In this document: piece after piece, positions 1 through 64,000 of the stretch | Numbering within the stretch: position 1 is the first letter of the stretch | How the letters are laid out: the number at the start of each line of letters is the position of its first letter | Assembly: GCA_016789725.1 (NCBI GenBank) | Contig: JAEUQN010000001.1 | Coordinates: 78,588 to 142,587, forward strand | Source of the DNA: Blastocatellia bacterium | GTDB lineage: Bacteria; Acidobacteriota; Blastocatellia; RBC074 | Reading direction: 5' to 3' | DNA length: 64,000 bases | Made by a program: the position numbers and the translations under genes | The notes under the pieces: model-generated | Seen by the model: only the letters and a program-made list of their open reading frames with translations | Databases searched by the model: none | Told to the model about the DNA's origin: nothing

Positions 1-41
1 ACTCCTTTGCGGTTCTCCCTCGCCCTAAGCTGCAAGATGAA

Positions 42-359
42 TTGCAAATCTTACAACGCAAAGTGCCGACGGCTTCGCGCGCCTTAATCGCGCAAGCGGC
101 GCTGATCGTGAGCGCCTTTCGACTCAAAAGCGGTTTCGTCGAATACCCAGGCATCCGTGAAGCCGAGGACTTTATTCGCCTGCTTTGGCAGCAAGAGGTG
201 GAAGTCATCACGCCGGATGTCCTGGCGAATTGTGTCGGGTTGCTGGTGAAAAACGAACCCGATTATGGGCGGTTTCTCAAGCGGGAAACCTTGGAATATT
301 TGATTGCAGAAAGCGAGGTCACGCACGCCGAAGTAGAAGCCTTTTTGGCGCAAACATGA
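42..359 (+). CDS. hypothetical protein (105 aa)
   Basis: Intact ORF at the window edge. I recognise no motifs. Confidence 0.3.
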   Translation: MQILQRKVPTASRALIAQAALIVSAFRLKSGFVEYPGIREAEDFIRLLWQQEVEVITPDVLANCVGLLVKNEPDYGRFLKRETLEYLIAESEVTHAEVEAFLAQT

Positions 360-411
360 TGTTGTTCTGCGATGTGAGATCGCTCAATTTTCACCGGAAA
401 GGAACGGATTT

Positions 412-1158
412 ATGCAAAAACGAGTTGGGAAAACAATTGAACGCTACGAACGAATCAAAGGCGCTTTTCTGGACAATGTGTCGGTGATGATGGTGTTGGG
501 GACAATGGTGATATTACTGGCCGGCTATTTTGTCTTCGTAGCCTATCAGCGCCGCATTATGCAGGTGGATGTCGAAGTACTTGACCAAACGAAATTCAGT
601 GAAGAGCAAGTTGCGACAGCGAACCAAAAGATTCAACCCATCGTGACGAAGCATCGCCATCTCTACATCGAAGCCGACCGCCTCCGCATCGCTCAAGCTT
701 TAGCTGCGGCTTCCACTGGCATCTACATCCAAGCCATCGTTGAAGACGTGATGCAACATCGCAATCTCACTTACGATGGCAATGTTCTTGTCAATAAGCT
801 GCAAGCCAATAGCCTCCTACCGCCCGGTGTAACCAATGTGGGGAATGGTCGTTGTGTTTCGGAATTTGGTGTCTACGATGTGCGCGCGGACACGAACCAC
901 AACATCATTGAAGTCCTCGCCGTCGGCAAAACCGATGCTGAAAATGGCGATGCCTACCTGGTGCAGCTTAACCCATCCGATGTCAGCCAAACCGTACGCA
1001 TCTGGCGTTCATCGGCGAAGAGCGTTTCTCTCGCCATCGGCCTTCCTGCTGGGCAATTGCTACAAATGGGCTGGCTCAGCGAACCGCTGCGTAATCCGCA
1101 AATTACCGAAGAGGTGAAGGCGCAGGTACAAGGATGGATTCAGAATGGCGGAAAGTGA
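412..1158 (+). CDS. hypothetical membrane-anchored protein (248 aa)
   Basis: N-terminal hydrophobic helix (VMMVLGTMVILLAGYFVFVAY). It is upstream of the coupling-protein gene and may be a conjugation accessory protein. Confidence 0.4.
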   Translation: MQKRVGKTIERYERIKGAFLDNVSVMMVLGTMVILLAGYFVFVAYQRRIMQVDVEVLDQTKFSEEQVATANQKIQPIVTKHRHLYIEADRLRIAQALAAASTGIYIQAIVEDVMQHRNLTYDGNVLVNKLQANSLLPPGVTNVGNGRCVSEFGVYDVRADTNHNIIEVLAVGKTDAENGDAYLVQLNPSDVSQTVRIWRSSAKSVSLAIGLPAGQLLQMGWLSEPLRNPQITEEVKAQVQGWIQNGGK

Positions 1159-1204
1159 TGGGATTGCGGATTTGGGATTACGGCTGATAGCTGATTGAGG
1201 TTTT

Positions 1205-3457
1205 ATGGGAAATATCATTGAAGTTGCGGTTTTCGTTTTCAAGCTGTATCGGAAGTACAAATCACCAATCACGATTTGTAACGAACTCGATTCAGTTTAT
1301 CCCGTGCCGCGTCCGACGGACACACCGTTTTTACCACCATATCAAGCTGTGCAAGCATTGATCTCAATTGGCACGCGCATGTTCACGATTGGCGTGGCCT
1401 CGGTGGTCGGATTGGTGTGCTGGTTGCTTGCGTTCTACTTTCTGCAATTGAGCTTGTTCGGTGTGACCGGGGCGGTTTTGCTCTTTCTGTGTGCCGGGAC
1501 TTTGTTGATTGCTTACTCGGAAGCCAAACAATTACCGCTGGCTTACCAACGCACGCAACAGCGCGTTTCGCAAGGGACGGCCTACTGGATGGAACCGGAG
1601 ATGATGGAGGATGCGGGTATCTTGTTTGATGCGGAGGATGGTTCTGACCGGATGGATCGTCTGGTGAGTCGTTTCTTTCGGTTCTTTGGGGTGAATCGTG
1701 AGCGGTCGGAGCAGGGAAAAGTATTTCCGCCGGAGGAAGGCTTTTTGGAAATGGGCCGGTATGGTTCCAAAATCATTGGCTTGCCGTGGGAGTTGTCTTC
1801 GCGCCACCTGGCATTGTTTGGCAAGACGGGCAGTGGCAAATCCAAGACGTTTTTCATAAACCAGATGCGCCGTTGGGCGAAACAGGGAAGCGTAATTGCC
1901 CTTGACCCCAAAGGCGAGCTGATGTGGCAAACGGGCCGTCATTTCCGCAATGTCTATCGCTTCAATCTGGTAGACCCGCTTGATTCTGACCACTGGAACT
2001 TTGTGCCAGATTGTCGGGATTCTGCGGTTGCCATTGATATTACTTCCATCATCCTGCAACTCGATCCGGTTAATAAAAAGGCAGGGGGCGTTGATCCGTT
2101 TTGGGAAAATGCCGAAGCGCTGTGTTTGTGGGCGCTCTTGATGTTTCTTTCGTCCTGTCGGAACGCGGACGGCTCGCCGATGATCCCGGCTGATCTCTCG
2201 CGTCTCATCTCTGCCCCGGAAGAATTCGCCACCGAAGAACAAATCGAACGGGCGAAAAAGACGGCGGAAGTCTCGCCGACGCGCTCCTTCAATGTGTCGC
2301 TCATCAATGACCTGATGATGTCCGTACCGGGCGAAATCGGCAAAGAAATCAAACACGCCTGGGGCATGTTTACAATTGTGAAGCAGGAAGGGCACGGGAA
2401 TGTCCTGCTCGGTTTGGGCGTGCGTTTGCGCAGCTTCATGACGGCAACCGTGCGCAGTCTCGCACAACCAATTGGTGGCAAAACCAATGCGCGCTGGATT
2501 TCTTTCAAAGAACTGCGCCAACCCGGTACGGCAGTTTTCCTCATCGTCAACGAAGGCGATACGGCCACCTATCAAGGCTTGCTCGCAACCTTCATGGGGA
2601 TGGCCACGCAGGCCTTGCGCAAGTCCGGCGAAAGCAAACGCGATGCGAAAGTGCTGTGCCTGTTTGATGAAGCGGGCAATATTCCAATTTGGGGGTTAGC
2701 GGAGTTGTTGGGCTTGGGTCGTGGGCGAATGATTTCGGTCGTCTGCTGTTACCAAACGGTCAATCAAATCTATTCCCAGTATGGTAAGGAAAAGGGCGAT
2801 ACGATCTTGGATTTGTTCACCAACTATCTGTTTCTCCCCGGCGCAACGAATCAAACAGCGGAACTGATTACGAAGCTGCTGGATAAGACGACAACGTGGT
2901 CACACACCGCCGTCAATGTTCTCGGTGGTTCTGAAGGTGATAACGAGCGTTCGGCGGAGATCGGGCGGGAATTGATGACGGTTGGTGAAGTGCGACAGTT
3001 GGTCGAATACAAACAAGCGTTAGCGATTGTCTCGACCTTACCACCGATTAAGCTGGCTTTCCCGAAATTCGCTTTTGATGCAGACTTGCCGAGGTTCAAA
3101 ATCGAAGGCGTTGTACTGGAGAAAGTTTCGTCTGCTGCTGTGTTAGAAGATGCAGCGGAGCCGGGGGAATTGGTTGAAGCAGTGGAAATTCAACCCCTCG
3201 CGGTTGCGCCCGCGCCGCCTGTACAGAAGGAATCGCTGATTGATTTTCTCGCCCTGGTGAATAGCGCGAAATCTGCCCCCGCTTCCTCCGTCGAAGTTGC
3301 TTCTCCAGCGGTGACCGATGAAAGCCCCGATGCTGCTCCTCCCTTGCCTCCGACACCTTCCCCCAAACCCAATAATGCGCGTCTCATCAAAGCGACCCCG
3401 CCGGTTTATGATCCATTTGACGAAGACCTCATCGAAAGGGACCCCACACTGTTATGA
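1205..3457 (+). CDS. Type IV secretion coupling protein (VirD4/TraG/TraD family ATPase)
   Basis: N-terminal TM helices. Walker A FGKTGSGKSKT is followed by VIALDPKGEL, as in VirD4/TraG. A Walker-B-like LFDEAGNIP is present. The C-terminal tail is Pro-rich and acidic. Confidence 0.7.
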   Translation: MGNIIEVAVFVFKLYRKYKSPITICNELDSVYPVPRPTDTPFLPPYQAVQALISIGTRMFTIGVASVVGLVCWLLAFYFLQLSLFGVTGAVLLFLCAGTLLIAYSEAKQLPLAYQRTQQRVSQGTAYWMEPEMMEDAGILFDAEDGSDRMDRLVSRFFRFFGVNRERSEQGKVFPPEEGFLEMGRYGSKIIGLPWELSSRHLALFGKTGSGKSKTFFINQMRRWAKQGSVIALDPKGELMWQTGRHFRNVYRFNLVDPLDSDHWNFVPDCRDSAVAIDITSIILQLDPVNKKAGGVDPFWENAEALCLWALLMFLSSCRNADGSPMIPADLSRLISAPEEFATEEQIERAKKTAEVSPTRSFNVSLINDLMMSVPGEIGKEIKHAWGMFTIVKQEGHGNVLLGLGVRLRSFMTATVRSLAQPIGGKTNARWISFKELRQPGTAVFLIVNEGDTATYQGLLATFMGMATQALRKSGESKRDAKVLCLFDEAGNIPIWGLAELLGLGRGRMISVVCCYQTVNQIYSQYGKEKGDTILDLFTNYLFLPGATNQTAELITKLLDKTTTWSHTAVNVLGGSEGDNERSAEIGRELMTVGEVRQLVEYKQALAIVSTLPPIKLAFPKFAFDADLPRFKIEGVVLEKVSSAAVLEDAAEPGELVEAVEIQPLAVAPAPPVQKESLIDFLALVNSAKSAPASSVEVASPAVTDESPDAAPPLPPTPSPKPNNARLIKATPPVYDPFDEDLIERDPTLL

Positions 3458-3981
3458 ATCATTTTGGCGATCAGCAACAACGCTTCTTTATCACCTACAT
3501 CATCGCAATTGTGGCGGTGATCGTCTGTCTCGGCGCGTTTCTCTATCGGGGTTACGCCGACGACAAAGCCATCGCAGCGTTTCTTCCTCAATGCAAAGCA
3601 CGCTCGTTCGTGAAGCTGATGGTGGAGTACCGCAAGCAGAGGCAGGAATTTCCGGTGGATTGGATGGAATTAAAACAAGCGACTCCAGCGCTCGCAAAGG
3701 TGGAGTGGAAATCCATTGGCATGCAGCAAATCACGCTCGCCAATTATCGCTACGTCATCACGCGCCTGCCCGAAGATCGCGCGGCGTTGTGGGCATTCCC
3801 TATCGGTGACTATCGCACGCGCGGCCCGGCCTATTGTGTGATCCTCGGTGCATCCTGGGCGCGTGTCTGGGGGCGACGTGCGCTTTCCGATGAAGCGATC
3901 TTTTCTTTGCCTGTGATTCCAACAGCGGAGGTTTTGCAGGAAGCGAGGTTTCAGGAAGTGCCGACGGACAAGTTGCAGTGA
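3454..3981 (+). CDS. hypothetical membrane-anchored protein (175 aa)
   Basis: Start overlaps the T4CP stop (ATGA-type coupling). N-terminal TM helix. Confidence 0.4.
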   Translation: MNHFGDQQQRFFITYIIAIVAVIVCLGAFLYRGYADDKAIAAFLPQCKARSFVKLMVEYRKQRQEFPVDWMELKQATPALAKVEWKSIGMQQITLANYRYVITRLPEDRAALWAFPIGDYRTRGPAYCVILGASWARVWGRRALSDEAIFSLPVIPTAEVLQEARFQEVPTDKLQ

Positions 3982-4283
3982 ATGTTTTTCATTCTAACCG
4001 ACCTAAAGAGAGGCTGCGTTTGTTTCAGATAGAACGAGAAGAAGAAGGCGCGGGATTATTGTTGACGAACGATCTGAGCCTACTAGCGAAATGGATCGTC
4101 AAGCATTATCAGCAGTGGCCGGATATTGAGCAGGATTACGAGCAACTCAAGAGCAGCAGTTGGTTGCTGACCAGAGCGAGATCCACGGTCACGGCCTCAC
4201 CGTTGCCAGGCTGTCCCCTGCTTGATGGCCGAATATTTTCGCAAGAGACAGGTGCCTATTTCCACCAAAGACAAAATGCTTGA
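3978..4283 (+). CDS. hypothetical protein (101 aa)
   Basis: Translationally coupled to the upstream gene. No motifs. Confidence 0.35.
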   Translation: MNVFHSNRPKERLRLFQIEREEEGAGLLLTNDLSLLAKWIVKHYQQWPDIEQDYEQLKSSSWLLTRARSTVTASPLPGCPLLDGRIFSQETGAYFHQRQNA

Positions 4284-4818
4284 ATAATCTATTCCTGAAG
4301 ACTAGCATAGCGCCGCTCATACAAATGGAAGTAATTTTGCTCGTTAGAGGGTGATCCTCATTTGGCTTTATTGGTTTTTTCGGTAACACATTTCATCTTT
4401 CTGTTTGTGTGAGCGCCAAGTGGCTTGCAATACAGAAGAGCGGTTTTATTAGCAGAGGCCCGTTTCCTTAGTATATGAGATAGGAATTCTACTCAGTCCG
4501 CCCCGGCCTGTCTCTAAATCACAATATCGCAGTACCAAACATGGGTTTCCTCCAAGGGTAAGGTCGAGCATGCATCTGGCGGATTTTCACACCAAACATT
4601 TTGTGTATGAATTGACCAGACGCTTTGCCTCCGATAGGGTCGAGAAACTGGCAGGAGCTGCGGCGGTCGCGCAAGTAGATTGGAATCTGCATCAGGTGGG
4701 TACTGCTTTGTTTCGCTTCTCAGTTGCCGCAAGGTAGAAAGTTGATCGAAGAAGTTTCAGATCACCAGGAACAACAGGAACCTCGGATCACACTTAGCAG
4801 GGAAGAGGTTTTTAAGCA

Positions 4819-5913
4819 ATGGGTATCTGGGTCGAAATCTTAAAACTTGGTGGCGCGGGCGAATATACGATAGCGCGAAAGATGCTCGCGCTGAACCTGC
4901 CTTTTTCATTACGAGATTTTGCTCCGTCAAGTGCAAGTCAGCGTCAGTATCACGGCGTGCTCCCGCGTGCCGTCAGGCGGTTTGCCATGACCCTTCCTAC
5001 CAACGAAAAAGGGTTGCTCCAGAGCTGCGAATCAGATTTTATTGATACTCTCCTGACAGATGTCTGTGAAGAAGTTGAACGGACATTATTACTGGTGGAG
5101 CTATGCCATCGGGAACCACAAGTGACGATAGAGCAGTTGCAACAGCTTTTCCCCTGGTCGCAAGGTCTCAAGCGAAGCGAGGGTTGGAAAAGAGCACGGC
5201 TGCTGGGGTATCTCCGCTCCTTTCAGGCTGTAGGAGTACATCTTCCTCCTGATGTTTGTCACACGGTTGCAGCCGCCGCTGAGCAGGAAGTCCCGGTCTT
5301 TTTATTTGATGAAATTGCTTATGCCGTGTCTGGTAGGCGAATGGAGCAAGGCTGGAAGGATTTCAAAGAAGAGATGGAGTGGAGTGATAGATTTGTCGGA
5401 ATCATCACCGGCGAAGAGGATATGTCAAGCGCCGCTGAGTGCTTGGATTATAGTTCCATTGTCTCCGCGCGATGGCTGGTCAATCCGATTGATGAAGACG
5501 CCGAGCATAAGGTCGAGTGGCTCCTCTTAGGAAGGGAGGTAAGCCCTGATTTGATGGCGCTCCTGGATTCTTTGCACGCGAACAGCCCAACCGATGGCTA
5601 TAGGCCGATTGCTTGGCATAATGTTTTTTGGAATCTCTCTTCCAACTATGAATCTCTGCCCCTCGCGCTGGAACTGCGAAGCCCTTTTCAAGAAACCGAT
5701 CAGGAATTGGCAGATCATATTGTCTCTCATTACACCGAAGTGAAGAGTACCTCGCGCCCTGTCATTTCACGGCGGAGAAAAAAGCTGTATGACATTTGTG
5801 CGGAGCGCATCATCCGCCGTCTGCGAGAATATTTCGCGCCGACGGAAAAAAATGTGATTGAGGTGAACAAAACGAAATCGGAATCACACTTACCCTTGAG
5901 TGAGGAACAATGA
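4819..5913 (+). CDS. hypothetical protein, first gene of the defense-like operon (364 aa)
   Basis: Stop overlaps the start of the 2104-aa helicase gene (ATGA). I recognise no domain. It is preceded by a 535-bp AT-richer intergenic region. Confidence 0.5.
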   Translation: MGIWVEILKLGGAGEYTIARKMLALNLPFSLRDFAPSSASQRQYHGVLPRAVRRFAMTLPTNEKGLLQSCESDFIDTLLTDVCEEVERTLLLVELCHREPQVTIEQLQQLFPWSQGLKRSEGWKRARLLGYLRSFQAVGVHLPPDVCHTVAAAAEQEVPVFLFDEIAYAVSGRRMEQGWKDFKEEMEWSDRFVGIITGEEDMSSAAECLDYSSIVSARWLVNPIDEDAEHKVEWLLLGREVSPDLMALLDSLHANSPTDGYRPIAWHNVFWNLSSNYESLPLALELRSPFQETDQELADHIVSHYTEVKSTSRPVISRRRKKLYDICAERIIRRLREYFAPTEKNVIEVNKTKSESHLPLSEEQ

Positions 5914-8900
5914 GCGGAACAACAACCATCTCGATCTCATCGGCGCTGCTACAAAAGGCGGCGCAATATGCGAGGCTATGTTCTGCTGCGGCCACGCGCG
6001 AACGTGTGTTGGTTTCTCATACGGTAATGCTCGCTGTGCAGGAATATCTGGAAAAGGTGCTAGGCGTAGCAGCGGAGCAGGGGCGTTCGCCCCAACTAAA
6101 ATTTGTCGAATTGCTTGATCTGGCAGATTTCCGTTTACAAGGATGGTCGCTTGAGGTACGGGCGATAACGTCGGTGGTCGAGCCCGCCCTTTATGTTCCT
6201 ACTATGCCCATGCTTGTCGGGGCGTTGGCAGATCATTACTTGGCGGCACAAGTGAATCGCTCGCTGACAGAGATAGAGGTCTTTGGCTTTGCCTGTCGAG
6301 AGGATTTGTCTGAAGCTGAATTGAGCGCGAATGGTCTCTTCGCCATCTTGCCAAGTGACTTACTGAGACCATTTGTCGAGTTGCCTTCGCTTCTCAGTAA
6401 ACCCTCTCGCAAAGACCCTGCGCCAGGAAGCGCATTTGAGGAATGGCAGGTACGAGGGGAGCGATTGTTATTGAACGTGAGTGAATGGCTCACAAACGAA
6501 GCTGTCTTTAGCCCAGAACAAATTGGGCACTTAGCCGCAGGACTGCGGGATGAGGTGCTGCGCGTTTACGGCGAACATCTGCCCGCTACTGGGGTAGAGC
6601 CATTACTAGAGCAACTCTTTCGTCGCTTTGGCATGCGACGCCCTGTACCGGCACCACCGCAGAGTGATTTGTTGTTTGCTCCTAGTGCCGAGGAGCAAAC
6701 AGAATTTGCGCGCTGGGAAAACCGGGAAAGCTATTTTCAGGACAACCTATATCCGGCGGAACGCGCGTCGCTTTACCGCTACTTACTGGCGGATGAAGCC
6801 GCCTTGCAGGAACATCGGCAAATGAGAAAGACGCTGGATCGGGCGACGAAAGGGAAACACCTGGCGTCACCACAGCGACGAAAACGGATGGCCCGACAGC
6901 AACAAAGTCGTTCCGTTTCTGCCACGCTGGAGACAGAACCTATCGCCCCAGACTTGCTCACAGCACTCACACAGGAAAGGGAATTCATGACAGGATCACC
7001 ATCATACGCACCTCACACGGCATCGAATGATTCGATGAATATCTTTGCATTTCGGGATCGCTTGATCGCTGATTACGCCAGCTATGTACAAAGCTTTATT
7101 CAAATTCGTAATCCCCGCGTTCGTGATTACGTCAACGAGCAACTCAATGCGGGTGTCTTTTACCCGGAGCCGTTGATTCAATTGAATCCCTCTTTTGCTC
7201 TTGGCGATTCACTTGACCAACTCATCACTGATCAGGTGTTGCATCCCGAATGTGCGAACATCTTTCGCAAAGATAAAGAAGATACGATTAGTTCAGGCCG
7301 ACTGCTTAATCTTCACCAGCATCAGACGGAAGCGATCAAAGCTGCACAGAAAGGCCATAATTATGTGCTGACGACCGGAACGGGATCGGGCAAAAGCCTC
7401 TCGTACATCATTCCTATCGTGAATCACGTTTTGCGGAATGGCACGGGGCGCGGCATTCAGGCGATTGTTGTCTATCCGATGAATGCACTGGCAAATAGTC
7501 AATTCGGTGAGTTGGAGAAGTTTTTATGTCGTGGGTATCCAGATGGGCCACCTGTTACTTTTGACAAATACACAGGACAGGAAAATGAGGAGGAACGAAA
7601 GCGCATTACACACAATCCTCCTGATATATTGCTCACAAACTATGTGATGTTGGAGCTGATCCTGACGCGCCCGGCTGAGCGGAAAATCATTGAAGCCGCT
7701 CGCGGGTTGCGATTTCTCGTCCTGGATGAATTACATACCTATCGTGGGCGGCAAGGCGCGGATGTGGCCTTACTCGTGCGGCGTGTGCGTGATCGCTTAC
7801 AAGCGAATGAACTGCAATGCGTCGGTACTTCTGCCACGATTGCCGGTGGTGGCACGTTCGAGGAACAACGAACAGAAGTGGCGCGTGTTGCAACACGGCT
7901 CTTTGGGGCAGCGGTGCGCCCGGAGGCCGTCATCATGGAAACGCTACGGCGCACCACCCCAGACCACGATGAACAGGATGCGAAGTTTGTCGCGGAGTTG
8001 AAGCAGCGTCTGGTTGAGATTCGTAAGGGAGAGCTTTTTGCGCGGGATTATGCCAGCTTTGTGAACGACCCATTGGCCATCTGGATCGAAAGCACATTAG
8101 GGGTCAAATCGAAAGACGGGCGACTCGTCAGATGCCAGCCACAAAGCATTACCGGCGAAGAAGGCGCGGCGAAAAAGCTTAGTGATCTGACTGGTATTGA
8201 GCGAGACCACTGTGAGGCTGCGATTGTGCGGGCTTTATTAGCGGGCTATGAATGTGAAAAGAATCCAGCCACGGGGTTCGCGCCCTTTGCTTTTCGCCTC
8301 CATCAATTCATCAGTCGTGGAGATACCGTCTATGCCACACTGGAAGAAGAAGCGGCACGCTATCTCACCATTTATGGACAACAGTACAGGCCCGGATCGC
8401 GTGAACACGTATTGCTCCCGCTCGTTTTCTGCCGTGAATGCGGGCAGGAGTATTACGGAGTACGACGTATCTACAATAAACAAAATCGGCCTGACCATTT
8501 CGCTCCACGCCAATTGAATGATCAATTAAGCGATCAGGAGAGCGAAGCTGGATTTCTTTACTTCAGCACGGACAGGCCATTTCCGACCGATGAAGAACAG
8601 ATTATCAATGAAAATCGTGTGCCCGATGATTGGGTTGAAGAACGAAAGGGGAAGTGGCGTATTCGGAAAGATCGCCAGGCAGATTTACCACGAACTATCT
8701 TGTTGGGGACAGATGGTGTGGAAGCGCCAGAGGGGAGGCACTTCAGTTATATCGCCGCGCCGTTCCGCTTCTGTCTCTGTTGTGGTGTGGCCTACGGTAT
8801 GCGGCAGCGCGATGATTTTGCGAAGCTTTCCTCGCTGGGTTCGGAAGGCCGGAGCACCGCCACCACGATTACCAGTCTTTCGGCGATTCGCTCCTTGCGT

Positions 8901-11900
8901 CGTTCCTCCTTGCCACAACACGCGCGCAAGCTGTTGAGCTTTACGGACAATCGGCAGGACGCTTCTTTGCAAGCGGGCCACTTCAACGACTTCATTGAAA
9001 CGACACTTTTACGCTCAGCCCTTTATCAGGCGGTGCGCAATGCCGGGGCCAATGGTATCAGCTACGATGAACTGACAGGAAAAGCCTTTGACGCATTGCA
9101 ATTGCCGCGCAAGCTATACGCCAAAAACCCGGAAGAGAAATTTCAGCACATCAAAGATACTGACCGCGCTTTGCGCGAGGTCATCGGCTATCGCCTCTAT
9201 CGTGATTTAGAACGGGGCTGGCGCATTACCATGCCGAATCTGGAGCAGTGCGGGCTTTTGCGTATGGAGTATCAATCATTGGATGAACTTTGTGCGGAAG
9301 AAAGCGAATGGATGAATTGTCATCCGTCGCTGACGACAGCAACGCCAGCAGTACGACAACAGATCGCCAAAGTGTTGTTGGATTTCATGCGCCGCGAATT
9401 GACCATCAACGTGAGTTATCTGGATTCACGCGAGCAGGAAAAGATCAAACAACAAAGCAATCAACGTCTCATCGCTCCATGGGCGATAGATGAAAATGAG
9501 AAACTTGAATACGCCGGAATTCTCTTTGCGCGGTCGCGCAAGCCCGGTGATCCTGCCGAAAATACTTATCTTTCGGCGCGCGGTGGCTTTGGGCAATATC
9601 TGCGGCGCACGACAACCTTTACCGACCTGCACCATCGTCTGGACTTGAACGAGACAGAAACGATCATCGCGGACTTACTGCGGATTTTGGCCACAGCCGG
9701 GCTTGTCACAAAAGTCGTAGAGGAACAGAAAGAGGAAGTCGCGGGGTATCAGCTCATGGCGTCGGCCTTACGTTGGACAGTGAGCGATGGTGCGCAGGCA
9801 TTTCACGACCCCATCCGCATGCCCAATGTGCCAGAGGGCGGTGGTCGAACCAATCCCTATTTTGTGAACTTCTATCGCGACCTAACGACGGATTTGCAGG
9901 GTTTGGAAGCGCGTGAGCATACCGCCCAAGTGCAATATGAGTTGCGCGAGGAACGAGAAGAAAAGTTCAAAACAGCGGAATTGCCCATTCTTTATTGCTC
10001 GCCCACGATGGAGCTTGGCGTGGACATCACCGAACTTAATGTGGTGAATATGCGCAACATGCCGCCCACGCCTGCCAATTATGCGCAACGCAGCGGGCGC
10101 GCTGGGCGCAGCGGCCAACCGGCCTTAGTTTTTACTTACTGTACGACCGGTAGCCCGCACGATCAGTATTTCTTCAAACGCCCCGATTTGATGGTGTCCG
10201 GGCAGGTTTCCCCGCCCCGTCTTGATCTGGCAAATGAAGATTTGGTGCGGGCGCATGTTCATGCGATCTGGTTGGCGGAGACAGGCATTTCGCTGGGAAA
10301 ATCCCTGAAAGAGATTCTTGATCTCTCCGGTGAAGAATTAACGCTAGATTTGTTCGAGAGCATCAAATTGCAGGCGGATGCACCTGTCGTCAGGCAACGC
10401 GCAAGTTTATTGGCAGAGAAAATGATGGCCACGATCAAACCGGATTTAGAGGCGTGCGACTGGTACGGCGAGACCTGGTTGGATGAAGTCTTAACGCAGG
10501 CTACAACCCGGTTTGATCGCACCTGCAACCGCTGGCGTGATTTGTATCGTTCTGCCTTAAAGGAGCGGGAACTCCAAAATGACATCATCATCCATCACGA
10601 GCGTAGCCCGCAAGATAAGGAGTTGGCGAAACGAGTGCGCGGGTTAGCTGAATCCCAACTCAAACTTTTGACCGAAGTAGAGAACGTCGCACAATCAGAT
10701 TTTTACAGCTACCGTTATTTTGCGAGCGAAGGCTTTTTGCCCGGGTACAATTTCCCGCGTTTACCGGTATCGGCCTTTATCCCGGCGCGTCGCAATAAGC
10801 AACGTGACGAATTCGTTTCGCGCCCGCGCTTTCTTGCCATTTCAGAATTTGGCCCGCGCGCTTTGGTTTATCACGAAGGCTCAAAATACGTCATCAATAA
10901 GGTCATTCTTCCGATCAGCGAAGGCGGCGATGTCTTGACGCAGCGCGCCAAGCTCTGCGAAGGCTGTGGCTATCTGCACGAGATTACACAAGGGGAAGGA
11001 CTGGATTTGTGCGAACGCTGTCAGCGCCCATTGAGTGCGCCGTTAACCTCACTCTTCCGGCTCCAAAATGTCTCGACGCGGCGGCGTGACAAAATCAACT
11101 CAGATGAAGAGGAGCGCATTCGACTCGGCTATGAAATTATTACCGGCGTGCGTTTCAGCGAGCATGCCGGCCAGCAAGTTTGCCGCACGGCTGAGGTATG
11201 CGTCGGCGATCAAGTCATTGCCCGTCTTTTCTACGGGCAGGCAGCCACCTTATGGCGGATCAATTTGGGATGGGCGCGCCGCCAAAATAAAAACCTGCAC
11301 GGATTCGTTTTGGATGTGGAGCGAGGCTATTGGAAGAGCGAAAGCGATGCCGCAACGGATGACCAGGAAGACCCCATCTCTCGTCGCACCTCGCGCGTGA
11401 TCCCTTATGTGGAAGACACCCGCAACTGCTTAATGATCGAACCGGTCGCGCCGCTCGCGGAAGAGCAAATGGCATCTTTGCAGGCCGCGCTCAAAAACGC
11501 GATTCAGGTACGGTATCAGCTCGAAGACAATGAACTGGCAGCGGAACCGTTACCCACGGTCTATGATCGGCGGCTTTTGCTGTTCTATGAATCTGCTGAA
11601 GGTGGTGCCGGTGTGTTGCGGAGAATGCTGGAAGACGAACAGGCATTTGCAAAGGTTGCCGCAACAGCTCTCGAATTGTGCCACTACACGATTGACGGAA
11701 TAGATCAGCGTCGCGCCTTACGGGCCAAAGAGGACTGTGAAGCAGCTTGCTACGATTGTCTGATGAGCTATTTCAACCAGCGCGAACATCGTCTACTGGA
11801 TCGGAATTTGATTCGTCGAGAGCTATTGCAATTTGCCAATGCGCTGGTCAAAGAGTCACCGACTTCTGTTCCTCGCGCCACTCATCTCGAACAATTGTTA

Positions 11901-12224
11901 CAACAATGTGATTCAGAACTTGAGCGCCAGTGGCTGCGGTATCTGGACGAAAATGGTCATCGGCTACCAAGCCACGCACAATCCCTGATCGAAGCCGCGC
12001 AAACGCGCCCGGACTTTCTCTATCGTGAGGAACAGGTTGCGATCTACATTGATGGGCCGATCCATGATTTTCCTGAGCGGCAACAGCGCGACCGCACCAA
12101 AGCAGACTGGCTTGAAGATCAAGGCTACACGGTCATTCGGTTTGCCCACAATGAGGAATGGGCGGCGGTTCTGCAAAAATATCCCCATATCTTTGGGAAA
12201 CCGCAAACGCCGCAGGAGAAATGA
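5910..12224 (+). CDS. Giant SF2 (DExH) helicase with Zn-ribbon/DUF1998-like Cys clusters and a C-terminal DUF559 (Vsr-like) endonuclease domain; DruE/DrmA-DrmB-like
   Basis: Helicase motif I (LTTGTGSGKSL), motif II (LDELH), motif III (GTSATIAG) and motif VI (QRSGRAGRSG) are all present. Cys clusters: CRECGQEY, CLCCG, CEGCGY..CERCQ, CEAACYDC. The C-terminal ~45 aa (VAIYIDGPIHDFPERQQRDRTKADWLEDQGYTVIRF) matches the DUF559 pattern. Confidence 0.65.
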   Translation: MSGTTTISISSALLQKAAQYARLCSAAATRERVLVSHTVMLAVQEYLEKVLGVAAEQGRSPQLKFVELLDLADFRLQGWSLEVRAITSVVEPALYVPTMPMLVGALADHYLAAQVNRSLTEIEVFGFACREDLSEAELSANGLFAILPSDLLRPFVELPSLLSKPSRKDPAPGSAFEEWQVRGERLLLNVSEWLTNEAVFSPEQIGHLAAGLRDEVLRVYGEHLPATGVEPLLEQLFRRFGMRRPVPAPPQSDLLFAPSAEEQTEFARWENRESYFQDNLYPAERASLYRYLLADEAALQEHRQMRKTLDRATKGKHLASPQRRKRMARQQQSRSVSATLETEPIAPDLLTALTQEREFMTGSPSYAPHTASNDSMNIFAFRDRLIADYASYVQSFIQIRNPRVRDYVNEQLNAGVFYPEPLIQLNPSFALGDSLDQLITDQVLHPECANIFRKDKEDTISSGRLLNLHQHQTEAIKAAQKGHNYVLTTGTGSGKSLSYIIPIVNHVLRNGTGRGIQAIVVYPMNALANSQFGELEKFLCRGYPDGPPVTFDKYTGQENEEERKRITHNPPDILLTNYVMLELILTRPAERKIIEAARGLRFLVLDELHTYRGRQGADVALLVRRVRDRLQANELQCVGTSATIAGGGTFEEQRTEVARVATRLFGAAVRPEAVIMETLRRTTPDHDEQDAKFVAELKQRLVEIRKGELFARDYASFVNDPLAIWIESTLGVKSKDGRLVRCQPQSITGEEGAAKKLSDLTGIERDHCEAAIVRALLAGYECEKNPATGFAPFAFRLHQFISRGDTVYATLEEEAARYLTIYGQQYRPGSREHVLLPLVFCRECGQEYYGVRRIYNKQNRPDHFAPRQLNDQLSDQESEAGFLYFSTDRPFPTDEEQIINENRVPDDWVEERKGKWRIRKDRQADLPRTILLGTDGVEAPEGRHFSYIAAPFRFCLCCGVAYGMRQRDDFAKLSSLGSEGRSTATTITSLSAIRSLRRSSLPQHARKLLSFTDNRQDASLQAGHFNDFIETTLLRSALYQAVRNAGANGISYDELTGKAFDALQLPRKLYAKNPEEKFQHIKDTDRALREVIGYRLYRDLERGWRITMPNLEQCGLLRMEYQSLDELCAEESEWMNCHPSLTTATPAVRQQIAKVLLDFMRRELTINVSYLDSREQEKIKQQSNQRLIAPWAIDENEKLEYAGILFARSRKPGDPAENTYLSARGGFGQYLRRTTTFTDLHHRLDLNETETIIADLLRILATAGLVTKVVEEQKEEVAGYQLMASALRWTVSDGAQAFHDPIRMPNVPEGGGRTNPYFVNFYRDLTTDLQGLEAREHTAQVQYELREEREEKFKTAELPILYCSPTMELGVDITELNVVNMRNMPPTPANYAQRSGRAGRSGQPALVFTYCTTGSPHDQYFFKRPDLMVSGQVSPPRLDLANEDLVRAHVHAIWLAETGISLGKSLKEILDLSGEELTLDLFESIKLQADAPVVRQRASLLAEKMMATIKPDLEACDWYGETWLDEVLTQATTRFDRTCNRWRDLYRSALKERELQNDIIIHHERSPQDKELAKRVRGLAESQLKLLTEVENVAQSDFYSYRYFASEGFLPGYNFPRLPVSAFIPARRNKQRDEFVSRPRFLAISEFGPRALVYHEGSKYVINKVILPISEGGDVLTQRAKLCEGCGYLHEITQGEGLDLCERCQRPLSAPLTSLFRLQNVSTRRRDKINSDEEERIRLGYEIITGVRFSEHAGQQVCRTAEVCVGDQVIARLFYGQAATLWRINLGWARRQNKNLHGFVLDVERGYWKSESDAATDDQEDPISRRTSRVIPYVEDTRNCLMIEPVAPLAEEQMASLQAALKNAIQVRYQLEDNELAAEPLPTVYDRRLLLFYESAEGGAGVLRRMLEDEQAFAKVAATALELCHYTIDGIDQRRALRAKEDCEAACYDCLMSYFNQREHRLLDRNLIRRELLQFANALVKESPTSVPRATHLEQLLQQCDSELERQWLRYLDENGHRLPSHAQSLIEAAQTRPDFLYREEQVAIYIDGPIHDFPERQQRDRTKADWLEDQGYTVIRFAHNEEWAAVLQKYPHIFGKPQTPQEK

Positions 12225-12225
12225 C

Positions 12226-15048
12226 ATGTCCTTTGCTATTGGATCACTCGTCAAAGCGCGAGGTAGAGAATGGGTTGTGCTGCCTGGCTCAGAAACAGAA
12301 TTATTGATGGTGCGCCCACTGGGCGGCACGGAAGACGAAGTCACGGGCTTACTTCTCCCGCTCGAAAAGGTCGAGTCCGCCCAATTCGCGCTGCCCAATC
12401 CGGCGCAGCTTGGCGATTACCGTTCGTGCCGATTACTGCGTGATGCCGTCCGGCTCAGCTTTCGTTCCAGCGCCGGGCCGTTCCGTTCCTTTGCGCGGTT
12501 GGCGGTCGAGCCACGTCCCTATCAATTGGTGCCGCTGATGCTGGCCCTCAAATTGGAACCCGTGCGAATGCTCATCGCGGATGACGTAGGCATCGGCAAA
12601 ACAATTGAAGCGAGTTTGATTGCGCGCGAATTGCTGGATCGCGGGGAAATCGAACGACTCGCCGTTTTATGTTCTCCGCAGTTGGCCACCCAGTGGCAAG
12701 GTGAATTGCGCGACAAGTTTCATATAGAAGCCGAAGTCGTCCTGCCTGGCACAGCTACGCGACTGGAACGCAATTGCCGCTTGAACGAATCATTATTTGA
12801 ACGCTACCCCTTTGTCATCGTCTCCACAGATTTCATCAAATCAGAGCGACGGCGGGCAGAATTCCAACGTACCTGTCCTGAGTTCGTCATTGTGGATGAA
12901 GCCCACACTTGTGCTTACGGCTGGGAAGGCCGAGGCGGACGACATCAACGATACGAATTACTCAAGGCCATTGCTGCCAATCAAGATCGGCATTTGGTAT
13001 TAGTGACGGCGACGCCGCACAGTGGCAACGAAACGGCCTTTCGCTCGCTTCTGACCTTGCTCAATCCTGAATTTGCCAACTTGCCAGAAGAGTTGATGGG
13101 AGCCGCGAATGAGCCTCATCGTCGCCGTCTTTCCGCACATTTCATTCAACGGAAACGGCGCGACATTCGAGATTATTTAGGAGCCGATACGCGATTTCCT
13201 GATCGTAAGGAAATGGAACTTGGCTATAAGCTGTCCAAAGAGTACAAGCAGCTTTTTGACCGTGTCTTGCATTACGCGCGGGAAGTCGTTAGTGATGAAA
13301 ATAACCAGGATCACCGGCAGCGGGTGCGCTGGTGGTCGGTGCTGGCCCTGCTGCGCTCCCTAGCCTCCAGTCCGGCTGCCGCCGCTGCCACGCTACGCAC
13401 TCGGGCTGCCAGCGCTGACGCAATAAGCTTGGCAGAAGCCGATGCGATAGGTCGCCGCACGGTGCTTGATCTGACCGATGATGAATCCGTCGAAAGCGCC
13501 GACCTGACGCACGGCAGCGATATAGGTGATGAAACAGAGGAAGAAAAGAAAAATCATCGCCGGTTACTCGACATGGCGCGTGAGGCAGATGCTTTGCTTG
13601 GTGCCAAAGACCAGAAACTCCAGCACGTCATGGAGATCGTTCGTGATCTCATCAAAGAAGGATTTCACCCCATTCTCTTTTGCCGTTTTATCCCAACGGC
13701 GGAATACGTGGCGGAGGAGTTGCGCAAAAAACTGCGCGGCGTTGAAGTCGTAGCCGTGACCGGCAAACAGCCATCAGACGAACGCGAGGAGCGTGTTAAT
13801 CAATTGGCCCAGTCGCCCCAGCGCGTCCTCGTTTGCACCGATTGTTTGAGCGAGGGCGTCAATTTGCAGGATCACTTCGATACGGTCATTCATTACGATT
13901 TATCGTGGAATCCCACCCGCCATGAACAACGCGAAGGCCGTGTGGATCGCTATGGACAGGAAAAAGACGAAGTCCGCATGGTGACCTATTATGGTCTCGA
14001 CAATCAGATTGATGGGATTGTCCTCAGCGTGCTGATTAGCAAGCACAAGAAGATTCGCAGTTCGCTCGGTATTTCCGTTCCCGTTCCCGTCAACACCGAT
14101 CAAGTCATCGAAGCGATCTTTGAGGGGTTGTTATTGCGCGGAAAAAAAGGCACGCCCGAAGAACAAATGCTGCTGTTTGAGGATTTCATGAAGCCGAAGC
14201 GGGAAGAACTCTATGGCAAATGGGATGAAGCAGGATTACGCGAAGAAAAACTTTCCCAGACGATGTTTTCCCATCGGCCTATTAAGGTGGAAGAAGTATC
14301 CAGAGAGTTGGAGGCTGTGCGCGCGGCCATTGGTGCTGGTGTGGATGTTGCTACTTTCACAAAGCAAGCGCTAACCGCCTACAAAGCAGCCGTCACAGAA
14401 AACAATCATGAGGTTCGGTTTGATATAGCGGAAAGCCCGCGCGCTTTGAAGGATGTCATTGGTTTGGGCCGTGATCAGTTTACCGCGCGCTTTGAATTGC
14501 CTGTCAAAGACGGTCAGCTTTACCTGAACCGCACCCACCCCATTGTCGAAGAGGTTGCCGCGCATGTGCGCGACACTGCACTTGACCCGCTGAGCGATGG
14601 CATTGCGCATCGTTGCGGCGTCATTCGCACACGCGAGGTCAATCGGCGCACGACCCTGATGCTCTTGCGGCTGCGCTATCACATCATCACCAAACGAGGC
14701 GAAGAACAATTTCCCTTGCTGGCCGAAGATGCGCAGCTTGTCGCCTTCGCGGGCGCACCGGCAAACGCCGAATGGTTGGAGGCTGAGGCCGCAGAACACA
14801 TCCTGGAATTACAACCCGATGCCAATGTGTTGCCCGATCAGGCCACGATGTTTCTGCAAAAAGTGCTGGATGAATTCGCACTGCTGCAACCGCATTTACA
14901 GCAGGTCGCTGAGGCGCGCGGCGCTGCACTCTTGGAAGCTCATCGCCGTGTGCGCACTGCCGCACAGATCAAAGGCGCGAGCTACGAAGTGAAAACCGAA
15001 ATGCCCGATGTGCTGGGCATCTATGTTTACCTGCCTGTTGCGTCATAG
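12226..15048 (+). CDS. SNF2-family helicase (DISARM DrmD-like)
   Basis: SNF2 motifs DDVGIGKT, VIVDEAHT and TATPHSGNE. Helicase-C motifs CTDCLSEGVNLQ and HEQREGRVDRYGQ. The start codon lies 1 nt after the upstream stop, with AGGAG 8 nt upstream. Confidence 0.75.
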   Translation: MSFAIGSLVKARGREWVVLPGSETELLMVRPLGGTEDEVTGLLLPLEKVESAQFALPNPAQLGDYRSCRLLRDAVRLSFRSSAGPFRSFARLAVEPRPYQLVPLMLALKLEPVRMLIADDVGIGKTIEASLIARELLDRGEIERLAVLCSPQLATQWQGELRDKFHIEAEVVLPGTATRLERNCRLNESLFERYPFVIVSTDFIKSERRRAEFQRTCPEFVIVDEAHTCAYGWEGRGGRHQRYELLKAIAANQDRHLVLVTATPHSGNETAFRSLLTLLNPEFANLPEELMGAANEPHRRRLSAHFIQRKRRDIRDYLGADTRFPDRKEMELGYKLSKEYKQLFDRVLHYAREVVSDENNQDHRQRVRWWSVLALLRSLASSPAAAAATLRTRAASADAISLAEADAIGRRTVLDLTDDESVESADLTHGSDIGDETEEEKKNHRRLLDMAREADALLGAKDQKLQHVMEIVRDLIKEGFHPILFCRFIPTAEYVAEELRKKLRGVEVVAVTGKQPSDEREERVNQLAQSPQRVLVCTDCLSEGVNLQDHFDTVIHYDLSWNPTRHEQREGRVDRYGQEKDEVRMVTYYGLDNQIDGIVLSVLISKHKKIRSSLGISVPVPVNTDQVIEAIFEGLLLRGKKGTPEEQMLLFEDFMKPKREELYGKWDEAGLREEKLSQTMFSHRPIKVEEVSRELEAVRAAIGAGVDVATFTKQALTAYKAAVTENNHEVRFDIAESPRALKDVIGLGRDQFTARFELPVKDGQLYLNRTHPIVEEVAAHVRDTALDPLSDGIAHRCGVIRTREVNRRTTLMLLRLRYHIITKRGEEQFPLLAEDAQLVAFAGAPANAEWLEAEAAEHILELQPDANVLPDQATMFLQKVLDEFALLQPHLQQVAEARGAALLEAHRRVRTAAQIKGASYEVKTEMPDVLGIYVYLPVAS

Positions 15049-15125
15049 GCGATAGATTTTGCCGAAAACAAAGTCTCGGTACTTGTTGATAACTACCGAG
15101 ACTTTGCTAAAAGCGAGTTGAGGAT

Positions 15126-15404
15126 ATGAACAAGCGTACAGCCTTTGACATCGTGGATTGCCTGGGGGAGGAATTGGATTTGATTGCCGATGCCGCCACA
15201 ACCAAATGGAAAGCCTATTTCGCGCGCTGGGCCTACGAGGTTTTGCAGCAATCGCCGAAGAATTACCTGTACCAGAAAGACGGGCAGGAATATGTGAAGG
15301 TGTTCGATAATCACCACATCCCATTCATTGTTCACATGCGCATTGCCGCCATTGGTGATGACCTCGCGGACGCCTGCGGTTGTCGCCGCGAAATTGACGA
15401 ATAA
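15126..15404 (+). CDS. small hypothetical protein (92 aa)
   Basis: GAGG Shine-Dalgarno 6 nt upstream of the ATG. The stop is 6 nt before the MTase start. I recognise no motifs. Confidence 0.4.
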   Translation: MNKRTAFDIVDCLGEELDLIADAATTKWKAYFARWAYEVLQQSPKNYLYQKDGQEYVKVFDNHHIPFIVHMRIAAIGDDLADACGCRREIDE

Positions 15405-15410
15405 GAATTT

Positions 15411-18400
15411 ATGCAACTTCGACGTCGTAATCTCTTCACCACCATTCGCACCGAGGGTGCAATCCTGCCTGCGGATTTGTTGCAGCGGATCAATGACCGC
15501 GATGCGCAAATCAAAGGGCTGACGCCGGAAGACTATCATTTGGCCGGAAGCCTGAAAGTCAACGAAGCGATCAATCAATCCTATAACCGGATGCTCAGCG
15601 CGTGGGCTTCGTTTCAGACGGCACTGCAAAATCTGACACCCACCGATGCGGGGACGACGGTAACGCGCGAAAAATGGTTGCTGCCGTTGTTTCAGGAACT
15701 CAGTTATGGTCGTTTGCCAACGGCCAAAGCCATCGAAGTCGAAGGCAAGCCGTATCCCATTTCGCACACGTGGCAAAACACGCCGATTCATTTGGTCAGC
15801 GCCAAAGTTGATCTGAATACTCGTACTGCCGGAGTCGCAGGCGCGGCCCGCGTTTCGCCGCACGGATTGGTGCAAGAATTACTCAACAGTTCAGACGCGC
15901 ATTTGTGGGGCTTCGTCTCCAATGGATTGCAACTGCGGATGCTGCGCGACAATGTGAGTTTGACGCGGCAGGCGTATGTCGAATTCGATCTCGAAGCGAT
16001 GATGAACGGCGAACTCTACGCCGATTTTGCGCTGCTCTGGTTGCTGTGTCACGAATCGCGTGTGAATGCCGAAGAGCCGCAGGCCAAACCATCTGATTGC
16101 TGGTTGGAAAAATGGTCGAAGACGGCGCAGGAACAAGGCACACGGGCGCTCGATGCCTTACGCATTGGCGTCGAAGACGCCATCAAAGCGTTGGGGCGCG
16201 GCTTTATTTCGCATCCGGCAAATCAGGGCTTGCTCAGCCAATTGCGCGGCGGCACGCTCGACAAACAGGATTACTATCGGCAACTGCTGCGGCTGGTCTA
16301 TCGGCTGCTGTTTTTGTTTGTAGCCGAAGACCGCGACTTGTTGTTTGCGCCGTCTGCTGATGAAACGATGCGCGGGCGGTACACGCGCTTCTATTCGGTG
16401 TCTCGTTTGCGCAAGCTGGCAGAACGGCGCATCGGTACACGCCACAGCGATTTGTATCACGGCTTGCGGTTGGTGATGCAAAAGCTGGGGAATGGCGGAT
16501 GCAACGAACTCGGCTTGCCTGCGCTCGGCAGCTTTTTGTTCTCGAATGACGCCATTGCTGCGCTGAACAATTGCGAAATTGCGAATCACGATTTGCTGGA
16601 AGCGATTCGCGCGCTGGCCTTCATTCGTGATGAACACGGCTTGCGCACGGTGGATTATAAAAACCTCCGCTCCGAAGAACTCGGCAGCGTCTATGAAGCA
16701 CTGCTTGAACTGCACCCGATTATCAATGCTGAGGCGCGCCATTTCGATCTGGATTCCGCCAGCGGCAACGAACGCAAGACGACGGGCAGCTATTACACGC
16801 CGGACAGTCTGGTGCAATGCCTGTTGGATTCCGCGCTTGATCCGGTCGTTGCGGAAGCAATGAAGCAACCGGATGCAGAGGCCGCACTGCTACGATTTAA
16901 AGTCGTAGACCCTGCCTGCGGTTCTGGTCACTTTCTGATTGCAGCCGCGCATCGGCTCTCGAAGCATTTGGCATCCGTTCGCACAGGCGATGGTGAGCCT
17001 GCGCCGGAAGCGATTCGCACGGCATTGCGTGACGTGATCGGGCATTGCATTTATGGCGTAGACATCAATCCGATGGCGGTCGAATTGTGCAAGGTATCGC
17101 TCTGGATGGAGGCGCTGGAACCCGGCAAGCCGCTCACCTTTTTGGAACATCGCATTCAATGCGGCAATGCGCTGATTGGCACGACTCCGGCGCTGATGAA
17201 ACGCGGGATTCCTGACGAAGCATTCAAGCCCATTGAAGGCGATGACAAAGCGACCTGCGCCGAATACAAACGCTACAACAAAAAGTATCGTGAAAGCGGG
17301 CAGCGCAATATCTTTGAATCTGAAATCAAGCTCGGCAATCTGGCCGTGAGCCTGCTGGCATTGGAAGAGATTGACGACAGTACGATTGCAGGCGTGCGCG
17401 AAAAGCAGCGGCGTTGGGAGCAGCTTGTTCGCTCTAATGATTATCTGTATGGCGGGCTGCTGGCGGATGCGTGGTGCGCGGCGTTTGTGTGGAAGAAAAT
17501 CGAAGACCGCAATCATCCTTACCCAATCACAGAAGAACTCTTCCGCAAAATCGAACAAAGCCCCTGGCACGTTGCTCGCAGTCATCACGAAACGGAAATC
17601 CGTCGGCTGGCGAAGCAGTATCAATTCTTCCATTGGCATCTGGCGTTCCCCGATGTGTTCCGCGTGCCAGTCAATGATGAAGAGCCAGAGAATGAGTTGG
17701 CAGGATGGAATGGCGGGTTTGATGTTGTACTAGGCAATCCGCCGTGGGAGCGTATTAAGCTACAAGAAAAAGAATGGTTTGCCGAACGCAATCCTGAAAT
17801 CGCTAATGCACCAAATTCGGCGGCTCGGCGGCAAAAGATCAAAGAGCTACGCGAAGCAGATAGTTCACTTTATGATGCCTTTCTGGAGGATTGTCGAAAG
17901 GCCGAAGGAGAAGGGCATTTCGTGCGAAGTAGTGATCGTTATCCGCTTTGTGGGCGGGGCGACATTAATACATATGCAATTTTTGCTGAGACGAATCGAA
18001 TGATCGTCAGTAATTGGGGGCGTGTTGGTTGTATAGTACCATCTGGTATAGCAACCGATGACACAACTAAGTTCTTTTTCCAAAATTTGATGGAGCTACA
18101 GCTTCTAATCAGCTTATTCGATTTCGAGAATCGTGATGGAATCTTTCCTGGTGTACACCGAAGTTACAAATTTTGCTTACTCACGCTTACTGGCAAAGAC
18201 AAACCTGCAAAGTTAGGCACAAAGTTTGTGTTCTTTGCGTATTCGATACATGACTTAAACGAAACATCGCGCCAATTTACTTTATCTGCTACTGAAATTG
18301 CGTTGCTCAATCCCAACAGCCACACTTGTCCAATCTTCCGATCCATTAGTGATGCCGAGTTGACTAAATCAATTTATCAACGCGCCCCTATTCTCCTAAG

Positions 18401-19463
18401 AGAATCGCAAACTGAGCTTGGCAATCCTTGGGCTATCGAAATTGGGCGCATGTTCCATACTTCTGATGATTCGCCATTGTTCTGTGCAGAGGGTAGTAGT
18501 AAAATGATGCGTTTATACGAAGCTAAGTGTTACTGGCAATTTGATCATCGCTACGCAACCTTTTCAGAAAATGATTACCAAGAAGTTTGCGAAACTCAGA
18601 AGCAAGACACGCAATTCCAGATTAATGTCCGTTACTATATTGAGTTTGTAAAAATACCCCAGAAGTTTCGCCAGCGGCTATCAAAATGGCATCTTTCGTT
18701 CAGAAAGATAACAAGGTCTACTGACGCAAGAACGCTCATCGCCAGTATTACACCTTTATCTGGTCTGCTTGATTCTGGCAACAACATTTATATTAAGTCG
18801 GCTTCTCATGCCGCTTGTTTGCTAGCATCTCTGAACTCTTTCGTTGTTGATTATGTTTCACGTCAAAAAATTGGTGGCCCAAATATGACTGTTGGTGTCA
18901 TTTCACAAGTTCCGAGTCTGAGTCCTGCCACTTATAATCAGGACTTCTCATTGATAAATGAAACACAAACATTACGCAGGTGGATATTGTCGCGTGTATT
19001 GGAGCTTACTTACACTGCCTACGACCTGCAAGGCTTTGCCGAAGATTGCGGCTATACAGGCGAGCCGTTCCGGTGGGACGAAGCGCGCCGCTTCCTGCTC
19101 CGCGCAGAATTAGACGCTGCCTACTTTCACCTCTACGGTATTGCGCGTGCCGACGTAGACTACATCCTCGACACCTTCCCCATCGTCAAACGCAAGGACG
19201 AAGCGCAGCACGGCGAATACCGTACGAAGCGCGTGATTCTGGAAATCTACGACGCGATGCAACAGGCCATCACCACCGGACAACCGTACCAAACCTTGCT
19301 TGATCCGCCGCCTGCGAATGGCTGGACACCAGCGGAAAGCAGGGATGAGGGCGGAGGGATGAGGGATGAAGAACAGACAGTGACAGCGCCCCAGGCCGAA
19401 GCCTTTCAATTGGAGATGCAGGACGCACGGCCACAGCCGACATTGTTCGATATTGTCGAGTGA
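15411..19463 (+). CDS. N6-adenine DNA methyltransferase, gamma class (PglX / DrmMI / type IIG-like), 1350 aa
   Basis: Motif I VVDPACGSGHFLIAA and motif IV VVLGNPPWE. There is a long N-terminal region. The C-terminal third is AT-rich, consistent with a target-recognition domain. Confidence 0.75.
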   Translation: MQLRRRNLFTTIRTEGAILPADLLQRINDRDAQIKGLTPEDYHLAGSLKVNEAINQSYNRMLSAWASFQTALQNLTPTDAGTTVTREKWLLPLFQELSYGRLPTAKAIEVEGKPYPISHTWQNTPIHLVSAKVDLNTRTAGVAGAARVSPHGLVQELLNSSDAHLWGFVSNGLQLRMLRDNVSLTRQAYVEFDLEAMMNGELYADFALLWLLCHESRVNAEEPQAKPSDCWLEKWSKTAQEQGTRALDALRIGVEDAIKALGRGFISHPANQGLLSQLRGGTLDKQDYYRQLLRLVYRLLFLFVAEDRDLLFAPSADETMRGRYTRFYSVSRLRKLAERRIGTRHSDLYHGLRLVMQKLGNGGCNELGLPALGSFLFSNDAIAALNNCEIANHDLLEAIRALAFIRDEHGLRTVDYKNLRSEELGSVYEALLELHPIINAEARHFDLDSASGNERKTTGSYYTPDSLVQCLLDSALDPVVAEAMKQPDAEAALLRFKVVDPACGSGHFLIAAAHRLSKHLASVRTGDGEPAPEAIRTALRDVIGHCIYGVDINPMAVELCKVSLWMEALEPGKPLTFLEHRIQCGNALIGTTPALMKRGIPDEAFKPIEGDDKATCAEYKRYNKKYRESGQRNIFESEIKLGNLAVSLLALEEIDDSTIAGVREKQRRWEQLVRSNDYLYGGLLADAWCAAFVWKKIEDRNHPYPITEELFRKIEQSPWHVARSHHETEIRRLAKQYQFFHWHLAFPDVFRVPVNDEEPENELAGWNGGFDVVLGNPPWERIKLQEKEWFAERNPEIANAPNSAARRQKIKELREADSSLYDAFLEDCRKAEGEGHFVRSSDRYPLCGRGDINTYAIFAETNRMIVSNWGRVGCIVPSGIATDDTTKFFFQNLMELQLLISLFDFENRDGIFPGVHRSYKFCLLTLTGKDKPAKLGTKFVFFAYSIHDLNETSRQFTLSATEIALLNPNSHTCPIFRSISDAELTKSIYQRAPILLRESQTELGNPWAIEIGRMFHTSDDSPLFCAEGSSKMMRLYEAKCYWQFDHRYATFSENDYQEVCETQKQDTQFQINVRYYIEFVKIPQKFRQRLSKWHLSFRKITRSTDARTLIASITPLSGLLDSGNNIYIKSASHAACLLASLNSFVVDYVSRQKIGGPNMTVGVISQVPSLSPATYNQDFSLINETQTLRRWILSRVLELTYTAYDLQGFAEDCGYTGEPFRWDEARRFLLRAELDAAYFHLYGIARADVDYILDTFPIVKRKDEAQHGEYRTKRVILEIYDAMQQAITTGQPYQTLLDPPPANGWTPAESRDEGGGMRDEEQTVTAPQAEAFQLEMQDARPQPTLFDIVE

Positions 19464-19483
19464 ACCGAAATGAGTTTTCCAGA

Positions 19484-22400
19484 TCAACGGTCAAACATCT
19501 CGTCATAGATACTTGCAGGCGCTGCTGCTGCAATTTCAGTGCGCTCCGGTTCCGTTTGCAATGTGCGTTCGATGCTTTCTGCGCGCTCTTGCCGTTCGTC
19601 GGTACGACCTTCCTTGGCGTGTGTGTAGTCGGATTGCTGATCGTCGCGCATCATCATTGCATTGCGTGTTGCGAGAGCTTGATCGGTGGGCAATTCTTGC
19701 TCACGATTTGTCGTAACTTCGGTTCTTTCGGTCGAACGTTCCAAGCCAGGTTCGCGTTCTATTGCCTGATCTACCAACCGATCCAGTTTCTCGAAGCCGC
19801 CATAGTATTTCTCGCGGGCCGTGAGTTCGGAATGCTGAAACGCTTGCAACATCTCGCGCTCCTGGGGCGTCGCTTGTTGCATCGCTTGGGCCGTGAAGTC
19901 GTTGTTGTTGACTTGTTCTCGGCTTTCCGCGATTGCATTATGACGGGCTGTTTCTGCGCGTGTTGCCGCCTCCCGTAAATACTCCCGGCTGCCTTCCGGG
20001 AGATTGAGGGTTGCGAGTTTGTCACTGAACTGCTGACTATTCGCGCGTCCTTCGTAGTGATCTTTGATGAGCGGCACAAGCTCATCTTTTCGCCCTTCCA
20101 ATACTGCTTTGTAGCCTGGTTCCTGAAGGCCACTCTTCCAAGTGTTAGCCCATTCTGTGCGACCGGCAGATGCCGCTTGCTCCTGCCCTTGCGCTTCGGC
20201 CACGCGCGCTACAATTTCTTGCTTGTGACGGTTGAGCGCATCGCGGGCATTCAGCACATCATTTTGATATTCGCGCATTGTCTCCACTTGCTTGAAGACC
20301 TGATGAGCGGTCAGGTCTTTCTCGGCAACGCTCTGGCCGCGCGCTTCTGCATTGTCTTTGCGGCGATGAATCTCATCGGGTATTGTTGCGACCCACGTTT
20401 CTTTGGAAATCTCTCGTGATAAGAATTCTTTGCTTTCCGGGTTCTGGCGAACGGTCACTTGTCCATCTGCCACCATACGCACTTGTGTGACTACCTCGGT
20501 CTTGGGATCGGCTTTTGCCGCTGTTATGGCCTCGGCGTAGGCTTGATAGCTGCGACTATGAATCGCAACGGCTCCATACAGCCGCTCGCCTGCGTCACGG
20601 CGCAGATGTAGCTCCTCGCTGGCCTGCTTGGCGATAAGGTTCACATAGCGCCGCTCGACATCGTTCAGCGTAGGACGACCCTCTTGTTTGCTGATGGCTT
20701 CTTCCAGCCGCTGACTGAGCGTGTCATGGTCACGCGCAGATTGAATTCGGGTGACGACTTCCTGCGCTTGTGGACTCGCTTTCTCCGGCGCATGCACTAA
20801 GGACTCGGCGCGCAGGCTGGTGACTTGTTGGTAGATAAAATCTTTCTCCGTCGGCCTGAGTTGCGCGACATTTTCCCGCAATTGCCAGGACTGTTCCTGG
20901 GGCGTCATCTCGCGTGAGAGTTTGGTGTTGGGGTTCACTAATGCGGCAAACCGATTGAGCTTTCCGATGTCGGGTCGTCCTTCGCGATCACGCTGTAGAT
21001 CAAGCGCCGTGATGATCTTCTGAACTGGCTCCGAGAGTTGTGTTTTCCCCTGCTGCATTCGCTCCACTTCGTTGCGCTTGTCTTGGGCTGTGAGAAGAGT
21101 GTCATGGAGTGCGCGGTGCATCTCCGGCGTGTAGTGCTGGGTGTGTGGGCCAGGGTTGGCCAGCAGCGCGCGTTGCTCGGTCGTAAATTTCCGATGACTG
21201 GTCTCCTCGCCTGCGCGTTGTTTGGCGGCATTGCTGTTGTTGAAGTCGCGGATCTGACGCGCCATCTTCTCTACATCGTCTGCGGTTTTTTGTTGGCGCA
21301 GAGCCTCGACAGCTCGTTGAAAGACGGGTGAGCGATTGCTCTCTCGCACGTAAGCATCCTCGCGCAGAACTTGTTGGGTGTACTGTTCGGTGAAACGCAC
21401 CAAGCTTTGATATTCCGCTTTGATGTCTGCGGGAGAAGCGCCTTTGGCCCGCGCGGTTTCGATGGCTGCCAAGTGGCTCTCATATTCCCGTGCGTTTTGT
21501 TGGGCGCGATAGGCTTCTCTTCCGGGTCTGTCTTCGATTCGGAGCGGGCGTTCGGCTTGCGCGTCGTTGTAGTTGCGCACATATTCGTTGATCTGGCGTT
21601 GTCCTGCCTGAGATGTCTCCCAATGCGGATTGGGCGCAAGTAATAATTCTTTGTCGCGCGGGCTGAGGTATGGATTCATCAACACCCGCTCGGCAAAGAT
21701 CATTTCTCGTTCCGCTGTCATCGGGCGTTCGCCCATTTTCAGCCGATCTGCATACATCTCCCGAAAATGAGTGTGTTCGCCCTCTGGTGCATTGGTACGA
21801 AGCGCGAATTCCTGCGCCCTTGTCGCATAATCTCGTGACGCCTTGTGCGCCCATTCAGGACTTTGGGCGAGTTGTTGCAGTTCGAAGGAATTGAAGCTAT
21901 TGGCCCGCGCTATTTCTTGCACATGTTGGTATTCGCGTGCGCCTTGCGCCTTGAGATGATCAGTCAAATCTAGTGTTTCTTTGTTGCCAACGTAGGCAGA
22001 ATGCTCCAATAAAGTCGCTGTTTCTTTGCGCGACAATCCTGCGTTGAGAATGTCCTGTCCCAAGCGTTCTGCGTCGGCAGGTGAAAGCTGTCCTTGCTGA
22101 TAAGCGTCGTATCGCCCCGCCAAACCTTGTCCGCGCTCGGTGCTGAGAATCCGGGCGACATCCTGTTGCTGATCGAGATAGTGTCCAGCGAAACGTTGGA
22201 CAGTGCGCGCGCCTTCGACTAACTCTCGCGGGCTGATCTGTAAACGCAATGCTTCCGTGATGCTCGGCATGGCGGTTCTGACGAGATATTGGTCGGTAAA
22301 GAGATGTTCATTGCCTGGGAGGCTGGTTTGCTGATCCAAACCGCCAATCCGAATGGCAGAAGTATTGAAAACTGTCCCTTCTCGCACGGCCTCGAAATCC

Positions 22401-23263
22401 TGCTCCTCGTATCGTTCCTCGGCAAGCTCATACTCTGTGACTTCAAATTCGTCAGCGTGACTGACACTGAAGACTTCTCTCTCGTCGTAGATGATCTGGC
22501 GATCTTCGATCTCTATGTCACGGTCGAACTCCGTTCGGTCTTCGGCTTCCAGCCGCACCAGCTCCTGATCCATTGCACCTCGCGCTTCCAAAATGTACTC
22601 GCTGTTGCCGCTGGCCCCGCCTTGTTCCATCAAGTCATCTTTGGAAAACTCTACAGCTTGGAGTTGCGCTGCGATTTCGCCCATTTGCGTTAAGGCTTCG
22701 CGTGTCGCCGTCAAACGCTCCGCATCCGGGCGATACCCGCCGCGCTCGTCGAAATTGATGGGGCGGAGATATTCATTGATGATCTCTAGTTTGTACGTCG
22801 TATCCGCATTGCGCCCCGCGATGGCTTGAATGTGATCGTGAAACTCCCGCGCCATTTCCCGCGTTGGCAAGTGCTGTATCAAATAGGCAAATTCACCTTT
22901 GTGTGGCTCGTCCGTGTTGGGAGTCGTGCGGGTGTGTTCTTCCGTTGGAATGATGGCGACTTCGCGATTGGCCGTGGCCCCAGCTTCATACATTTCCGCT
23001 AACGTGGTGTAGCCGTCGGCGCGTAACTTACTGGCCCATTGCGCCCGATCATAGCCTTCCGGGGGATTGAATACCGTACTTAAGTCGTCACGGTTGACTA
23101 AATGATGTTCCCCCGTCGCACCCGCAGATCGAGCCACAATCTCCACCATTGTGGCTTTTCCGTAGGGGCTTTTGTGTTCGTCCAATAAGTCCTGAACGCG
23201 TTTGTCTTGGTACGTTGCGGAGTCGGGAAGTTGTCGAAATGGATTGTAGCTCTCACTGGCCAT
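19484..23263 (-). CDS. large acidic, repeat-rich hypothetical protein (1259 aa)
   Basis: Long intact ORF with Gln/Glu/Arg/Ala-rich helical repeats. No enzymatic motif recognised. It is convergent with the MTase, leaving only a 20-bp gap. Confidence 0.45.
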   Translation of the reverse strand: MASESYNPFRQLPDSATYQDKRVQDLLDEHKSPYGKATMVEIVARSAGATGEHHLVNRDDLSTVFNPPEGYDRAQWASKLRADGYTTLAEMYEAGATANREVAIIPTEEHTRTTPNTDEPHKGEFAYLIQHLPTREMAREFHDHIQAIAGRNADTTYKLEIINEYLRPINFDERGGYRPDAERLTATREALTQMGEIAAQLQAVEFSKDDLMEQGGASGNSEYILEARGAMDQELVRLEAEDRTEFDRDIEIEDRQIIYDEREVFSVSHADEFEVTEYELAEERYEEQDFEAVREGTVFNTSAIRIGGLDQQTSLPGNEHLFTDQYLVRTAMPSITEALRLQISPRELVEGARTVQRFAGHYLDQQQDVARILSTERGQGLAGRYDAYQQGQLSPADAERLGQDILNAGLSRKETATLLEHSAYVGNKETLDLTDHLKAQGAREYQHVQEIARANSFNSFELQQLAQSPEWAHKASRDYATRAQEFALRTNAPEGEHTHFREMYADRLKMGERPMTAEREMIFAERVLMNPYLSPRDKELLLAPNPHWETSQAGQRQINEYVRNYNDAQAERPLRIEDRPGREAYRAQQNAREYESHLAAIETARAKGASPADIKAEYQSLVRFTEQYTQQVLREDAYVRESNRSPVFQRAVEALRQQKTADDVEKMARQIRDFNNSNAAKQRAGEETSHRKFTTEQRALLANPGPHTQHYTPEMHRALHDTLLTAQDKRNEVERMQQGKTQLSEPVQKIITALDLQRDREGRPDIGKLNRFAALVNPNTKLSREMTPQEQSWQLRENVAQLRPTEKDFIYQQVTSLRAESLVHAPEKASPQAQEVVTRIQSARDHDTLSQRLEEAISKQEGRPTLNDVERRYVNLIAKQASEELHLRRDAGERLYGAVAIHSRSYQAYAEAITAAKADPKTEVVTQVRMVADGQVTVRQNPESKEFLSREISKETWVATIPDEIHRRKDNAEARGQSVAEKDLTAHQVFKQVETMREYQNDVLNARDALNRHKQEIVARVAEAQGQEQAASAGRTEWANTWKSGLQEPGYKAVLEGRKDELVPLIKDHYEGRANSQQFSDKLATLNLPEGSREYLREAATRAETARHNAIAESREQVNNNDFTAQAMQQATPQEREMLQAFQHSELTAREKYYGGFEKLDRLVDQAIEREPGLERSTERTEVTTNREQELPTDQALATRNAMMMRDDQQSDYTHAKEGRTDERQERAESIERTLQTEPERTEIAAAAPASIYDEMFDR

Positions 23264-23568
23264 GCCGCGTTCTCCTGAAAACAGTTCGCTCCGATCAAGG
23301 CTGCCAATGCAAAATGACCTGACGAAACAGAGTTCTTGCTGCTTCTTCAGGTCATCTTCGCTTTATGCAACTTCTATGCGAGACGTAGGTAACTTCAAGA
23401 AATGGGCATACGGAAGGAAGGTGATGCTCTAAGGTGTGCGCTGCCATCACTTCCTCACCCCAATGCTCGGTCAGCAATCCGTTGTTGAATTTTCCCCGGT
23501 AGGTTGTGGCAAAGATGGTTCGCGCCTGCTTCGTGTAGGCCGCACGCCAGGACTGATAGCTTCTCGCT

Positions 23569-24219
23569 TTATTTCCCTTTCCTGAATTCCTCCGCCGTCA
23601 TCAGCTTTGCAAAGTACCGTTCGCCTTCCTTCTTGCCAGCCAAATAAATCCCTCGGCCTTCACCGTCATGCGTGTAGGGTTCCCCACTCAAAAACGCATT
23701 CGCCCGATACCCTGCTGGCGGAACGCAGTTGAGATAATGCTGATACTGCTCCTCTGTTGTCTCGCGCCACATGGGGGCAAACAGATTCAAGTCAAATACG
23801 GTCGTCGGGAAGATATGCCGCATGACTGATGGATGATTGCATTGTTTGATGCAGTGATAAGCGCGCGCGCCGTTTTCAAAGCGTTGGATCACAATGCTTG
23901 CTGGACTCGCCAAAAAGCCACGCAGCAAATCCGCTGTGTTGGCGTGAACGCCGATTCTTTCATCGCCGCCGGCGACCATTCCGCGATCCAGCTTGTGCGC
24001 GAACCATAGACCGAATTGGTCTATCATAATGGTGTGGGAGTCCTGTCCTAATTGCATGCCGTTGCGTTGTTGTTCCTGGGCGTAGCCTGGGACTTTGCCA
24101 TCGTATTCTGTGATGAAGAGATTGGGCGTGAGATAGCTTTCCGGTGAGAGTACATTTCTTTGTTGATTGGACATATTGCTTGGTAGAGAGGTTGTCGGGT
24201 GTAAGTGACTGGACGACAC
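23569..24219 (-). CDS. hypothetical protein (216 aa)
   Basis: Intact ORF. No motifs recognised. Confidence 0.4.
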   Translation of the reverse strand: MSSSHLHPTTSLPSNMSNQQRNVLSPESYLTPNLFITEYDGKVPGYAQEQQRNGMQLGQDSHTIMIDQFGLWFAHKLDRGMVAGGDERIGVHANTADLLRGFLASPASIVIQRFENGARAYHCIKQCNHPSVMRHIFPTTVFDLNLFAPMWRETTEEQYQHYLNCVPPAGYRANAFLSGEPYTHDGEGRGIYLAGKKEGERYFAKLMTAEEFRKGK

Positions 24220-24281
24220 TTGGTGATTCGCCCAGCGTCTGTAATCGTGTGAGAGGAGCCACGTATTTTGTAATGGGTGGC

Positions 24282-24866
24282 CTATTTGACGGCGAGACGA
24301 GCAATTCCTTCTTCGCCGATCATTTCGTAAGCAAACCCTTGCTTACCGAAAGCTGCGAGAAAATCTGTGGTGACCTGGATTAAGTCAGCGGTGCTTTTGA
24401 TTGCCACTGGAACTTTTAGAGAGTCGTCGTGCTTTGTGCGCTGCCGGATGTACAGCCACACCCCTGCCACCATCAATTCTTCGACCGTCTTGGCTTTCGT
24501 AAGCGCCCGTTGATAAAACTTCTGTACGGCTGTATAGCTGGTTTGCGAGGTGTGTTTCCCTTCTAACGCGACACTGGCGTAATAGCCGTACTGCTGGTCA
24601 TCATACACGCCCCAATCTGGATAATTCTGACACCACTCTTCATTGCTTTTGATGAGGGAAGCACGATCTTCCGCGAGACGCGCCCAGATGTCGGTCTCTG
24701 CCGCAAAAGGAGTATCGTTGGGCGTGACACTGCGATCCCAATGCCAATCGCGTGCGCGACGTCGCGGACTCACTTCCCAGCAATTGTTGTCGCCGCTTTC
24801 GATCATGGGCAGATACTGGCCCTCGGCTTTGATGAATAGAGAACGGTACAAAATTCGATAGCTCAT
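24282..24866 (-). CDS. hypothetical protein (194 aa)
   Basis: Intact ORF immediately upstream of the 216-aa gene on the same strand. Confidence 0.4.
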   Translation of the reverse strand: MSYRILYRSLFIKAEGQYLPMIESGDNNCWEVSPRRRARDWHWDRSVTPNDTPFAAETDIWARLAEDRASLIKSNEEWCQNYPDWGVYDDQQYGYYASVALEGKHTSQTSYTAVQKFYQRALTKAKTVEELMVAGVWLYIRQRTKHDDSLKVPVAIKSTADLIQVTTDFLAAFGKQGFAYEMIGEEGIARLAVK

Positions 24867-25199
24867 AGTATGAAATGAATTGGTCGAGTTGTGATTGGTT
24901 GGGTTATCGCAGCAATTGTGCGAGTGATGAGGCGACTGTGATTGCTCCGTTGATTTAGACGATCATACCACCGTAAAGCATTTTGACTTCGGCTTTCCAA
25001 CATTCAATCTGTGGATACTCTGCTGCGCATGAAAAGAGTCCTTTCATTGCGATCATCTCCTTCCAGCCAGGTTCTTCCACTAAATCGTCAGGGAGAACGC
25101 GAGTCCTCGTATGTGAGATTGATGTGCATTGGCGAGGTGTTGTTGCAAGCGACGGCAGTGTTCTTGGAGTCGGTGAATCACTCCTGAATCTATCGTGCG

Positions 25200-25589
25200 C
25201 TAATCGTTACGCTGTGATTCCAGTTGCAACAGGGGCACGACTAACTGGTATATCTTTTTCGCAAGTGCCTGACAATCTGTCTTGTCTGGTCGCGCCTCAT
25301 CGCTGTACTCGTGATCGAAGATGATGCTTGCAATCGCTTCCTCCGGCTCAATCTGAGCCTCTGTATCCAACTGTGCTGGTTGTTCTGTCGCAGGCTTTTG
25401 TTCGACTTTGATGCGGCCCGTACGGTAGCCATAAGAAATGGCGTTGGCTTTGATGAGTTCGATGATCTCATCCTTTGGAACTTCCTGTGTCCCTGCGAAA
25501 TGAAGTTGGATCGTGGCTTCGCTTTCTTCGAGCAGCGAAATCCAAATCTGGGGTGCGAGGAGAAGAATGGCTTGTTGCAATGCGGTCAT
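25200..25589 (-). CDS. small acidic hypothetical protein (129 aa)
   Basis: Acidic composition. Lies downstream of the relaxase operon on the same strand. Confidence 0.35.
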   Translation of the reverse strand: MTALQQAILLLAPQIWISLLEESEATIQLHFAGTQEVPKDEIIELIKANAISYGYRTGRIKVEQKPATEQPAQLDTEAQIEPEEAIASIIFDHEYSDEARPDKTDCQALAKKIYQLVVPLLQLESQRND

Positions 25590-25599
25590 AGGCGAGTCG

Positions 25600-25851
25600 T
25601 CAGATGGACGTTTGTTGTTGTTGGCTGGTTCTGTGTGTCTCTTTGGCGAAGACAGTGATCGGTTCCAGGTTCCTCAATTCGTGAATCAAAATGCTTTCGT
25701 TCAGATCAGGGTCGAAGTCAAAACCAGCTTGCCGCGCTAATTCGTTCACCTCGTCGGCATTGAGCGACGGTGATAGCAAATCTTTGAGAGATTGCACTAT
25801 CGCTACGGTTTCGCCGTATTCGTGTTGATGAACGAGAATATATGGTTTCAT
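25600..25851 (-). CDS. small hypothetical protein (~83 aa, internal Met start MKPYILVHQ)
   Basis: ORF 25600..25965. The N-terminal 38 aa look non-protein-like, so the later Met is preferred. Confidence 0.3.
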   Translation of the reverse strand: MKPYILVHQHEYGETVAIVQSLKDLLSPSLNADEVNELARQAGFDFDPDLNESILIHELRNLEPITVFAKETHRTSQQQQTSI

Positions 25852-25984
25852 GCCGATTCCTTGTGGTGGGTCTGATGGAAGCTTTCGTTGGTTGCGAAAA
25901 GACAATGAAGTAGTTCCTGTCTCGCAACCTCCCTGTCTTGATAAGAGACGCGCTGGCCTTCTCAATGGTTCGTGGCGTGGTTTC

Positions 25985-26434
25985 TTAATATTCAGGGCCA
26001 GCGACGTCAGCCGTTGTGAGTGTCGCCGCCGCTTCCATTGCCAAGTCAGTCAAATCGAGATGCCTCAATTCACCTTCGGAATTGATCACCCAGGCTTGTG
26101 CGTTGAGATACCGCATCTTTTCGTTACCGACTTCAAGGATGATAGCGACTTGTCCCTGTGCGAGCAATTGGCACAGTTCGCCCAACACGTCGGTATCTTC
26201 TTCGGTTTCTAGGTCCCAGCCATTATTCGAGAATCCACTTTCCTTGCTGTCGGACATCAGGAAGCCGACGCGATTCTCCTTTTCGATCAATTCCAGATTG
26301 TGTCGTTCGCAGAATGCTTGGAATGCTTCTGCATCGTTAACTTCAAAGTAATTGGATCGGAATTTTGCTTCGTAATTTGCCATAGGTGATTTTTGCTTCG
26401 AGTTTAGTGGCTGCCTTATCGCTCCGGCATCCAA
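25985..26434 (-). CDS. acidic hypothetical protein (149 aa)
   Basis: Overlaps the relaxase stop by 19 nt. Asp/Glu-rich. Possible DNA-mimic or anti-restriction candidate; this is inference only. Confidence 0.4.
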   Translation of the reverse strand: MDAGAIRQPLNSKQKSPMANYEAKFRSNYFEVNDAEAFQAFCERHNLELIEKENRVGFLMSDSKESGFSNNGWDLETEEDTDVLGELCQLLAQGQVAIILEVGNEKMRYLNAQAWVINSEGELRHLDLTDLAMEAAATLTTADVAGPEY

Positions 26435-28662
26435 TCCACGTCTGCGCGCTGTTCTTGCGCTGGCGTGCGTTCGATGGTTTCCGTGCGTTCGGGGTCGGTT
26501 TGCGATTGCGCTTCAATGCGGCTCATTTGTTCGATTACTTCTCGCTCTTCTTCCCGCTCCATTCCTTTCCGTTCATATTCCCAGCTAAGCTGCTGTTGCG
26601 TTTGCTCTTTGAACTCTTGCACCGCTTCTTTGTCGCGGCCCGCTAAGGTATGAACGTGCTGCAACATCTCTGCCAATGCTTTTGTCTCGTGGCTCGGCTT
26701 GAAATTGAAAAGCCGCTGCGTGTCATTGTAGAGGGATTGTTTGAGGCTCAGCGCGACTTCCTGACCTGCCTTGTCGGTGACGACCATCGTTGTCCGTTCG
26801 CCGCGTTTTTCGATCTGGTCAAGCGCGAAATTCGCACTTCGTTCTTCCCTCGCCACTAACGCCTGCATTCGTAGGTCGTGGTCTGCCAAGGCTCGCCCAA
26901 CATCGTTGCTGCTCATCCTATCCGCCACAATTTCTGCTTTCCGCGCTTCTTTCAGTAGCTCAATATCACGCGTCTCTACTGCAATTCGCGTGATCTCTGC
27001 GTATTCGCTGAACCGCAAGGTCGGGCGAACCGTGTCTTTCTCGCCACTTGCTTGCTGCTGTAAGAAAGTTGTGATGCCCGCCAACGATTCGCGCGTCTGT
27101 GCCAGTCCTTCGGCTTTTCGCTCCAGATAGTCACCAATTCTGGCGACGGGTTCCTTCGCGGCTTCGGCTTTCTCCTGTTTGGCGTATCGAACACTGGGGA
27201 TTACATTCTCAAGGTTGATGTTGCCATTGTAATCAACGTATTTTGCCTGGTGCGCTAAATACTGTGCTTCCCGCAACGCTGACGCATACGATCTTCCTTC
27301 GACCACTTCCTTGTTTTTGCCGTTCTCAAAGCGGTGCAGGTCGTTTTCGTTTCCTTGCAAGCGGGCTTGTGTGAGCAATTGTTGTCCACGCAGCCAGCTT
27401 TGCTGTTTCGCTTCATCGAAGCCGTTCTTCTGCCGCTCGGCTGCCAATGCCAACGCCAAGCGATCTACCTTGCCGCTGCGAATCGCCTCCGTTTTGATCC
27501 AATCCGCTTGCGCCTGAGTAAGTTTGGGAATGACGTGCGCGCCCTCAACCCCCAGCGATTCGCGCCCGACGCTTACTCGCTCCTCGTAGTCGTTAACCTG
27601 TCCTTGTAATTGCTGCGCCTTCGCTTCCAACTGCGACTGAATGGCTTCTTTGTGCAGCGCGTACTTTTGCTCCATCTCTTCTTTCGCTTGCGGTACGGTT
27701 TGCAAATTGGGTTTGATGCCTTCTCTGCGCAGCTTGGCAAAGGCTTCATCATTGATCCGCTTGTCAATGTCATACAGCGAAAGGGGGCGAAGCTCGCCCT
27801 CTACACGAAACTTCCAACGTTCGCCATGATCCTCCAACGAAGCTTGTTGGCGACGTAACGCGTCCAGCTTCGTCTCCTGAAGCAATTGCAGTCCCTTCGC
27901 TTCAGCAAGGTCTTTGGTGATTGCAATGTTGGATTTTGGTTCGCTGGTCTCATATTGCTCGGCTTCTGAGTCAAATCGTTCTGCCCTCAGCAGTGGTTCG
28001 TTGTACTCCGATCTCGGTTGTTGGCTGTCCGTAATCGGAGTCATTGTCTGCGCCACATCGCGCGCAAAACCAACTGACCGCTCATAGTCTGGGTTGCGTT
28101 CTCGAAAAGCGGCTTGCTGTTGGTCGAGTTCGGCTTCGAGGCGCGCCAGAAACGGACTCGGTATGACTACTTTGTCCGCTCCGAATCCTTCCGACTTCGG
28201 CAGCCACCGATAGGGCATTTCGTTGAGCGTCATCTGCTTTCTGTGTTCTGTGTTCTTGTACTCCTTCCAAATCACGACGTGAGTGTGCGGATTGTCGGTA
28301 TTCAGATGAATTCCAGCTACCCATCGCAAATGATCTGCCTTGATTGACTCTCTTGCTTCTTCCATTCCCTGGCGAATTACCTCCCGGAATGCGGCGGTAC
28401 GCTCTTTGTCTGTGGCTCCCATTTTGTCGAAATCCTCCGGGCGCAAGGACAGCACCAGGTGAAAGGTGTCGGCGCGGCTGAGCGTATCTTTTCCGTTCAA
28501 GATGCGATTGGCTTCTTCGACAGAAAGCTTGTCGTGTTCAGCCGAAAAGAGATCGCGGTGCTGCCTCCCTTCGCGGCTTTCATCCCGATCTCGCTCAGAA
28601 ATGTATTTCGTCGGAGACATTGCGGCGCTTTTGGCTTGTGGCGCTCGGATGGAAACTCTCAT
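26416..28662 (-). CDS. Relaxase (MobA/VirD2 family) with long coiled-coil C-terminal extension
   Basis: His-triad motif HLNTDNPHTHVVIW (HxDxxxPHxH). An N-terminal Tyr-containing region SPTKYISERD. 748 aa. Confidence 0.7.
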   Translation of the reverse strand: MRVSIRAPQAKSAAMSPTKYISERDRDESREGRQHRDLFSAEHDKLSVEEANRILNGKDTLSRADTFHLVLSLRPEDFDKMGATDKERTAAFREVIRQGMEEARESIKADHLRWVAGIHLNTDNPHTHVVIWKEYKNTEHRKQMTLNEMPYRWLPKSEGFGADKVVIPSPFLARLEAELDQQQAAFRERNPDYERSVGFARDVAQTMTPITDSQQPRSEYNEPLLRAERFDSEAEQYETSEPKSNIAITKDLAEAKGLQLLQETKLDALRRQQASLEDHGERWKFRVEGELRPLSLYDIDKRINDEAFAKLRREGIKPNLQTVPQAKEEMEQKYALHKEAIQSQLEAKAQQLQGQVNDYEERVSVGRESLGVEGAHVIPKLTQAQADWIKTEAIRSGKVDRLALALAAERQKNGFDEAKQQSWLRGQQLLTQARLQGNENDLHRFENGKNKEVVEGRSYASALREAQYLAHQAKYVDYNGNINLENVIPSVRYAKQEKAEAAKEPVARIGDYLERKAEGLAQTRESLAGITTFLQQQASGEKDTVRPTLRFSEYAEITRIAVETRDIELLKEARKAEIVADRMSSNDVGRALADHDLRMQALVAREERSANFALDQIEKRGERTTMVVTDKAGQEVALSLKQSLYNDTQRLFNFKPSHETKALAEMLQHVHTLAGRDKEAVQEFKEQTQQQLSWEYERKGMEREEEREVIEQMSRIEAQSQTDPERTETIERTPAQEQRADVDWMPER

Positions 28663-28730
28663 AATCCTTCATAGATTTTCGGGATTCGTTTTTCGTCAAA
28701 CTCAAACCGAGAGGCGAATGTTGACAACCA

Positions 28731-29339
28731 TTATTTGGGTTCTTCGTTGAGAAGAAGTTTCCGATACTTACTGATTTGGGCTTCGACCTTCTCCAAACCG
28801 GCAGCAAGAATCTTTGGTGCTTCCGGGTCTTTGCCGAGTAAGGCTTGTGTGAGATGGGCCGTTAAGGTTGACTCGCCAGTCATCGCCAACAGAATCTTGC
28901 TGAGGTTGTTGTTCTGTTCGCGCAGGAGTTCAATTTGCGTGAGTAAGCGGGCGTTCTCATCTATGGTTACTTGCAGCGCGATCAAGTCTTTACTGAGCTT
29001 GTCGAATTGAATCCCATTCACATCCTGCGCATGCCTGCTCGATACCTGGATGTGTTCGACAAGCTCGCCGATGATTTCCCCTTTGAGGATCGCGATACTT
29101 TGTGGGGAGTTCGGGTTGAACTTTCCTTCGCGGATATCCTTGTACTCTTCGCCACGTTCTTCGGCCTTGATGCCAAGTTCAATGAGTCTGCGCAGGTATC
29201 GTTGCTCATTGTAGAGCGGCGACTTCCGCTTTTTCTCGTTCAAGTAGGCGCGCTGCTCTTTCTTGAGTCGGAGCGGAATCGGATTACTTTCAAATTCAGA
29301 GGGCTTCTTCTTCTTGAGCAAAGCAGGTTTCGATTTCAT
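28731..29339 (-). CDS. relaxosome accessory protein (MobC-like), 202 aa
   Basis: Lies immediately upstream of the relaxase on the same strand. Basic N-terminus (LRLKKEQRAYLNEKKRK) followed by a coiled coil. Confidence 0.4.
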   Translation of the reverse strand: MKSKPALLKKKKPSEFESNPIPLRLKKEQRAYLNEKKRKSPLYNEQRYLRRLIELGIKAEERGEEYKDIREGKFNPNSPQSIAILKGEIIGELVEHIQVSSRHAQDVNGIQFDKLSKDLIALQVTIDENARLLTQIELLREQNNNLSKILLAMTGESTLTAHLTQALLGKDPEAPKILAAGLEKVEAQISKYRKLLLNEEPK

Positions 29340-29972
29340 ACAATTCGTCGCACCTTTCTGGAAAAATTCGCCGAGGAGGCAAACTGGAAATATCCTTACT
29401 TGTGGAATGAGCTAGACGATTGTGGCTGCGGCAATTAACGTGCCAGATTATACTTGTATAACTTGTTATCGCCGGAAATTTACCTCACGCAATTGGTTGC
29501 AATGTTTCGGCTTACACGCTGTTTCGGAGAACTTTGCGAATTCCTTCCTGCGCCCACCGCCGAAATACCCCAACCATTCCCAAAGAACGAAGACTTGATG
29601 GCATTGTCAGAGGCACGGACGGAAGCACGGCGAAGAGAAAATCCACAGGGGAGAGGCAAAGACGAAGGGGGCAAAGCTCATTCGGCAGACCGTTCAGGTG
29701 GCTCGATGGAGGAAGAACGCTCAAACGGTGATTGACGGATGAAGGACAGTGCTGGCTGTCAACGCGAGGGTGCTTATGGCTCAAGCCGAATTATCAAAGA
29801 GCGAGATGCAGGGACGATGAGGCGCATTCCACTCTGATTTATTCCTGACGTGACATGGAAGCGGGAAGAAAGAGGGAGGGGTTTACGAAAGGAAAAAGAA
29901 AAGGCGGTGATCCGAAGACAACCGCCGAAAGACAAGGAGTATTGAGATGCGAAGAACACAACGATATGAACC

Positions 29973-29981
29973 GTAAAAACC
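29973..29981 (-). promoter_or_regulatory. GT[AG]AAAACC motif instance 1
   Basis: ccGTAAAAACCaa. It lies between the DUF4326 stop and the mobC-like gene. Confidence 0.3.
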
Positions 29982-29987
29982 AAAGCT

Positions 29988-30353
29988 TCACAGTTTGTCA
30001 GTTTCGAGGAGCCAAAGGATGGCCGCCTTGATGATGTCGCAGTGACAAGGTTGCGGGACACACCAGCAAAAAAGGGAAACGGGGTTGCCGTCTTTGACGA
30101 TGCGCGCGATGCGAAAGAGTTCGTCGTAGGCTGCTTGTCCGTTGAGTCGGTCGCAGGGTTGGTGGTTGAGCGCGCGCCAAAGGTCTTGTCGGAAAAGTTG
30201 GATGGCTTGATCACGATTGCCATCTTTTCCGAGGACAAATGGGTTGCCAAGAGGAGAAGCAGACAGGGCAGACATTTTGCGACCGCAGTAAATGTGTTTG
30301 GGGTTATGAGGATTGGGACGTTGGGATTTGCAGTTGTAGATTGAGATAGTCAT
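29988..30353 (-). CDS. DUF4326 domain protein (121 aa)
   Basis: YCGRKMSALSASPLGNPFVLGKDGNRDQAIQLFRQDLW matches the DUF4326 signature (GNPF...G...R..AI..F). GGAGG lies 4 nt upstream of the ATG. Confidence 0.55.
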   Translation of the reverse strand: MTISIYNCKSQRPNPHNPKHIYCGRKMSALSASPLGNPFVLGKDGNRDQAIQLFRQDLWRALNHQPCDRLNGQAAYDELFRIARIVKDGNPVSLFCWCVPQPCHCDIIKAAILWLLETDKL

Positions 30354-30385
30354 GCAGCCTCCGAAAGAACGTGGGAGTACTGGCA

Positions 30386-30394
30386 GTAAAAACC
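30386..30394 (-). promoter_or_regulatory. GT[AG]AAAACC motif instance 2
   Basis: caGTAAAAACCgg. It is 33 nt upstream of the DUF4326 ATG. Confidence 0.4.
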
Positions 30395-30533
30395 GGAGGC
30401 GTGAGAGGAAAGGCGCTGGGGAATAGCGTGCGGAATGCAGAATAAAGAGTGATGCGGTAACGGGGTGTGATTCTGGATGGGCGATTTTGGATTTTGGATT
30501 CGGGGAATCCGAGCAAGCCGCGAATAACTGCTC

Positions 30534-30568
30534 AAAAAAAGAGGCGACCCAACCGAAGCCGGATCGCC
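30534..30568 (-). terminator. Rho-independent terminator (11-bp stem, UUCG tetraloop, U7 tail), copy A
   Basis: The minus-strand transcript reads GGCGAUCCGGC-UUCG-GUUGGGUCGCC-UCUUUUUUU. It is 57 nt downstream of the PEP-CTERM-like gene. Confidence 0.6.
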
Positions 30569-30624
30569 AGTGAAAGAAAGGAGATTATGAAGCAATGGTC
30601 TACCTTCAGTAAAAAACCGAAGGC

Positions 30625-30894
30625 TTATGGACGGTTCCGTTTCTTGAGCAAGGACGCGATGCCAGCAAGACTGGAGCCTAAGAGGAGAAGGCTTACAGAT
30701 TCAGGAACGTTGGCTTGGGGAAGCTTGGCGAAGAACTCTTGTTGATCCAGGTTTCTGTCCGCCGGGGTAATGAGGCCGACACCAGCGGTGGGCGCGTTGG
30801 AGTAAGCAACGGAGCGGTTGAGCCAGGTGTTGGTGTCAGCTCGAGAGAGAAGTGAAAAGAAGGAGAGCAGAGTGAGAATGGTGAACAGTTTCAT
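30625..30894 (-). CDS. small secreted protein with PEP-CTERM-like C-terminus (89 aa)
   Basis: Signal peptide MKLFTILTLLSFFSLLSRA. C-terminus VPESVSLLLLGSSLAGIASLLKKRNRP, i.e. P-E-x followed by a TM segment and a basic cluster. Confidence 0.4.
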   Translation of the reverse strand: MKLFTILTLLSFFSLLSRADTNTWLNRSVAYSNAPTAGVGLITPADRNLDQQEFFAKLPQANVPESVSLLLLGSSLAGIASLLKKRNRP

Positions 30895-31185
30895 GGGAAT
30901 TACTGGTAAGAAAAAGGGCGGCTGAAAACCAAACAAGGAAAGTTGTTTTGACCTGCTTGACGGCTTCAGTGACTGGATCAGACTGGATCAAGGCTTTGGT
31001 AGAAACGAGATTCGCCCATACCAGCTTGCGCCGCCGGGAAAAGGGGCAAGCTTTCGTAGAAGTCGCGGTTGGGCGCGCCGAGACGCCAAAGGGTTTCGGG
31101 TTCCGCCAGCAAGAAGGTGTCATCGTCAACAGGGAAGGTGTTTTGTGGTTCAACCCAGAGATGGAAGCGATCGGGGGGATGTTGG

Positions 31186-31383
31186 TTAGCGGGCATGCGC
31201 GTCACCCCCGAACAAACGATAGGCGATGTCGGATAATTCAACCGAGACACATTCGCTACAGATGACTTCACCGAAATCGGCGTCAACGAAGTGTTTGCCG
31301 CGCGTGACGAGGTGTTCTTCGCCGCAGTTAGGACAGACGTGGGATTGGTTACTGGTCGGGAAAAATTGAATTGAAACGGACAT
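31186..31383 (-). CDS. small zinc-ribbon protein (65 aa)
   Basis: CPNC..17 aa..CSEC. Confidence 0.35.
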   Translation of the reverse strand: MSVSIQFFPTSNQSHVCPNCGEEHLVTRGKHFVDADFGEVICSECVSVELSDIAYRLFGGDAHAR

Positions 31384-31465
31384 AGTTACTCCTGATGGTG
31401 GATTTGAGATGGCGGATTTTCGAGAGACGAAACCCGAAGCTGTGAAAGACGCTTAGATAGAAACA

Positions 31466-31474
31466 GTAAAAACC
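31466..31474 (-). promoter_or_regulatory. GT[AG]AAAACC motif instance 3
   Basis: caGTAAAAACCgg. It is ~83 nt upstream of the Zn-ribbon gene. Confidence 0.4.
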
Positions 31475-31585
31475 GGAAACGTGATTGGGAGGGGGCTTGC
31501 TTGAGTAGGAAGAGTGACGAGGTTGTGTTTGGCAGGCAAGGTAATGACGTTGCGTGTCAGGTATGAGTCCTTCTGGTTGGAATGC

Positions 31586-32452
31586 TCAATAGTGTTCGTG
31601 GAGGGTGGCTTCGATCAGAGCGAAGTTATCCATCGTCTTCAGGTGCAAGATAGCCTTAATGTGTGCGAAGAAGAATTTGACAGGTTTGCCGGCTTCGAGC
31701 AGCGAACGGGTCAAGTCGAGGGTATCGTCGTGTTTTGCGGGACGGCGAAATGCAACGTGATTCGTCTCGTCGTAGAGCGCAAGCCCGAAGTTCGCACTGG
31801 AACAGGCGGCTTGCTTGGTGGCCACGAAGAAGTCTGCTCCAAATTCCGCTGGCACAGGTACGGTCGTGAAGTTCCCGTGATTGATGAGCGCTCTATCCCC
31901 AACGTGATAGAGCGCCACTTCTGGGTAGCGTTCGTCGGCGATGAAGAGTTGGATGCGCGAACTGAAGCCTGCCTCATCAGTAAGCAGAAAACGGCCTTCC
32001 TGGTTGATGATGGTGGCGAGTGTCATTGCGATTCGCAAGGGAAGTTGGGTGATGGTCGGACTACCAAAACAGAAGACATTCATTGCTTTCGCCTTACGGA
32101 ACAGAACAGCGGCGAAGAAGTCGCCGCGCGTTCCATTGATCCAGATGTCCCAGCCGCGCCGTTGGTATTGTTCGATGAGTGGTGGGAGAGCGTCTTGAGA
32201 AGTGGCGTTGATGTACAAGTGATCGTATCCGGGTTCCAAGTCCCAGGGATGTCCGGCATTGATGTCAAGGTCTTGTTGGATCAGCGCTTCCTCTGAATCT
32301 CCCTTGGTTGCTCTGTGCGAGCGTCTTCGTGCTGGGTGCGGTTTAGAAAATGATGAGTTAGGAATTGGCAACTCCCTCCTGTTCCATGAAGGCTTGCAGT
32401 GGCCTGATGACTTGTGGATTGATGTCGCGCCGCTCGCGGATTTCTTGCGCAA
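31586..32452 (-). CDS. hypothetical protein (start uncertain, probably internal)
   Basis: The C-terminal ~200 aa look protein-like. The N-terminal part of the ORF overlaps the upstream 117-aa gene and looks non-coding. Confidence 0.4.
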   Translation of the reverse strand: MRKKSASGATSIHKSSGHCKPSWNRRELPIPNSSFSKPHPARRRSHRATKGDSEEALIQQDLDINAGHPWDLEPGYDHLYINATSQDALPPLIEQYQRRGWDIWINGTRGDFFAAVLFRKAKAMNVFCFGSPTITQLPLRIAMTLATIINQEGRFLLTDEAGFSSRIQLFIADERYPEVALYHVGDRALINHGNFTTVPVPAEFGADFFVATKQAACSSANFGLALYDETNHVAFRRPAKHDDTLDLTRSLLEAGKPVKFFFAHIKAILHLKTMDNFALIEATLHEHY

Positions 32453-32711
32453 TGATCTTGGTGATTTGCGCTTCGTCAGGTGTTGCGGAGGGAAGCGGGG
32501 CGAAGAACGAATCTGCGATGTCCGGGCGGGACAGTGAGAAATCAGGGAATCGCTCTTGATAAAGAGTGAGCCGTTGCGCTACAAGACTGTATTCGTGCGC
32601 GAGGAATGTATCGCGTTCGTGCTGGGTACGCGTGAAGTGGGACTTGTAGTAAGCGGACTTCAGCGTAAGGAATGCCAGAATCGTAAAGAGATCAGACGGT
32701 TGCAGTTGCAT
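32358..32711 (-). CDS. hypothetical protein (117 aa)
   Basis: Intact ORF. Its start overlaps the GGDEF gene's stop by 20 nt. Confidence 0.4.
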   Translation of the reverse strand: MQLQPSDLFTILAFLTLKSAYYKSHFTRTQHERDTFLAHEYSLVAQRLTLYQERFPDFSLSRPDIADSFFAPLPSATPDEAQITKIIAQEIRERRDINPQVIRPLQAFMEQEGVANS

Positions 32712-33228
32712 AAAGAGACTCCTGCTTACGTTGTTGTTTGCGGAAATACATCGCGTCGTCCGCGTCGCTCAGGGAACAGCCGATACCACCAGAGATGCAA
32801 ACGCCAAGCCGTTGGACTTCCGGGACGTGGGCAATCAATTGATCAAAGCGGATTTCCGCCCTGCGGCGAAACGCCTCGGCGATTTCCTTTGGCACCAAGC
32901 AAACAAATTCGTCGCCGCCCAACCGAAAGACACGACGACAATGAAATTCAGCCGCAGTACAAGCCAGTGATTCCGCGACAGTACGCAACAAGCCATCGCC
33001 CGTTTTGTGTCCGAGCGTGTCATTGACGGCCTTGAATGAGTTCACGTCAAAGAGGACAACGACGAATCCTTCAGCGAAAGCGGCGGGAAAAGCAGCTTCG
33101 AGTGCGCGGCGATTGCCGATTTGGGTCAGAGGATCGGTATAGGCTGCCTGGATGGCGTTCTTGCGGCGCTCGGCCAGTTCAGGGGAAATGAAATCCGCAA
33201 TGCGAGCTCGTGTTTGATCGAGAATCAT
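32692..33228 (-). CDS. standalone GGDEF-domain diguanylate cyclase (~178 aa; start at MILDQTR)
   Basis: RLGGDEFVCLV with an intact GGDEF motif. DVNSFKAVNDTLGHKTGD is present. No sensor domain. Confidence 0.6.
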   Translation of the reverse strand: MILDQTRARIADFISPELAERRKNAIQAAYTDPLTQIGNRRALEAAFPAAFAEGFVVVLFDVNSFKAVNDTLGHKTGDGLLRTVAESLACTAAEFHCRRVFRLGGDEFVCLVPKEIAEAFRRRAEIRFDQLIAHVPEVQRLGVCISGGIGCSLSDADDAMYFRKQQRKQESLYATATV

Positions 33229-33287
33229 GTTGTAACTCTTTCGGCATAGAGAACGAGTTGTTCGGCCGTGGCAGTGGGGTACGGGCG

Positions 33288-33296
33288 GTAAAAACC
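33288..33296 (-). promoter_or_regulatory. GT[AG]AAAACC motif instance 4
   Basis: cgGTAAAAACCgg. It is ~60 nt upstream of the GGDEF start. Confidence 0.4.
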
Positions 33297-33489
33297 GGGC
33301 GCATCGCGCGCAAATCAAATGGCAAAGGGCAGAAAGCAGAAGGGAGACATGGTGTTGTTTGCCTTATTGTGAGGCGGGGATTGCGGAGGGCGGAATGAGG
33401 AAGAATTGTCTGTGAAACAGAAAGGGCGACCGCGTGGGAAAGGGACAGCCGCCCAAGAGGGGGTACGAAATGTTAGATCATTGCTTGTG

Positions 33490-33798
33490 TTAGTTGCGCG
33501 TGAGGTTGGCCGAGAGCCGCGCGATGGCGTCATCGGACATCTCGCTGGCAGCGTTCAAGACGTCGGTGAAGGAGAAGTCGGCTCTGACGTAGGAGGTGGT
33601 AGGTGGCTTGCCGGGATCAGTGACTTGAACGACGGCAAGTCCGAGCCAATAAGGATCAAGAAGGATCACTTCCTCAGAGGGCGTTGTGATGGTTTCGCCT
33701 GCTTGAAACAATCGAACCGAGCAGTGGCTATGACAACGATTCAGTTGGACGGGCAGCCCGGCCAACAGGGCGTGCAGTACGGTCTGCGCTTTGGACAT
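33490..33798 (-). CDS. hypothetical protein (102 aa)
   Basis: Intact ORF co-oriented with its neighbours. Confidence 0.3.
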   Translation of the reverse strand: MSKAQTVLHALLAGLPVQLNRCHSHCSVRLFQAGETITTPSEEVILLDPYWLGLAVVQVTDPGKPPTTSYVRADFSFTDVLNAASEMSDDAIARLSANLTRN

Positions 33799-33840
33799 TG
33801 AAACTCCAGATTGATAGTGGTGGTTGGAAAGGGAAGGGAA

Positions 33841-34152
33841 TTAGCCGACGCGACGTCCGCCGCATGTGTCGGGATGATTGCGGACAACCATACCTTTTGC
33901 CTCAATCCAGGCCTGGGCTTCTTCGTCGGTCAGATTGTTGCCATCGTTGCTTGTCAGCGTCTGGAACAAATTGGTAGCCAGAAAAATTTCGCCGTTGTGA
34001 AGCGTGATGTAGAAGTCCCCTGGAAATTTGGGTGTGGATTCAATGGACGCGACTTGCTGGCGGGTGATTTCCCAACAGTTGCCAGTCGGGGAATAGAGGC
34101 CGACGACCCTGGTTTGCAATGCGAAGCTGATAGGAGGGGGTGAGTTCTGCAT
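33841..34152 (-). CDS. hypothetical protein (103 aa)
   Basis: Intact ORF co-oriented with its neighbours. Confidence 0.35.
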   Translation of the reverse strand: MQNSPPPISFALQTRVVGLYSPTGNCWEITRQQVASIESTPKFPGDFYITLHNGEIFLATNLFQTLTSNDGNNLTDEEAQAWIEAKGMVVRNHPDTCGGRRVG

Positions 34153-34253
34153 ATGAAATTCCTGCGAGAGAATAACGGAAAGTGAACAAAAGAAGAAACC
34201 ACGTTGGATTCTGAATTTAGAGATCTGGAGAAGGCGGTGTCAAAAGCCTTCCG

Positions 34254-34288
34254 AAAAAAAGAGGCGACCCCGCCGAAGCAGGATCGCC
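34254..34288 (-). terminator. Rho-independent terminator, copy B (32/35 nt identical to copy A)
   Basis: The minus-strand transcript reads GGCGAUCCUGC-UUCG-GCGGGGUCGCC-UCUUUUUUU. Confidence 0.6.
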
Positions 34289-35059
34289 GAGAGAAGAACG
34301 CGTGTTTTTTAGGAGAGAGACTTGGGTTCCTGCGCCACGCCAGCGAACCTTGGGCCTGATCACGCTGCCGAACCCCCTGCGGAGACAACCGACTCCGGCT
34401 TGTTCGGTGCGTCTGGTACGCGCGATGGCGCAGGAAGAGGAAGCGCAGAGAGGGGCGGTTTCGGCGCAAAGAAATGTTTCCGAAACGAAATGTCGCCGTG
34501 TGGGAGACGTTGCGCTTTGACAAAGAAGCCACTACGCCGCGCCCATCGTTCCAGCACGACCATCCTTGGGTTGTGTTCTTTGGACAAGTTGGCCTCCATC
34601 GTTGTGGCGTGCCGAGAGGCCGTGGGTGGCCGTCCGGCACGCCGTGCTTGACCGAGCAAACGTGATCGGTCAAGGCCGGGGCACGAGAGCGGGAGTTGGT
34701 GTTGGCTCTCGTTCGGGATAGGGAAGAAAGCACACGGAAACGGTCGGGTTCTGATCGAAGGCTCAGCTTGCGTGGTCGTGCAAGCCAGTCTTGTAGCAAC
34801 AAAGCAACGTCCCCAGTTGATTGTTGCGCCGACCGCTTCCGTCTACGCTCCGCCGTAAGCAGGAGTTAAACTTACAGCAGCGCCGTCAGAGGCAGCGCGG
34901 CTGGCATCGCTTGGAAGACCGCACAAGGCCAGCCGCTTTCGTGGTGGATGTCGTTGAAGGTTGAGAGATGAGTTGCCGTACAGCTTGCCGGAATCCATCT
35001 TGTGTGATTGCTAGTTGGGTTAGAGGCGAATCCAGCCGCCTAGCAATTTCTTATCATCC

Positions 35060-35068
35060 GTAAAAACC
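35060..35068 (-). promoter_or_regulatory. GT[AG]AAAACC motif instance 5
   Basis: ccGTAAAAACCct. It sits at the head of the ORF-less 34.3-35.0 kb segment. Confidence 0.35.
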
Positions 35069-35369
35069 CTACTGGACGGAGATGGTCACGGTGTTGGCGG
35101 GCTTTTCTTGGATGACAATTTCTAGCGGGTAATTTCCCGTCATGACTAGGGAAGTGAGCCTTTTGATTGGGTACGACCCGCGAGAGTGCGTACGACGAAA
35201 ACAATCAGAAACGGGAATGTGAGTAGCGCCACCCCGACGGTGACAAGCACAAGAAAAAGTGCCTGCGCGAGCTGAAGAAGACGATTCATACGAAAAGAAC
35301 AGCCCAGCCAAGGGCGAATCCTGACTGGGCGGTTGTGGTTCCAATGGTTGAAGCGCGAAAGGCTGGGAA

Positions 35370-35777
35370 TTAGCTGCGCGGCACTTTGCCGACAAACTGG
35401 ACGCGGAACGCGTCGAGTCGGTTGGAGTGGTATTCCTGGCCGTCCTGGCCTTCTTTCGTGATGTTGATGGATAAGCGACCATCTTGCACCGCGATCCGGG
35501 AGCCGGGCTTAGCCGCTTGCATCAGCTTGACGACACCCGGATTGCTGGAAACGATTTCGACCCACTGGCCCTTCTCGTTACGTTCGGCTTGTTTGTCATT
35601 CAGCTTTTCGCCTTTGACTGGACGGCGGGTGACGACCCCCAGAAACGCACAGTAACTGTTGCCGTTTTTGTCTTTGCCGAAGTGGATGAGGGATTCTTTG
35701 TTCGTCGGTTGAACGACGGTGACAATTGTGTTGGTGACGTTGAAGGAGGGAAGCGGATTGGTGTTTGCGTTTGCCAT
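35370..35777 (-). CDS. hypothetical OB-fold-like protein (~135 aa; start MANANTNPLP)
   Basis: Protein-like only from the internal Met onward. Adjacent to ssb. OB-fold assignment is tentative. Confidence 0.35.
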   Translation of the reverse strand: MANANTNPLPSFNVTNTIVTVVQPTNKESLIHFGKDKNGNSYCAFLGVVTRRPVKGEKLNDKQAERNEKGQWVEIVSSNPGVVKLMQAAKPGSRIAVQDGRLSINITKEGQDGQEYHSNRLDAFRVQFVGKVPRS

Positions 35778-35859
35778 AGAGAGAGTAGACCTTTCAGTGA
35801 TTTGGTTGTCTTGAAGTGAGGTGAACGCACGCTGCGTTCGGAACAAGGATTTATTCCCT

Positions 35860-35868
35860 GTGAAAACC
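35860..35868 (-). promoter_or_regulatory. GT[AG]AAAACC motif instance 6
   Basis: ctGTGAAAACCac. It is ~85 nt upstream of the 135-aa OB-like gene. Confidence 0.35.
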
Positions 35869-36000
35869 ACGCGCGAAGCGCGCCTTCGGCGTTGGTTGTA
35901 AACGTGCGCAAAACTCTTTTGCAGCAGTGACAGGAATAGAAAAAGCCAGGACGCAGTGAATCCGAATCCTGACTTTTGCGGATGATAGGGAAGGGGGCAC

Positions 36001-36453
36001 CTAGAACGGAATATCCTCTGTATCGTCGGTGCCTTGCAACTCCGGCGCTTGCTCTGTGGCAGGTGCGGCAGTGCTGGTTCCATTGCCGTTTTTGCGGAAC
36101 AGGATTGAGAACTTGGTACCGGTCATGCGAATTTCGTTGTAGACCGTGCCTTCTTTCTCGTTGGCGTTTTCGTACGCATCGGTCGCGTCAATGCGCACCC
36201 GGTCGCCTTTGCCTACGCCGCTCTTGGCGACCGCATTGGCCTGTCCGCCCCAGAAGGTCACGATGCGGACGGAACGACGTTGTTGGTTGCCGCGCACGAC
36301 GTTGCTGATGACTTTCAGGTCAACGACCGCGCGGTCTTCACCGTTGACTTTGACGGTACGAACTTCCGGCGTGACGGCAAGGTTGGCTTCAAAGCTGATC
36401 TGTTGGTAATCGGAGAATTGGCGAGTTGCATTACTGTTGTTGGTTTCTGACAT
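36001..36453 (-). CDS. ssb: single-stranded DNA-binding protein
   Basis: Acidic C-terminal tail ending DDTEDIPF, matching the canonical SSB D-D-D-I-P-F. 150 aa with a Gly/Gln-rich linker. Confidence 0.75.
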   Translation of the reverse strand: MSETNNSNATRQFSDYQQISFEANLAVTPEVRTVKVNGEDRAVVDLKVISNVVRGNQQRRSVRIVTFWGGQANAVAKSGVGKGDRVRIDATDAYENANEKEGTVYNEIRMTGTKFSILFRKNGNGTSTAAPATEQAPELQGTDDTEDIPF

Positions 36454-36577
36454 GGTGGGAAAATCCTTTCAAATGGTTGTGATTGATTCGGGGAAACATA
36501 CAAGGCGGTCTGCACCTGTTATGCCAGTGTCGCTCAAGCGAGGAAGCTTTTTCCTGTCGAGCGATTTTGTATTGCCT

Positions 36578-36586
36578 GTAAAAACC
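36578..36586 (-). promoter_or_regulatory. GT[AG]AAAACC motif instance 7
   Basis: ctGTAAAAACCca. It is ~125 nt upstream of ssb. Confidence 0.4.
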
Positions 36587-36679
36587 CAGAGGCTTTGTGA
36601 GGTGAACTATTGGGAGAAGCTGTGACTTTGGCTTTTGGATTGGGAAGCCATTATGCCGCGACCAACCTCGAATCGAAGC

Positions 36680-37048
36680 TCATTTCACCGCGTACCCCTG
36701 ACGTGCTTGCTGGTACGGACGAATTGCTCTCTGGATCGAATTGAAGACGCGCTCCGAATATCGCTTACGGCGTTCCGTTGCCTTTGTTGCAAACTGCGGA
36801 AAGTCATGCAGGATGTCCGTGATCTGCCCGGCTACCTCTTGCATGCCTGCAAGCTTCAGTATCTGATCGAACCAGAACTGAGGTTTGTACTGATTGACGC
36901 GAACCGTGTGTGCCATCTTGAGCACTGGCTGACTGGCAGCCGTCATGGCAGCTTCCTCTTTGGCGAGAAGTTGATGCAGTTGGTTGAGAACGTAGGCATT
37001 CTCGATGCGATCCTGCCCGGTAACATCCTTGTAACTTGCAGCGTTCAT
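36680..37048 (-). CDS. hypothetical protein (122 aa)
   Basis: Intact ORF with a GT[AG]AAAACC motif 52 nt upstream. Confidence 0.35.
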   Translation of the reverse strand: MNAASYKDVTGQDRIENAYVLNQLHQLLAKEEAAMTAASQPVLKMAHTVRVNQYKPQFWFDQILKLAGMQEVAGQITDILHDFPQFATKATERRKRYSERVFNSIQRAIRPYQQARQGYAVK

Positions 37049-37099
37049 AGCGGTGACTCCTGATCGTGAAATGTTGTTTGAGGCAGTGGGCTATGAACC

Positions 37100-37108
37100 G
37101 TGAAAACC
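37100..37108 (-). promoter_or_regulatory. GT[AG]AAAACC motif instance 8
   Basis: ccGTGAAAACCcg. It is ~52 nt upstream of the 122-aa gene. Confidence 0.4.
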
Positions 37109-37335
37109 CGGCGGCTACGCCGCAACGCAAACGGCAAATCTCAAAATGCAAAAGGGCGGAAGACGGTTTGGGCTTTATTGGGTTTGGGAAATGGGGCGGA
37201 GTGAGGACTTCACGAGATTGGAATAGCAAGCGACAGCGGATTTCGTGTAGGAGCGGGCGGAAAGCGGCTGAACCCTCAGCACATATCGCTTTTCGGGATG
37301 TCCGCTTTCTCTAATTAGCGATGAAGGTCAATGAT

Positions 37336-37668
37336 TCAATCTGCGCGCTTGTCATCATTCCACGCCTGCTCTGCATCCTCGTCGGATTCAAACCGCGCGC
37401 AAGCATCGCATCGTTCGATCACACCGCTTGCCGCACGCAAAACACCGGGTACACCACTGTGCAAGATTTCTTGCGGGTCTTCGCAAAGACAGACAAAGAC
37501 AATCGCAGATTTCGGTTGAACCTCGCCTTGGAGTCTCCATTCAGTGAGGTGTGTTTGCGCGGCGGCTTCGGTCTCGAACTGACGCGCGAAGAAGGGACTG
37601 CTTGTCCACGTTTGGTTGCCGTAGACAAATTCAGTCTCGGAGCCAGTGGTGCGAGTGATGACGTACAT
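37336..37668 (-). CDS. hypothetical protein (110 aa)
   Basis: Intact ORF. Confidence 0.35.
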   Translation of the reverse strand: MYVITRTTGSETEFVYGNQTWTSSPFFARQFETEAAAQTHLTEWRLQGEVQPKSAIVFVCLCEDPQEILHSGVPGVLRAASGVIERCDACARFESDEDAEQAWNDDKRAD

Positions 37669-37683
37669 CCGCTCTTCCTTTCG

Positions 37684-38385
37684 TTATATGGTCTGCAAAA
37701 AGTCACCCGGTTCTTCTTCCGAGAGCGCATCAGCCAGATAGCCCGTTGGGAATTGCGCTTTCAAGTGGGCCGCAACCAAGAGTCGAATGCCTTCTTGGAG
37801 CTGTCGGATTTGCGCTTCGAGTTCGGCGATCTCCGGTGCGATCTCAGCGGCGGCAGCTTGCCACGACGACTGCGCAGCACGACACTCGTTTTGTTGTTCG
37901 GTGATCTGCGCAAGCGCGACAGGAACGTCGTACTGTTCTATCGTGCGGTATTCGTCGGCGAGGATGGCGGCGTATTTGCGAAAGGCTTCGGGCCAAGTGC
38001 TGGCGGAGCGCGCTTCTTCTGCGGCGGCCTCGCGCAACTCGCGCCGACGGCGTTCCTGCGCTTCGTACTGACGGTCTTGCAGGTCGTTTAGTTGTTGGCG
38101 GAGGTCGGTAGCTTCGGCTTGTGCATAGCGCGCGGTATCGTGGAGAGGTTGATAATTTTTACTCATCAGCAGAGCCCTCTTGAAGTTGTTCGTTCGCGGC
38201 ATCCCTTGCACGTTGCGTTTGTAACGTGCGATTTCCTTCGCACCATGAACAGCCCCCATGATTGCGACGGCTTCTATCGTGGCGTTTGGAACCGCGATAG
38301 CGTTTCCGGCGCTCTTTGCCGGAGGCGATGGCTTTGTCGAGTGGCATAAGTTACTCCCAGAGTGAAAAGCAAAGTTTGTCGGCAA
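37684..38385 (-). CDS. coiled-coil hypothetical protein (start uncertain; likely MSKNYQ at 38166)
   Basis: Heptad-like Glu/Arg/Gln/Ala-rich segment. AGAGGG lies 9 nt upstream of the internal Met. Confidence 0.4.
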   Translation of the reverse strand: MPTNFAFHSGSNLCHSTKPSPPAKSAGNAIAVPNATIEAVAIMGAVHGAKEIARYKRNVQGMPRTNNFKRALLMSKNYQPLHDTARYAQAEATDLRQQLNDLQDRQYEAQERRRRELREAAAEEARSASTWPEAFRKYAAILADEYRTIEQYDVPVALAQITEQQNECRAAQSSWQAAAAEIAPEIAELEAQIRQLQEGIRLLVAAHLKAQFPTGYLADALSEEEPGDFLQTI

Positions 38386-38551
38386 CCGCTTCCAGGGCGG
38401 TCTTGAGATTCGTCGCGGCTTCGAACGTGATTCCGTCAGCGATAGTTTCGCGGCGCGTAGTATGGCTGGCGTCTTGCCAGTAGACGTTTAGGAAGTGCGT
38501 CCCGTCAGCGTTTTGATAGATAGCGAATGAGGGTGGTCTTGTATCAGGCAT
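38351..38551 (-). CDS. small hypothetical protein (66 aa)
   Basis: Intact ORF. Confidence 0.3.
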   Translation of the reverse strand: MPDTRPPSFAIYQNADGTHFLNVYWQDASHTTRRETIADGITFEAATNLKTALEAVADKLCFSLWE

Positions 38552-38557
38552 CGGTAA

Positions 38558-39052
38558 TTATCCTTTCTGAAATAGTCCCACTCGCAAGGCGGGGTAGTTG
38601 GCGGCGAAACGCTCAATGCCTCGTTCGTATTCCGCCCAATTTCCTCCGGCGAGGCCACAGCCAATCCCGAATGGCAACGCGACCGACGTGATGCCTTCGA
38701 TCTTGCCCACCAGCATCAACGCATACTTGAATGCGCCCAGCCGATGCCGTGTGTTGTCGGTGTTGCGCGGATCGGGATTTGGCTTGCCCGGCGCAATCTG
38801 CCCGTACAAATTGATGACGGGATCGTGAACGGAAATCCGTGCGTACTGGTCGCGGTGGTTGAGCTTGTCCGTGCGCTCGGTATAGACATTGGCCTGTGGA
38901 TACTTAGCGAAGATGGCTGCCGCCACGCCCTTCGCATACGTCGAAAGGCAATTCGTTTGATGGCAGATGTATTGGAAGCTGTAGTTGTCCACGGCGCGCA
39001 ACAAATCGTCGTGGATGATTTCGAGATTTGACAGTGTGGACTTTGTGGTCAT
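38558..39052 (-). CDS. macro-domain (ADP-ribose binding/processing) protein
   Basis: ICHQTNCLSTYAKGVAAAIFAKYP resembles the macro NAAN...GGGV..AI motif. SVALPFGIGCGLAGGNW resembles the second Gly-rich macro motif. Confidence 0.55.
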   Translation of the reverse strand: MTTKSTLSNLEIIHDDLLRAVDNYSFQYICHQTNCLSTYAKGVAAAIFAKYPQANVYTERTDKLNHRDQYARISVHDPVINLYGQIAPGKPNPDPRNTDNTRHRLGAFKYALMLVGKIEGITSVALPFGIGCGLAGGNWAEYERGIERFAANYPALRVGLFQKG

Positions 39053-39110
39053 AGTGTTTCCTGAATGACAGGCAACAGATTACAAGCAGAATGATCAAGC
39101 ACCATTCCAT

Positions 39111-40763
39111 TTATCGTTCTGACCTCCGCGCTTCAATCAGCTTTCTCTTCAACCCTGTGTGGCGTATCGGCACGCGCTTGATCGCATCAAAGAAGGCTTT
39201 CTTCTGGCCAACGAAGACGACGTGCTTCTCAGCGCGGGTCATCGCCGTGTAGACCAGCGCGCGAATCAACATCCGGCTCATGGAGCTATGAATCGGAATG
39301 ACCACACACGGCCACTGAGAGCCTTGCGATTTGTGGATCGTGATCGCAAACGCATACAGCAATTGATTCCAGGTGTCAGTGGAGTAGTGGACGCGCTTGC
39401 CTTTCTCGAATTTGACTTCCAGCGCATCACCGACAGCGTGCTTCACTTCTCCAACTTCACCATTCATCACACCCAACTTGCGGTTGTTCTTGGTGTGAAT
39501 CACTTTGTCGCCTGTGCGGAAGTTCAACGAGCCAGCAACCGACGTGCCGCCATCCCCGATGCCGCGCAAGATGTCATTCAAGTTGTTTGTTCCTACCGTG
39601 CCTTTCTTCATCGGCACGAGACATTGAATCTGGCTGATCGGATCGTAGCCAAGCCGTTTCGGTAACGATTGGTTGATGATGAGCGGCATCATCTTCGCAA
39701 TCTCCTCGGCAGACTCGATTTCGATGAAGTACGAATCCGATTTCTCCGCGCCCGGTTTCGCAAAGCGAATATCATCATAGCGGCCTTCCCGGATTGCGGC
39801 GGCGTTGCGTGCAACCCAACTCGATTCGTCCTGCCGAAACACTTTCGTGAGTCGAACGATTGCGACCGCTTTGCTTTCAATGAGGTCTTTGAGCACTTGC
39901 CCCGCATCCACCGAGGCCAATTGTTCAGGATCACCGACGATGATGAGCCGGGTGCGCGACGTGCATGCCAGACAAAGCTGCGCCATCATCCACGTGTCCA
40001 CCATTGAGAACTCATCCACGATCAGCACATCGCCAACGACTGGAAAGAGGAAGTTCCAAACGTATTTCTTGACCGCGCCGCAGTAGTACATCAAGCGATG
40101 GAGTGTTTCCGCGGATCGTCCCGTCGCTTCCGCCATGCGCTGGGAAGCGCGCCCTGTCGGTGCGGCGCAATGCACCAACAAGCCTTGCTGCCGAAACAAT
40201 TCGAGGATCGCATTCACCGTCGTCGTCTTGCCTGTGCCCGGATAGCCTGCCAGGATCAAAACGCCTTCGGCTGCCGCCGCGCGTACCGCCTCTTGTTGCT
40301 CGTCGGAAAGTGGTTTGTTGTAGGTGCGAAGAAACGCTTCGACAGTGGCGGCTTCAATCGGTTTGCAATTCCTACCAATGGACTTCAACCGCTCCGCGAT
40401 CATCGTTTCGGTTTGGAAGGTGGCGGGTGTGAAAATGTAGTTGTCCGTGTCTCGCACCAACTCGCCGCGTGCGATCACTTCCTCCAGCGATGCTTGCACG
40501 TCTTCTGGTTTGGCGGCATAGCGGGCGCATAGTTCGGCGACCAGCTTGTCTTGTGGAAAACATGTATGGCCTTCCTTCCGGGCGCGGTCTAAGGCTTCGA
40601 GGAAACGAGTAGTGTGGGGATGAACCGGAAGGGGGGTGCGAAGCAGCGAGTAAAGCTGCAACAGCCGGGCAATGAACGCGACGGCTAAGACTGCTTTCAG
40701 CTTGTGTGGTTGTATCCGAATTCGCATGATAGCAACTCCTGATGAATGACTTTCCACGATCAT
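39111..40763 (-). CDS. RecD-like SF1 DNA helicase (plasmid TraA / Dda-like)
   Basis: Walker A LAGYPGTGKTT. VLIVDEFSMVD. IIVGDPEQLASV. TIHKSQGSQW. YTAMTRAEKHVVFVG. The true start may be Met13 at 40727. Confidence 0.7.
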   Translation of the reverse strand: MIVESHSSGVAIMRIRIQPHKLKAVLAVAFIARLLQLYSLLRTPLPVHPHTTRFLEALDRARKEGHTCFPQDKLVAELCARYAAKPEDVQASLEEVIARGELVRDTDNYIFTPATFQTETMIAERLKSIGRNCKPIEAATVEAFLRTYNKPLSDEQQEAVRAAAAEGVLILAGYPGTGKTTTVNAILELFRQQGLLVHCAAPTGRASQRMAEATGRSAETLHRLMYYCGAVKKYVWNFLFPVVGDVLIVDEFSMVDTWMMAQLCLACTSRTRLIIVGDPEQLASVDAGQVLKDLIESKAVAIVRLTKVFRQDESSWVARNAAAIREGRYDDIRFAKPGAEKSDSYFIEIESAEEIAKMMPLIINQSLPKRLGYDPISQIQCLVPMKKGTVGTNNLNDILRGIGDGGTSVAGSLNFRTGDKVIHTKNNRKLGVMNGEVGEVKHAVGDALEVKFEKGKRVHYSTDTWNQLLYAFAITIHKSQGSQWPCVVIPIHSSMSRMLIRALVYTAMTRAEKHVVFVGQKKAFFDAIKRVPIRHTGLKRKLIEARRSER

Positions 40764-40776
40764 TTTTTTACTGACG

Positions 40777-40785
40777 GTGAAAACC
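40777..40785 (-). promoter_or_regulatory. GT[AG]AAAACC motif instance 9
   Basis: cgGTGAAAACCga. It is 14-50 nt upstream of the RecD-like helicase start. Confidence 0.4.
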
Positions 40786-41512
40786 GAAGTCGTTATTGCC
40801 GGAAAGCTCGTGGGATGTGTCTAGGGGAAAGTCTAGGAGGCCGATTTTCTTCGAGCGGAAAGCGGAAACAGGTTGGGCACAAGATGAGGCATGACACGCA
40901 GAGAGCAGACACATTCACACACGCTTCAGCGATACCTGTAAGAAGGAGTAGTTGCTGTTGGTTGGCACATTTACTGGGGCGATTAACGGGCTGGTGGTTC
41001 TGTATTCACTGACGAGACAGACGGATCACAACCGAAAGTATTGCACCCTTCCTCTTGTGGTTTTATTTTCTCCCTCGGCGAGATTCTTCATGCGTTGGGC
41101 ATTCATCCGGGTAACCTGTCGCCCCGCCATGGGTAGATTCGTCCTGTTCAGAAGCAGCGCTAACAATTCTTTGTTGAAGAGGAAGAGACGAATTTTTCCG
41201 CCTCGGTCTTATGCGTTGCCGGAAAGCAGTGGTTGCCCGATAAATAGGTCAGATATGGATGCCATGTGTAGGGTTATCAATCATGCTTAGCCTCTAAAAG
41301 ATGCCAATTTATGGGCCGGAAGGAAAAAGAAGAAGGGGTACCTTTCCAACCGCTGATTATTAGGCTCGATGCCGCCTCTCTTTTGGAATGCGCCAACCCA
41401 CAGAGCTATTGGTATGTTTCCGCTCCACTGCGTTGTCTCACTCGGTCACGAAATAAAATTGACCGAAGAAAATGGCCTGTGATACCGTCTGGAAGCTTTG
41501 GAATAGCGAGCT

Positions 41513-41911
41513 ATGAGAAGTGGGTTCACAAATCGCAGAAAATTACACACGTGGCAGCGCAACGTTTCGCTGGTGCTGTTGTTGTTTTGTTTCTACGATA
41601 TGGCCGTTGCGGATGTTCTCTTTCCCGGTTCGTGTGAACGGGAAGGGGCGATGATGCCATCCTCTGCTACTCCAGCATCAGACCAGCAAAGCCGTTCCAC
41701 GATAGCGGACGTTGAGCAGGAACAGCATCAGACTCCGGCAGATTCGATGCCAGTGGAAGATGATTGTTTTTGCTGCTGCGCTCATATCGTGCCTGCGGAG
41801 AGTTACAAGTTTCCGCCTCTCCTGCTCCAACCTACACCCATCGAATCTCATCCGGGGAACATTCCCGCTACCCCTGTCGCTGAACTCTTCCGTCCTCCAC
41901 GCCTTGCTTAA
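41513..41911 (+). CDS. small Cys/His-rich hypothetical protein
   Basis: Contains DDCFCCCAHIVP. It is upstream of the czc-like operon. The start is uncertain. Confidence 0.3.
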   Translation: MRSGFTNRRKLHTWQRNVSLVLLLFCFYDMAVADVLFPGSCEREGAMMPSSATPASDQQSRSTIADVEQEQHQTPADSMPVEDDCFCCCAHIVPAESYKFPPLLLQPTPIESHPGNIPATPVAELFRPPRLA

Positions 41912-41950
41912 TCCTCTCGCATTGTAATCACCCTAATAAGGCCGTCGTGT

Positions 41951-43429
41951 GTGCAGTTGTACGCCCGTGCCTTGCGCGCAAGGGAAGTTCTCCCCTGTCG
42001 CCGTAAATTCAAGAGGTTAAGCATGGATTCCAAGAAGTCTTTTCCTGGGATCACTTCACTGTCTCTTTGGTGGAGTGTTCTCACTATAAGTTGTCTCTTT
42101 GTCAGTTTCCCATCTTCAGGGCAGGGGCAACCGCCTGCGCCGAATCTTTCCCCAAACGAGGGAGCAGAGCGCCAAACGTTTCGTAGCGTCACGGAAGTCG
42201 TGACAGAGCAAACCGTGAATGCCCGACAGGGGCTTTCAGCGACGGAACTAATTACACGCGCGCTGACTTCCAACCAGGAGTTGGCGGCAGTGCGCCTGGA
42301 GCTTGAACGGGCACGCGCACGAGTACAACAAGCCGGATTGCGCCCCAATCCAACATTGGATTTTGAGCAGCAACGCGGCGTGTTCAATTCGCCGGGCGAA
42401 CGTGTAACGACAGTCGGCATTTCCGTCCCAATCGAAATGGGCGGCAAACGAGCGCGGCGGCTGACGCTGGCACAGGCCGAACTCGAAGTCGCGCAAGCTG
42501 AAGTTGCGGAACGGGAGCGTAGATTAGCGGCGGAAGTGCGCGCCGCCTATGTGGAAGCGATGGCTGCGCAGCGTGAACTCAGCATCACGGAAGGACTGAA
42601 CCGTCTCGACACCCAAACCGTGCGCGTCGTAGAAGCGCGCGTGACCGAAGGCGATGCCGCGCCGCTCGAAGTGAATCTGTTGCGCGTGGAAGTTGACCGC
42701 TTGCGGGCGCGGCGGGCACTTATCGAGGGACGCTTGCAGGCCGCCTTGCTGAAGCTCAAAACTTTGGCTGGCATTCCGCCCAGCGATGTCTTGCAAGTAC
42801 GAGAAGAACTGGCGCAACCCCTGCTGCGGGAACCACCGGCTGCGGTGGAAGCAGCAGTAGAGATTGCGTTGCGCACTCGTCCCGATCTACGGCTGGCGCG
42901 CTTGCTGGAAGAAGCGGCACAAGCCGGATTGAAATTAGCGCAAGCCCAGGCCCGACCAGACATCATCGTCTCGGCCCGCTACGGCACGAGTCAAAACAGC
43001 TTTGATGAAACGCCGATTGGCTTTCTGACCGACCGCGACAAACTCTTCTCGGTCGGCGTTTCCATTCCCTTACCACTTTTCAATCGCAATCAGGGAGCAG
43101 TGGCGGAAGCCGCAACGACCATCACGCAGGCGCAGCGTCGCCGCGAATTTGTGGAATCCGTCGTGCGCTCGGAGGTCAGCAGCGCGCTCGCGCGCTACCA
43201 AGCGGCTCAGGCCGCGCTCACCACCTTTGAGCAAGGCGTCATCGTGCGCTCGAACGAGAACATTCGCGCCATTCGCGCCGCCTACGATGTGGGCGCATTC
43301 CGCGTGACGGATCTGATTGCCGAACAGCGGCGGCTCCTGGATTCTCAGCGCGAATACACCGAGGCGCTCACCGAACGGTATCGCGCGCTGGCGGATTTTC
43401 AGTCGGCACTGGGAGGCAACGAGAAATGA
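41951..43429 (+). CDS. outer membrane efflux protein (CzcC/CusC/TolC family)
   Basis: Signal peptide. Two repeated helical OMF-like halves. First gene of an OMF-MFP-RND triplet. The start is probably MDSKK at 42023. Confidence 0.7.
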   Translation: MQLYARALRAREVLPCRRKFKRLSMDSKKSFPGITSLSLWWSVLTISCLFVSFPSSGQGQPPAPNLSPNEGAERQTFRSVTEVVTEQTVNARQGLSATELITRALTSNQELAAVRLELERARARVQQAGLRPNPTLDFEQQRGVFNSPGERVTTVGISVPIEMGGKRARRLTLAQAELEVAQAEVAERERRLAAEVRAAYVEAMAAQRELSITEGLNRLDTQTVRVVEARVTEGDAAPLEVNLLRVEVDRLRARRALIEGRLQAALLKLKTLAGIPPSDVLQVREELAQPLLREPPAAVEAAVEIALRTRPDLRLARLLEEAAQAGLKLAQAQARPDIIVSARYGTSQNSFDETPIGFLTDRDKLFSVGVSIPLPLFNRNQGAVAEAATTITQAQRRREFVESVVRSEVSSALARYQAAQAALTTFEQGVIVRSNENIRAIRAAYDVGAFRVTDLIAEQRRLLDSQREYTEALTERYRALADFQSALGGNEK

Positions 43430-44856
43430 GGAACCAAATGAACGAAATGAAAATTCCATCACCTGAAATCAAATCACTACGGCTGCGTGCCGCCTTGCTG
43501 AGTGCGGGAATACTGATCCTGACAGCGTTGTTCTTGTCCGCGTGTGGTGGGGCGAAGAAGGAAGAGGCGGCGAAGGCGGAAGCCGGTGAAAAGGCAGGCG
43601 AACATAAGGAAGGTACAGGCGAGGAAGTCAGCTTGTCGCCGGAAGCCCTGGCCGCTGCCAAACTCGAATTTGCGGAAGTCACCGCGCGCGCAGGCGGCGG
43701 GTTACTGCGTGTGACCGGCTCAGTCGAAGTCAATCAGCAGCAAACCCAACAGGCGACGCCGCTCGTGTCGGGGCGCGTCGAACGGGTGTATGTGGCGCTC
43801 GGTGACCGCGTGCGTGTGGGGCAGCCGCTCGCCGTGATTGCCAGCCCACAGATCGCGCAGATGCACGGCAAACTGCACGAAGCGGAAACAAAACTTGCGC
43901 TGGCACAACGCGAATTGGAGCGGGTGCAGAAAGCCGAAAATCGGGCGGCAGTCTTGACGGCCAAAGCCCGACTGGATGAAGCGGAGGCGGCGCTCACACG
44001 CACGCGGCGGCTGATTGAAATTGGCGCAGGCGCAGGCAAAGACCTCGTCGCAGCAGAGACAGCGTATCGCACAGCCAAAGCCGAGTACGACTTTCAAAAC
44101 AACATTGCGCTGAACAAAGAACTTCAGGAAGCCCGCGCCAATGTGGAGACCTCCCGTGTGGATGTGGCGCATATCCGCGATGAATTGAAGTCGCTCGGTG
44201 CGCCCGTCAACCGCGAGGAACACAGCAAGCAGGGCGACGATCATAAACAAGATACTTCGCTGATTGCATTGCGCGCTCCTGTTTCCGGCACGGTCACGGA
44301 ACGACTCGTCAATGCGGGCGCAGGAATTGAGGTCGGCAAACCGCTCTTCACCATCGCCAATCTCTCCACCGTTTGGGTGATTGCCAACGTGCCGGAAGCA
44401 CAGGTCAGTCGTCTGCGTGTCGGCACAGCAGCCCGAATTTCCTCCGCTACGCTAGGTGGTGATGCGCGCACCGGACGCATCACCTACATTGATCCGCAAC
44501 TGAATGAAGAAACGCGCACGGCGAAAGTGCGGATCGAACTTGCCAACGCGGGCGAGCGGCTGAAAGGCGGCATGTTTGTCGAAGTCGAGTTTCAGGTGAG
44601 CGGAGCGGAAGCCGCTGGCGAAGAACTGGCTGTCCCGGCGGCAGCAATTCAACGAATGGGCGAGCGCACTATCGTCTTTCTTGCCGATGAAAACGAACCG
44701 GGGCATTTCAAGGTGCGCGAAGTGGAATTGGGCGGCGAAAGCAACGGCTACCGCGTGATCACGGGCGGACTCAAAGCGGGTGAGCGCGTCGTGACGAAGG
44801 GCAGCTTCACGCTGAAATCGCAGTTGCAGAAAGGCGAACTGGGGGAGGAACACTGA
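43426..44856 (+). CDS. RND efflux periplasmic adaptor (CzcB/CusB, HlyD family)
   Basis: N-terminal lipoprotein-like signal (LSACGG), a coiled-coil hairpin and beta-barrel segments. Translationally coupled to both neighbours. Confidence 0.7.
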   Translation: MRNQMNEMKIPSPEIKSLRLRAALLSAGILILTALFLSACGGAKKEEAAKAEAGEKAGEHKEGTGEEVSLSPEALAAAKLEFAEVTARAGGGLLRVTGSVEVNQQQTQQATPLVSGRVERVYVALGDRVRVGQPLAVIASPQIAQMHGKLHEAETKLALAQRELERVQKAENRAAVLTAKARLDEAEAALTRTRRLIEIGAGAGKDLVAAETAYRTAKAEYDFQNNIALNKELQEARANVETSRVDVAHIRDELKSLGAPVNREEHSKQGDDHKQDTSLIALRAPVSGTVTERLVNAGAGIEVGKPLFTIANLSTVWVIANVPEAQVSRLRVGTAARISSATLGGDARTGRITYIDPQLNEETRTAKVRIELANAGERLKGGMFVEVEFQVSGAEAAGEELAVPAAAIQRMGERTIVFLADENEPGHFKVREVELGGESNGYRVITGGLKAGERVVTKGSFTLKSQLQKGELGEEH

Positions 44857-47800
44857 TGATTAGCGCACTCATTCGCTTTGCTGTGGCGCAACGGCTGCTC
44901 GTGTTGCTGGCTGTCGTATTGCTCATCGGCGCAGGCATTTATAGTTTACTGAACCTGCCGATTGACGCCGTGCCGGATGTCACGAATGTGCAGGTGCAAG
45001 TGCTGACTGCTGCGCCCGCCCTTTCCCCGCTTGATGTCGAGCGACAGATCACGTTCCCCGTCGAAGTGGCGATGAGCGGCTTGCCTGATATTGAAGAGAT
45101 TCGTTCGGTCTCGAAGTTTGGCCTCTCGGCGGTCACCATCGTTTTTGACGACAGCATAGATATTTACTTTGCGCGCCAACTCGTGCTGGAGCGGCTCTCA
45201 CAGGCGCGCGAGCAAATCCCGGCAGAGATTGGCGCACCGGAGATGGGGCCGATTTCGACGGGACTGGGCGAGATTTACCAATACGAGTTGAAAGCGAAAA
45301 ATCCGCAGGAATACGACGCGACGGCGCTGCGCACCATTCAGGATTGGAGCGTGCGGCGGCAATTGCTCGGTGTGCCGGGCGTGACCGAAGTCAACAGCTT
45401 CGGCGGGTTTGAGAAGCAGTATCAAGTGCGGCTCGATCCGGCGAAGTTGCAGGCTTACGGCTTGAGCTTACGCGATGTATTTGACGCCGTCGCCCGCAAC
45501 AATGCGAACGTCGGCGGCGCGTATATTGAGAAAGACGCCGAACAATATCTGCTGCGCGGCATCGGCTTGGTGAGTTCGCCCGAAGACATTGCGATGATCG
45601 TCGTCAAGACGGGCAAAGACGGCGTGCCAGTCTTTGTGCGCGATGTGGGCGAAGTGGTCGCGGGCGCTACGGTACGGCAAGGCGCAGTGACCTCGAACGG
45701 CGAGGGCGAAATCGTCGCAGGCATTGCGATGATGCTCAAAGGCGAGAACTCACGTTCCGTCGTGGAGCGCGTCAAAGCGCGCGTCGAGGAAATCAAAAAG
45801 ACGTTACCCAAAGGCGTCGAACTGATTCCGTTTTATGACCGCACAGAACTTGTTGACCGCACGATCTGGACGGTAGCGAAAAACTTAATTGAAGGCGCGA
45901 TTTTCGTTATCGTCGTATTGATTTTGCTGCTCGGCAACTGGCGCGGCGCGTTGGTGGTGGCGACGATCATTCCGCTCTCGATGTTGTTTGCGGCCATTCT
46001 GATGCGCGTCTTCAACGTGTCGGGCAATCTGATGAGTCTGGGCGCGCTTGATTTTGGTTTGATTGTGGACGGCGCGGTGGTAATGGTCGAGAACGCCGTG
46101 CGCAGGCGTGCGGAAGCGCAACACGAAGGCAAAGACGAAGCGCCGGAAAAAACGATTCTTGACGCTTGTCTGGAAGTCGCGCGTCCGGTCGTGTTTGCAG
46201 TGGCAATCATTGCCATCGTTTACCTGCCCATCCTCAGTCTGACCGGCATTGAAGGCAAGATGTTCAAGCCGATGGCGCTGACGGTTGTGTTTGCGCTGAT
46301 TGGATCACTGCTACTCTCGCTGACTTACGTGCCAGCCATGCTGACGTTCGTGTTGCGCGGGAAAGTAGCAGAGACCGAAAGCCCGATCCTTCGCATCGCG
46401 CGGCGCTGGTACGAACCGGCGCGGGCGTTCGTGATGCGGCGGCGCATTCCAGCGCTAACGGTGGCATTGGTCTTGGTGATCGTGAGCGGCGCGTTGTTTC
46501 CTTTCCTCGGTGCAGAATTCATTCCGCGCCTTGACGAAGGCTCGTTGGCAGTGCAAATCGGGCGACTGCCCAGCGTGTCATTGACCGAATCCATTCGCAT
46601 CGGGACGGAAACGGAGAAAGTGCTAAAGAGCTTTCCTGAAGTGACAACGGTCATTTCCAAGACCGGACGCGCTGAAGTCGCTACCGACCCGATGGGCGTG
46701 GAAGTCAGCGACCTGTACATCGCGCTCAAACCGCGCGATGAATGGACGACGACCAAAAGCCGCGAAGAGTTGATTGAGAAAATGTCTGAGGCGCTGGAAA
46801 ACAAAGTGCCGGGCGCGGCCTTCAGCTTCTCGCAGCCGATTGAATTGCGCGTCTCGGAGTTAATTTCCGGCGTGCGCTCCGATGTCGCCATCAAGCTCTT
46901 CGGCGATGATCTCGACACGCTCAAGACTGAGGGCGAGAAGATCGCGCGCGTCGTCGGCAAGGTGAGTGGCGCGGAAGATGTCAAAGTCGAGCAGATTTCC
47001 GGCCTGCCGCAGTTGCAGATCAAACCCAACCGGGCAGCGATTGCGCGTTACGGCATCAACGTCGAGGCCGTCAACGATCTGGTCGAATCCGTCGTCGCCG
47101 GCAAGCAGGCAGGTTTGGTGTACGAAGGCGAGCAACGCTTCAATCTGGTCGTGCGCCTGCACGAAGCCGCAGGCCGCGATGTGGAGACGATCAAGGGGCT
47201 ACTCGTCTCGGCCCCCAATGGCGCGCGTATACCGCTCGCACAACTGGCTGACATCTCTATCGTCGAAGGCCCGGCGCAGATTTCGCGCGAAGACACGCGC
47301 CGCCGCATTGTGGTCGAATTGAATGTGCGGGGGCGCGACATCGGCAGCTTCGTCAAAGACGCGCAGGCCGCGATTGATCGTGAGGTTAAGCTGCCTGCCG
47401 CGTATTATCTCAAGTGGGGTGGGCAATTTGAAAACCTGCAACGCGCGTCGGAACGATTGCTGATCGTCGTGCCGCTCGCACTCTTCCTGATCTTCGTGCT
47501 GCTCTTCACGACGTTCAATTCGCTCAAGCAAGCCGTGTTGATTTACACCGGCATTCCGTTCGCCATTGTCGGCGGCGTGTTTGCACTGGCAATGCGTGGA
47601 CTGCCGTTTTCCATCTCGGCAGGCGTGGGCTTTATTGCGCTCTTTGGCGTCGCGGTACTGAACGGCGTCGTGATGGTGAGCGCGATCAATCGGCTGCGCG
47701 AAGAAGGCCGCAGCGTAGATGACGCCGTCAGTGAAGGAGCGTCCACCCGCTTACGTCCTGTGCTGATGACGGCGTTAGTCGCCAGCCTGGGGTTTATTCC

Positions 47801-48017
47801 GATGGCGATTGCCACATCCGCTGGAGCCGAAGTGCAACGTCCGCTGGCAACGGTTGTCATCGGCGGGTTAATTACATCAACGATTCTCACCCTGTTAATT
47901 CTACCGATGCTCTATCGGTGGTTTGAGCGAGAACCAAACGAAAATTCGCAGTTCACTTCATCGCAAGAGCGCGCCGCTGAAGAAAGTGATGTGGCGGAAG
48001 TGCAGGCAGTACCGTAA
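44856..48017 (+). CDS. heavy-metal efflux RND transporter (CusA/CzcA family)
   Basis: 1053 aa. The N-terminus MISALIRFAVAQRLLVLLAVVLLIGAGIYSLLNLPIDAVPDVTNVQVQV is typical of CzcA/CusA. 12-TM architecture. Confidence 0.85.
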   Translation: MISALIRFAVAQRLLVLLAVVLLIGAGIYSLLNLPIDAVPDVTNVQVQVLTAAPALSPLDVERQITFPVEVAMSGLPDIEEIRSVSKFGLSAVTIVFDDSIDIYFARQLVLERLSQAREQIPAEIGAPEMGPISTGLGEIYQYELKAKNPQEYDATALRTIQDWSVRRQLLGVPGVTEVNSFGGFEKQYQVRLDPAKLQAYGLSLRDVFDAVARNNANVGGAYIEKDAEQYLLRGIGLVSSPEDIAMIVVKTGKDGVPVFVRDVGEVVAGATVRQGAVTSNGEGEIVAGIAMMLKGENSRSVVERVKARVEEIKKTLPKGVELIPFYDRTELVDRTIWTVAKNLIEGAIFVIVVLILLLGNWRGALVVATIIPLSMLFAAILMRVFNVSGNLMSLGALDFGLIVDGAVVMVENAVRRRAEAQHEGKDEAPEKTILDACLEVARPVVFAVAIIAIVYLPILSLTGIEGKMFKPMALTVVFALIGSLLLSLTYVPAMLTFVLRGKVAETESPILRIARRWYEPARAFVMRRRIPALTVALVLVIVSGALFPFLGAEFIPRLDEGSLAVQIGRLPSVSLTESIRIGTETEKVLKSFPEVTTVISKTGRAEVATDPMGVEVSDLYIALKPRDEWTTTKSREELIEKMSEALENKVPGAAFSFSQPIELRVSELISGVRSDVAIKLFGDDLDTLKTEGEKIARVVGKVSGAEDVKVEQISGLPQLQIKPNRAAIARYGINVEAVNDLVESVVAGKQAGLVYEGEQRFNLVVRLHEAAGRDVETIKGLLVSAPNGARIPLAQLADISIVEGPAQISREDTRRRIVVELNVRGRDIGSFVKDAQAAIDREVKLPAAYYLKWGGQFENLQRASERLLIVVPLALFLIFVLLFTTFNSLKQAVLIYTGIPFAIVGGVFALAMRGLPFSISAGVGFIALFGVAVLNGVVMVSAINRLREEGRSVDDAVSEGASTRLRPVLMTALVASLGFIPMAIATSAGAEVQRPLATVVIGGLITSTILTLLILPMLYRWFEREPNENSQFTSSQERAAEESDVAEVQAVP

Positions 48018-48058
48018 CAGAAATAAAAAAATCGCCTCTGACTGGAAAGGAGAATTGA

Positions 48059-48940
48059 ATGCAGAAGTTGAGAAAACGGATTGGATTGCTGCTCGTTGTT
48101 TTGCCCTTGCCAATTGGGGGCAGCGCCCAATCGCTACCTGCGGTGACCCCGACTACAGCAGTAGTGGGATCGTCGCCAACCGAATTGCCGCGCACGACAG
48201 CAGCACCCAACGAGAAACTCGAACCGGCAGAACAAGCGGAACAAGAGAAACGGAATGGTCTTCCTTCCCCATCTCCGACTACCTCGACGCCAACCGCCCC
48301 TCAGTCCGATCCGACTGAGGGATTTCGTTGGCGCTCTGCCATGAAGCAGTCGCTCCTTTTTCTGGCCGTCGAACACGGCTTTCGCTTTGCTACTGAACCA
48401 GGAACACGGGCAGATTTGAAGGGACCATTTTTCCGCAACTGGTTTGAATCTGCCTCGAATCTTCGCGGCTGGCGCGATGGCGACCCCTTCATCGTGAATT
48501 ATATCGGCCATGCGATGCAGGGCGCAGTCACCGGCTTCATTCAAATTCAGAACGATCCGCTGGGGATCAAACCCAAGCCGGGCTTCAATCGAGCTTATGT
48601 GCGCAGCCGGACGCGCGCGTTCTGGTGGAGTGCGGCCTACAGCACGCAGTTTGAACTCGGCCCCTTGAGTGAATCATCGCTCGGCAATGTCGGCTTGCGC
48701 CCCACCAAAGCCTCCCAACATCCGCAGGCGTTTGTAGACATGGTGATCACGCCTACGGTCGGAACAGCCTGGCTCGTAGGGGAAGATACGCTCGATCACT
48801 ATTTGATTCGCCGCCTTGAAAACAAAACTACGAACCGCGTTGTCCGGCTTCTGGTGCGTAGCTTCCTGAATCCGGGGCGCAGTTTTGCCAACGCGATGCG
48901 TGGCAAATATCCCTGGTATCGAGATGACCGGAGATTATAA
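48059..48940 (+). CDS. secreted hypothetical protein (293 aa)
   Basis: Signal peptide, then a Pro/Thr-rich linker, then a globular C-terminal domain. Confidence 0.45.
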   Translation: MQKLRKRIGLLLVVLPLPIGGSAQSLPAVTPTTAVVGSSPTELPRTTAAPNEKLEPAEQAEQEKRNGLPSPSPTTSTPTAPQSDPTEGFRWRSAMKQSLLFLAVEHGFRFATEPGTRADLKGPFFRNWFESASNLRGWRDGDPFIVNYIGHAMQGAVTGFIQIQNDPLGIKPKPGFNRAYVRSRTRAFWWSAAYSTQFELGPLSESSLGNVGLRPTKASQHPQAFVDMVITPTVGTAWLVGEDTLDHYLIRRLENKTTNRVVRLLVRSFLNPGRSFANAMRGKYPWYRDDRRL

Positions 48941-48987
48941 CCACTTCAACTTGCAGTAGTGCCTAAGCCTCAACACGAAGGAGGAAT

Positions 48988-49506
48988 ATGTCAGTTCTAA
49001 GTCTCCGAACCAATGTAGATGTGCCGCAGGAAGTCACGCCGCGCCCCACGACCAACGAAACCGTTTTACTGGAAACCCTCTGGCAACGGCATGCGCGGCA
49101 CGTCTACACCCTGGCGTTGCGGCTCCTGGCCGATGTCAATGAGGCGGAAGCGATCACGGCAGAAGTCTTTCAGCGTGCTTATCAGGGCGTACCCGATCAG
49201 GCAGGCGAGGAACATCGTTTTCTGTTGGCATTGACGATAGACCGTTCGCTGGCGTGGCTGCGCAAACAACAGCGGCTGCTTATCCCAGACAAAAGCGATG
49301 CTCCCGTAGAGGTAACTGCGCCCTCATCCTATCCGGTTGACCTGGAAGCGCATCTGCTGCGCTTGCCCGATTACTGGCGCGTCGCGTTTGTGTTGCACGA
49401 TGTGATGGGCTTGCGTCACGAGGAAATCGCTACCTATCTCCGCACGGAGGAGGCGTATGTGCGACGAGTCGTGCATCGCGCTCGCTTAGCCTTGCGCAAT
49501 GCATGA
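48988..49506 (+). CDS. ECF-type RNA polymerase sigma factor
   Basis: A sigma-70 region 2-like segment (HARHVYTLALRLLADVNEAEAITAEVFQRAY) and a region 4-like segment (HEEIATYLRTEEAYVRRVVHRARLALR). Confidence 0.65.
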   Translation: MSVLSLRTNVDVPQEVTPRPTTNETVLLETLWQRHARHVYTLALRLLADVNEAEAITAEVFQRAYQGVPDQAGEEHRFLLALTIDRSLAWLRKQQRLLIPDKSDAPVEVTAPSSYPVDLEAHLLRLPDYWRVAFVLHDVMGLRHEEIATYLRTEEAYVRRVVHRARLALRNA

Positions 49507-49524
49507 AAGAAAGCAGGATGGCTA

Positions 49525-50409
49525 ATGGATACAATTTTGCGCAATGCACTGCTCTCTGGAAGCCTGGCGGTGATTGTCGTTCTGGTCGGGGCTGGCCTGT
49601 TTCTCGTGCGACCATTAAGCACGATCTGGCGTAGCAGGCTCCATGTCTTTGCAGCAGGAGCCTTATTTGCCGTCCTTGCGCTCGAACTGATGCCAGACCT
49701 GTTAATTGCGCATCACTTTGCGGCAATGTCCGCCTTTCTCTGTGGCCTGCTTCTGCGGATGGCTATGAAATGGTTGACGGGGAAAATCAAAAAAGAGCGG
49801 GACGACTTACCCAAGCCACTACTCACGACAATGATGGAAGCCTTGGTCTATGCCTTGATGGTAGGCATTCTGATGGGCAGCAGCTTCGTTGCCGGCGTCA
49901 GAGAAGGGCTGCTACTCACCCCCGCCTTGACGCTGGCGGCACTCGCTATCTGCCTGGTCGCGCTGGCACGCTTAGGACAAGCAAGTAGTTCGCGCCAACG
50001 GGTGACATTCTTTCTGCTCAGTCTGGCGGCACTCATTCTGAGCGGCGCAGCCACAGGCGCGACCTTGCTCTGGGGACGGGCAACCGTTGATCTTGACCTG
50101 TTGTATGCGTTCGGTATGGCGGTGCTTTTACTTTGGGCGCTGGAATCGTTAATTGAGGCTGGCGAGGATGAGTCGCCTGTTCACACCCTCTTCTTTTTCG
50201 TCCTCGGCGCGCTATTGTTCATATTTCTGGCAGGCCGGTTTGGGCGCGCGCATCCCGATCATCCAGGCCGTCCGGCCACCACAACAAGCGCCCCATACAA
50301 TCACCCACCCAATGAATCATTCACTTTCTCAGACAAACTGACTTTGGAGGCCCCGTATGGAAAAACTGGAACTGGATTTGGAACTACTGCTGCCCGGCTT
50401 GGTGGATGA
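49525..50409 (+). CDS. polytopic membrane protein (possible anti-sigma/unknown)
   Basis: Multiple TM helices. Lies immediately downstream of the ECF sigma gene. The 3' end overlaps the ATPase start. Confidence 0.4.
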   Translation: MDTILRNALLSGSLAVIVVLVGAGLFLVRPLSTIWRSRLHVFAAGALFAVLALELMPDLLIAHHFAAMSAFLCGLLLRMAMKWLTGKIKKERDDLPKPLLTTMMEALVYALMVGILMGSSFVAGVREGLLLTPALTLAALAICLVALARLGQASSSRQRVTFFLLSLAALILSGAATGATLLWGRATVDLDLLYAFGMAVLLLWALESLIEAGEDESPVHTLFFFVLGALLFIFLAGRFGRAHPDHPGRPATTTSAPYNHPPNESFTFSDKLTLEAPYGKTGTGFGTTAARLGG

Positions 50410-52684
50410 GCAGGATCAATGCGTCGCGCGCTTGCAGGAACGCTTGCAAACGACACGCGGCGTGACCGAAGCTCACCTTGAAAAAAATGACGGCAAAGCA
50501 CAACTCTGCATTCACTACGATGTAACGCAAACAACGCTCGCGGCCATTCAACGGCTCGCCACACAGACCGGCGCGGAAATCTCCGAACGCTATCAACACG
50601 ACCTCATCCGCATCGAAGGCATGGATTGTTCGGATTGCACGCTCGCCATCGAACACGGCCTCAAACGCATGGACGGCGTGTTGACGGCGACGGTGAATTA
50701 CGCGGCGCAAACGGCGCGCGTGGAATACGACACCGAGAAACTCAATCGCAATGCTATTGAAAAGCGCATTCACGGCCTGGGCTACGCGGTGGCGAAAGAA
50801 GGCGTGGCGGCTTTTTTCGCCGAGCGGCGCGAATTGATTTTCGCGTTGCTGGCAGGCGCGTTCGTGCTGGCGGGCTGGTTGTCGGGACGCTTTTTCGGCG
50901 CAGGCGAATGGGTCACGACACCGCTGTATTTGGCGGCGTATTTATTCGGTGGCTGGGACATTGCGCGCCACGCGGTTCACGCGCTGCTCGAAAAACATTT
51001 CGACACCGATTTGCTGATGGTGCTGGCGGCGCTCGGCGCAGGGGCGCTCGGCGAATTCTTTGAAGGCGGGTTGCTGTTGTTTCTTTTCAGTTTGGGACAC
51101 GCGCTCGAAGAAATGGCGCTGGATCGCGCGCGCGATGCGGTGCGCAAACTCGGCGACCTCGCGCCCAAGACCGCACTGGTGCGGCGCGACGGCAAAGAAG
51201 TGGAACTGAGCGTCGAACAACTCAACGTGGACGACACGGTGATCGTGCGGCCTGGCGTGCGCATTCCCGTGGACGGCGCAATCCTGAGCGGTGCATCCGC
51301 CGTCAATCAGGCTCCGGTCACGGGCGAGAGCGTACCGGTTGAGAAAGCGCCGGGTGACAAAGTCTTCGCCGGAACGGTCAACGGCGACGGCGCGCTCGAA
51401 GTGAAAGTCACGCGGCTGGCAAAAGACAACACGCTGGCGCGCGTGATGCAGATGGTCGAAGAAGCGCAAACGCAAAAGACGCGCACGCAACAGATGACCG
51501 AAAAGTTCACGCGCTGGTTCGTGCCTGCCGTGCTGATCGGCGTCGCACTGATGATCGTCGTGCCGCTGTTGTTCGGCGGCGGGTTTCGTGAATCCTTCCT
51601 GCGCGCGATGACCTTGCTCGTAGCGTGTTCGCCTTGCGCGCTTGCGCTCGGCACGCCTTCCGCGATGCTGGCGGGCATCGCACAGGCGGCACGCAAGGGG
51701 CTGCTCATCAAAGGCGGCGCGCATCTCGAAACGCTCGGTGCCTTGACGACCATTGCCTTTGATAAAACCGGTACGCTGACGCACGGCCAGCCCGAAGTCA
51801 CCGATGTCATCACCGAAGCGGGCCGCGACGCCGATGAATTTCTCGCAACGGCGGCGGCGCTCGAAAGCCGCTCCGGTCATCCGCTGGCACCGGCCGTCGT
51901 GCGCGCGGCGAATCAGCGTCCGCTCACGTTGCCGCCAGCGGGAGAATTGACTTCGTTCACGGGGCGCGGCATTCGCTCAACGGTCAACGACACGGACGTG
52001 CTGATCGGCAATCGCAAGTTGTTTGCTGAATTCAGCATTGCGCTTCCCGACACCTTGCGCGAACAGATGGAACAACTGGAGGCTGACGGCAAGACCACGA
52101 TGATCGTAGCCATCGGCGGCGCAGCAGCAGGCGTGATTGCATTGGCTGATACGCCGCGCGCCGATGCGAAAGCGACTTTGCAACAACTCAAAGCACTCGG
52201 CATCCGCCAGACGCTGTTGCTGACGGGCGATAACCGGCGCGTCGGTGAAAAGATGGCGAGCTTGCTCGGACTTGATGCGGTGCGCGCGGAGTTGATGCCG
52301 GAAGACAAAGTGACGGCGATTCGGGAACTCGCAGCGGGAGAAATCGTAGCGATGGTCGGCGACGGCGTGAACGATGCGCCCGCATTGGCAGCGGCCAGCG
52401 TCGGCATTGCGATGGGCGGCGCGGGAACCGATGTCGCGCTTGAAACCGCAGACGTGGCGCTGATGGGTGATGAACTGAGTAAACTGCCTTTCGCCGTCGG
52501 GCTGGGACGCGCGACGCGCCGTGTGGTGTTTCAAAACCTGGCGATCTCGGCGTTGGTGATTGCTTTTCTGATTATCACGTCTATTCTCGGTGTCGTCGGC
52601 ATCGGGCTGGCGATTGTCTTTCACGAAGGCAGTACGCTGGTTGTGGTTGCCAATTCGCTCCGGCTGCTGGCTTATCGAGAGTAG
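50357..52684 (+). CDS. heavy-metal translocating P1B-type ATPase
   Basis: N-terminal HMA domain with GMDCSDC. Transmembrane SPC motif (VACSPCALALG). DKTGTLT. HP motif (SRSGHPLA). GDGVNDAP. Confidence 0.85.
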   Translation: MEKLELDLELLLPGLVDEQDQCVARLQERLQTTRGVTEAHLEKNDGKAQLCIHYDVTQTTLAAIQRLATQTGAEISERYQHDLIRIEGMDCSDCTLAIEHGLKRMDGVLTATVNYAAQTARVEYDTEKLNRNAIEKRIHGLGYAVAKEGVAAFFAERRELIFALLAGAFVLAGWLSGRFFGAGEWVTTPLYLAAYLFGGWDIARHAVHALLEKHFDTDLLMVLAALGAGALGEFFEGGLLLFLFSLGHALEEMALDRARDAVRKLGDLAPKTALVRRDGKEVELSVEQLNVDDTVIVRPGVRIPVDGAILSGASAVNQAPVTGESVPVEKAPGDKVFAGTVNGDGALEVKVTRLAKDNTLARVMQMVEEAQTQKTRTQQMTEKFTRWFVPAVLIGVALMIVVPLLFGGGFRESFLRAMTLLVACSPCALALGTPSAMLAGIAQAARKGLLIKGGAHLETLGALTTIAFDKTGTLTHGQPEVTDVITEAGRDADEFLATAAALESRSGHPLAPAVVRAANQRPLTLPPAGELTSFTGRGIRSTVNDTDVLIGNRKLFAEFSIALPDTLREQMEQLEADGKTTMIVAIGGAAAGVIALADTPRADAKATLQQLKALGIRQTLLLTGDNRRVGEKMASLLGLDAVRAELMPEDKVTAIRELAAGEIVAMVGDGVNDAPALAAASVGIAMGGAGTDVALETADVALMGDELSKLPFAVGLGRATRRVVFQNLAISALVIAFLIITSILGVVGIGLAIVFHEGSTLVVVANSLRLLAYRE

Positions 52685-52696
52685 GAAACACATCCC

Positions 52697-53302
52697 ATGA
52701 CGGAAACTGCTCTGAAAATCTTTTTGCCGATTTATTTTCTCGCCTGGTTCGCACTGGCGTTTGCCTGGCGTTCCTATCTGACCTGGAAGCGCACCGGACG
52801 CAATCCTTATCGGCTGGGCAAGAGTGACAACGCGCATGATTTTGTTGGCGTGTTGTTTCGTCTGACGATGGTAGTGAGCGCAGGCGTTGTCTTGCTCCAT
52901 TCGTTGTCGAGTGAACTCTATGGTTATTTTGCGCCGATAGCTTGGCTACAACATCCGACCTTGGTGACGCTCGGCGTCGTTTTACTGTTGGTCTCTTTCC
53001 TCTGGATTCTGCTGGCGCAAAAACAGATGGGCGATTCGTGGCGCATCGGGATTGACCACGAAGTAAAAACGCCGCTGGTCAGAGAGGGCGTCTTCAAGCT
53101 TTCACGCAACCCGATCTTTCTGGGCATGCGCCTCAACCTGTTGGGACTCTTCCTTATTCTGCCTAATGCCGTCACCTTGTCTGTGCTGATCTTGGGTGAC
53201 GCGCTGATGCAGATTCAGGTGCGTTTGGAAGAGGAGTACCTGGGCCGCATGCACGGTCAGGAGTACGAATATTATCGCCGCCAGACACGCCGTTGGTTGT
53301 AA
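52697..53302 (+). CDS. isoprenylcysteine carboxyl methyltransferase (ICMT/PEMT) family membrane protein
   Basis: LVREGVFKLSRNPIFLGMRLNLLG resembles the ICMT-family C-terminal signature. Multiple TM helices. Confidence 0.55.
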   Translation: MTETALKIFLPIYFLAWFALAFAWRSYLTWKRTGRNPYRLGKSDNAHDFVGVLFRLTMVVSAGVVLLHSLSSELYGYFAPIAWLQHPTLVTLGVVLLLVSFLWILLAQKQMGDSWRIGIDHEVKTPLVREGVFKLSRNPIFLGMRLNLLGLFLILPNAVTLSVLILGDALMQIQVRLEEEYLGRMHGQEYEYYRRQTRRWL

Positions 53303-53348
53303 GAGTCTGGCGATTCCCAATCAACATTATTTACAGGAGGAACTCTCA

Positions 53349-53843
53349 ATGACACTTCATTTCAGAACAATGTTGTTGCTGCTGGTCGTGCTTTGGCTTT
53401 GCGGCAACATCTTGACGCTTGCCCAAACCGCTGACGAAAAAGCCGTGCGCGAAGTTGTGCTGAAAAACGCGGAGGCGTTTGAAAAAGGTGACCTCGCACT
53501 AATGGACAAAATCTGGGCCGATGACGACAAAGTCACGGTGATCGAGGCGGGCAATTTTGATTACGGCTGGCGCAACTTCCGCGACAAGCATCTCGGCCCG
53601 GAACTGAAGGCGATGCAAAACCGCAAGTTCACCGCCAGCGACATTCGCGTTCACGTCAAAGACAAGACGGCGTGGGCCACGTTTGCCTACAAAATCGAGG
53701 CCGATTTCAATGGGCGGCACATTGACGCGGAGGGCGCAGGTGCAATGGTGATGGAGAAGATCAAAGGGGAATGGCGCATTGTGATGTATTCCACCAGCGG
53801 CAAGCGGCGTCCGGCGACTCCGGCCCCGGAGAAGAAGCATTGA
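53349..53843 (+). CDS. secreted SnoaL-like/DUF4440-like protein
   Basis: Signal peptide plus an NTF2-like fold pattern. This is a weak assignment. Confidence 0.4.
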   Translation: MTLHFRTMLLLLVVLWLCGNILTLAQTADEKAVREVVLKNAEAFEKGDLALMDKIWADDDKVTVIEAGNFDYGWRNFRDKHLGPELKAMQNRKFTASDIRVHVKDKTAWATFAYKIEADFNGRHIDAEGAGAMVMEKIKGEWRIVMYSTSGKRRPATPAPEKKH

Positions 53844-53867
53844 GCACAAGCGGAAGCCTCTCATCTG

Positions 53868-54311
53868 TTATTGTTGGGCGCGAACGATGAACCCTTTCAA
53901 CCAGGCGCGGATTTCATCGCGTACCCGGCGAAAGATGGCTAACGTTTCTTCCGGGCTTTTTGCGCCGGGGGCAGGTGGGTCTTCAAAGCTCTGATGAATC
54001 CGTTCGGCTTGGCCGGGAAAAAAAGGGCAAGTTTCTTTCGCGTTATCGCAGACGGTAATAATGTAATCGAATTCCTGGCTCGTGAATTCATCCGCCGCCT
54101 TTGACCGGTGGCCGGAAATATCAATCCCGATCTCCTGCATGGCTTGAATCGCTTCAGGCCGCACGCTGGAGGGTTTTACTCCGGCGCTCTCGACTGTCAA
54201 AGCAACGCCGCCATCGTGCCGTAGAATGCCTTCGGCCATTTGGCTGCGGGCCGAATTCCCGGTGCAAAGAATAAGAACTCGTTTTGGGTTATTCACAATC
54301 ATTCCTTTCAT
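53868..54311 (-). CDS. arsC: arsenate reductase, LMW-PTP family
   Basis: CTGNSARSQMAEG P-loop (CX5R) near the N-terminus. ~147 aa from the MKGMIV start. Confidence 0.7.
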   Translation of the reverse strand: MKGMIVNNPKRVLILCTGNSARSQMAEGILRHDGGVALTVESAGVKPSSVRPEAIQAMQEIGIDISGHRSKAADEFTSQEFDYIITVCDNAKETCPFFPGQAERIHQSFEDPPAPGAKSPEETLAIFRRVRDEIRAWLKGFIVRAQQ

Positions 54312-54511
54312 TTTGAGCGGTAAAGCATACGGCTGACGATCACCGCTATGAGGGCGGCTCCGGCGAGTACCCACACAAGACGCTCACTCGCACCTGAAAC
54401 CCATAGTAAGGTCGTGGCACCCGCAAGTATAATCTGCAAAGTGCCTAAGAATATGCGGAGCCATCCCTCAGTCAACTTATGCCGTGTTCCTTCCTTCATT
54501 ATCTGGAACAA
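54308..54511 (-). CDS. small membrane protein (67 aa)
   Basis: Two predicted TM helices. Overlaps the arsC start. Confidence 0.3.
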   Translation of the reverse strand: MFQIMKEGTRHKLTEGWLRIFLGTLQIILAGATTLLWVSGASERLVWVLAGAALIAVIVSRMLYRSK

Positions 54512-54527
54512 ATGAAGCTAAAACATT

Positions 54528-55280
54528 TTATTCGTGTTTGTGAGCATCTGCTTTGCCCTTTTCGGTTTTCACAGGGCTTCCTTTGAGAGCAAAGATAACG
54601 ACCTCAGCGGACTCGCCTTTTATCCCCTTAATTTGGGCTTTCTCTCCGGTTGCCAGCCACTGCGTTTTCCCTGACGCAAGCGTGATGCGCTGGCTTTTCC
54701 CCGTAAGTGCAACTTGCACGCTGGTGAGTCCGACGATGAGTTGTGGCTCTGCGCCTAAAGCAGAAAGTTCACAGACTTTCCCCTTCGCACAGACAAGCCG
54801 CGTGGCACGAAGCTGCTCATTTTCAAATTCCACTTGTTGGATGTTCTCGGCACTCGCCAAGTCTCCCGGCTGAAACTTACCTCGTAACGGTTTTTTCGTG
54901 TCTTCTACGGTTTTGAATTCAATGCGCAGAAAATCACTCGCGGTGTCGTTGGGGTTTTCGACTTCGTGTACCTCTTTCACCGCTTTATAGAGGCGAAAGC
55001 TCCGCGCCTTTACCGCCGCGCGCGTGACACCTGCATAACTGAGTCCAATATGCTTGAAGATTACTGGGCCGCTATCACTCAGGTAAACATACGCCGCGCC
55101 TGTCTCCGTATGATCGTGGGCCGGAATTTTCGCGTGGGGGGCGTAATGCACTTTCGTTACTTTCACCCATTCATTTTCAAAGTCGAGCTTGTAGGCATTG
55201 GGGGCAACTTTCGTCGGGTCTTGCGCAAAAGTAACGGCAGTTAAAAACAGAACGAGACAAGTGAGAACTAAATGCTTCAT
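54528..55280 (-). CDS. secreted hypothetical protein (250 aa)
   Basis: Signal peptide. Overlaps the aquaporin stop. Confidence 0.4.
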   Translation of the reverse strand: MKHLVLTCLVLFLTAVTFAQDPTKVAPNAYKLDFENEWVKVTKVHYAPHAKIPAHDHTETGAAYVYLSDSGPVIFKHIGLSYAGVTRAAVKARSFRLYKAVKEVHEVENPNDTASDFLRIEFKTVEDTKKPLRGKFQPGDLASAENIQQVEFENEQLRATRLVCAKGKVCELSALGAEPQLIVGLTSVQVALTGKSQRITLASGKTQWLATGEKAQIKGIKGESAEVVIFALKGSPVKTEKGKADAHKHE

Positions 55281-56011
55281 TGATAAATTTCCTTCTGCTC
55301 CCGGCTCGTCTCGTGTGGAGTAACGAGCGCCGGAGCGGTTAGCGGGAGTGCTGGCACAAGCCAGCGAAACAGCGCAGTGGCCGCAACCGCGCCAAGGAAC
55401 TGTGCAATGATAAAGCCCGGCGCATCTGCCGGGCGGATGCCGGAAAAAGTATTCGTGAGTGAACGCGCGAGGGTGACAGCAGGATTAGCAAAGGAGGTGG
55501 AAGCCGTAAACCAGTACGCGGCGGTGATGTACGCACCAACTGCAAACGGCACTAATGCTGCGCGTCTTCTTGCTACGCTCCAAATCACCGAGAGAAGCCC
55601 AAAGGTGGCAACAAACTCACTAAAGATTTGTGCGCTGCCGCTGCGCGTATGCACTGAAAAAGAAAAGAGCGGCTCACCAAACATCAAGTGCGCCGCTGCT
55701 ACCCCGAAGGTGGCTCCGAACACTTGAGCCGCAAGGTAGCCTGGGGCTTCCCGCCAGGGAATGCCGCCCTGCCAAGCATCCATCAACGTGACTGCCGGGT
55801 TAAAGTGGGCACCGGAGACGGGGCCGAATGTGAGAATAAAAGCCACCAATCCCGCGCCAGTGGCAAGGGTATTGGCAAGTAAAGCAAGCGCCACATTCCC
55901 ATTGGCTAAGCGTTCTCCCATAATCCCACTTCCCACGACAGTAGCGAGTAAGAGGGCTGTGCCAAGAGCCTCCGCTACGACTTTTCGAGTCAGGCTCACA
56001 TTTTCATTCAT
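55277..56011 (-). CDS. aquaglyceroporin (MIP family; putative arsenite channel)
   Basis: Two NPA boxes: GAHFNPAVTL and FANPAVTLARS. The start is probably MNENVSL. Confidence 0.75.
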   Translation of the reverse strand: MNENVSLTRKVVAEALGTALLLATVVGSGIMGERLANGNVALALLANTLATGAGLVAFILTFGPVSGAHFNPAVTLMDAWQGGIPWREAPGYLAAQVFGATFGVAAAHLMFGEPLFSFSVHTRSGSAQIFSEFVATFGLLSVIWSVARRRAALVPFAVGAYITAAYWFTASTSFANPAVTLARSLTNTFSGIRPADAPGFIIAQFLGAVAATALFRWLVPALPLTAPALVTPHETSREQKEIYQ

Positions 56012-56469
56012 TTGCTTTTTCCCAGTGCGAGCTTCATAAAAACGGCAGTTGAGCAGCGCGGCAGAGTCCATTCCGGGGAGTCTTTGAGCGCCTGGTTGTA
56101 GCGTGTGCGGTTTGCTTCCCGAAAGCCGAATACTTTGGCAAAGAAATCTTTCGCCGTTGTGGTGAGAAGCACCATTTCTGTGAGGTTATCTTTTGCTGCG
56201 ATGTCGAGAAGCGCATACGTCAGCCGGGTTCCTATCTTGTGCCTTTGGTAGTCTGGGTGAACTGCCAGTGAACGCAAGAGGCCGATCTTTGCGTGACGCT
56301 CCAGGCCGATGCAGCCGATGATTTTTCCGATTCCATCAACGGCGACTAAAAAGTCCTCGAAATGTTCCTTCACTCCCTCGTGTGGCAGATCAACCACACG
56401 AAGAAGTGAGAGAACTTTATCAAGCACAGCAGGTGTGGCCTTTGTAATCGTAATCAGAGGCTCTGCCAT
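56008..56469 (-). CDS. GNAT family N-acetyltransferase (ArsN-like by context)
   Basis: Acetyl-CoA binding-like region RSLAVHPDYQRHKIGTRL. Lies within the ars cluster. Confidence 0.55.
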   Translation of the reverse strand: MAEPLITITKATPAVLDKVLSLLRVVDLPHEGVKEHFEDFLVAVDGIGKIIGCIGLERHAKIGLLRSLAVHPDYQRHKIGTRLTYALLDIAAKDNLTEMVLLTTTAKDFFAKVFGFREANRTRYNQALKDSPEWTLPRCSTAVFMKLALGKSK

Positions 56470-56470
56470 A

Positions 56471-56923
56471 TTAACGTGTGATCCCAACAAGCTCCGTCGT
56501 TGCGGTGACACAGCAAGCGGTCGCTTCTGCTTTCTCTGGGAGATTGTCTTCTAAGACCACGAATACTTCCCACGCATTGCCGTCCGGGTCTTGCACCCAA
56601 GACTTATCCTGCACGGCATAGCAGCAACTTGTTTTCTCTTCATCGCGCGTCGTGAGTCCTGCTTGAATCCAACGCTCCCGAATGGCTAAGACATCCTCGG
56701 TTGAGGCAACTTGTAGTCCTAAGTGAGAGAGCGCTCCGCGTTCTTTCACCGGCGCTTCGTTCATTGCCAAATTGAGCGGCGGATTTTGCACATCGAATTT
56801 CGCGTAGCCAGTGCGGACTTTGGCCGGTTCGATGCCGAACATCTTCTTGTAGAATTCAATGCTCGCTTGGACGTTTCGCACGTTGATCGAGACGTGCGGT
56901 TTCAAAACGGTAACTGATTTCAT
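56471..56923 (-). CDS. VOC/glyoxalase-family protein with vicinal Cys pair (ArsI/CadI-like)
   Basis: KTSCCYAVQDKSWVQDPDGNAWEVF: a vicinal Cys-Cys followed by DPDGN.WE, as in ArsI C-As lyase / CadI. Confidence 0.55.
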   Translation of the reverse strand: MKSVTVLKPHVSINVRNVQASIEFYKKMFGIEPAKVRTGYAKFDVQNPPLNLAMNEAPVKERGALSHLGLQVASTEDVLAIRERWIQAGLTTRDEEKTSCCYAVQDKSWVQDPDGNAWEVFVVLEDNLPEKAEATACCVTATTELVGITR

Positions 56924-57028
56924 AGTGTTCTCCTCTTTCATATTCGGTAAATCAAATATGAAGGCACTGTACGCCTCTTCAACATATTCGTCAAATCAAA
57001 TATATTCTGTGTTATACTTTTTTCTGTT

Positions 57029-57430
57029 ATGAGCAAAACGGCTGAGTTTGATTTAGAGCAGTTCTTTTTGGCGTTGTCGGATAAAACCCGGTTGCGCATA
57101 ATCAATCTGATAGGGGAGGATGAGCTTTGCGTGTGCTTCTTTGTGGAGGTGTTGGATGAGTTGCAGCCGAAGATTTCGCGGCATTTGGGCGTATTGCGTG
57201 AGACGGGATTAGTGTCGGCGCGTAAGGATGGCAAATGGATGCACTACCGTGTTGAGACACCACAGCATCCGCACGCGGCAAAAGTCCTCGCGGATGTCCG
57301 CGCTTGGCTCAAAGACGATCAGGAAATGCAACGCGATAGGGCGCGGCTGGTCAAAGTGTGCTGTGGTTCCTGCCTCCCTCCAGCACTCAACGGTGCGCCG
57401 CTTCCGGCAAGTATCTTGGCCGAGCGATGA
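57029..57430 (+). CDS. arsR: ArsR/SmtB family metalloregulator
   Basis: ELCVCFFVEVL metal-binding motif immediately before the HTH (ISRHLGVLRETGLV). Divergent from the ars operon. Confidence 0.7.
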   Translation: MSKTAEFDLEQFFLALSDKTRLRIINLIGEDELCVCFFVEVLDELQPKISRHLGVLRETGLVSARKDGKWMHYRVETPQHPHAAKVLADVRAWLKDDQEMQRDRARLVKVCCGSCLPPALNGAPLPASILAER

Positions 57431-57546
57431 AGCCTTGCCTGATCGCTTGACTCTTGAGCCTGTACAATGGGCTAAAGTGACAGAAGCTCATGGGGAATTA
57501 ACAGCGCGGGCATAAATAAATCCTTGCGCCAACTCTCTGGCGATTT

Positions 57547-58332
57547 ATGCAACTCTACAGCCAACTCATTGATGGCTCGCATGCAGAAACGATTCTGTTC
57601 ATTCCCGGCCTCACAGGGTCGCACACTTGCTGGGATGAGCATTTTCAAGCTCTGAGCCGCAACTACAATCTGCTGTTGCTTGATACGCTCGGCTTTGGTC
57701 ATTCGCCGAAACCGGACATCGCCTACTCGCTGGATGACCATTTGCACGCTCTGAGTGAGACATTGGAAAGATGGCAGGTGCAACAGACACACTTGGTTGG
57801 GCATTCGATGGGATGTTTGTTGGGCTTGGCATTTGCGCAACGGTATCCCGAACGAATCGGAAAACTATGTTTGCTGGCTTTGCCCTGGTTTCAAAACGAA
57901 CAGGAAGCGCGGGAGAGCATCAGTCACAGTTCGCTCTTTAATCGCTGGCTGGCGATGGATAGCTCACTCGCACATGCGGCCTGTACGTTGATGTGTGCCT
58001 TGCGCCCCTGGCTGTTACCGATCATCCCACATCTGGTCAGAGATGTGCCGCCGATGGTCGCTCAGGATGCGCTGCGCCATACTTGGTATTCCTATTCGAG
58101 AACGTTACAGCATGTGATCTTTGCGGCGGAAACCTCCAAATGGATGGCAGAAATCTCGCATCCGCTGCTGTTGATCCACGGGAGGCGAGATACGACGGCT
58201 CCGCTTGAGAATGTGAAAACCCGGCTGGCTTCAACACACCCTGCGGAACTGATCGAATTAGATGCTGATCACGGCTTGATCTTCACGCATAGCCAGACGA
58301 TTGCCACCAGAATAGCGGAGTTCATTCCCTGA
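57547..58332 (+). CDS. alpha/beta hydrolase
   Basis: GHSMG nucleophile elbow (LVGHSMGCLLG). 261 aa. Confidence 0.6.
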   Translation: MQLYSQLIDGSHAETILFIPGLTGSHTCWDEHFQALSRNYNLLLLDTLGFGHSPKPDIAYSLDDHLHALSETLERWQVQQTHLVGHSMGCLLGLAFAQRYPERIGKLCLLALPWFQNEQEARESISHSSLFNRWLAMDSSLAHAACTLMCALRPWLLPIIPHLVRDVPPMVAQDALRHTWYSYSRTLQHVIFAAETSKWMAEISHPLLLIHGRRDTTAPLENVKTRLASTHPAELIELDADHGLIFTHSQTIATRIAEFIP

Positions 58333-58452
58333 AATGTGATGCGAAATCAATCCGCCCTCATCATGCCCCTCTCCCTTAATCGGCAATACAGCAATCTGCC
58401 CCGTGCAGCCGCACGTGAATGGACTCTTGCGATTCACGGGCACAAGAATTCG

Positions 58453-59568
58453 TTATCGGTATAACTCTTGTGACGAAAACTCTTTCTTGCGACATTCTGC
58501 CATCGGGTCTTCGTCGGCACAGCAATCAATAACCGTCTCCTGCGCTATTGTGGGCGATTCATTCGCCGCAATAACTGAGAGATTCTGGCTTGAAGAGTTC
58601 CCGGCATAATAGCCTGTGCGAGTGCGCACGATAGTGCGCTTGGCCGTTAAAGGTGCCTCGACTTCAACTTTGAGGCGATGCCATTTTCCATCAGCGGTCG
58701 GATTTGAAGGAGTGTAGCCGATAGAATATTGGCGGCGCAGTTCCAGCGCGATTTGCTCGAAATCCTCACTCATTTTCTCGTCATTGCGCGGGAAGAATGA
58801 TTTTCCGCCCGACACCGTAGCGAGTTTATCCATCACACTTCCACCATTGCTGCGTGGTAGCAACGGGCCAATCAGGATTGTGTAGATTGTCACGCCTGCC
58901 TCTTGCACTTTCCGTCGCACTTGCCCGAAATCGGTACGAGAATGATTGTCTTCCCCGTCACTAATGACAATTAAAGCACGCTTCGCGTACCTACCGCGCG
59001 CGACGGCTTCCAGTCCGAGTATGACGGCATCGTAGAGAGCGGTGTTCCCTTTCAGCTTAACGTTGCCAAATTGCGAGAGCAGCGCCTCGCTGTCGCGCGT
59101 TTTATCCAGCAGCAGTTTGGCCGTGTCACTGAAACTAATAAGCGAATATTCGTCTTCCGGGTGGCTGGTTTGGATGAAGCGCGCGAGCGCATTCTTGGCG
59201 CGCAGGATTTTATCTCCGGTCATTGAGCCTGAGACATCAAAGACAATGCCCACGGAGGCAGGCGCGTCACGGTCACTGAAGTAGCTGATCTCCTGTCGGA
59301 CACCGTCGTCGTATACGGTGAAGGCCGTAGGGTCGAGTCCTGGCACATACTGCCCCTCTTTATCTGTCACGGTCACAGCAAAGGAAACCAGCTCAGTGCT
59401 AATCACAACGCGACTGTCATTCTCTAAGGCTGATGCTTTCGGCGCGATGGCAGCGGCTCCGCTGCTCGACTGCGCCACCAGTGGTTGCGGCATGGCAAGT
59501 AGAGATGCGAAAGCGAGAAGAACAGTGACGAACGCAGTTCGCCACAAAACAGGTAACGGTGTGTTCAT
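58453..59568 (-). CDS. secreted VWA domain protein
   Basis: Signal peptide. MIDAS motif VGIVFDVSGSMTG. Confidence 0.65.
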   Translation of the reverse strand: MNTPLPVLWRTAFVTVLLAFASLLAMPQPLVAQSSSGAAAIAPKASALENDSRVVISTELVSFAVTVTDKEGQYVPGLDPTAFTVYDDGVRQEISYFSDRDAPASVGIVFDVSGSMTGDKILRAKNALARFIQTSHPEDEYSLISFSDTAKLLLDKTRDSEALLSQFGNVKLKGNTALYDAVILGLEAVARGRYAKRALIVISDGEDNHSRTDFGQVRRKVQEAGVTIYTILIGPLLPRSNGGSVMDKLATVSGGKSFFPRNDEKMSEDFEQIALELRRQYSIGYTPSNPTADGKWHRLKVEVEAPLTAKRTIVRTRTGYYAGNSSSQNLSVIAANESPTIAQETVIDCCADEDPMAECRKKEFSSQELYR

Positions 59569-59576
59569 AATGACTC

Positions 59577-60434
59577 CTATTGCTTTGGCGTGGGCGCGGG
59601 ACTTAACCCTATCTTGCGCCCTTGCTCATACACCTTTTTCCAAAGACTTTCGTACTCGACCTCAGTCAGCGGGCGCTTGAGGTCAAAGACGTAGCTCTTG
59701 CCATCCACCCCAAACTGTCCTTCCCAGGTCGCCAGCTCGAACTGATAGCGACCGAGTTGACCGATGTCACGGATGTCTGTGTAGCGCCAGAAGCGCGCGC
59801 CGCCCGTGTCATCCGCGTTGAGAACCATGTATTGCTCATAGACCCGCAGCCAGCCTGACTTCCCGCCGACATGCTGGCGATGGAAGACGGGAATCTCAAA
59901 CAGCAGTCGGCCAGATTCCGTCTCGTTATTTGGGAGAACGCTGGTTTCAATCGGGCGGTGGAAGCGCGCGAGCAGTTGCTGCACCACTTCCGGCGTGATC
60001 TCTCCTTCACGCAGACGAAAGAGGTAATCGTGTTCGGAGCCGGTGCGCATTGCTTTGCCGTCCGTGAACGGCGCTTTGCGCGGGATGAGCGGGAGGCGCG
60101 ACGCTTCGTAAACTGTCACCCGCAATTCATCCCGCGCAATGGATAGCCGCTTGATGTCATCGTCACGCCAAGTGCGGCTGTGACGTTCCTCGTCCTTGCC
60201 TTCGCCTTGGAAGGCAATGCCGTTCTCCATAATGCGAAGCTCACCCCGGCCCTGGCCGAGGGCGTGATCGTGGATAACCTTGTAGGTCGGTGACGCGGGT
60301 TGGCTCGGCGGCGGGTTTTGTGCGTTGACACTATTTGCCAACGCACTCCACAACACGGCCAGCAGGAACGGCTGACCGACTTGTCTGGCAATTCTGATCA
60401 TCTTGTTTTGTCCTTCCCAGACGCGGCTGTTCAT
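59577..60434 (-). CDS. secreted hypothetical protein (285 aa)
   Basis: Signal peptide. No motifs. Confidence 0.4.
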   Translation of the reverse strand: MNSRVWEGQNKMIRIARQVGQPFLLAVLWSALANSVNAQNPPPSQPASPTYKVIHDHALGQGRGELRIMENGIAFQGEGKDEERHSRTWRDDDIKRLSIARDELRVTVYEASRLPLIPRKAPFTDGKAMRTGSEHDYLFRLREGEITPEVVQQLLARFHRPIETSVLPNNETESGRLLFEIPVFHRQHVGGKSGWLRVYEQYMVLNADDTGGARFWRYTDIRDIGQLGRYQFELATWEGQFGVDGKSYVFDLKRPLTEVEYESLWKKVYEQGRKIGLSPAPTPKQ

Positions 60435-60787
60435 TCGACAATCAACTTGCCTTTCAGCATGTTCATCCCGCAGGCGAACGTGAACTCGCCCTTGCGCGGC
60501 GTGAATTCCACTGTCACCGGCTCGTTGAGCGGCAACGCGCGGTTGATGTTGTACTCCTTGATGACGATCTCTTTCGCGCAGCCTTCGTCGGTCTTGCGCA
60601 CGAAGGTCACTTTGGCGTGTACACCGGCTTTGAGTTTGAGGCTGCCCGGGTCAAAGCCTTTGCTATTGATCTCGACAGTCGCAGTCTGTCCGTCGTTAGG
60701 CTGCGAGAGAGGTTTGCCGAATACGGCCAGGGAGACTACTGCGAGGAGCAGTGCGCCGATAACGAAAATGGATTTTCTACTGTTCAT
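60431..60787 (-). CDS. secreted cupredoxin-like small protein
   Basis: Signal peptide. Beta-rich with a C-terminal Cys/Met motif (FACGMNMLKG). Confidence 0.4.
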   Translation of the reverse strand: MNSRKSIFVIGALLLAVVSLAVFGKPLSQPNDGQTATVEINSKGFDPGSLKLKAGVHAKVTFVRKTDEGCAKEIVIKEYNINRALPLNEPVTVEFTPRKGEFTFACGMNMLKGKLIVE

Positions 60788-60793
60788 AGTTTT

Positions 60794-61783
60794 TCACCTC
60801 ATTGATTGATTGAAGATGGTTGGTTGATTGGTTGGCCTTCGCGCATCGCCTGCTGCTTGATCGGCCACCTTGAGTAATTGCGCCGCCGCTAGTACCGACG
60901 GCACGTAGTTAATGGTTTCGAGCGGGAGCAGACCGCGCTCCGCCAACACCCGGAAATCACGTGTACCCGCCCGCTGCATCGCCCGTGCCACGCGCCCTTC
61001 GCCTGCGTTGTAGGCCGCCAGCGCGAGTTGCCAATCGCCGAAGAGCGCGTGCAAATCGCGCAGGTAACGCGCCGCCGCCCGCGTGGATTTCTCCGGGTGT
61101 TGCCGCTCGTCCATCCACGCCGTTTGCCGCAAACCATAACGCGCGCCGGTCGTTGGAATGAATTGCCAGATGCCGCGCGCCGATTGCGGTGAAAGTGCTG
61201 CCGCGTTGTAGCCGCTCTCGACCAGGCCGACCGCGAGCAACCATTCCGGTACGCCTTCCTCGCGGAAGATGCGCGCCATCATCGGACGATACGCGGCCAA
61301 TCGCCTTTGCCCGTTCTTCAGCCGCTCGCTGCCGCGCCCTCGGTAATAGTTGAGGTACGCTGCTACTTGCGGAGAGGGGGCTTCACTTGCGCCCAATGTC
61401 GGAGCGGGTTTGGTGGCCCTCTCATCAAGTGCCACGAGTGCTGCCGTGACTTCGCGCAGATACTCGCCGAGCATTGGATCATCGCGCTTCGCATCGCCAT
61501 CGGGGGCTGCCGCCGCGATCATCGCGCCTGCTTGTCGGAATAACTGGCGCGCGGCCTCGCGTTGCCCGACCGCTTGCTTCTGCACGGCCTCACGCCGCAG
61601 CCTGTCGGCCTCGACAATGACGCTTGCAGCGTCGGCAGCGACCGTTACCCGCGCCAGAAAGCGGTCGAGCGATTGGCCGACATCGGCGCTTTGTGCGCGC
61701 ACCATCGCAGCGAAGGCGAGCAAGCCCCCAAGCGCCGCGATGATGCGCGCGGTCTTTTTGTTTACGAGCTTTGATGGCATCAT
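60794..61783 (-). CDS. lytic transglycosylase (SLT domain)
   Basis: [27 protein letters not shown], an SLT active-site Glu-Ser motif plus a GxWQ-type segment. Confidence 0.65.
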
Positions 61784-62214
61784 CACTGCACATTGATTGG
61801 GAACATCACGCGCTGGTTCGCGCCGAAGGTCGCCCCGAAATTCCATTTGCCGCGCATCTCAAAATCGCTTTCGACGGTGTAGCGCCCCGGCGTGCCCGAA
61901 GGCGTGGCCGACGCGCCGCCGAGCATGTCGGACATGCCCGGCATCGGCATGCGGGAACTCAGTTTGACTTCGCCGACATCCACTAGTTGATTGTCGGCAG
62001 CTTTGCGGAACTCCAGTGCATATTTGTTCTTGCCTTGCTTCAACTGCCCGTTCTCGGCGAGCAGCGTGACGACATAATCGCCGACGCGCTGCTGCGCGAT
62101 CTGTTTCAGTTCAGCCCCACTGTTACCGGCACTGTTGCCCGTGCTGTTGCACGCCGCCAACGTGATGCCAAACACGACGGCGACTAGCGCCGCCAGCATT
62201 GCTTTCGTTTTCAT
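61783..62214 (-). CDS. lipoprotein with Met-rich motif (possible Cu(I)-binding)
   Basis: Lipobox [16 protein letters not shown] Met-rich segment. Confidence 0.4.
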
Positions 62215-62273
62215 GGTTGTGATCTCCTTTGTGATGGCAGAGCCAGACCATCTGACCCGGCCAATTGGTGCGC

Positions 62274-62693
62274 TCATTTTCCTTCCAGTTCTCTGGCCCG
62301 GAAGGTGTGGAACTTCGCCATCTCTTCCGCTTCCTGCGCGGCGCTTGTGGTCGCCTTGATGTACTTCTCGCAGTGCAGCCGCATCTTCCTGATGTAGGGG
62401 TTTTCGCCTGTATCCTTTGGATTTCGAGCGACGCGCTTGCTGAAATCCGCCAGCATCTTCTTGTGCATCTCGATCTCCTGGCGATATTCCGCGGCCTTCT
62501 TCTGGTATCGCTCTGCCAGTTCGTAGTGATCTTTGGCAGTTTGCGGAATCTTCATCTCCTGACTGTGCGTTGCATGATCCTGTTTCGCTTCCTGTCCATA
62601 CGAGGGGGCAGCGAGCGCCAGCAGCAGGCTCAAGGCGCTGATGGCAAGCCAGATCGTTGCCGGGCTGTTTTTGTGTTGGTTGTTTTCAAACAT
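62274..62693 (-). CDS. secreted hypothetical protein (~139 aa)
   Basis: Signal peptide from the MFENNQ start. Helical and charged. Confidence 0.35.
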   Translation of the reverse strand: MFENNQHKNSPATIWLAISALSLLLALAAPSYGQEAKQDHATHSQEMKIPQTAKDHYELAERYQKKAAEYRQEIEMHKKMLADFSKRVARNPKDTGENPYIRKMRLHCEKYIKATTSAAQEAEEMAKFHTFRARELEGK

Positions 62694-62934
62694 GATGTTT
62701 CTCCTTCTTGATGGTTGTGTTTGCAGATGGGAAGACTTCGATAGAAATCTCCCGTGATGTTCGGTTTCGTCATTGCGGCCTCCGCTCGCCTGTTGACGAG
62801 GAAGGTCGGTTGGTTGGCGTCCGTGTGCGGTGCTGATGCGCATACTTGCCGTCAATCGTCTGTTGCAGTTCCGCCATTGATTTACCTTCGTGGTACAGAG
62901 TCATCGCGTCACGCGCGACGTCGAGGCAGATGTC

Positions 62935-63360
62935 TCAGATAAAGCCCATCTCATCCCACTGCAGTTTGCCCTCCGCCGTGCGGCCTTTGACAAAGCAATC
63001 CCGCGCGCTTTTGTGCCCACCACTTTCACAGCCGCAATAGCAGGGCGCATATTCCAGCACCTCAGGATGCCGGGCAGCGAAGGCGTACATGGCGCGCACC
63101 TGATCAAGCGGCCTAGCCGGCGTCTCGGCGGTGGGCAAGGGTGGCCACTTCGCCTCCCAGGCGGTATCTTTCAATGCCTGTTCGGTCATCGGCGGCGTTG
63201 GCTGTGTCTGGGCGGCACTCTCTTTTTTCGGCGCTCGATGAAGGAAGGCGTACAGTGTGACGAGCGCCCCTATCAACAACACGACGAGCGCGAGCGCAGG
63301 CCACATAGGGGGCGCGCTCTTCTGCGGTTTGGTTTTGTTTGGTGATTTCTGCCGATTCAT
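62935..63360 (-). CDS. PCYCGC-motif protein
   Basis: Contains YAPCYCGCESGGH exactly. N-terminal TM/signal. Confidence 0.55.
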   Translation of the reverse strand: MNRQKSPNKTKPQKSAPPMWPALALVVLLIGALVTLYAFLHRAPKKESAAQTQPTPPMTEQALKDTAWEAKWPPLPTAETPARPLDQVRAMYAFAARHPEVLEYAPCYCGCESGGHKSARDCFVKGRTAEGKLQWDEMGFI

Positions 63361-63369
63361 AACTGCTCC

Positions 63370-64000
63370 TTAACTAACTAATTCAGGTTCTTTGAGTTTG
63401 TCCTTTTCCGTTGTCTCTTCGTTCCCTGCATCTGGTTGTGCCGCTGCCTTCTCTGCGCGCCGGATTTCGCGCTCACGCAGCCACAGGAAGATCGCGGGCG
63501 TGACGATCAACACGTGCAGCAGCGACGAAACCATGCCGCCCAGCACGGGCGTGGCGAGCGGCTTCATCACTTCTGCGCCTGTGCGTGTTGACCACATAAT
63601 TGGCAACAGCCCGGCGACCACTGTGGAAACCGTCATCACTTTTGGCCGCAGCCGCAGCAACGCGCCTTCCATCACCGCTTCCCGCAGCCCCGCAAGCGTC
63701 AATGTGCCGCCGAGTTCTTCGCGTTTGCGTGCGACCGCTTCTTCCAAATAAACGACCATCACCATCCCTGTTTGTGTGGCGGTGCCAAAGAGCGCGATAA
63801 AGCCGACCCAGACTGCGACCGAAAAGTTGTAGCCGAGCAGCCAGACCAGCACGACACCGCCCGTCAATGCGAACGGCACAGCCAGCAACACGTGCGCGGC
63901 TTCTTTCACGGAGTGATAGGTGAAGTAGAGCAGCAGGAAGGTGATGGCGAGCGCAATCGGAATGACGATCTGCAACCGTTGCTTAGCACGAATCTGATTT
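63370..64000 (-). CDS. CusA/CzcA-family RND transporter, 3' portion (continues beyond window)
   Basis: The C-terminal ~200 aa carry typical RND TM10-12 and a charged tail. The ORF is open at the window end. Confidence 0.7.

What the first reader, a model, noticed from the sequence alone, without database searches (positions are those of the whole stretch)
17930..19000. AT-rich cassette inside the methyltransferase gene: putative swapped target-recognition domain
Most of the 4-kb MTase gene is GC-rich like its surroundings. One ~1.1-kb stretch (aa ~840-1200) is different. It begins just downstream of the NPPW catalytic motif at nt ~17737. By eye it is clearly AT-richer, with runs such as ttatccgctttgtgggcggggcgacattaatacatatgcaatttttgctgag and aatttgatggagctacagcttctaatcagcttattcgatttcgag. 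In type IIG, PglX and DrmMI-like enzymes the TRD follows the catalytic domain. A compositionally foreign block at exactly that position suggests specificity-domain exchange by recombination.
Basis: seen in the sequence. Interest (0 to 1): 0.6.

Follow-up and report, generated by a model that had tools for sequence, protein, structure and literature searches.

The report
Swapped DNA-recognition cassette in a defence methyltransferase
A 1.2-kb AT-rich stretch inside a large anti-phage DNA methyltransferase gene is a recombination-exchanged cassette that carries the enzyme's DNA-recognition domain; this is a clean example of a well-known way for such enzymes to change specificity, not a new mechanism.

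Summary
Window 17964-19016 has GC 0.41 against 0.55 for the rest of the 1350-aa methyltransferase gene (15411-19463). GC3 is 0.385 against 0.62-0.71. It is the lowest-GC kilobase of the 64-kb window.

Five relatives on the same defence-island backbone are about 88-98% identical in DNA outside the block. Inside about 17815-19010 they fall to 45-65%. All six alleles carry mutually unrelated cassettes. Two relatives that are 97.5-99.7% identical outside differ by a 1-kb replaced segment.

Two corrections are needed:
- Only the second half of the block (aa ~1001-1200) is the target-recognition domain (TRD). Its model matches M.TaqI, M.BseCI and CamA, whose specificity domains are C-terminal, and type I S subunits. 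The first half (aa ~805-1000) is the conserved C-terminal half of the catalytic domain.
- AT-richness of this segment is family-wide: 65 of 67 homologues from many phyla show it. Composition alone is therefore weak evidence of foreign origin, although this allele lies in the most extreme 5%.

No silent cassettes or inversion repeats were found, so the route is allelic replacement, not a shufflon. TRD exchange is well known for type I, type III and type IIG enzymes, and DISARM-like MTases are known to vary by inversion. The 5' junction lacks an independent contig.

The parts
15411..19463 (+). Gene for a 1350-aa gamma-class N6-adenine DNA methyltransferase (Eco57I/MmeI-like, DrmMI-like). It is identical to a protein annotated 'N-6 DNA methylase [Blastocatellia bacterium]'.
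   Evidence: ORF. Pfam Eco57I scores 75 bits against a cut-off of 25.3; N6_Mtase and MmeI_Mtase also hit. The best PADLOC hit is DrmMI, E 3.5e-70. P0001 is 100% identical.
16908..16934 (+). Motif I (SAM binding), DPACGSGHF, aa 500-508.
   Evidence: In the model the strand sits at model residues 58-60, which are aa 498-500.
17736..17747 (+). Motif IV (catalytic), NPPW, aa 776-779. It lies in the conserved frame, about 75 nt upstream of the 5' junction.
   Evidence: Nearly invariant in the family.
17815..17822 (+). 5' recombination junction against relatives L081, L083, L085 and L001. DNA identity falls from about 90% to 55-65% here. L084 breaks earlier, near 17650-17660, and the pair L081/L083 breaks later, at about aa 862.
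17823..18410 (+). Cassette part A (aa 805-1000): the C-terminal half of the catalytic domain. It is conserved in the family (median 60% identity) but was exchanged together with the TRD. GC 0.43, GC3 0.39.
   Evidence: Near-invariant residues. End of Pfam Eco57I, profile 101-171, on aa 843-912. TIGR02987 on aa 763-957. Alternating helix-strand pattern in the model. Identity to the sister alleles is 0.36-0.59 against 0.92-0.95 in the frame.
18411..19010 (+). Cassette part B (aa 1001-1200): the target-recognition domain, hypervariable in the family (median 36% identity). GC 0.41, GC3 0.38.
   Evidence: The AF2 model of aa 975-1215 has pLDDT 93. Foldseek matches M.BseCI, M.TaqI, CamA, type I HsdS subunits (5ybb_D, 2y7c_A, 3okg, 1yf2), the PacII and BsaXI S subunits and BrxX. 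Identity to the sister alleles is 0.24-0.33.
18990..19030 (+). 3' recombination junction, shared by all compared alleles, inside the conserved LELTYTAYDL coding stretch (18999-19028). The compositional change-point is at 19016.
19011..19310 (+). Conserved C-terminal helical module (aa 1201-1300): the 3' frame. It is 91-96% identical in DNA to the sister alleles. GC 0.58.
19311..19463 (+). Disordered C-terminal tail (aa 1301-1350), a second and smaller variable segment.
   Evidence: pLDDT below 50. DNA identity to the sister alleles is 46-62%, against 83-89% to L086.
5910..12224 (+). Neighbour gene: a 2104-aa DUF1822 + DEAD/DEAH helicase + MZB (DUF1998) + DUF559 protein, DruE-like, resembling a DrmA/DrmB fusion.
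12025..15048 (+). Neighbour gene: an SNF2 helicase (DrmD/DpdE-like). The true start is probably near 12226, as in the relatives.
   Evidence: Relatives encode 923-940 aa, starting right after the helicase stop in L081, L084 and L085.

Best explanation
The AT-rich block is an exchanged allelic cassette of about 1.2 kb (about 17815-19010, aa ~805-1200) inside a DrmMI-like gamma-class N6-adenine methyltransferase. The gene belongs to a DISARM-like defence island on a conjugative element. The cassette carries the last part of the catalytic domain plus the target-recognition domain.

It was most likely installed by homologous recombination. The crossovers lie in the conserved coding sequence on either side: just after motif IV (NPPW) on the left, and in the LELTYTAxDL stretch that opens the conserved C-terminal helical module on the right. 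The incoming segment came from a diverged member of the same family, probably one from a lower-GC background.

The consequence, which is inferred and not shown, is a change in the DNA motif that the enzyme methylates, and so in what the defence system treats as self.

Shown: the compositional break, the mosaic identity, the allelic series of unrelated cassettes on one backbone, and the TRD fold.

Inferred: that recombination was the mechanism, the direction and donor of the exchange, and the change in specificity.
For: (1) Mosaic protein identity. P0002-P0005 are 90-100% identical over aa 1-800 and 1201-1300 but 18-72% over aa 801-1200.

(2) Mosaic DNA identity. Identity to L081, L083, L084 and L085 is about 88-98% outside the block and 33-76% (mostly 45-65%) in 17811-19010. 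It returns abruptly to 91-96% at 19011.

(3) An allelic series on one backbone. The window and the four relatives aligned at protein level have frames 91-95% identical, but cassettes only 31-62% (part A) and 24-35% (part B) identical in every pairwise comparison, with lengths of 405-519 aa. L001 shows the same DNA break at about 17811 and return at about 19011. L081 and L083 are 97.5% and 99.7% identical on the two sides of a 1,016-nt segment that gives no blastn alignment.

(4) Incongruent similarity. Across 119 homologues, frame identity does not predict block identity (Spearman -0.40 for part A and -0.17 for part B), whereas the 5' and 3' frames correlate at +0.31. The best TRD matches (P0027 0.69, P0017 0.64, L088 0.68) sit in frames that are only 0.50-0.64 identical.

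(5) The same cassette elsewhere. It occurs in an independent sample (L086) at mostly 92-99% DNA identity per 100 nt (one bin 86%), while the adjoining 3' frame is only 81-94% identical.

(6) The 5' junctions differ between allele pairs (aa ~750, ~805, ~862). This fits homologous crossovers rather than a site-specific event.

(7) TRD fold of aa 975-1215. The whole C-terminal 910 aa matches PglX/BrxX, CamA, M.BseCI and M.TaqI. In PglX the TRD likewise follows the MTase domain (PMC11341690).

(8) GC3 drops from 0.62-0.71 to 0.385. The dip relative to flanking DNA is in the most extreme 5% of the family.
Against: - No donor was found. Apart from the fragment L086, the nearest cassette is only about 64-69% identical.
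- The 5' junction of this particular allele is not confirmed by any independent contig. L086 starts 57 nt before the junction with unrelated sequence, and a protein search across the junction found nothing above 69%. The window comes from a metagenome-assembled genome.
- The AT-richness is family-wide, so it does not by itself show foreign origin.
- No methylation data exist, so the change of specificity is an inference.
- DNA conservation among distant family members at the junctions is only moderate: 58-76% on the 5' side (17706-17840) and 41-58% around the 3' junction (18966-19100). The actual donor must therefore have been closer in its frame than the distant homologues sampled.
Confidence: 0.8

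Rival explanations
1. The AT-richness is mainly an intrinsic, family-wide property of this part of the gene, arising from amino-acid composition plus a persistent synonymous AT bias. It is not a signature of a lower-GC donor. The cassette may still have been swapped, but composition says little about that.
For: - In 65 of 67 homologous genes both part A and part B are AT-richer than the frame (GC -0.08 and -0.09; GC3 -0.14 and -0.17).
- Block GC tracks flank GC with slope 0.94-1.00 and an offset of -0.01 to -0.05. There is no regression to a common pool value.
- The sister alleles also dip, to 0.45-0.53 against a frame of 0.55.
- Amino-acid composition alone accounts for about half of the window's dip.
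Against: - The window's offset from flanking DNA (-0.112 and -0.130) is more than twice the family mean (-0.039 and -0.054). Only 3 and 2 of 61 loci are more extreme.
- Part A is as conserved in protein as the frame, yet shares the low GC3. Fast protein evolution therefore does not explain the dip.
Confidence: 0.5
2. The mosaic in this window is an assembly chimera. Two co-occurring strains share the conserved frame, and the assembler joined one strain's frame to another strain's cassette.
For: - The window is from a MAG contig, and the exact protein is seen on one contig only.
- No independent contig spans the 5' junction.
- L086 breaks exactly at that junction, as assembly graphs do at the boundary between conserved and variable sequence.
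Against: - The ORF is intact and in frame, and it folds into a confident continuous model (pLDDT 88).
- The 3' junction, the 3' frame and the tail are reproduced in L086, from a different sample.
- The same mosaic pattern recurs in contigs from five other samples, each with an intact ORF in four of them.
- Even a chimera would require both alleles to exist, so cassette diversity would stand.
Confidence: 0.07
3. The block diverged in place by rapid point mutation under diversifying selection, without recombination.
For: TRDs are commonly under diversifying selection. Part B is the least conserved segment across the family, with median identity 0.365.
Against: - Identity changes as a step at sharp boundaries.
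- L081 and L083 are 99.7% and 97.5% identical in the flanks but have no alignable DNA over 1 kb.
- Cassette lengths differ by up to 114 aa.
- The conserved part A also drops to the family background level.
- Better TRD matches are found in distant frames.
Confidence: 0.04
4. The cassette is switched locally by programmed inversion or a shufflon using silent cassettes, as described for some DrmMI homologues.
For: Programmed inversions that target DrmMI homologues in class 1 DISARM and DISARM-like loci are documented (PMC9881135).
Against: - tblastn of aa 801-1300 against the whole window finds only the gene itself.
- blastn of the gene against the window finds no second copy.
- There are no long inverted repeats in 15000-24000; the longest arm is 34 nt at 71% complementarity.
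- No invertase domain turned up among the ten neighbouring ORFs scanned with Pfam; the rest of the window was not scanned.
- The downstream genes present in relatives are conserved and unrelated to the MTase.
Confidence: 0.02

Closest known systems
Allelic TRD replacement in type III mod and type I hsdS genes, and in the type IIG S gene of Helicobacter pylori (Furuta & Kobayashi; PMC3575425, PMC3467074, PMC3077401, PMC3983042)
   Same: A variable recognition segment is flanked by conserved coding sequence. Near-identical alleles carry unrelated TRDs. The proposed route is recombination at the conserved flanks that encode MTase motifs.
   Different: The enzyme here is a 1350-aa gamma-class DrmMI-like MTase in a DISARM-like island from an Acidobacteriota MAG. 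The exchanged unit includes the C-terminal half of the catalytic domain as well as the TRD. No movement between paralogous loci or between positions within the gene was seen.
Class 1 DISARM DrmMI, and DISARM-like loci with programmed inversions (Milman et al. 2023, PMC9881135; Aparicio-Maldonado et al. 2021, bioRxiv 10.1101/2021.12.28.474362)
   Same: A large DrmMI-like adenine MTase sits next to an SNF2 helicase and a helicase-DUF1998 protein. Some of the loci described likewise fuse the YprA helicase and DUF1998 in one CDS. DrmMI methylates a non-palindromic motif (ACACAG in Serratia). The MTase gene is a known target of variation.
   Different: Variation here is by allelic replacement between genomes, not by local inversion. 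No PLD protein (DrmC) turned up among the neighbours scanned. The helicase carries DUF1822 and DUF559 domains. The NCBIfam DrmD and DrmA models score below their cut-offs.
BREX PglX/BrxX methyltransferase (8C45, 8Q56, 9EWZ; PMC11341690)
   Same: It is the best structural match for aa 441-1350 (Foldseek E 1e-15). The order of domains is the same: MTase domain, then TRD, then a helical C-terminal region. In PglX the TRD sets the specificity for both methylation and defence and can be re-engineered.
   Different: Sequence identity is only 11-12%. The NCBIfam PglX models score far below their cut-offs (56 bits against 400). No BREX partner genes are present.
M.TaqI, M.BseCI and CamA (gamma-class N6-adenine MTases with a C-terminal TRD)
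   Same: The isolated segment aa 975-1215 matches these proteins (TaqI: about 195 aligned columns, rmsd 5.3 A, TM 0.46 normalised to the query). It lacks the catalytic domain, and their specificity domains are C-terminal (established knowledge).
   Different: Those are small stand-alone MTases of 380-580 aa, without the N-terminal 440-aa region, the long helical insertions or the conserved C-terminal module.

Membership tests
Gamma-class N6-adenine DNA methyltransferase, Eco57I/MmeI-like (PF07669, PF20473) | Pfam family score above the gathering threshold | tested here: met
   Eco57I 75 bits (cut-off 25.3), N6_Mtase 39.4 (20.4), MmeI_Mtase 28.4 (27).
Gamma-class N6-adenine DNA methyltransferase, Eco57I/MmeI-like (PF07669, PF20473) | Motif I (SAM binding) lies N-terminal of motif IV (NPPY/W), and the TRD lies C-terminal of the catalytic domain | tested here: met
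   DPACGSGHF at aa 500-508, NPPW at aa 776-779. TRD fold at aa ~1000-1200.
Class 1 DISARM (DrmD, DrmMI, DrmA, DrmB, DrmC) | DrmMI-type adenine methyltransferase | tested here: inconclusive
   The best PADLOC hit is DrmMI, E 3.5e-70, but its best stretch covers only aa 451-780. A type IIG model scores next, at 1.1e-53.
Class 1 DISARM (DrmD, DrmMI, DrmA, DrmB, DrmC) | SNF2 helicase DrmD | tested here: inconclusive
   NCBIfam DISARM_DrmD scores 309 bits, below its cut-off of 610. PADLOC DrmD gives 1.1e-84, but a DpdE model scores far higher, at 1.7e-260.
Class 1 DISARM (DrmD, DrmMI, DrmA, DrmB, DrmC) | Separate DrmA helicase and DrmB (DUF1998) proteins | tested here: not met
   A single 2104-aa protein carries DEAD, Helicase_C and MZB/DUF1998 together with DUF1822 and DUF559. 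The best PADLOC hit is DruE3 (7.5e-109), with DrmA only 8e-15. NCBIfam DrmA scores 20.7 bits against a cut-off of 950.
Class 1 DISARM (DrmD, DrmMI, DrmA, DrmB, DrmC) | PLD-domain protein DrmC | tested here: not met
   No PLD domain turned up in the ten neighbouring ORFs scanned. A DUF559 (Vsr-like) domain sits at the helicase C-terminus instead.
Type IIG / IIL bifunctional restriction-modification enzyme (MmeI, BpuSI, Eco57I) | Endonuclease domain in the same polypeptide as the MTase and TRD | tested here: inconclusive
   The N-terminal 440 aa give no Pfam match (best E 0.25). That region was not modelled. The PADLOC type IIG models hit only the MTase/TRD part.
Allelic TRD exchange by recombination at conserved flanks | Near-identical alleles whose identity collapses only in the segment that contains the TRD, with sharp boundaries | tested here: met
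Allelic TRD exchange by recombination at conserved flanks | The same cassette is found in a more diverged frame (incongruent histories) | tested here: inconclusive
   L086's cassette is mostly 92-99% identical per 100 nt against 81-94% for its 3' frame, but its 5' frame is missing. Weaker cases are P0027, P0017 and L088.
Programmed-inversion (shufflon) specificity switching | Silent partial cassettes in inverted orientation, inverted repeats and a nearby invertase | tested here: not met
   No second copy. No long inverted repeats. No recombinase among the ten neighbouring ORFs scanned with Pfam; the rest of the window was not scanned.

The most novel reading that the evidence does not exclude
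The exchanged unit (the C-terminal half of the catalytic domain plus the TRD) may be a separately evolving module with its own compositional regime across phyla. It sits about 0.05 GC below the host background, while the conserved frame sits about 0.04 above it.

One possible cause is that frequent recombination, or GC-biased conversion, acts on the frames but not on the mutually non-homologous cassettes.

A second reading follows from the fact that unrelated cassettes are tolerated on one backbone. This would imply that the MTase TRD is the only sequence reader for both modification and restriction in this DISARM-like system. That would make the long-unclear specificity logic of DISARM-like systems directly testable using this natural allelic series.
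Probability: 0.2. Interest if true: 0.55.

Novelty: new member of a known kind. Interest (0 to 1): 0.35.

Why it matters
The finding documents specificity-cassette turnover in a little-studied DISARM-like methyltransferase family that is spread across many phyla. It supplies a natural allelic series: at least six unrelated cassettes on a backbone that is about 90% identical or more, with mapped junctions. Such a series could guide TRD-swap engineering and the assignment of motifs to TRDs.

It also carries a caution for composition-based inference. The AT-rich dip is a property of this gene segment in nearly every family member, so a GC dip inside such genes marks the variable module rather than proving a recent foreign import.

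Tried and rejected
- Near-identical DNA in plasmids and E. coli genomes: no match.
- The block as protein against phage records and viral contigs: no match. Against plasmids it found only family members at 45% identity or less.
- Sequence search of the PDB with the protein and with a profile: only a motif-I match to a type I M subunit, which did not help with domain mapping.
- Metagenome scan with the cassette: only two loci, at 43% and 63% identity, and no donor.
- Protein search across the 5' junction: nothing above 69%, so the junction has no independent confirmation.
- Silent cassettes or a shufflon: rejected.
- The MANTIS / Gao_RL system as an identity for the island: rejected, because its components are different (AAA+ MtsA, MtsB, MtsC, MtsD).
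- Regression to a common cassette-pool GC as the cause of the family-wide dip: rejected, because the slope is about 1 and frame GC does not correlate with the size of the dip (r = 0.18, n.s.).
- High DNA conservation at the junctions among distant homologues: only moderate, 58-76% on the 5' side and 41-58% around the 3' junction.

Full report
**Observation**

The gene is the ORF 15411-19463 (+), 1350 aa. It is identical to a protein annotated 'N-6 DNA methylase [Blastocatellia bacterium]' from a 242-kb MAG contig. NPPW is at aa 776-779, nt 17736-17747.

The GC dip is real and large.
- In 300-nt windows GC is 0.39-0.44 between about 17900 and 19000, against 0.52-0.59 on both sides.
- The tile 18001-19000 (GC 0.412) is the lowest of the 64 one-kb tiles; the next lowest is 0.487.
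- A two-change-point fit puts the low-GC segment at 17964-19016 (0.408 against 0.552), with logLR 32.3. The maximum in 20 codon shuffles was 11.5.
- GC3 falls from 0.615 (aa 1-800) and 0.710 (aa 1201-1300) to 0.385.
- Recoding the block's amino acids with the codon usage of the frame and its neighbours would give GC 0.487. The observed value is 0.424, so about half of the dip is amino-acid composition and half is synonymous.

**Context**

The gene lies in a defence island.
- Upstream is a 2104-aa protein (5910-12224) with DUF1822, DEAD/Helicase_C, MZB (DUF1998) and DUF559 domains. Its best PADLOC hit is DruE3.
- Next comes an SNF2 helicase (12025-15048; DpdE/DrmD models).
- The MTase itself hits PADLOC DrmMI best, at E 3.5e-70.
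- A type IV coupling protein (1205-3457) and a MobL relaxase (26416-28662, minus strand) place the island on a conjugative element.
- The island resembles class 1 DISARM but is not a canonical member. The DrmA and DrmB functions are fused, no PLD protein was found, and the NCBIfam DISARM models score below their cut-offs. Similar 'DISARM-like' loci with a fused helicase-DUF1998 CDS are described in PMC9881135.

**Is identity lost only in the block? Yes.**

The closest homologues, P0002-P0005, are 90-100% identical over aa 1-800 and aa 1201-1300. Over aa 801-1200 they are 18-72% identical.

Their contigs were fetched as L081, L083, L084 and L085. These carry the same backbone genes at about 88-98% DNA identity. 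Within the MTase gene, identity falls to 33-76% (mostly 45-65%) across 17811-19010 and returns abruptly to 91-96% at 19011.

Alignments place the junctions as follows.
- The 5' junction is at about 17815-17822 for L081, L083, L085 and L001, and near 17650 for L084.
- The 3' junction is at about 18990-19030 for all of them, inside the conserved LELTYTAYDL coding stretch. This coincides with the compositional change-point at 19016.

The window and its four sister alleles have frames that are 91-95% identical. In every pairwise comparison, however, their cassettes are only 31-62% (aa 805-1000) and 24-35% (aa 1001-1200) identical. Cassette lengths range from 405 to 519 aa. L001 shows the same DNA break and return.

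The cleanest case is the pair L081/L083. They are 97.5% identical over the 12.6 kb to the left and 99.7% over the 3.3 kb to the right. Between those stretches lies a 1,016-nt segment that gives no blastn alignment.

Across 119 homologues, frame identity does not predict block identity (Spearman -0.40 and -0.17), whereas the two frame parts correlate positively. The best matches to the hypervariable half (P0027 0.69, P0017 0.64, L088 0.68) have frames that are only 0.50-0.64 identical.

One independent 3-kb contig, L086, carries the same cassette. Per 100 nt the cassette is mostly 92-99% identical in DNA (one bin 86%), while the adjoining 3' frame is 81-94% identical.

Together these results show cassette replacement by recombination rather than divergence in place. 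The differing 5' junctions (aa ~750, ~805, ~862) argue for homologous crossovers rather than a site-specific mechanism.

**What the block encodes**

An AlphaFold2 model of aa 441-1350 is confident (pLDDT 88.4, pTM 0.86). Its best PDB matches are PglX/BrxX, CamA, M.BseCI and M.TaqI. These are gamma-class adenine MTases whose recognition domain follows the catalytic domain. In PglX, for example, the MTase domain is residues 227-661 and the TRD is 662-849 (PMC11341690).

The block splits into two halves.

- **Part A, aa ~805-1000.** It contains many residues that are nearly invariant in the family: YPLCGRGD, GCIVPSGIATDDT, DFENR, KFCLLTL and NPN..TCPIFRS. It matches the end of the Pfam Eco57I MTase profile and the TIGR02987 MTase model. 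The model shows the alternating helix-strand pattern of the Rossmann-like fold after motif IV. Part A is therefore the C-terminal half of the catalytic domain, not a TRD.
- **Part B, aa ~1001-1200.** This is the hypervariable part, with median identity 0.365. Modelled on its own as aa 975-1215 (pLDDT 93), it matches M.BseCI, M.TaqI and CamA, type I HsdS subunits (5ybb_D, 2y7c_A, 3okg, 1yf2), the PacII and BsaXI S subunits, and BrxX. Because this segment lacks the catalytic domain, the matches to the first three enzymes should fall in their C-terminal specificity domains (established knowledge; Foldseek reports no target coordinates). Part B is the TRD.

After the block come a conserved helical module (aa 1201-1300) and a disordered tail.

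**Composition in the family**

I mapped the homologous segments in 67 other family genes, from hosts whose flanking DNA ranges from 0.41 to 0.68 GC.
- In 65 of 67 genes both halves of the block are AT-richer than the frame. Mean GC differences are -0.078 and -0.094; mean GC3 differences are -0.136 and -0.171.
- Block GC follows flank GC with slope 0.94-1.00 and an offset of -0.01 to -0.05.
- The frame is on average 0.041 GC above the flank, with slope 0.71.

The dip is therefore a general feature of this gene family and not specific to this allele. It also affects the protein-conserved part A, so fast protein evolution is not the reason. The cause is unexplained.

The window's offset from its flanks (-0.112 and -0.130) is nevertheless more than twice the family mean. 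Only 3 and 2 of 61 loci are more extreme. The four sister alleles dip less, to 0.45-0.53. An origin in a lower-GC relative is thus plausible for this cassette but not demonstrated.

**Alternatives**

- **Local switching by inversion.** This is known for some DrmMI homologues (PMC9881135) but is excluded here. The window holds no second copy of the block, no long inverted repeats and no invertase among the scanned neighbours. The extra downstream genes in relatives are conserved and unrelated to the MTase.
- **Chimeric assembly.** This cannot be fully excluded for the 5' junction of this allele. No independent contig spans it, and L086 begins with 57 unrelated nucleotides exactly at the junction. 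Against a chimera, the ORF is intact, the model is continuous, the 3' junction is reproduced in L086, and the same pattern recurs in contigs from other samples.

**Mechanism and meaning**

The most likely history is allelic replacement of a cassette of about 1.2 kb. The crossovers lie in the conserved coding sequence just after motif IV and at the start of the C-terminal module. This is the route proposed for type III mod and type I/IIG specificity genes (PMC3575425).

The expected effect is a new methylated motif and hence a new self mark for the defence system. DrmMI of Serratia methylates the non-palindromic ACACAG, and unmethylated sites increase DISARM's effect on plasmids (bioRxiv 10.1101/2021.12.28.474362). 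The change of specificity is inferred; no methylome is available.

**Verdict**

This is a new, well-resolved example of a known phenomenon, so interest is moderate to low (0.35). The family-wide compositional split and the natural allelic series are the parts most worth following up.

Noticed in passing
Family-wide: loci L002-L088; in the window 17823-19010 against the rest of 15411-19310: In 65 of 67 homologous MTase genes from many phyla, the segment from after motif IV through the TRD is AT-richer than the rest of the gene (GC3 -0.14 to -0.17). It tracks host GC with slope ~1 and an offset of -0.01 to -0.05, while the conserved frame averages 0.041 GC above the flanks. The cause is unknown.
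   Followed up: partly
L086:1-57, corresponding to window 17822: An independent 3-kb contig carries the same cassette. Its homology to the window begins exactly at the 5' junction, and the 57 nt before that match nothing fetched. This could be a truncated copy, a rearrangement or an assembly break.
   Followed up: partly
window 19311-19463: The disordered C-terminal tail (aa 1301-1350, pLDDT below 50) is a second mosaic segment. The window resembles L086 (83-89% DNA identity), L081 equals L083, and L084 resembles L085. Identity between these groups is only 24-63%.
   Followed up: partly
window 15049-15410 and 19464-19483; relatives L081, L083, L084 and L085: The relatives carry an AbiEi/AbiEii pair between the SNF2 and MTase genes. 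They also carry two unannotated genes (438 aa and 462-482 aa) after the MTase, followed in L083-L085 by a DUF4062 gene. All of these are absent from the window, where the MTase stop is followed 20 nt later by the end of a convergent 1259-aa gene. L001 shares the window's upstream arrangement without AbiE.
   Followed up: partly
window 19484-23263 (-): A 1259-aa ORF has no Pfam, PADLOC or NCBIfam match. It is conserved at 92-96% DNA identity next to the island in the relatives.
   Followed up: no
window 5910-12224 (+): A 2104-aa protein joins an N-terminal DUF1822, a DEAD/DEAH helicase, MZB (DUF1998) and a C-terminal DUF559 (Vsr-like endonuclease-type) domain. Its best PADLOC hit is DruE3. It looks like a DrmA/DrmB fusion carrying its own candidate nuclease.
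   Followed up: no
window 12025-12224: The listed SNF2 ORF starts at GTG 12025 and overlaps the helicase gene by 200 nt. In L081, L084 and L085 the SNF2 gene (940 aa) starts directly after the helicase stop, so the real start here is probably near 12226.
   Followed up: no
window 15069-15106: An inverted repeat with 16-nt arms, 94% complementary and separated by a 6-nt loop, lies 21 nt after the SNF2 stop. Homology to the AbiE-carrying relatives ends here, at about 15061-15063. It may be a terminator or the edge of an insertion point.
   Followed up: no
window 1205-3457 (+) and 26416-28662 (-): A type IV coupling protein (T4SS-DNA_transf / TraG-D_C) and a MobL-type relaxase flank the region. 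The defence island therefore sits on a conjugative or mobilisable element.
   Followed up: no

Follow-up and report, generated by a model that had tools for sequence, protein, structure and literature searches.

A repeated 25-nt motif, probably the core promoter of the relaxase-proximal gene block of a Blastocatellia conjugative element

What is the role of a short sequence that recurs, always in the same orientation, ahead of the genes at one end of an integrated conjugative element? The question is raised by 64,000 nucleotides of DNA from a Blastocatellia bacterium (the window), in which a relaxase gene (26416-28662) is adjoined by a block of minus-strand genes (28731-40727, the last of them coding for 202 aa and lying next to the relaxase gene). 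With its genes all in one orientation, this block resembles a leading region and forms the end of the element nearest to the relaxase gene. It codes for a RecD-like protein, a macro-like protein of 164 aa, small unknown proteins, two SSB-like proteins, and GGDEF, Zn-ribbon, PEP-CTERM-like and DUF4326 proteins. A first-pass annotation had reported nine plus-strand copies of GT[AG]AAAACC here and a degenerate copy, GTAAAAAACC, at 30609. Our scan of the window confirms every one of these positions. The 9-mer GTRAAAACC occurs 12 times in the window where 0.94 occurrences are expected, and none of 100 shuffles reached 12. The annotation was wrong to state that the 9-mer has no copy elsewhere in the 64 kb: GTGAAAACC is also found at 14989 (+), 58213 (+) and 54564 (-). 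Chance alone would put about 0.8 copies in the ~53 kb that lie beyond the block, and three are only a modest excess.

The ten block copies have more in common than the 9-mer. On the coding (minus) strand they share a 25-nt motif, GGTTTTYAC-nG-N4-TA-N6-YG. With at most one mismatch it is matched ten times in the window (0.09 expected; 0 of 100 shuffles reached 10), and all ten matches lie on the minus strand and within 29957-40785 (~11 kb). In a weight matrix derived from the ten sites, they score 24.7-29.9 bits. The scores are bimodal, and the rest of the window stays below 12 bits on both strands. The original observation is partly confirmed, and is sharper than first reported.

Counting the conserved 3' G as +1, eight positions are invariant across 18 sites (G-24, T-21, T-19, A-17, C-16, G-14, T-9 and A-8), Y-1 is present in 17 and G+1 in 16 of the 18, and the N positions are random. 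The invariant TA at -9/-8 usually has a purine on its 5' side. Every copy is intergenic and oriented like the unit downstream of it, and the transfer and cargo genes of the element do not have the motif.

Most copies stand directly ahead of a gene, with a start codon 16-110 nt downstream of the conserved G; ribosome-binding site (RBS) and start codon together fall at +18 to +110. The first signal of the block is copy 1 (GGTTTTCACCGTCAGTAAAAAAATG, 40761-40785), followed by an RBS, an ATG at 40727 and the RecD-like helicase gene (40727-39111; Pfam AAA_30/UvrD_C_2/SH3_13). It is kept in L001, L004 and L002, and L003 has a variant form. Copy 2 (37084-37108), with a 5-bp GC hairpin directly 5' of it, precedes a 122-aa gene (37048-36680), and copy 3 (36562-36586) an SSB-like gene of 150 aa (36453-36001); both are kept in L001 and L004. 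Copy 4 (35844-35868) has the hairpin GCGCGCTTCGCGC directly 5' and precedes an OB/SSB-like 135-aa gene (35777-35370), whose orthologue in L047 is also preceded by a copy, at 3213. Copy 6 (33272-33296) lies before a GGDEF gene (33228-32692) that is followed by genes of 117 and 261 aa, and has orthologues before the GGDEF unit in L045, L046 and L047. Copy 7 (31450-31474) lies before a 65-aa Zn-ribbon gene (31383-31186) in a unit that extends to the 89-aa PEP-CTERM-like gene (30894-30625), and copy 9 (30370-30394) lies 16 nt 5' of the RBS/ATG region of the DUF4326 gene (30353-29988); orthologues of both are present in L045 and L047.

According to the annotation, a minus-strand gene starts 14-125 nt after each copy, which holds for seven copies but not for those at 30609, 29973 and 35060. 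The last of these, copy 5 (35044-35068), is followed by ~790 nt without a credible ORF, up to a terminator at 34288-34254, and the homologous stretch has no called gene in L045, L046 or L047 either; a core of the region that would be transcribed (34850-34717) is conserved in L047. At 30609 and 29973, a short leader and then an intrinsic terminator come after the motif, again without a credible ORF. Copy 8 (30593-30617, the GTTTTTTAC variant) begins 8 nt past the upstream stop codon. The sRNA-like unit downstream of it (30534-30592) has a CU-rich leader, AUCUCCUUUCUUUC, an 11-bp hairpin (30568-30543) and a U-run, with the T-run starting at +53. Copy 10 (29957-29981), 7 nt past the DUF4326 stop codon, is followed by a second such unit (29892-29956; leader GUUCUUCGCAUCUCAAUACUCCUUGUCUUUC, hairpin 29926-29903, U-run, T-run from +57). 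Copy 10 and its leader are kept in L045 and L046, L047 has two such copies, and over its first 20 nt the leader shares 80% identity with L047:11765. The 81-aa "Zn-ribbon" gene of the annotation is a TTG ORF that begins within the motif itself, and we would replace it by an sRNA-like unit.

The same motif, or a co-varied form of it, stands in the same orientation in the few relatives that we found. Orthologous copies are kept in relatives of 92-96% identity (L001, L004, L045 and L046). A Blastocatellia MAG element of ~75% nucleotide identity has 11 copies (ten in L047, one in L002), all gene-oriented, some of them before non-orthologous genes. In L003, whose RecD-like protein is 50% identical, a co-varied form, GCTTTYYC-N4-YCC-TA-N6-TG, occurs at four sites, with one more offset by 1 nt, before RecD, macro-NADAR, DUF4326 and PEP-CTERM genes. 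In seven orthologous pairs, the sequence 5' of the motif has an identity close to background (0.2-0.5 in 18 of 21 20-nt bins), the specified positions of the motif are kept in nearly all pairs, and the leaders are 0.6-0.8 identical in three. Hence, conservation begins at the motif and runs downstream. The comparison covers three lineages, all from metagenomes. Control loci amounting to ~240 kb contain no copy. Thirty-five distant DUF4326 loci (168 kb) have no site of at least 15 bits, the MobL-relaxase loci L006-L009 have no site, and 44 unrelated loci have no exact match. IMG/VR gave a single match, at chance level.

Our results suggest that the motif is probably the core promoter of a single regulon, which comprises the relaxase-proximal leading or establishment block. 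A non-standard promoter is indicated by a signal that is block-specific, strictly co-oriented with the genes, placed where transcription units begin, and conserved or co-varied without its flanks and without sigma70 geometry. GGTTTTYAC-nG (-24 to -14) would be an upstream specificity element, the invariant TA and the pyrimidine-G at -1/+1 would be the start-proximal parts, and transcription would start at or near the conserved G. Three outcomes are predicted: a leader of 16-110 nt with an RBS and a gene; a terminated sRNA-like RNA of ~60 nt; or an attenuator, in which leader, terminator, RBS and gene follow one another.

An ordinary host promoter would not readily account for these features. 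Neither sigma70 nor sigma54 geometry is found in the motif. The 9-mer occupies the position of a sigma70 spacer, and the TA, only 8 nt from the proposed start, is nearer to it than a sigma70-type -10 element would be. The block has no excess of sigma70-like sites (6 versus 7.2 expected), and only one of the ten copies overlaps such a site. The TA distance and the place of the 9-mer also count against a promoter of any kind, since no holoenzyme geometry is known that accounts for the motif.

One could also argue that the 9-mer is only an operator, a repressor or activator site over ten otherwise unrelated host-type promoters that produces a transient burst after transfer. The arrangement resembles the Reg576 (p576), ArdK (R388) and KorA/KorB regulons, and a lineage-variable upstream element would suit a co-evolving DNA-binding protein. 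One motif before many establishment-type operons also follows the logic of published establishment regulons (PMC6294495, PMC8708921). As in p576 and the pLS20-family plasmids, variable establishment genes of mostly unknown function are arranged in several operons with a common upstream sequence. The signals themselves differ (PMC6294495, PMC8708921): Reg576 operators are dual TTATCCC, EGeRS2 combines a strong sigmaA promoter with a dual heptamer operator for an RHH repressor, and EGeRS1 is 420-750 bp long and highly structured. Ours is a single asymmetric 25-nt signal per site, without dyad, tandem subsites or canonical promoter, in an Acidobacteria-type element in which no repressor gene was found. 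Nine of the ten sites lack a sigma70 -35/-10 at any fixed or variable offset, and an invariant TA and YG at fixed spacing are features of a core promoter and start rather than of an operator. We consider an operator quite improbable.

Could the motif instead act on single-stranded DNA? Read on the presumed transferred strand, it would be 5'-CR-N6-TA-N4-C-N-GTRAAAACC-3' (+), a hairpin-less promoter or priming site at which a transferred or host primase or polymerase starts RNA on the incoming strand. The presumed T-strand would be the template for all block genes, which are co-directional with the relaxase gene and transcribed toward it, in line with the orientation rule reported for leading regions (PMC11541004). 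At 30-36 kb the plus strand is unusually rich in G over C (skew 0.15-0.26), the reverse of what transcription would produce. In the Frpo/ssi systems of F-like and IncI leading regions (Masai & Arai 1997; Samuel et al. 2024, PMC11541004), repeated signals likewise precede ssb and anti-defence-type genes oriented such that the transferred strand would be the template. Frpo RNAs act both as mRNA and as primer, according to work cited in PMC11541004. However, Frpo is an imperfect hairpin of 200-330 nt that rebuilds a duplex sigma70 -35/-10, whereas the motif is 25 nt long, unstructured and without sigma70 hexamers. Around none of the copies does the presumed transferred strand fold into a consistent Frpo-like hairpin or allow a duplex -35/-10 to form, and the single-strand promoter of the annotation, in its known sense, is not supported. 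Template-strand structure z-scores are mostly -1.7 to +0.8, with different pairing at each site, and no bacterial RNA polymerase is known to read a linear single-stranded promoter. The position of oriT and the identity of the transferred strand are putative, and RBS-led genes and terminators favour ordinary transcription units. A single-strand signal is thus very unlikely.

The terminators bear on a further alternative. A strong intrinsic terminator follows eight sites; seven of these have a T-run that starts at +53 to +57, and the eighth has one from +65. The strong intrinsic terminator at 34254-34288, which would end the long transcript from copy 5, is 91% identical to that at 30534-30568 (family D5). 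The near-fixed distance between site and terminator fits discrete RNAs with a 5' end at the motif, either sRNA-like RNAs of ~60 nt or attenuated leaders. It would also fit an elongation-level signal, an ops-, nut- or Q-like pause and loading site that polymerase would reach from promoters lying further 5', or from beyond the joint of the excised circle, and at which a processive antiterminator would join it and take it past promoter-proximal terminators and through the 12-kb block. In L005 and L003 the RBS of the next gene is directly 3' of the terminator, so this gene needs read-through. Five copies lie 1-17 nt 3' of a stop codon, too near for a separate promoter to fit in between, and have a terminator after them; such copies could equally be a signal met by polymerase arriving from upstream. 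The Y-1/G+1 and the purine at -10 are like those of the consensus elemental pause, and several sites read GG(N)GGTAG, reminiscent of ops (GGCGGTAG). Like ops/RfaH, lambda nut/N and Q/QBE, which are oriented, stand at the start of long operons gained by horizontal transfer and precede terminators, the motif has a pause-like Y-G end. Unlike them, it comes in ten copies per 11 kb, is twice the length of ops, and belongs to an element in which no NusG/RfaH-, Q- or N-like gene was found. Compared with ops, the distance of its TA from the pause position is 3 nt greater, and the 9-mer (-24 to -16) would sit in duplex DNA behind the paused complex, which ops does not use. Most copies lack a downstream terminator. 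Upstream of RecD, conservation starts exactly at the motif in three lineages, with no conserved promoter 5' of the first copy. We regard an elongation signal as rather unlikely.

The repeats could also be mainly crossover points that shuffle accessory gene cassettes and have no role in expression. L045 and L046, relatives at 93%, lack a 223-bp cassette that is bounded by the copies at 30617 and 30394 and contains the first sRNA-like unit; the junction is within the 9-mer. Other indels among the relatives do not have the motif at their bounds, there is neither a recombinase nor an inverted partner site, and spaced single positions that are kept while N positions are free point to a protein-read signal rather than to tracts of homology. 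Recombination between repeated promoters is a known by-product, as in the PeSL cassettes of T4-type phages (PMC2839356). We regard a purely recombinational role as extremely unlikely. PeSLs (PMC2839356, PMC4122927) also pair a conserved promoter with a stem-loop, flank small variable ORFs, and bound an indel between close relatives with two copies. They differ in having sigma70-type early promoters; in our case the terminator lies 3' of the putative promoter, at +53 to +57, giving discrete short RNAs or attenuated leaders.

If the motif is a core promoter, what would read it? Dedicated promoters of phage type, such as the 23-bp T7-like and the T4 middle and late promoters, also occur as many near-identical, strictly oriented, high-information copies limited to one mobile element, with an upstream specificity part and a start-proximal part. 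The spacing of our motif (-24 to -14, -9/-8, +1) fits none of them, and we found neither a phage-type RNA polymerase gene nor a sigma gene in the window. The 41 kb of the element that the window covers yielded no sigma factor, RNA polymerase or DNA-binding regulator, and none was found in the relatives, which counts against the core-promoter reading. A specificity factor is nevertheless suggested, because neither sigma70 nor sigma54 geometry fits, because the upstream element differs in diverged relatives while TA-N6-YG is constant, and because transfer and cargo genes lack the motif. Such a factor would co-evolve with the element and be element-encoded or delivered with the DNA, rather than being the host housekeeping sigma alone.

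The interpretation in the first-pass annotation is partly supported as a whole, its best part being the non-sigma70 promoter dedicated to genes of the element. Judging from sequence comparison, we infer initiation at the motif and early expression of the block in the recipient. If this is true, the whole first-transferred block, genes and small RNAs alike, would be switched on together by a special promoter.

The motif extends well beyond the 9-mer by which the first-pass annotation described it. GTRAAAACC occurs 12 times on the two strands of the 64-kb window, where 0.94 occurrences are expected. All nine + strand copies that had been listed (29973, 30386, 31466, 33288, 35060, 35860, 36578, 37100 and 40777) are present, as is the degenerate copy GTAAAAAACC at 30609. 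The claim that there is no copy elsewhere in the 64 kb is wrong for the 9-mer, since GTGAAAACC is also found outside the block at 14989 and 58213 on the + strand and at 54564 on the − strand. These three lack the longer extension and are consistent with chance occurrence. Aligned on the − (coding) strand, the ten block copies share a common 25-nt pattern, GGTTTTYAC-nG-N4-TA-N6-YG. With at most one mismatch, this pattern matches 10 times against 0.09 expected, always on the − strand and always between 29957 and 40785. A weight matrix gives the ten sites 24.7 to 29.9 bits, and every other position on either strand of the 64 kb scores less than 12 bits.

The element family that carries the motif is rare. 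Among 5.8 billion clusters there are four close relatives of the RecD-like protein and two of the relaxase, and the relatives come from bins assigned to Blastocatellia and Pyrinomonadaceae. Looked for in related elements, the motif is kept in the same orientation at orthologous sites in four close relatives (L001, L004, L045 and L046; 92–96% nucleotide identity). A Blastocatellia MAG element (L002, L005 and L047; RecD 79%, relaxase 63% amino acid identity) has 11 copies, all oriented with the genes, and some of them stand ahead of genes that have no orthologue in the window. In L003, where the RecD-like protein is only 50% identical, the architecture is the same with changed specificity positions, GCTTTYYC-N4-YCC-TA-N6-TG; this pattern was taken from the very sites it describes (four, plus one offset by 1 nt), so that its chance statistic is inflated. 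If the invariant 3′ G of the motif is numbered +1, an alignment of 18 sites is invariant at G−24, T−21, T−19, A−17, C−16, G−14, T−9 and A−8. Y−1 is found in 17 of the 18 sites and G+1 in 16, and the N positions are random.

Controls were negative. No site of at least 15 bits was found in 168 kb around 35 distant DUF4326 genes, there was no motif in four loci at more distant MobL relaxases, and 44 of the 51 fetched loci had no exact match. A scan of IMG/VR with the motif plus leader returned one chance match inside coding-like sequence. Searched by megablast, the block matched nothing in plasmid and phage collections, and a metagenome scan with the RecD alignment found nothing.

The window contains part of an integrated conjugative element, namely its right-hand 41 kb. 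This part encodes a VirD4/TraG-type coupling protein (1205–3457), a + strand cargo region (5910–19463) and a MobL/MobP-like relaxase (26416–28662, − strand). The cargo comprises a 2104-aa DEAD helicase with DUF1822, MZB (MrfA Zn-binding) and DUF559 domains, a 1007-aa SNF2 helicase and a 1350-aa Eco57I/N6 methylase, and looks like a DISARM-like defence cargo. Directly upstream of the relaxase and in the same direction lies a 12-kb run of small genes on the − strand. It encodes a RecD-like helicase, a macro-like 164-aa protein, two SSB/OB proteins, a stand-alone GGDEF protein, Zn-ribbon, PEP-CTERM-like and DUF4326 proteins, and many uncharacterised proteins. Homology to L004, the 92% relative, ends at about 41268, where L004 continues with a TonB-dependent receptor gene and the window with czc/cus-type efflux and P-type ATPase genes. 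Hence, the block forms the extreme end of the integrated element, and about 41268 is its probable right end (att junction). There is no tRNA gene in the 64-kb window. Looking up a window protein to extend the element leftward gave 2-kb contigs only. Downstream of the relaxase, a 1259-aa ORF (19484–23263, − strand) is highly charged, E/R/Q/A-rich and of low complexity. It has no match in Pfam, PHROG, NCBIfam or PDB; L045 and L046 retain it, and it is similar (28% identity over 194 aa) to the C-terminal part of the relaxase of a control locus, L006.

In the leading regions of plasmids all genes are reported to be transcribed toward the relaxase, with the transferred strand as the template (PMC11541004). 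The block is placed upstream of the relaxase and is co-directional with it, as expected of a leading region, and we infer that it is one. GC skew on the + strand is strongly positive (0.15–0.26) at 30001–36000. The coding strand is thus C-rich, the reverse of the usual transcription-associated skew, which is compatible with the + strand being the transferred, often single-stranded one.

What does the motif do in this region? All ten copies are intergenic and point in the same direction as the unit downstream. Start codons with a ribosome-binding site follow at +18 (DUF4326), +35 (RecD), +37 (122-aa gene), +68 (Zn-ribbon) and +110 (SSB), and starts placed by eye at about +44 (GGDEF) and +67 (OB-like). 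Gene runs downstream of the RecD, GGDEF and Zn-ribbon genes are dense and free of gaps, so that the ten copies head about ten transcription units that together cover the entire block. We also compared seven orthologous upstream regions between the window and the roughly 75% identical relative, ungapped and anchored on the motif. The stretches before the motif are hardly more alike than background (identity 0.2–0.5 in 18 of 21 20-nt bins), the specified motif positions are retained in nearly all of the seven pairs, and the first 20 nt past the motif have an identity of 0.6–0.8 in three of them. Upstream of RecD, nucleotide homology with L002 starts 8 nt before the motif. The motif is therefore the 5′ boundary of a conserved stretch, which is exactly what a promoter followed by a transcribed leader predicts.

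A dedicated promoter for the early genes, as the first-pass annotation had suggested, is the best-supported reading because the 25-nt signal is restricted to the block, is co-oriented with its genes and marks where conservation starts. Judged from sequence, the motif is probably a dedicated core promoter. It would be composed of an 11-bp upstream specificity element (−24 to −14) and a minimal melting or positioning element RTA (−10 to −8), and transcription would start at Y−1/G+1. We know of no precedent for this geometry, in which TA is just 8 nt from the start and the 9-mer takes the position of the sigma70 spacer, and for this reason we do not go beyond "probably".

It has neither sigma70 nor sigma54 geometry, in line with the earlier idea of a non-sigma70 signal. 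Sites with TTGACA-like and TATAAT-like hexamers 16–18 bp apart (9 of 12 matching) are not enriched there: we found 6 where 7.2 are expected, and they overlap one of the ten copies only. In the 18-site alignment the −35 and −10 columns are unconserved, the equivalent of T−7 is not a T, and the profile rejects an extended −10 geometry as well. Just one good sigma70-like promoter is present on the block's coding strand (34214–34243, − strand, TTGACA-18-TAAATT, 10 of 12). It lies right past a terminator at 34254–34288 and ahead of a 103-aa gene, whose unit may be read by the host independently of the motif. Sigma54 promoters have GG and GC exactly 10 bp apart (TGGCAC-N5-TTGC). The motif is not of this type, since there is no GC 10 bp past the GG at −24/−23; the columns 10–12 bp past it are unconserved.

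A genuine sigma54-type site does exist in the element. The perfect match TGGCACGTTAATTGC at 29445–29431 (− strand) precedes a 202-aa gene and the relaxase by about 92 nt and is kept as GGCACGCTAATTGCA in L005. No other exact TGGCAC-N5-TTGC occurs in the 64 kb. Canonical alternative-sigma promoters are thus recognisable in this element. With such a site, the mob operon would depend on an enhancer-binding activator, and its control would be separate from that of the block.

Establishment regulons marked by a common upstream sequence have precedents, among them Frpo of F-like plasmids (PMC11541004), the operators that Reg576 uses in p576 (PMC6294495) and, in the pLS20 family, EGeRS1/2 (PMC8708921). 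In Frpo the transferred strand folds into a long, imperfect hairpin and thereby builds duplex −35 and −10 elements, whereas our motif has no hairpin. Folds of the template strand within 120 nt on either side of the ten copies have no common structure, the motif pairs differently at each site, and the complement of GTRAAAACC is absent nearby on the same strand. With no shared hairpin on the presumed transferred strand the motif is not Frpo-like, and the single-strand promoter that the first-pass annotation had considered is not supported in its Frpo form. We regard single-strand priming or a single-strand promoter as very improbable.

Reg576 and EGeRS2 consist of repeated or dyad subsites over a canonical promoter and go together with an autoregulated repressor gene. 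The motif, in contrast, is not a sigma70 promoter plus operator. There is one asymmetric site per unit, with neither dyad nor tandem symmetry and without a canonical promoter, and Pfam, PHROGs and NCBIfam reveal no RHH or HTH gene within the units served by the motif. The 202-aa gene beside the relaxase has, by eye, an RHH-like N-terminus; it stands behind its own sigma54-like promoter and has no motif copy. That the motif is an operator and nothing else therefore seems improbable to us. EGeRS1 of pLS20 is a GC-rich, highly structured upstream region of 420–750 bp, and differs from the motif, which has no long structured region: conservation covers just 25 nt, and orthologues do not resemble each other in their upstream flanks. 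The site recognised in ops/RfaH-type systems, a 12-nt GGCGGTAGnnTG in a transcribed leader accompanied by a NusG-paralogue gene, differs from our consensus in length and spacing, and the window encodes no NusG/KOW protein.

If the motif is a core promoter, two observations point away from the housekeeping holoenzyme and toward a specificity factor that evolves together with the element. First, the upstream element co-varies by lineage while TA-N6-YG stays the same. Second, the motif is absent from the transfer, relaxase and cargo genes. Among about 70 ORFs of the window and L002, Pfam, PHROGs and NCBIfam identified no sigma factor, RNA polymerase, NusG-like or HTH protein, and there is no candidate for the specificity factor in the 41 kb of the element or in its relatives. 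The factor may be encoded further left in the element, beyond the window, or the host may supply it.

Not every copy is followed by a gene. Downstream of the copies 30617 and 29981 (named by their upper coordinates) there is no credible ORF. Each is followed by 25–31 CU-rich nucleotides (AUCUCCUUUCUUUC or UACUCCUUGUCUUUC), a GC-rich hairpin of 8–11 bp and a U-run. These units of about 60 nt (30534–30593 and 29892–29957, − strand) stand alone and look like classical sRNAs with a 5′ seed and a strong terminator; CUCCU in the CU-rich stretch is a candidate anti-Shine-Dalgarno-like seed. They are not convincing as type I toxin loci, since the ORFs on the opposite strand are 9–52 aa long, basic and non-hydrophobic. 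In L005 and L003 the ribosome-binding site of the next gene follows directly after the U-run, which, as read from sequence, makes a putative attenuator of promoter, leader, terminator and gene. Homologous units in L005/L047 lie directly ahead of a 75-aa gene, a NADAR gene and an 88-aa gene, all with a ribosome-binding site, and there the CUCCU stretch could pair with the downstream Shine-Dalgarno sequence. Copy 35068 is followed by about 790 nt without a gene (34254–35044, − strand), which end in a strong terminator 91% identical to that after 30617. No gene is called here in relatives either. A 134-nt core (34850–34717) is 74% identical to L047:5413–5545, likewise in a gene-free stretch downstream of a motif copy. 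We regard the stretch as a candidate large non-coding RNA, one without a match in Rfam; the whole window gave nothing at Rfam gathering thresholds, and a permissive search of the block gave chance-level matches only.

Across all lineages, 8 of 23 sites are followed by a terminator, with T-runs starting at +53 (three times), +55 (twice), +57 (twice) and +65. Seven leader-terminator units each fold, on their own, as a strong terminator. The main alternative to the promoter reading is that the motif acts during elongation. Y-G would then be a pause site for a polymerase that comes from upstream, possibly over the joint of the excised circle, and that is made resistant to termination there. This would account for the terminators at a fixed distance and for the five copies that lie 1–17 nt past a stop codon. 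It is unlikely, since most copies have no terminator, conservation begins at the motif and not upstream of it, the motif part from −24 to −16 would be in duplex DNA, and no gene for a cognate factor was found. Directly before three copies we noted a 5-bp GC stem with a 3-nt loop (33299–33311, 35871–35883 and about 37111–37123, − strand), so that the GGTTTT of these copies could also provide the U-tract of a weak terminator that ends the unit upstream. The putative promoter role is also of interest for the promoter-proximal terminators and sRNA-like products that form part of the design.

Copies of the motif have also recombined, it appears. The 93% relatives L045 and L046 lack the 223 bp from copy 30617 to copy 30394 with the first sRNA-like unit (window 30394–30617 against L045:4440–4560). 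A 93% relative lies on the 239-kb JGI contig Ga0183872_10537280. The junction lies inside the motif 9-mer, and the single hybrid copy, GGTTCTTAC-TGCCCA-TA-CTCCCA-CG, has the left flank of one copy and the right part of the other. This sequence indicates recombination between two motif copies. Hence, the repeated putative promoters also serve as crossover points at which cassettes are added or removed, as PeSLs do in T4-type phages (PMC2839356, PMC4122927). PeSLs are conserved promoters with a stem-loop that flank variable ORFs, and their copies bound indels between relatives. Here, a promoter-like motif with a terminator is present at 8 of 23 sites and two copies bound the 223-bp indel; the type of promoter differs. 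Other indels between relatives are not bounded by the motif, so crossover is a side effect and not the function. It is extremely improbable that the motif is purely a recombination site.

To our knowledge, how conjugative elements express anti-defence and establishment genes within the first minutes of entry is understood only in a few model plasmids, through the Frpo hairpins of enterobacterial plasmids and the repressor-timed promoters of Bacillus plasmids. Here, in an element from a poorly studied lineage, the entire putative leading block is marked by a single compact, information-rich signal that agrees with no known promoter geometry. By sequence alone the motif delimits a putative establishment regulon of about 25 genes, two sRNA-like RNAs and a candidate non-coding RNA of about 790 nt, and it predicts a specificity factor. 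Being 25 nt long and having six to eight invariant bases, it is a simple handle on early-gene control outside the model systems.

If the motif turns out to be an ordinary activator-dependent promoter, it would still be a clean marker of the regulon. If something other than a standard holoenzyme reads it, the problem of early expression would have a new solution here. The most far-reaching reading, which we consider a long shot, is a new class of hairpin-less, non-sigma70 promoters dedicated to that DNA of a conjugative element which enters first. Its specificity factor would co-evolve with the element and may arrive with the DNA. The terminators at about +55 would gate read-through, being passed only under antitermination or on a template that is not yet duplex, and would also free RNAs of about 60 nt with anti-Shine-Dalgarno-like CUCCU seeds. 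If true, these elements would possess a complete early-expression programme, distinct from both Frpo and repressor-timed regulons.

Follow-up and report, generated by a model that had tools for sequence, protein, structure and literature searches.

A co-oriented gene block beside a MobL-type relaxase operon in a Blastocatellia bacterium: a candidate establishment region of a conjugative element

Gene content of the block

The window analysed here is a 64,000-nucleotide stretch of a Blastocatellia contig (JAEUQN010000001.1). Its positions 29988-40763 hold 19 credible genes, all on the minus strand, in agreement with an earlier note on this DNA, which had counted about 18 (Table 1). The block extends from a RecD-like helicase gene at its far end, as that note had stated, to a DUF4326 gene beside a MobL-type relaxase operon. 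The same orientation is kept past the block by the relaxase and five further genes, to 19484. Because co-orientation continues through the relaxase side, it is neither specific to the block nor diagnostic of a leading region.

Table 1. Features of the block and of the adjacent relaxase operon (window positions)
Feature	Position	Strand	Basis or remark
Relaxase operon (accessory protein and MobL-type relaxase)	26416-29339	minus	MobL match, synteny
MobL-type relaxase	26416-28662	minus	MobL 47.5 bits (cut-off 28.5)
Accessory protein, 202 aa	28731-29339	minus	Between candidate oriT and relaxase
Candidate oriT core	29494-29576		18-nt imperfect inverted repeat around GGTGGGCGCAGGAAGGAATTCGC; complement TTCCTG|C-like
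Conserved unit	29885-29981	minus	Motif, leader (TCGTT..TTCTTyGCATCT..TACTCCT), hairpin GGCGG..CCGCC, then TTTTCTTTTT
Repeated motif, ten copies	29965-40785	minus	First bases 40785, 37108, 36586, 35868, 35068, 33296, 31474, 30617, 30394, 29981
DUF4326 protein	29988-30353	minus	Pfam DUF4326 9.8e-18; gene closest to candidate oriT
Intrinsic-terminator hairpin	30543-30568	minus	About 50 nt past motif copy 30617
PEP-CTERM-tailed protein	30625-30936	minus	TIGR02595 16.9 bits (cut-off 16)
ORF, ~70 aa	30978-31190	minus	ORF list
Zn-ribbon protein	31186-31383	minus	Zn_Ribbon_TF E=2e-5, below cut-off
Two-part ORF with SLOG	31586-32356	minus	C-terminal 165 aa (31589-32083), SLOG (YpsA/DprA/LOG) fold
ORF, 117 aa, no function assigned	32358-32711	minus	ORF list
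Stand-alone GGDEF diguanylate-cyclase domain	32692-33231	minus	Pfam GGDEF 4.9e-22
ORF, 102 aa	33490-33798	minus	ORF list
ORF, 103 aa	33841-34152	minus	ORF list
ORF-free structured segment, ~0.8 kb	34255-35052	minus	Just past motif copy 35068, to terminator 34288-34263
Doubtful hydrophobic ORF, 47 aa	35146-35289	minus	ORF list
SSB2, second SSB-like OB-fold protein	35370-35780	minus	Pfam SSB 25.3 bits (cut-off 26)
SSB1, divergent SSB, tip DDTEDIPF	36001-36453	minus	Pfam SSB below threshold; PDB 1se8
ORF, 122 aa	36680-37048	minus	Own motif copy at 37108; pN/pS 0.16
ORF, 110 aa	37336-37668	minus	pN/pS ambiguous
Coiled-coil ORF, 160 aa	37684-38166	minus	pN/pS within 0-0.28
CxxC ORF, 62 aa	38159-38347	minus	pN/pS ambiguous
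ORF, 66 aa	38351-38551	minus	pN/pS within 0-0.28
Stand-alone macro domain, TARG1/DarG/SCO6735 class	38558-39052	minus	31-homologue profile
RecD2-like SF1B helicase	39111-40727	minus	Pfam AAA_30, AAA_19, SH3_13, UvrD_C_2; PADLOC RecD-type models

Comparison with sister contigs of about 94% identity gave pN/pS ratios of 0-0.28 for most ORFs of the block, while the values for the 62-aa and 110-aa ORFs were ambiguous. The gene calls of the 66-, 62-, 160- and 110-aa ORFs are the same in the sister contig L040. Searches of Pfam, NCBIfam and PHROG assigned no function to these four ORFs and found no family match for the 122-, 103- and 102-aa proteins.

The assignment of the helicase is borne out by Pfam (AAA_30, E=1e-45, with the three further domains listed in Table 1); the protein lacks the N-terminal HHH domains and has a pN/pS of 0.09. 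Its reading frame is open to 40763, but translation probably begins at the ATG at 40727, by analogy with a 538-aa sister protein. The protein that the earlier note had called a canonical SSB does carry the acidic tip named there, but it is divergent, scoring 20.2 bits against Pfam SSB, under the cut-off of 26, with the Deinococcus radiodurans SSB as the best PDB match (1se8, E=0.0018). It differs from its L040 counterpart by 14 synonymous and no non-synonymous substitutions. The second OB-like protein is indeed SSB-like, with a weak match to PDB SSBs and no acidic tail. For the helicase and the SSBs, roles in DNA processing or establishment are more plausible than anti-defence.

The macro-domain protein was recovered by profile only: a single-sequence Pfam search gave no match, while the profile of 31 sequences matched PDB macrodomains 2fg1, 2afc and 5e3b at about 1e-20, the DarG macrodomain 5m3i at 8e-14 and TARG1 (4j5r) at 1e-13. 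Two proteins had been absent from the earlier list, the SLOG/DprA-fold protein and the PEP-CTERM protein. The SLOG copy lacks G35 and D41, two near-invariant residues of the family, and therefore may not be catalytic. DUF4326 and the stand-alone GGDEF protein were confirmed; the latter has an intact GGDEF motif, no sensor domain and no visible RxxD I-site, and its L006 homolog is 73% identical. Neither the PEP-CTERM surface protein nor the GGDEF cyclase sits well on a simple anti-defence list. The Zn-ribbon protein has a match of the expected kind, but a weak one, and that it might be the regulator cognate to the repeated motif described below is only a guess.

A repeated motif precedes the transcription units

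The block is punctuated, as had been noted, by a repeated motif, which is a strand-specific sequence of 27 nt, GGTTTTYAC-nG-N4-TA-N6-tG(y)T. A search with GGTTTTYACNGNNNNTA, allowing at most one mismatch, gave ten minus-strand matches within the block, whereas 0.22 would be expected over the whole window. All ten copies are intergenic, on the coding strand and ahead of transcription units, with start codons following 41-133 nt on. The motif is found again in a relative whose relaxase is 63% identical; in L006 five to six copies are arranged likewise, and none was found in distant relatives. Its position suggests a promoter- or operator-like element, with no match to a promoter type that we could name. 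There was no inverted partner, and single-stranded DNA folding local to the motif sites was unremarkable. The 103-aa and 102-aa ORFs follow a sigma70-like site (TTGACA-18-TAAATT, 34243-34214), the best one of the region.

The conserved unit next to the DUF4326 gene aligns with two copies in L006, each immediately 5' of a ribosome-binding site and ATG, and its hairpin is maintained there with one compensatory pair. Strong terminators had also been claimed. Three strong sites with a hairpin and T-run exist (35330-35302, 34288-34263 and 30568-30543), the last two being 91% identical over 35 nt, but terminator-like sites overall show no excess (20 versus 17.1 expected from shuffling). With a terminator about 50 nt behind motif copy 30617, a short RNA is possible there. 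The structured segment of about 0.8 kb (RNA fold z = -5.9, 20 shuffles) contains no credible ORF and has no Rfam match; it is a candidate non-coding RNA or structured single-stranded DNA element.

Conservation in related elements

The order helicase, SSB, DUF4326, accessory gene and relaxase forms a backbone shared with eight Acidobacteriota contigs (L002, L011, L021, L024, L028, L030, L033 and L049), and the helicase is kept upstream of the relaxase and co-oriented with it in L021, L024, L033, L048 and L049. In L001, L002, L011, L024, L033 and L049, DUF4326 is the final or near-final co-oriented gene ahead of the accessory gene and relaxase; in relatives a minus-strand ORF or a small ORF sometimes intervenes between DUF4326 and the accessory gene. 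The accessory content (macro, NADAR, SLOG, GGDEF) differs among these elements: NADAR is present in L001; L048 has DprA/SLOG, a Macro-NADAR fusion and DUF4326; and L040 carries an XisH/XisI insertion. The segment from the Zn-ribbon gene to the PEP-CTERM gene (30625-31383) is kept in L005, L006 and L007, and L001 and L048 likewise have a PEP-CTERM gene.

Candidate oriT and predicted polarity of transfer

The relaxase has the invariant residues Y20 and H119..P125-H126-x-H128. The name mobC, given earlier to the adjacent gene, is unsupported, as its product has no Pfam match; its position fits a relaxosome accessory protein. The earlier note had proposed locating oriT and nic. A conserved candidate oriT was found between the block and the relaxase operon, about 0.85-0.9 kb upstream of the relaxase. 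The core is conserved with L006 while the flanks have diverged, and L002, L011, L021, L028 and L030, five distant relatives, have an analogous AAAAATCGCGTGGGACAGGAT flanked by inverted repeats about 800 nt upstream of their relaxase.

In pLS20, the MobL prototype, oriT is found about 865 bp upstream of the relaxase, from which two accessory genes separate it, and the template strand is nicked (PMC5313138). The likeness concerns the position and distance of oriT relative to the relaxase; the difference, which counts against our preferred explanation, is that T4SS genes and not establishment genes lie upstream of the pLS20 oriT. Since the geometry equals that of pLS20, with its template strand nicked, the block is predicted to enter the recipient first, with the T-strand as template. 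The relaxase would nick the template strand (the plus strand of the window) at about 29.5 kb, between the accessory gene and DUF4326, and the T-strand would enter 5' to 3' toward higher coordinates, with DUF4326 leading, the helicase closing the block and the relaxase operon arriving at the very end.

G-depletion of the coding strand is graded through the block (GC3 skew -0.40). In both the window and L006 it is maximal at the end beside the candidate oriT and breaks off sharply there.

Possible functions and alternative explanations

Taken together, the block probably serves as the establishment (leading) region of a conjugative element, integrative or plasmid-borne, that belongs to Acidobacteriota of the Blastocatellia/Pyrinomonadaceae type and uses a MobL-type relaxase. 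Its resemblance to a leading region, proposed in the earlier note, holds for the place beside the relaxase operon with a candidate oriT between, and for the ssb gene; the shared orientation is real but not specific to the block. Short transcription units, about ten in all, stand behind one copy of the motif each, some with a leader terminator as well, an arrangement that could activate the set jointly and for a short time upon entry. Their products can be sorted into three groups: proteins for handling single-stranded DNA and second-strand conversion (the two SSB-like proteins, the DprA/SLOG-fold protein and the helicase); variable NAD/ADP-ribose enzymes (the TARG1/DarG-class macro protein, SLOG, DUF4326 and, in relatives, NADAR), which might undo ADP-ribosylation of incoming DNA or destroy immune signals derived from ADP-ribose; and host-modulating or unknown proteins (GGDEF, PEP-CTERM and small orphans).

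Some expectations about defence were not borne out. No block gene matched known anti-restriction, anti-CRISPR or anti-SOS families (Ard, Acr, Psi) in Pfam, NCBIfam or PHROG, and the block contains no methyltransferase. Expression from the incoming single strand had been suggested, but no Frpo-like hairpin promoter was found in the block. The small unknown proteins had been ranked as prime anti-defence candidates; the best candidates are instead macro, SLOG and DUF4326, joined by NADAR in related elements.

Throughout the family, conservation is highest for the helicase, SSB and DUF4326 and not for the genes with a putative role in anti-defence. This would also suit a module for DNA processing, replication or maintenance, in which the helicase and the SSB/DprA-like proteins act in the donor, in rolling-circle replication or transfer, the other genes are ordinary cargo, and the motif is the operon promoter or repressor site of the element with no role in early entry or counter-defence. 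In other relaxase families a RecD-like helicase is fused to the relaxase, and a separate one therefore fits a donor-side role; the extent of co-orientation and the lack of known anti-defence families point the same way. We nevertheless regard such a module as somewhat unlikely: Macro, SLOG, DUF4326 and NADAR belong to conflict systems and are known from phages, gene turnover among close relatives is strong, as is typical of arms-race islands, and a location next to oriT on the non-relaxase side fits the operational definition of a leading region. The two readings are compatible and not mutually exclusive.

That oriT lies elsewhere, or that the other strand is nicked, so that the block enters late and its likeness to a leading region is coincidental, seems quite unlikely. 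The candidate core gave no convincing alignment to the pLS20 oriT; its inverted repeat is atypical in that it surrounds the candidate nick instead of preceding it on the 5' side, and several relatives have a weak repeat or none. A second oriT could lie near T4CP/T4SS genes outside the window or at its edge. However, the non-coding core keeps a constant distance upstream of the relaxase family-wide, an ATCCTG-like sequence occurs on the template strand in a distant subfamily, pLS20 provides a precedent for nicking of the template strand, and the composition gradient ends at the candidate oriT. Finally, macro homologs adjoin NADAR and PARP in phage-like contigs, and one of the many small orphan genes has a weak PHROG match, but a fragment of a prophage or other mobile element lying beside the relaxase by chance is very improbable, given that there are no structural or replication phage genes, no phage DNA match and no meaningful PHROG match, and that many Acidobacteriota contigs, independent of one another, show the backbone linked with the relaxase.

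Comparison with known systems

Establishment regions of plasmids are already known, and the block, from soil Acidobacteria, would be a further example, because genes for DNA protection and for ADP-ribose processing share a repeated control sequence. As an establishment regulon it would be comparable to those of pLS20/p576, R388 and IncP plasmids. In IncW R388 (ArdK) and IncP plasmids (KorA/KorB) the leading or maintenance regions are globally repressed, and many short establishment operons share one operator in their promoters, which gives a burst of expression on entry. The block similarly has one sequence repeated ahead of many short operons, although the motif is asymmetric.

In leading regions, ssb and genes for anti-defence lie in a single orientation (Samuel et al. 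2024, PMC11541004). The block resembles these islands in lying on the side of oriT away from the relaxase, with the predicted T-strand as template, in its ssb and single orientation, and in the large number of small, uncharacterised genes, which vary and turn over from one relative to another. It differs in that the searches revealed no gene for ArdA/B/C, Acr or PsiB, no orphan methyltransferase and no toxin-antitoxin gene, in having a linear motif per unit and not an Frpo/ssi-type hairpin promoter, in candidate counter-defence content based on ADP-ribose/NAD chemistry, and in the Acidobacteriota host and MobL-type relaxase, unlike the well-studied cases.

The macro profile matches structures of both TARG1 and the DarG antitoxin macrodomain, but PADLOC gave a marginal DarG match (E=7e-4), and there is no DarT partner. 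Macro, NADAR, SLOG and DUF4326 form viral NAD+/ADP-ribose counter-defence sets (Iyer et al. 2022, PMC9503650), and the same combination recurs here and in relatives (L048), but in a conjugative element and not a virus, and in the block as separate genes and not fusions.

In pLS20-family plasmids, establishment regulons are defined by the repeated regulatory sequences EGeRS1 and EGeRS2 (Val-Calvo et al. 2021, PMC8708921). The likeness is one of arrangement, with no sequence relationship expected. The motif has 27 nt and EGeRS1 420-750 bp; the operons are dispersed there and form a contiguous block adjoining oriT here, and the structured segment is a single copy. Common to both are a MobL-family relaxase, short operons each behind one conserved regulatory sequence, structures that would stop read-through at some copies, and variable, mostly unknown genes accompanied by ssb and anti-restriction-type functions.

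Gene content of the co-oriented block

The block at 29988-40763, described as co-oriented in the earlier note, contains about 19 credible genes, all of them on the minus strand. This orientation is not confined to the block but runs on to 19484 through the genes that follow the defense cargo: a 1259-aa protein, four small genes, the relaxase and the accessory gene. A 650-bp non-coding stretch separates the accessory gene from the block. The RecD-like helicase proposed from the first reading was confirmed with Pfam, as were the standalone GGDEF protein (PF00990, 78.8 bits versus a cut-off of 23.8), whose site is intact (RLGGDEFVCL), and DUF4326 (PF14216, 65 bits versus a cut-off of 25).

The protein initially taken for a canonical SSB ending in DDTEDIPF (SSB1, 36001-36453) does carry this tip; as an OB protein, however, it is divergent, reaching only 20.2 bits in Pfam versus a cut-off of 26. 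Its PDB match is an SSB (E=0.002), and canonical SSB genes sit at the same position in relatives; with its OB match and DDTEDIPF tip, SSB1 provides the ssb gene expected of a leading region, its sub-cut-off Pfam score notwithstanding. A metagenome scan with SSB1 yielded a single distant, unrelated match. The second OB-like protein (SSB2, 35370-35780) does match PF00436 (25.3 bits), but below the cut-off, and the acidic tail is absent. Since both proteins score under the PF00436 cut-off of 26, we call them SSB-like.

The macro domain failed to be recognized by Pfam in the single sequence, whereas a profile of 31 homologs matched macrodomain structures in PDB, namely 2fg1/2afc (1.4e-20), 5e3b (6.5e-20), the DarG macrodomain 5m3i (8.5e-14) and TARG1, 4j5r (1.4e-13). 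The conserved G-C-G-L-A-G-G-x-W loop is also present. Judged from these profile matches, the protein is a TARG1/DarG-class macro domain with putative ADP-ribose binding or hydrolysis. A Rossmann-like fold of the SLOG superfamily (YpsA/DprA/LOG) was identified in the block by fold search; a SLOG-family profile had no match among PDB sequences.

A PEP-CTERM-tailed protein and a 62-aa CxxC ORF were added to the list of genes, the latter in agreement with the gene calls of a sister contig. Most block ORFs are under purifying selection (pN/pS 0-0.28 in comparison with the ~94%-identical sister contigs). The remaining small proteins have no match in Pfam, NCBIfam, PHROGs or PADLOC. Directly after the SSB2 terminator lies a strongly hydrophobic 47-aa ORF (35146-35289, minus strand) with no evident RBS; it may encode a small membrane peptide or be an artefact. 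A hok-like toxin was rejected for this ORF, as neither an RBS nor an antisense partner was seen.

Layout of the element

The 64-kb window is a portion of a conjugative element, whose main features are listed in the table.

Features of the element and of the block (window positions)
Feature	Position	Strand	Evidence or remarks
Type IV coupling protein	1205-3457		T4SS-DNA_transf, 8e-32
Defense cargo	5910-19463	+	DruE-like helicase, DpdE/DrmD-like SNF2 protein, DrmMI-like methylase
1259-aa protein	19484-23263	-	No assigned function; downstream of relaxase
MobL-type relaxase	26416-28662	-	MobL, 47.5 bits versus cut-off of 28.5
Accessory gene, 202 aa	28731-29339	-	No Pfam match
Candidate oriT	29494-29576
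oriT-proximal block genes	29988-34152		Third-position GC skew -0.40; whole-gene GC skew -0.04 to -0.34
Distal block genes			Third-position GC skew -0.15
Relaxase-side genes			Third-position GC skew -0.03
ORF-free structured segment, ~0.8 kb	34255-35052	-	Follows a motif copy; closed by a strong terminator
Heavy-metal and arsenic resistance cargo	41951-56941		CzcCBA-type efflux, ECF sigma factor, P-type ATPase, ArsC-like LMWPc, MIP channel, glyoxalase

The defense cargo is a Druantia/DISARM-like hybrid carried on the same element as the block; its DruE-like helicase has 2104 aa with MZB and DUF1822 domains, and its DrmMI-like enzyme is an N6-methylase. The G+C content of the metal and arsenic cargo (~58-60%) is above that of the block. 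Part of the 1259-aa protein is similar to the C-terminal portion of the longer relaxases (~990 aa) in related loci (L002, L021, L028, L030 and others), and this likeness suggests that the domain may have been split off in the window element. No tRNA genes were found, megablast against plasmid and phage collections produced no close DNA match to the block, and Rfam at both gathering and permissive thresholds produced nothing relevant.

Relaxase, candidate oriT and transfer polarity

The MobL match of the relaxase (PF18555) covers residues 20-142, and the catalytic tyrosine and histidine triad are in place, Y20, H119, N121, P125, H126 and H128 being invariant in nine homologs. An exact-protein look-up of the relaxase returned no record.

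Between the accessory/relaxase operon and DUF4326, the window shares a conserved island amid diverged non-coding DNA with L006, a contig of a Blastocatellia MAG (L001/L006) whose relaxase is just 63% identical. The core of this island, GGTGGGCGCAGGAAGGAATTCGC, is bracketed by an 18-nt imperfect inverted repeat (29494-29511 and 29559-29576) and constitutes the candidate oriT. In a distant subfamily of related loci, an analogous core, AAAAATCGCGTGGGACAGGAT, is found ~800 nt upstream of the relaxase, bracketed in locus L011 by an 11-nt perfect repeat. The complement of this core contains ATCCTG|T, which we take to resemble the sites nicked in MOBP plasmids and at T-DNA borders; as it is read on the complement, the putative nick falls on the template strand.

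The MobL prototype is pLS20: its oriT is found 865 bp upstream of the relaxase, with two accessory genes in between, and its template strand is nicked (PMC5313138). The geometry of the window is alike (~890 bp and a single accessory gene). When the candidate oriT was aligned directly to the pLS20 one, the result was unconvincing. If, by analogy, the plus strand is nicked near 29540, transfer would proceed toward higher coordinates with DUF4326 entering first, so that the block would precede the rest of the element and the T-strand would serve as the template for all block genes. This is the polarity that we infer. Provided that the plus strand is the T-strand, the block has the uniform gene orientation of a leading region.

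An exact sigma54-type promoter consensus occurs just once in the window, at 29431-29445 on the minus strand (TGGCACGTTAATTGC), with 92 nt between it and the downstream accessory/relaxase operon; in L006 it is kept as TTGGCACGCTAATTGC. Transcription of the relaxase operon may depend on an enhancer-binding activator.

A repeated motif marks the block

The repeated motif noticed at first reading was verified as GGTTTTYAC-nG-N4-TA-N6-tG(y)T, the 17-nt core of which occurs ten times with at most one mismatch, versus 0.22 occurrences expected window-wide. Its copies are always on the minus strand, are confined to 29965-40785 and are intergenic in ten cases out of ten. Seven of them are followed by a start codon at a distance of 41-133 nt, one stands at the head of the ORF-free 0.8-kb segment, and two have a terminator hairpin within ~50-70 nt downstream (30525-30617 and 29885-29981, both minus strand). 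Each of these two units may specify a short RNA or an attenuator leader. CUCCU-type pyrimidine tracts precede both of these hairpins. As in an EGeRS-like arrangement, one conserved sequence, present in ten copies, stands ahead of several separate operons, and this is kept in L006, where five to six copies retain their orientation and position. The motif is absent from more distant relatives.

Downstream of the copy at 29981 come a conserved leader and then a hairpin with a T-run. Two copies of the whole motif-leader-hairpin unit are found in L006 directly before an RBS and ATG, with the hairpin of the 29981 unit kept through a compensatory change; the unit looks like a promoter with an attenuator-type leader. 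Tandem C-rich heptamer repeats (CAGCACT/TCAGCACT) also occur in L006, both ahead of several motif copies and within the spacer on the oriT side (7600-7800); they may be binding sites.

Several known kinds of element were compared with the motif. Inspection by hand as a sigma70, sigma54 or extended -10 promoter led to rejection, the spacings misfitting both sigma70 and sigma54; an ECF-like promoter (..YAC-N15-GyT) is possible, the motif being ~1-2 nt short. Identification with integron attC-like sites or with Frpo hairpins was rejected, as the motif lacks an inverted partner. In sliding-window folding of single-stranded DNA, the motif sites were unremarkable. Strong structure is limited to the 0.8-kb segment. 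Given the lack of an inverted partner and the ordinary folding, the motif is not an Frpo-type single-strand promoter, and no hairpins carrying -35 and -10 boxes, as in Frpo/ssi-type promoters, were found in the block.

Strand composition and a structured segment

On the coding strand, the oriT-proximal genes are strongly G-poor and C-rich, and this bias extends to intergenic DNA. Whole-gene GC skew is at or below -0.11 in seven of the eight genes at 29988-34152, the exception being GGDEF (-0.04). The strong synonymous-site strand bias of this region, with a purine content of the coding strand down to 0.37, weakens with distance from the candidate oriT and is shared by ~2000-8000 of L006. The skew pattern of L006 matches, with 1-kb bins down to -0.43 and an abrupt end at the accessory and relaxase genes; in distant relatives the G-poor bias is absent. 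Deamination of C to T on the T-strand was rejected as the cause of the bias, since third codon positions of the coding strand are short of A as well.

The 0.8-kb segment has an RNA fold z-score of -5.9 relative to shuffled sequences and no Rfam match. The terminator that closes it is 91% identical to another one at 30568-30543. A long non-coding RNA and a structured ssDNA element are both possible identities of the segment.

Conservation in related loci

Members of the relaxase family were located in 35 loci, the majority labelled Acidobacteriota (Blastocatellia, Pyrinomonadaceae); five are labelled Heliobacteriaceae, Heliomicrobium or Clostridia, and one only "uncultured bacterium". The ~94%-identical MAG contigs (L005, L007, L040) are among those labelled Heliobacteriaceae or Heliomicrobium, and these bin labels look taxonomically inconsistent with the Acidobacteriota ones.

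In a subfamily of eight loci (L002, L011, L021, L024, L028, L030, L033, L049), the RecD-like helicase, SSB, DUF4326 and then the accessory gene lie upstream of the relaxase and are co-oriented with it. The arrangement is minimal in L049, where the helicase is followed by a 468-aa protein, SSB and DUF4326, and these by a small minus-strand ORF, a 47-aa ORF, the accessory gene and the relaxase. In L048, whose helicase is 50% identical, DprA, a Macro-NADAR fusion, DUF4326 and a PEP-CTERM protein form a single co-oriented run, and L001 has NADAR and two DUF4326 genes. The ~94%-identical sister element carries an XisH/XisI insertion, and its divergence begins after SSB1. This synteny shows that the backbone is stable and that the accessory genes turn over fast. 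A crude count of the longest ORFs by strand in related loci was unreliable for the window itself, and it was used qualitatively only.

Mobile or selfish insertions in related blocks comprise XisH/XisI (L040, 4866-5605), a Tn7-like TnsA/TniB/TniQ set lodged between a pair of SSB genes (L002, 1876-7471) and a TnpB (Cas12f-like) gene (L048, 4623-6245). A reverse transcriptase gene follows SSB1 in L040.

Proposed function

The earlier note had also predicted anti-defense genes, a claim that found no support in known families: no block protein matches Ard, KlcA, Acr, PsiB or an orphan MTase in Pfam, NCBIfam or PHROG (E<=0.01). The clearest functional theme is NAD/ADP-ribose chemistry, represented by the TARG1/DarG-class macro domain, SLOG and DUF4326, with NADAR in relatives. 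Members of the Macro/SLOG/DUF4326/NADAR set are fused or co-occur in viral counter-defense (Iyer et al., PMC9503650). The second theme is the handling of ssDNA (two SSB-like proteins, a DprA-like SLOG fold and the helicase). On the basis of these two themes, we propose a co-regulated establishment region, which would coat and convert the incoming strand and would strip ADP-ribose marks or ADPr-derived signals. Given the inferred polarity, a leading region is the best explanation of the block, and an anti-defense role of the ADPr-related genes is plausible.

A more elaborate version, to which we give a rather low probability, is a dedicated first-entry system. In such a system, a private 27-nt promoter, served by an element factor or an unusual host sigma, would drive about ten mini-operons together with small and long non-coding RNAs; graded selection at synonymous sites would make the T-strand purine-/G-rich and the transcripts G-poor; and an arsenal reversing ADP-ribosylation (for example, DarT-type ssDNA marks) and degrading ADPr signals would act in place of classical anti-restriction. 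The selection on composition could protect or streamline ssDNA or maximize early translation.

To our knowledge, no conjugative element of Acidobacteria, a dominant soil phylum, has been characterized experimentally. The block gives a testable map consisting of a candidate oriT, a regulatory motif marking establishment genes, a helicase/SSB/DUF4326 backbone and ADP-ribose-processing genes that vary in content and may reveal the immune systems limiting gene flow in Acidobacteria. If macro, SLOG, DUF4326 and NADAR proteins indeed counter NAD/ADPr-based immunity in conjugation, a theme known mainly from phages would also hold for conjugative transfer. The graded strand bias, if general, could be a sequence-only indicator of transfer polarity, and the motif, as in pLS20/p576, could serve to find more establishment genes in related elements.

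Comparison with known systems

If the plus strand is nicked near 29540, the block agrees with the signature that Samuel et al. (PMC11541004) describe for leading regions. Its closest regulatory analog is the establishment regulon of pLS20/p576, which is marked by repeated upstream sequences (PMC8708921). The block also has some unusual regulatory and compositional features.
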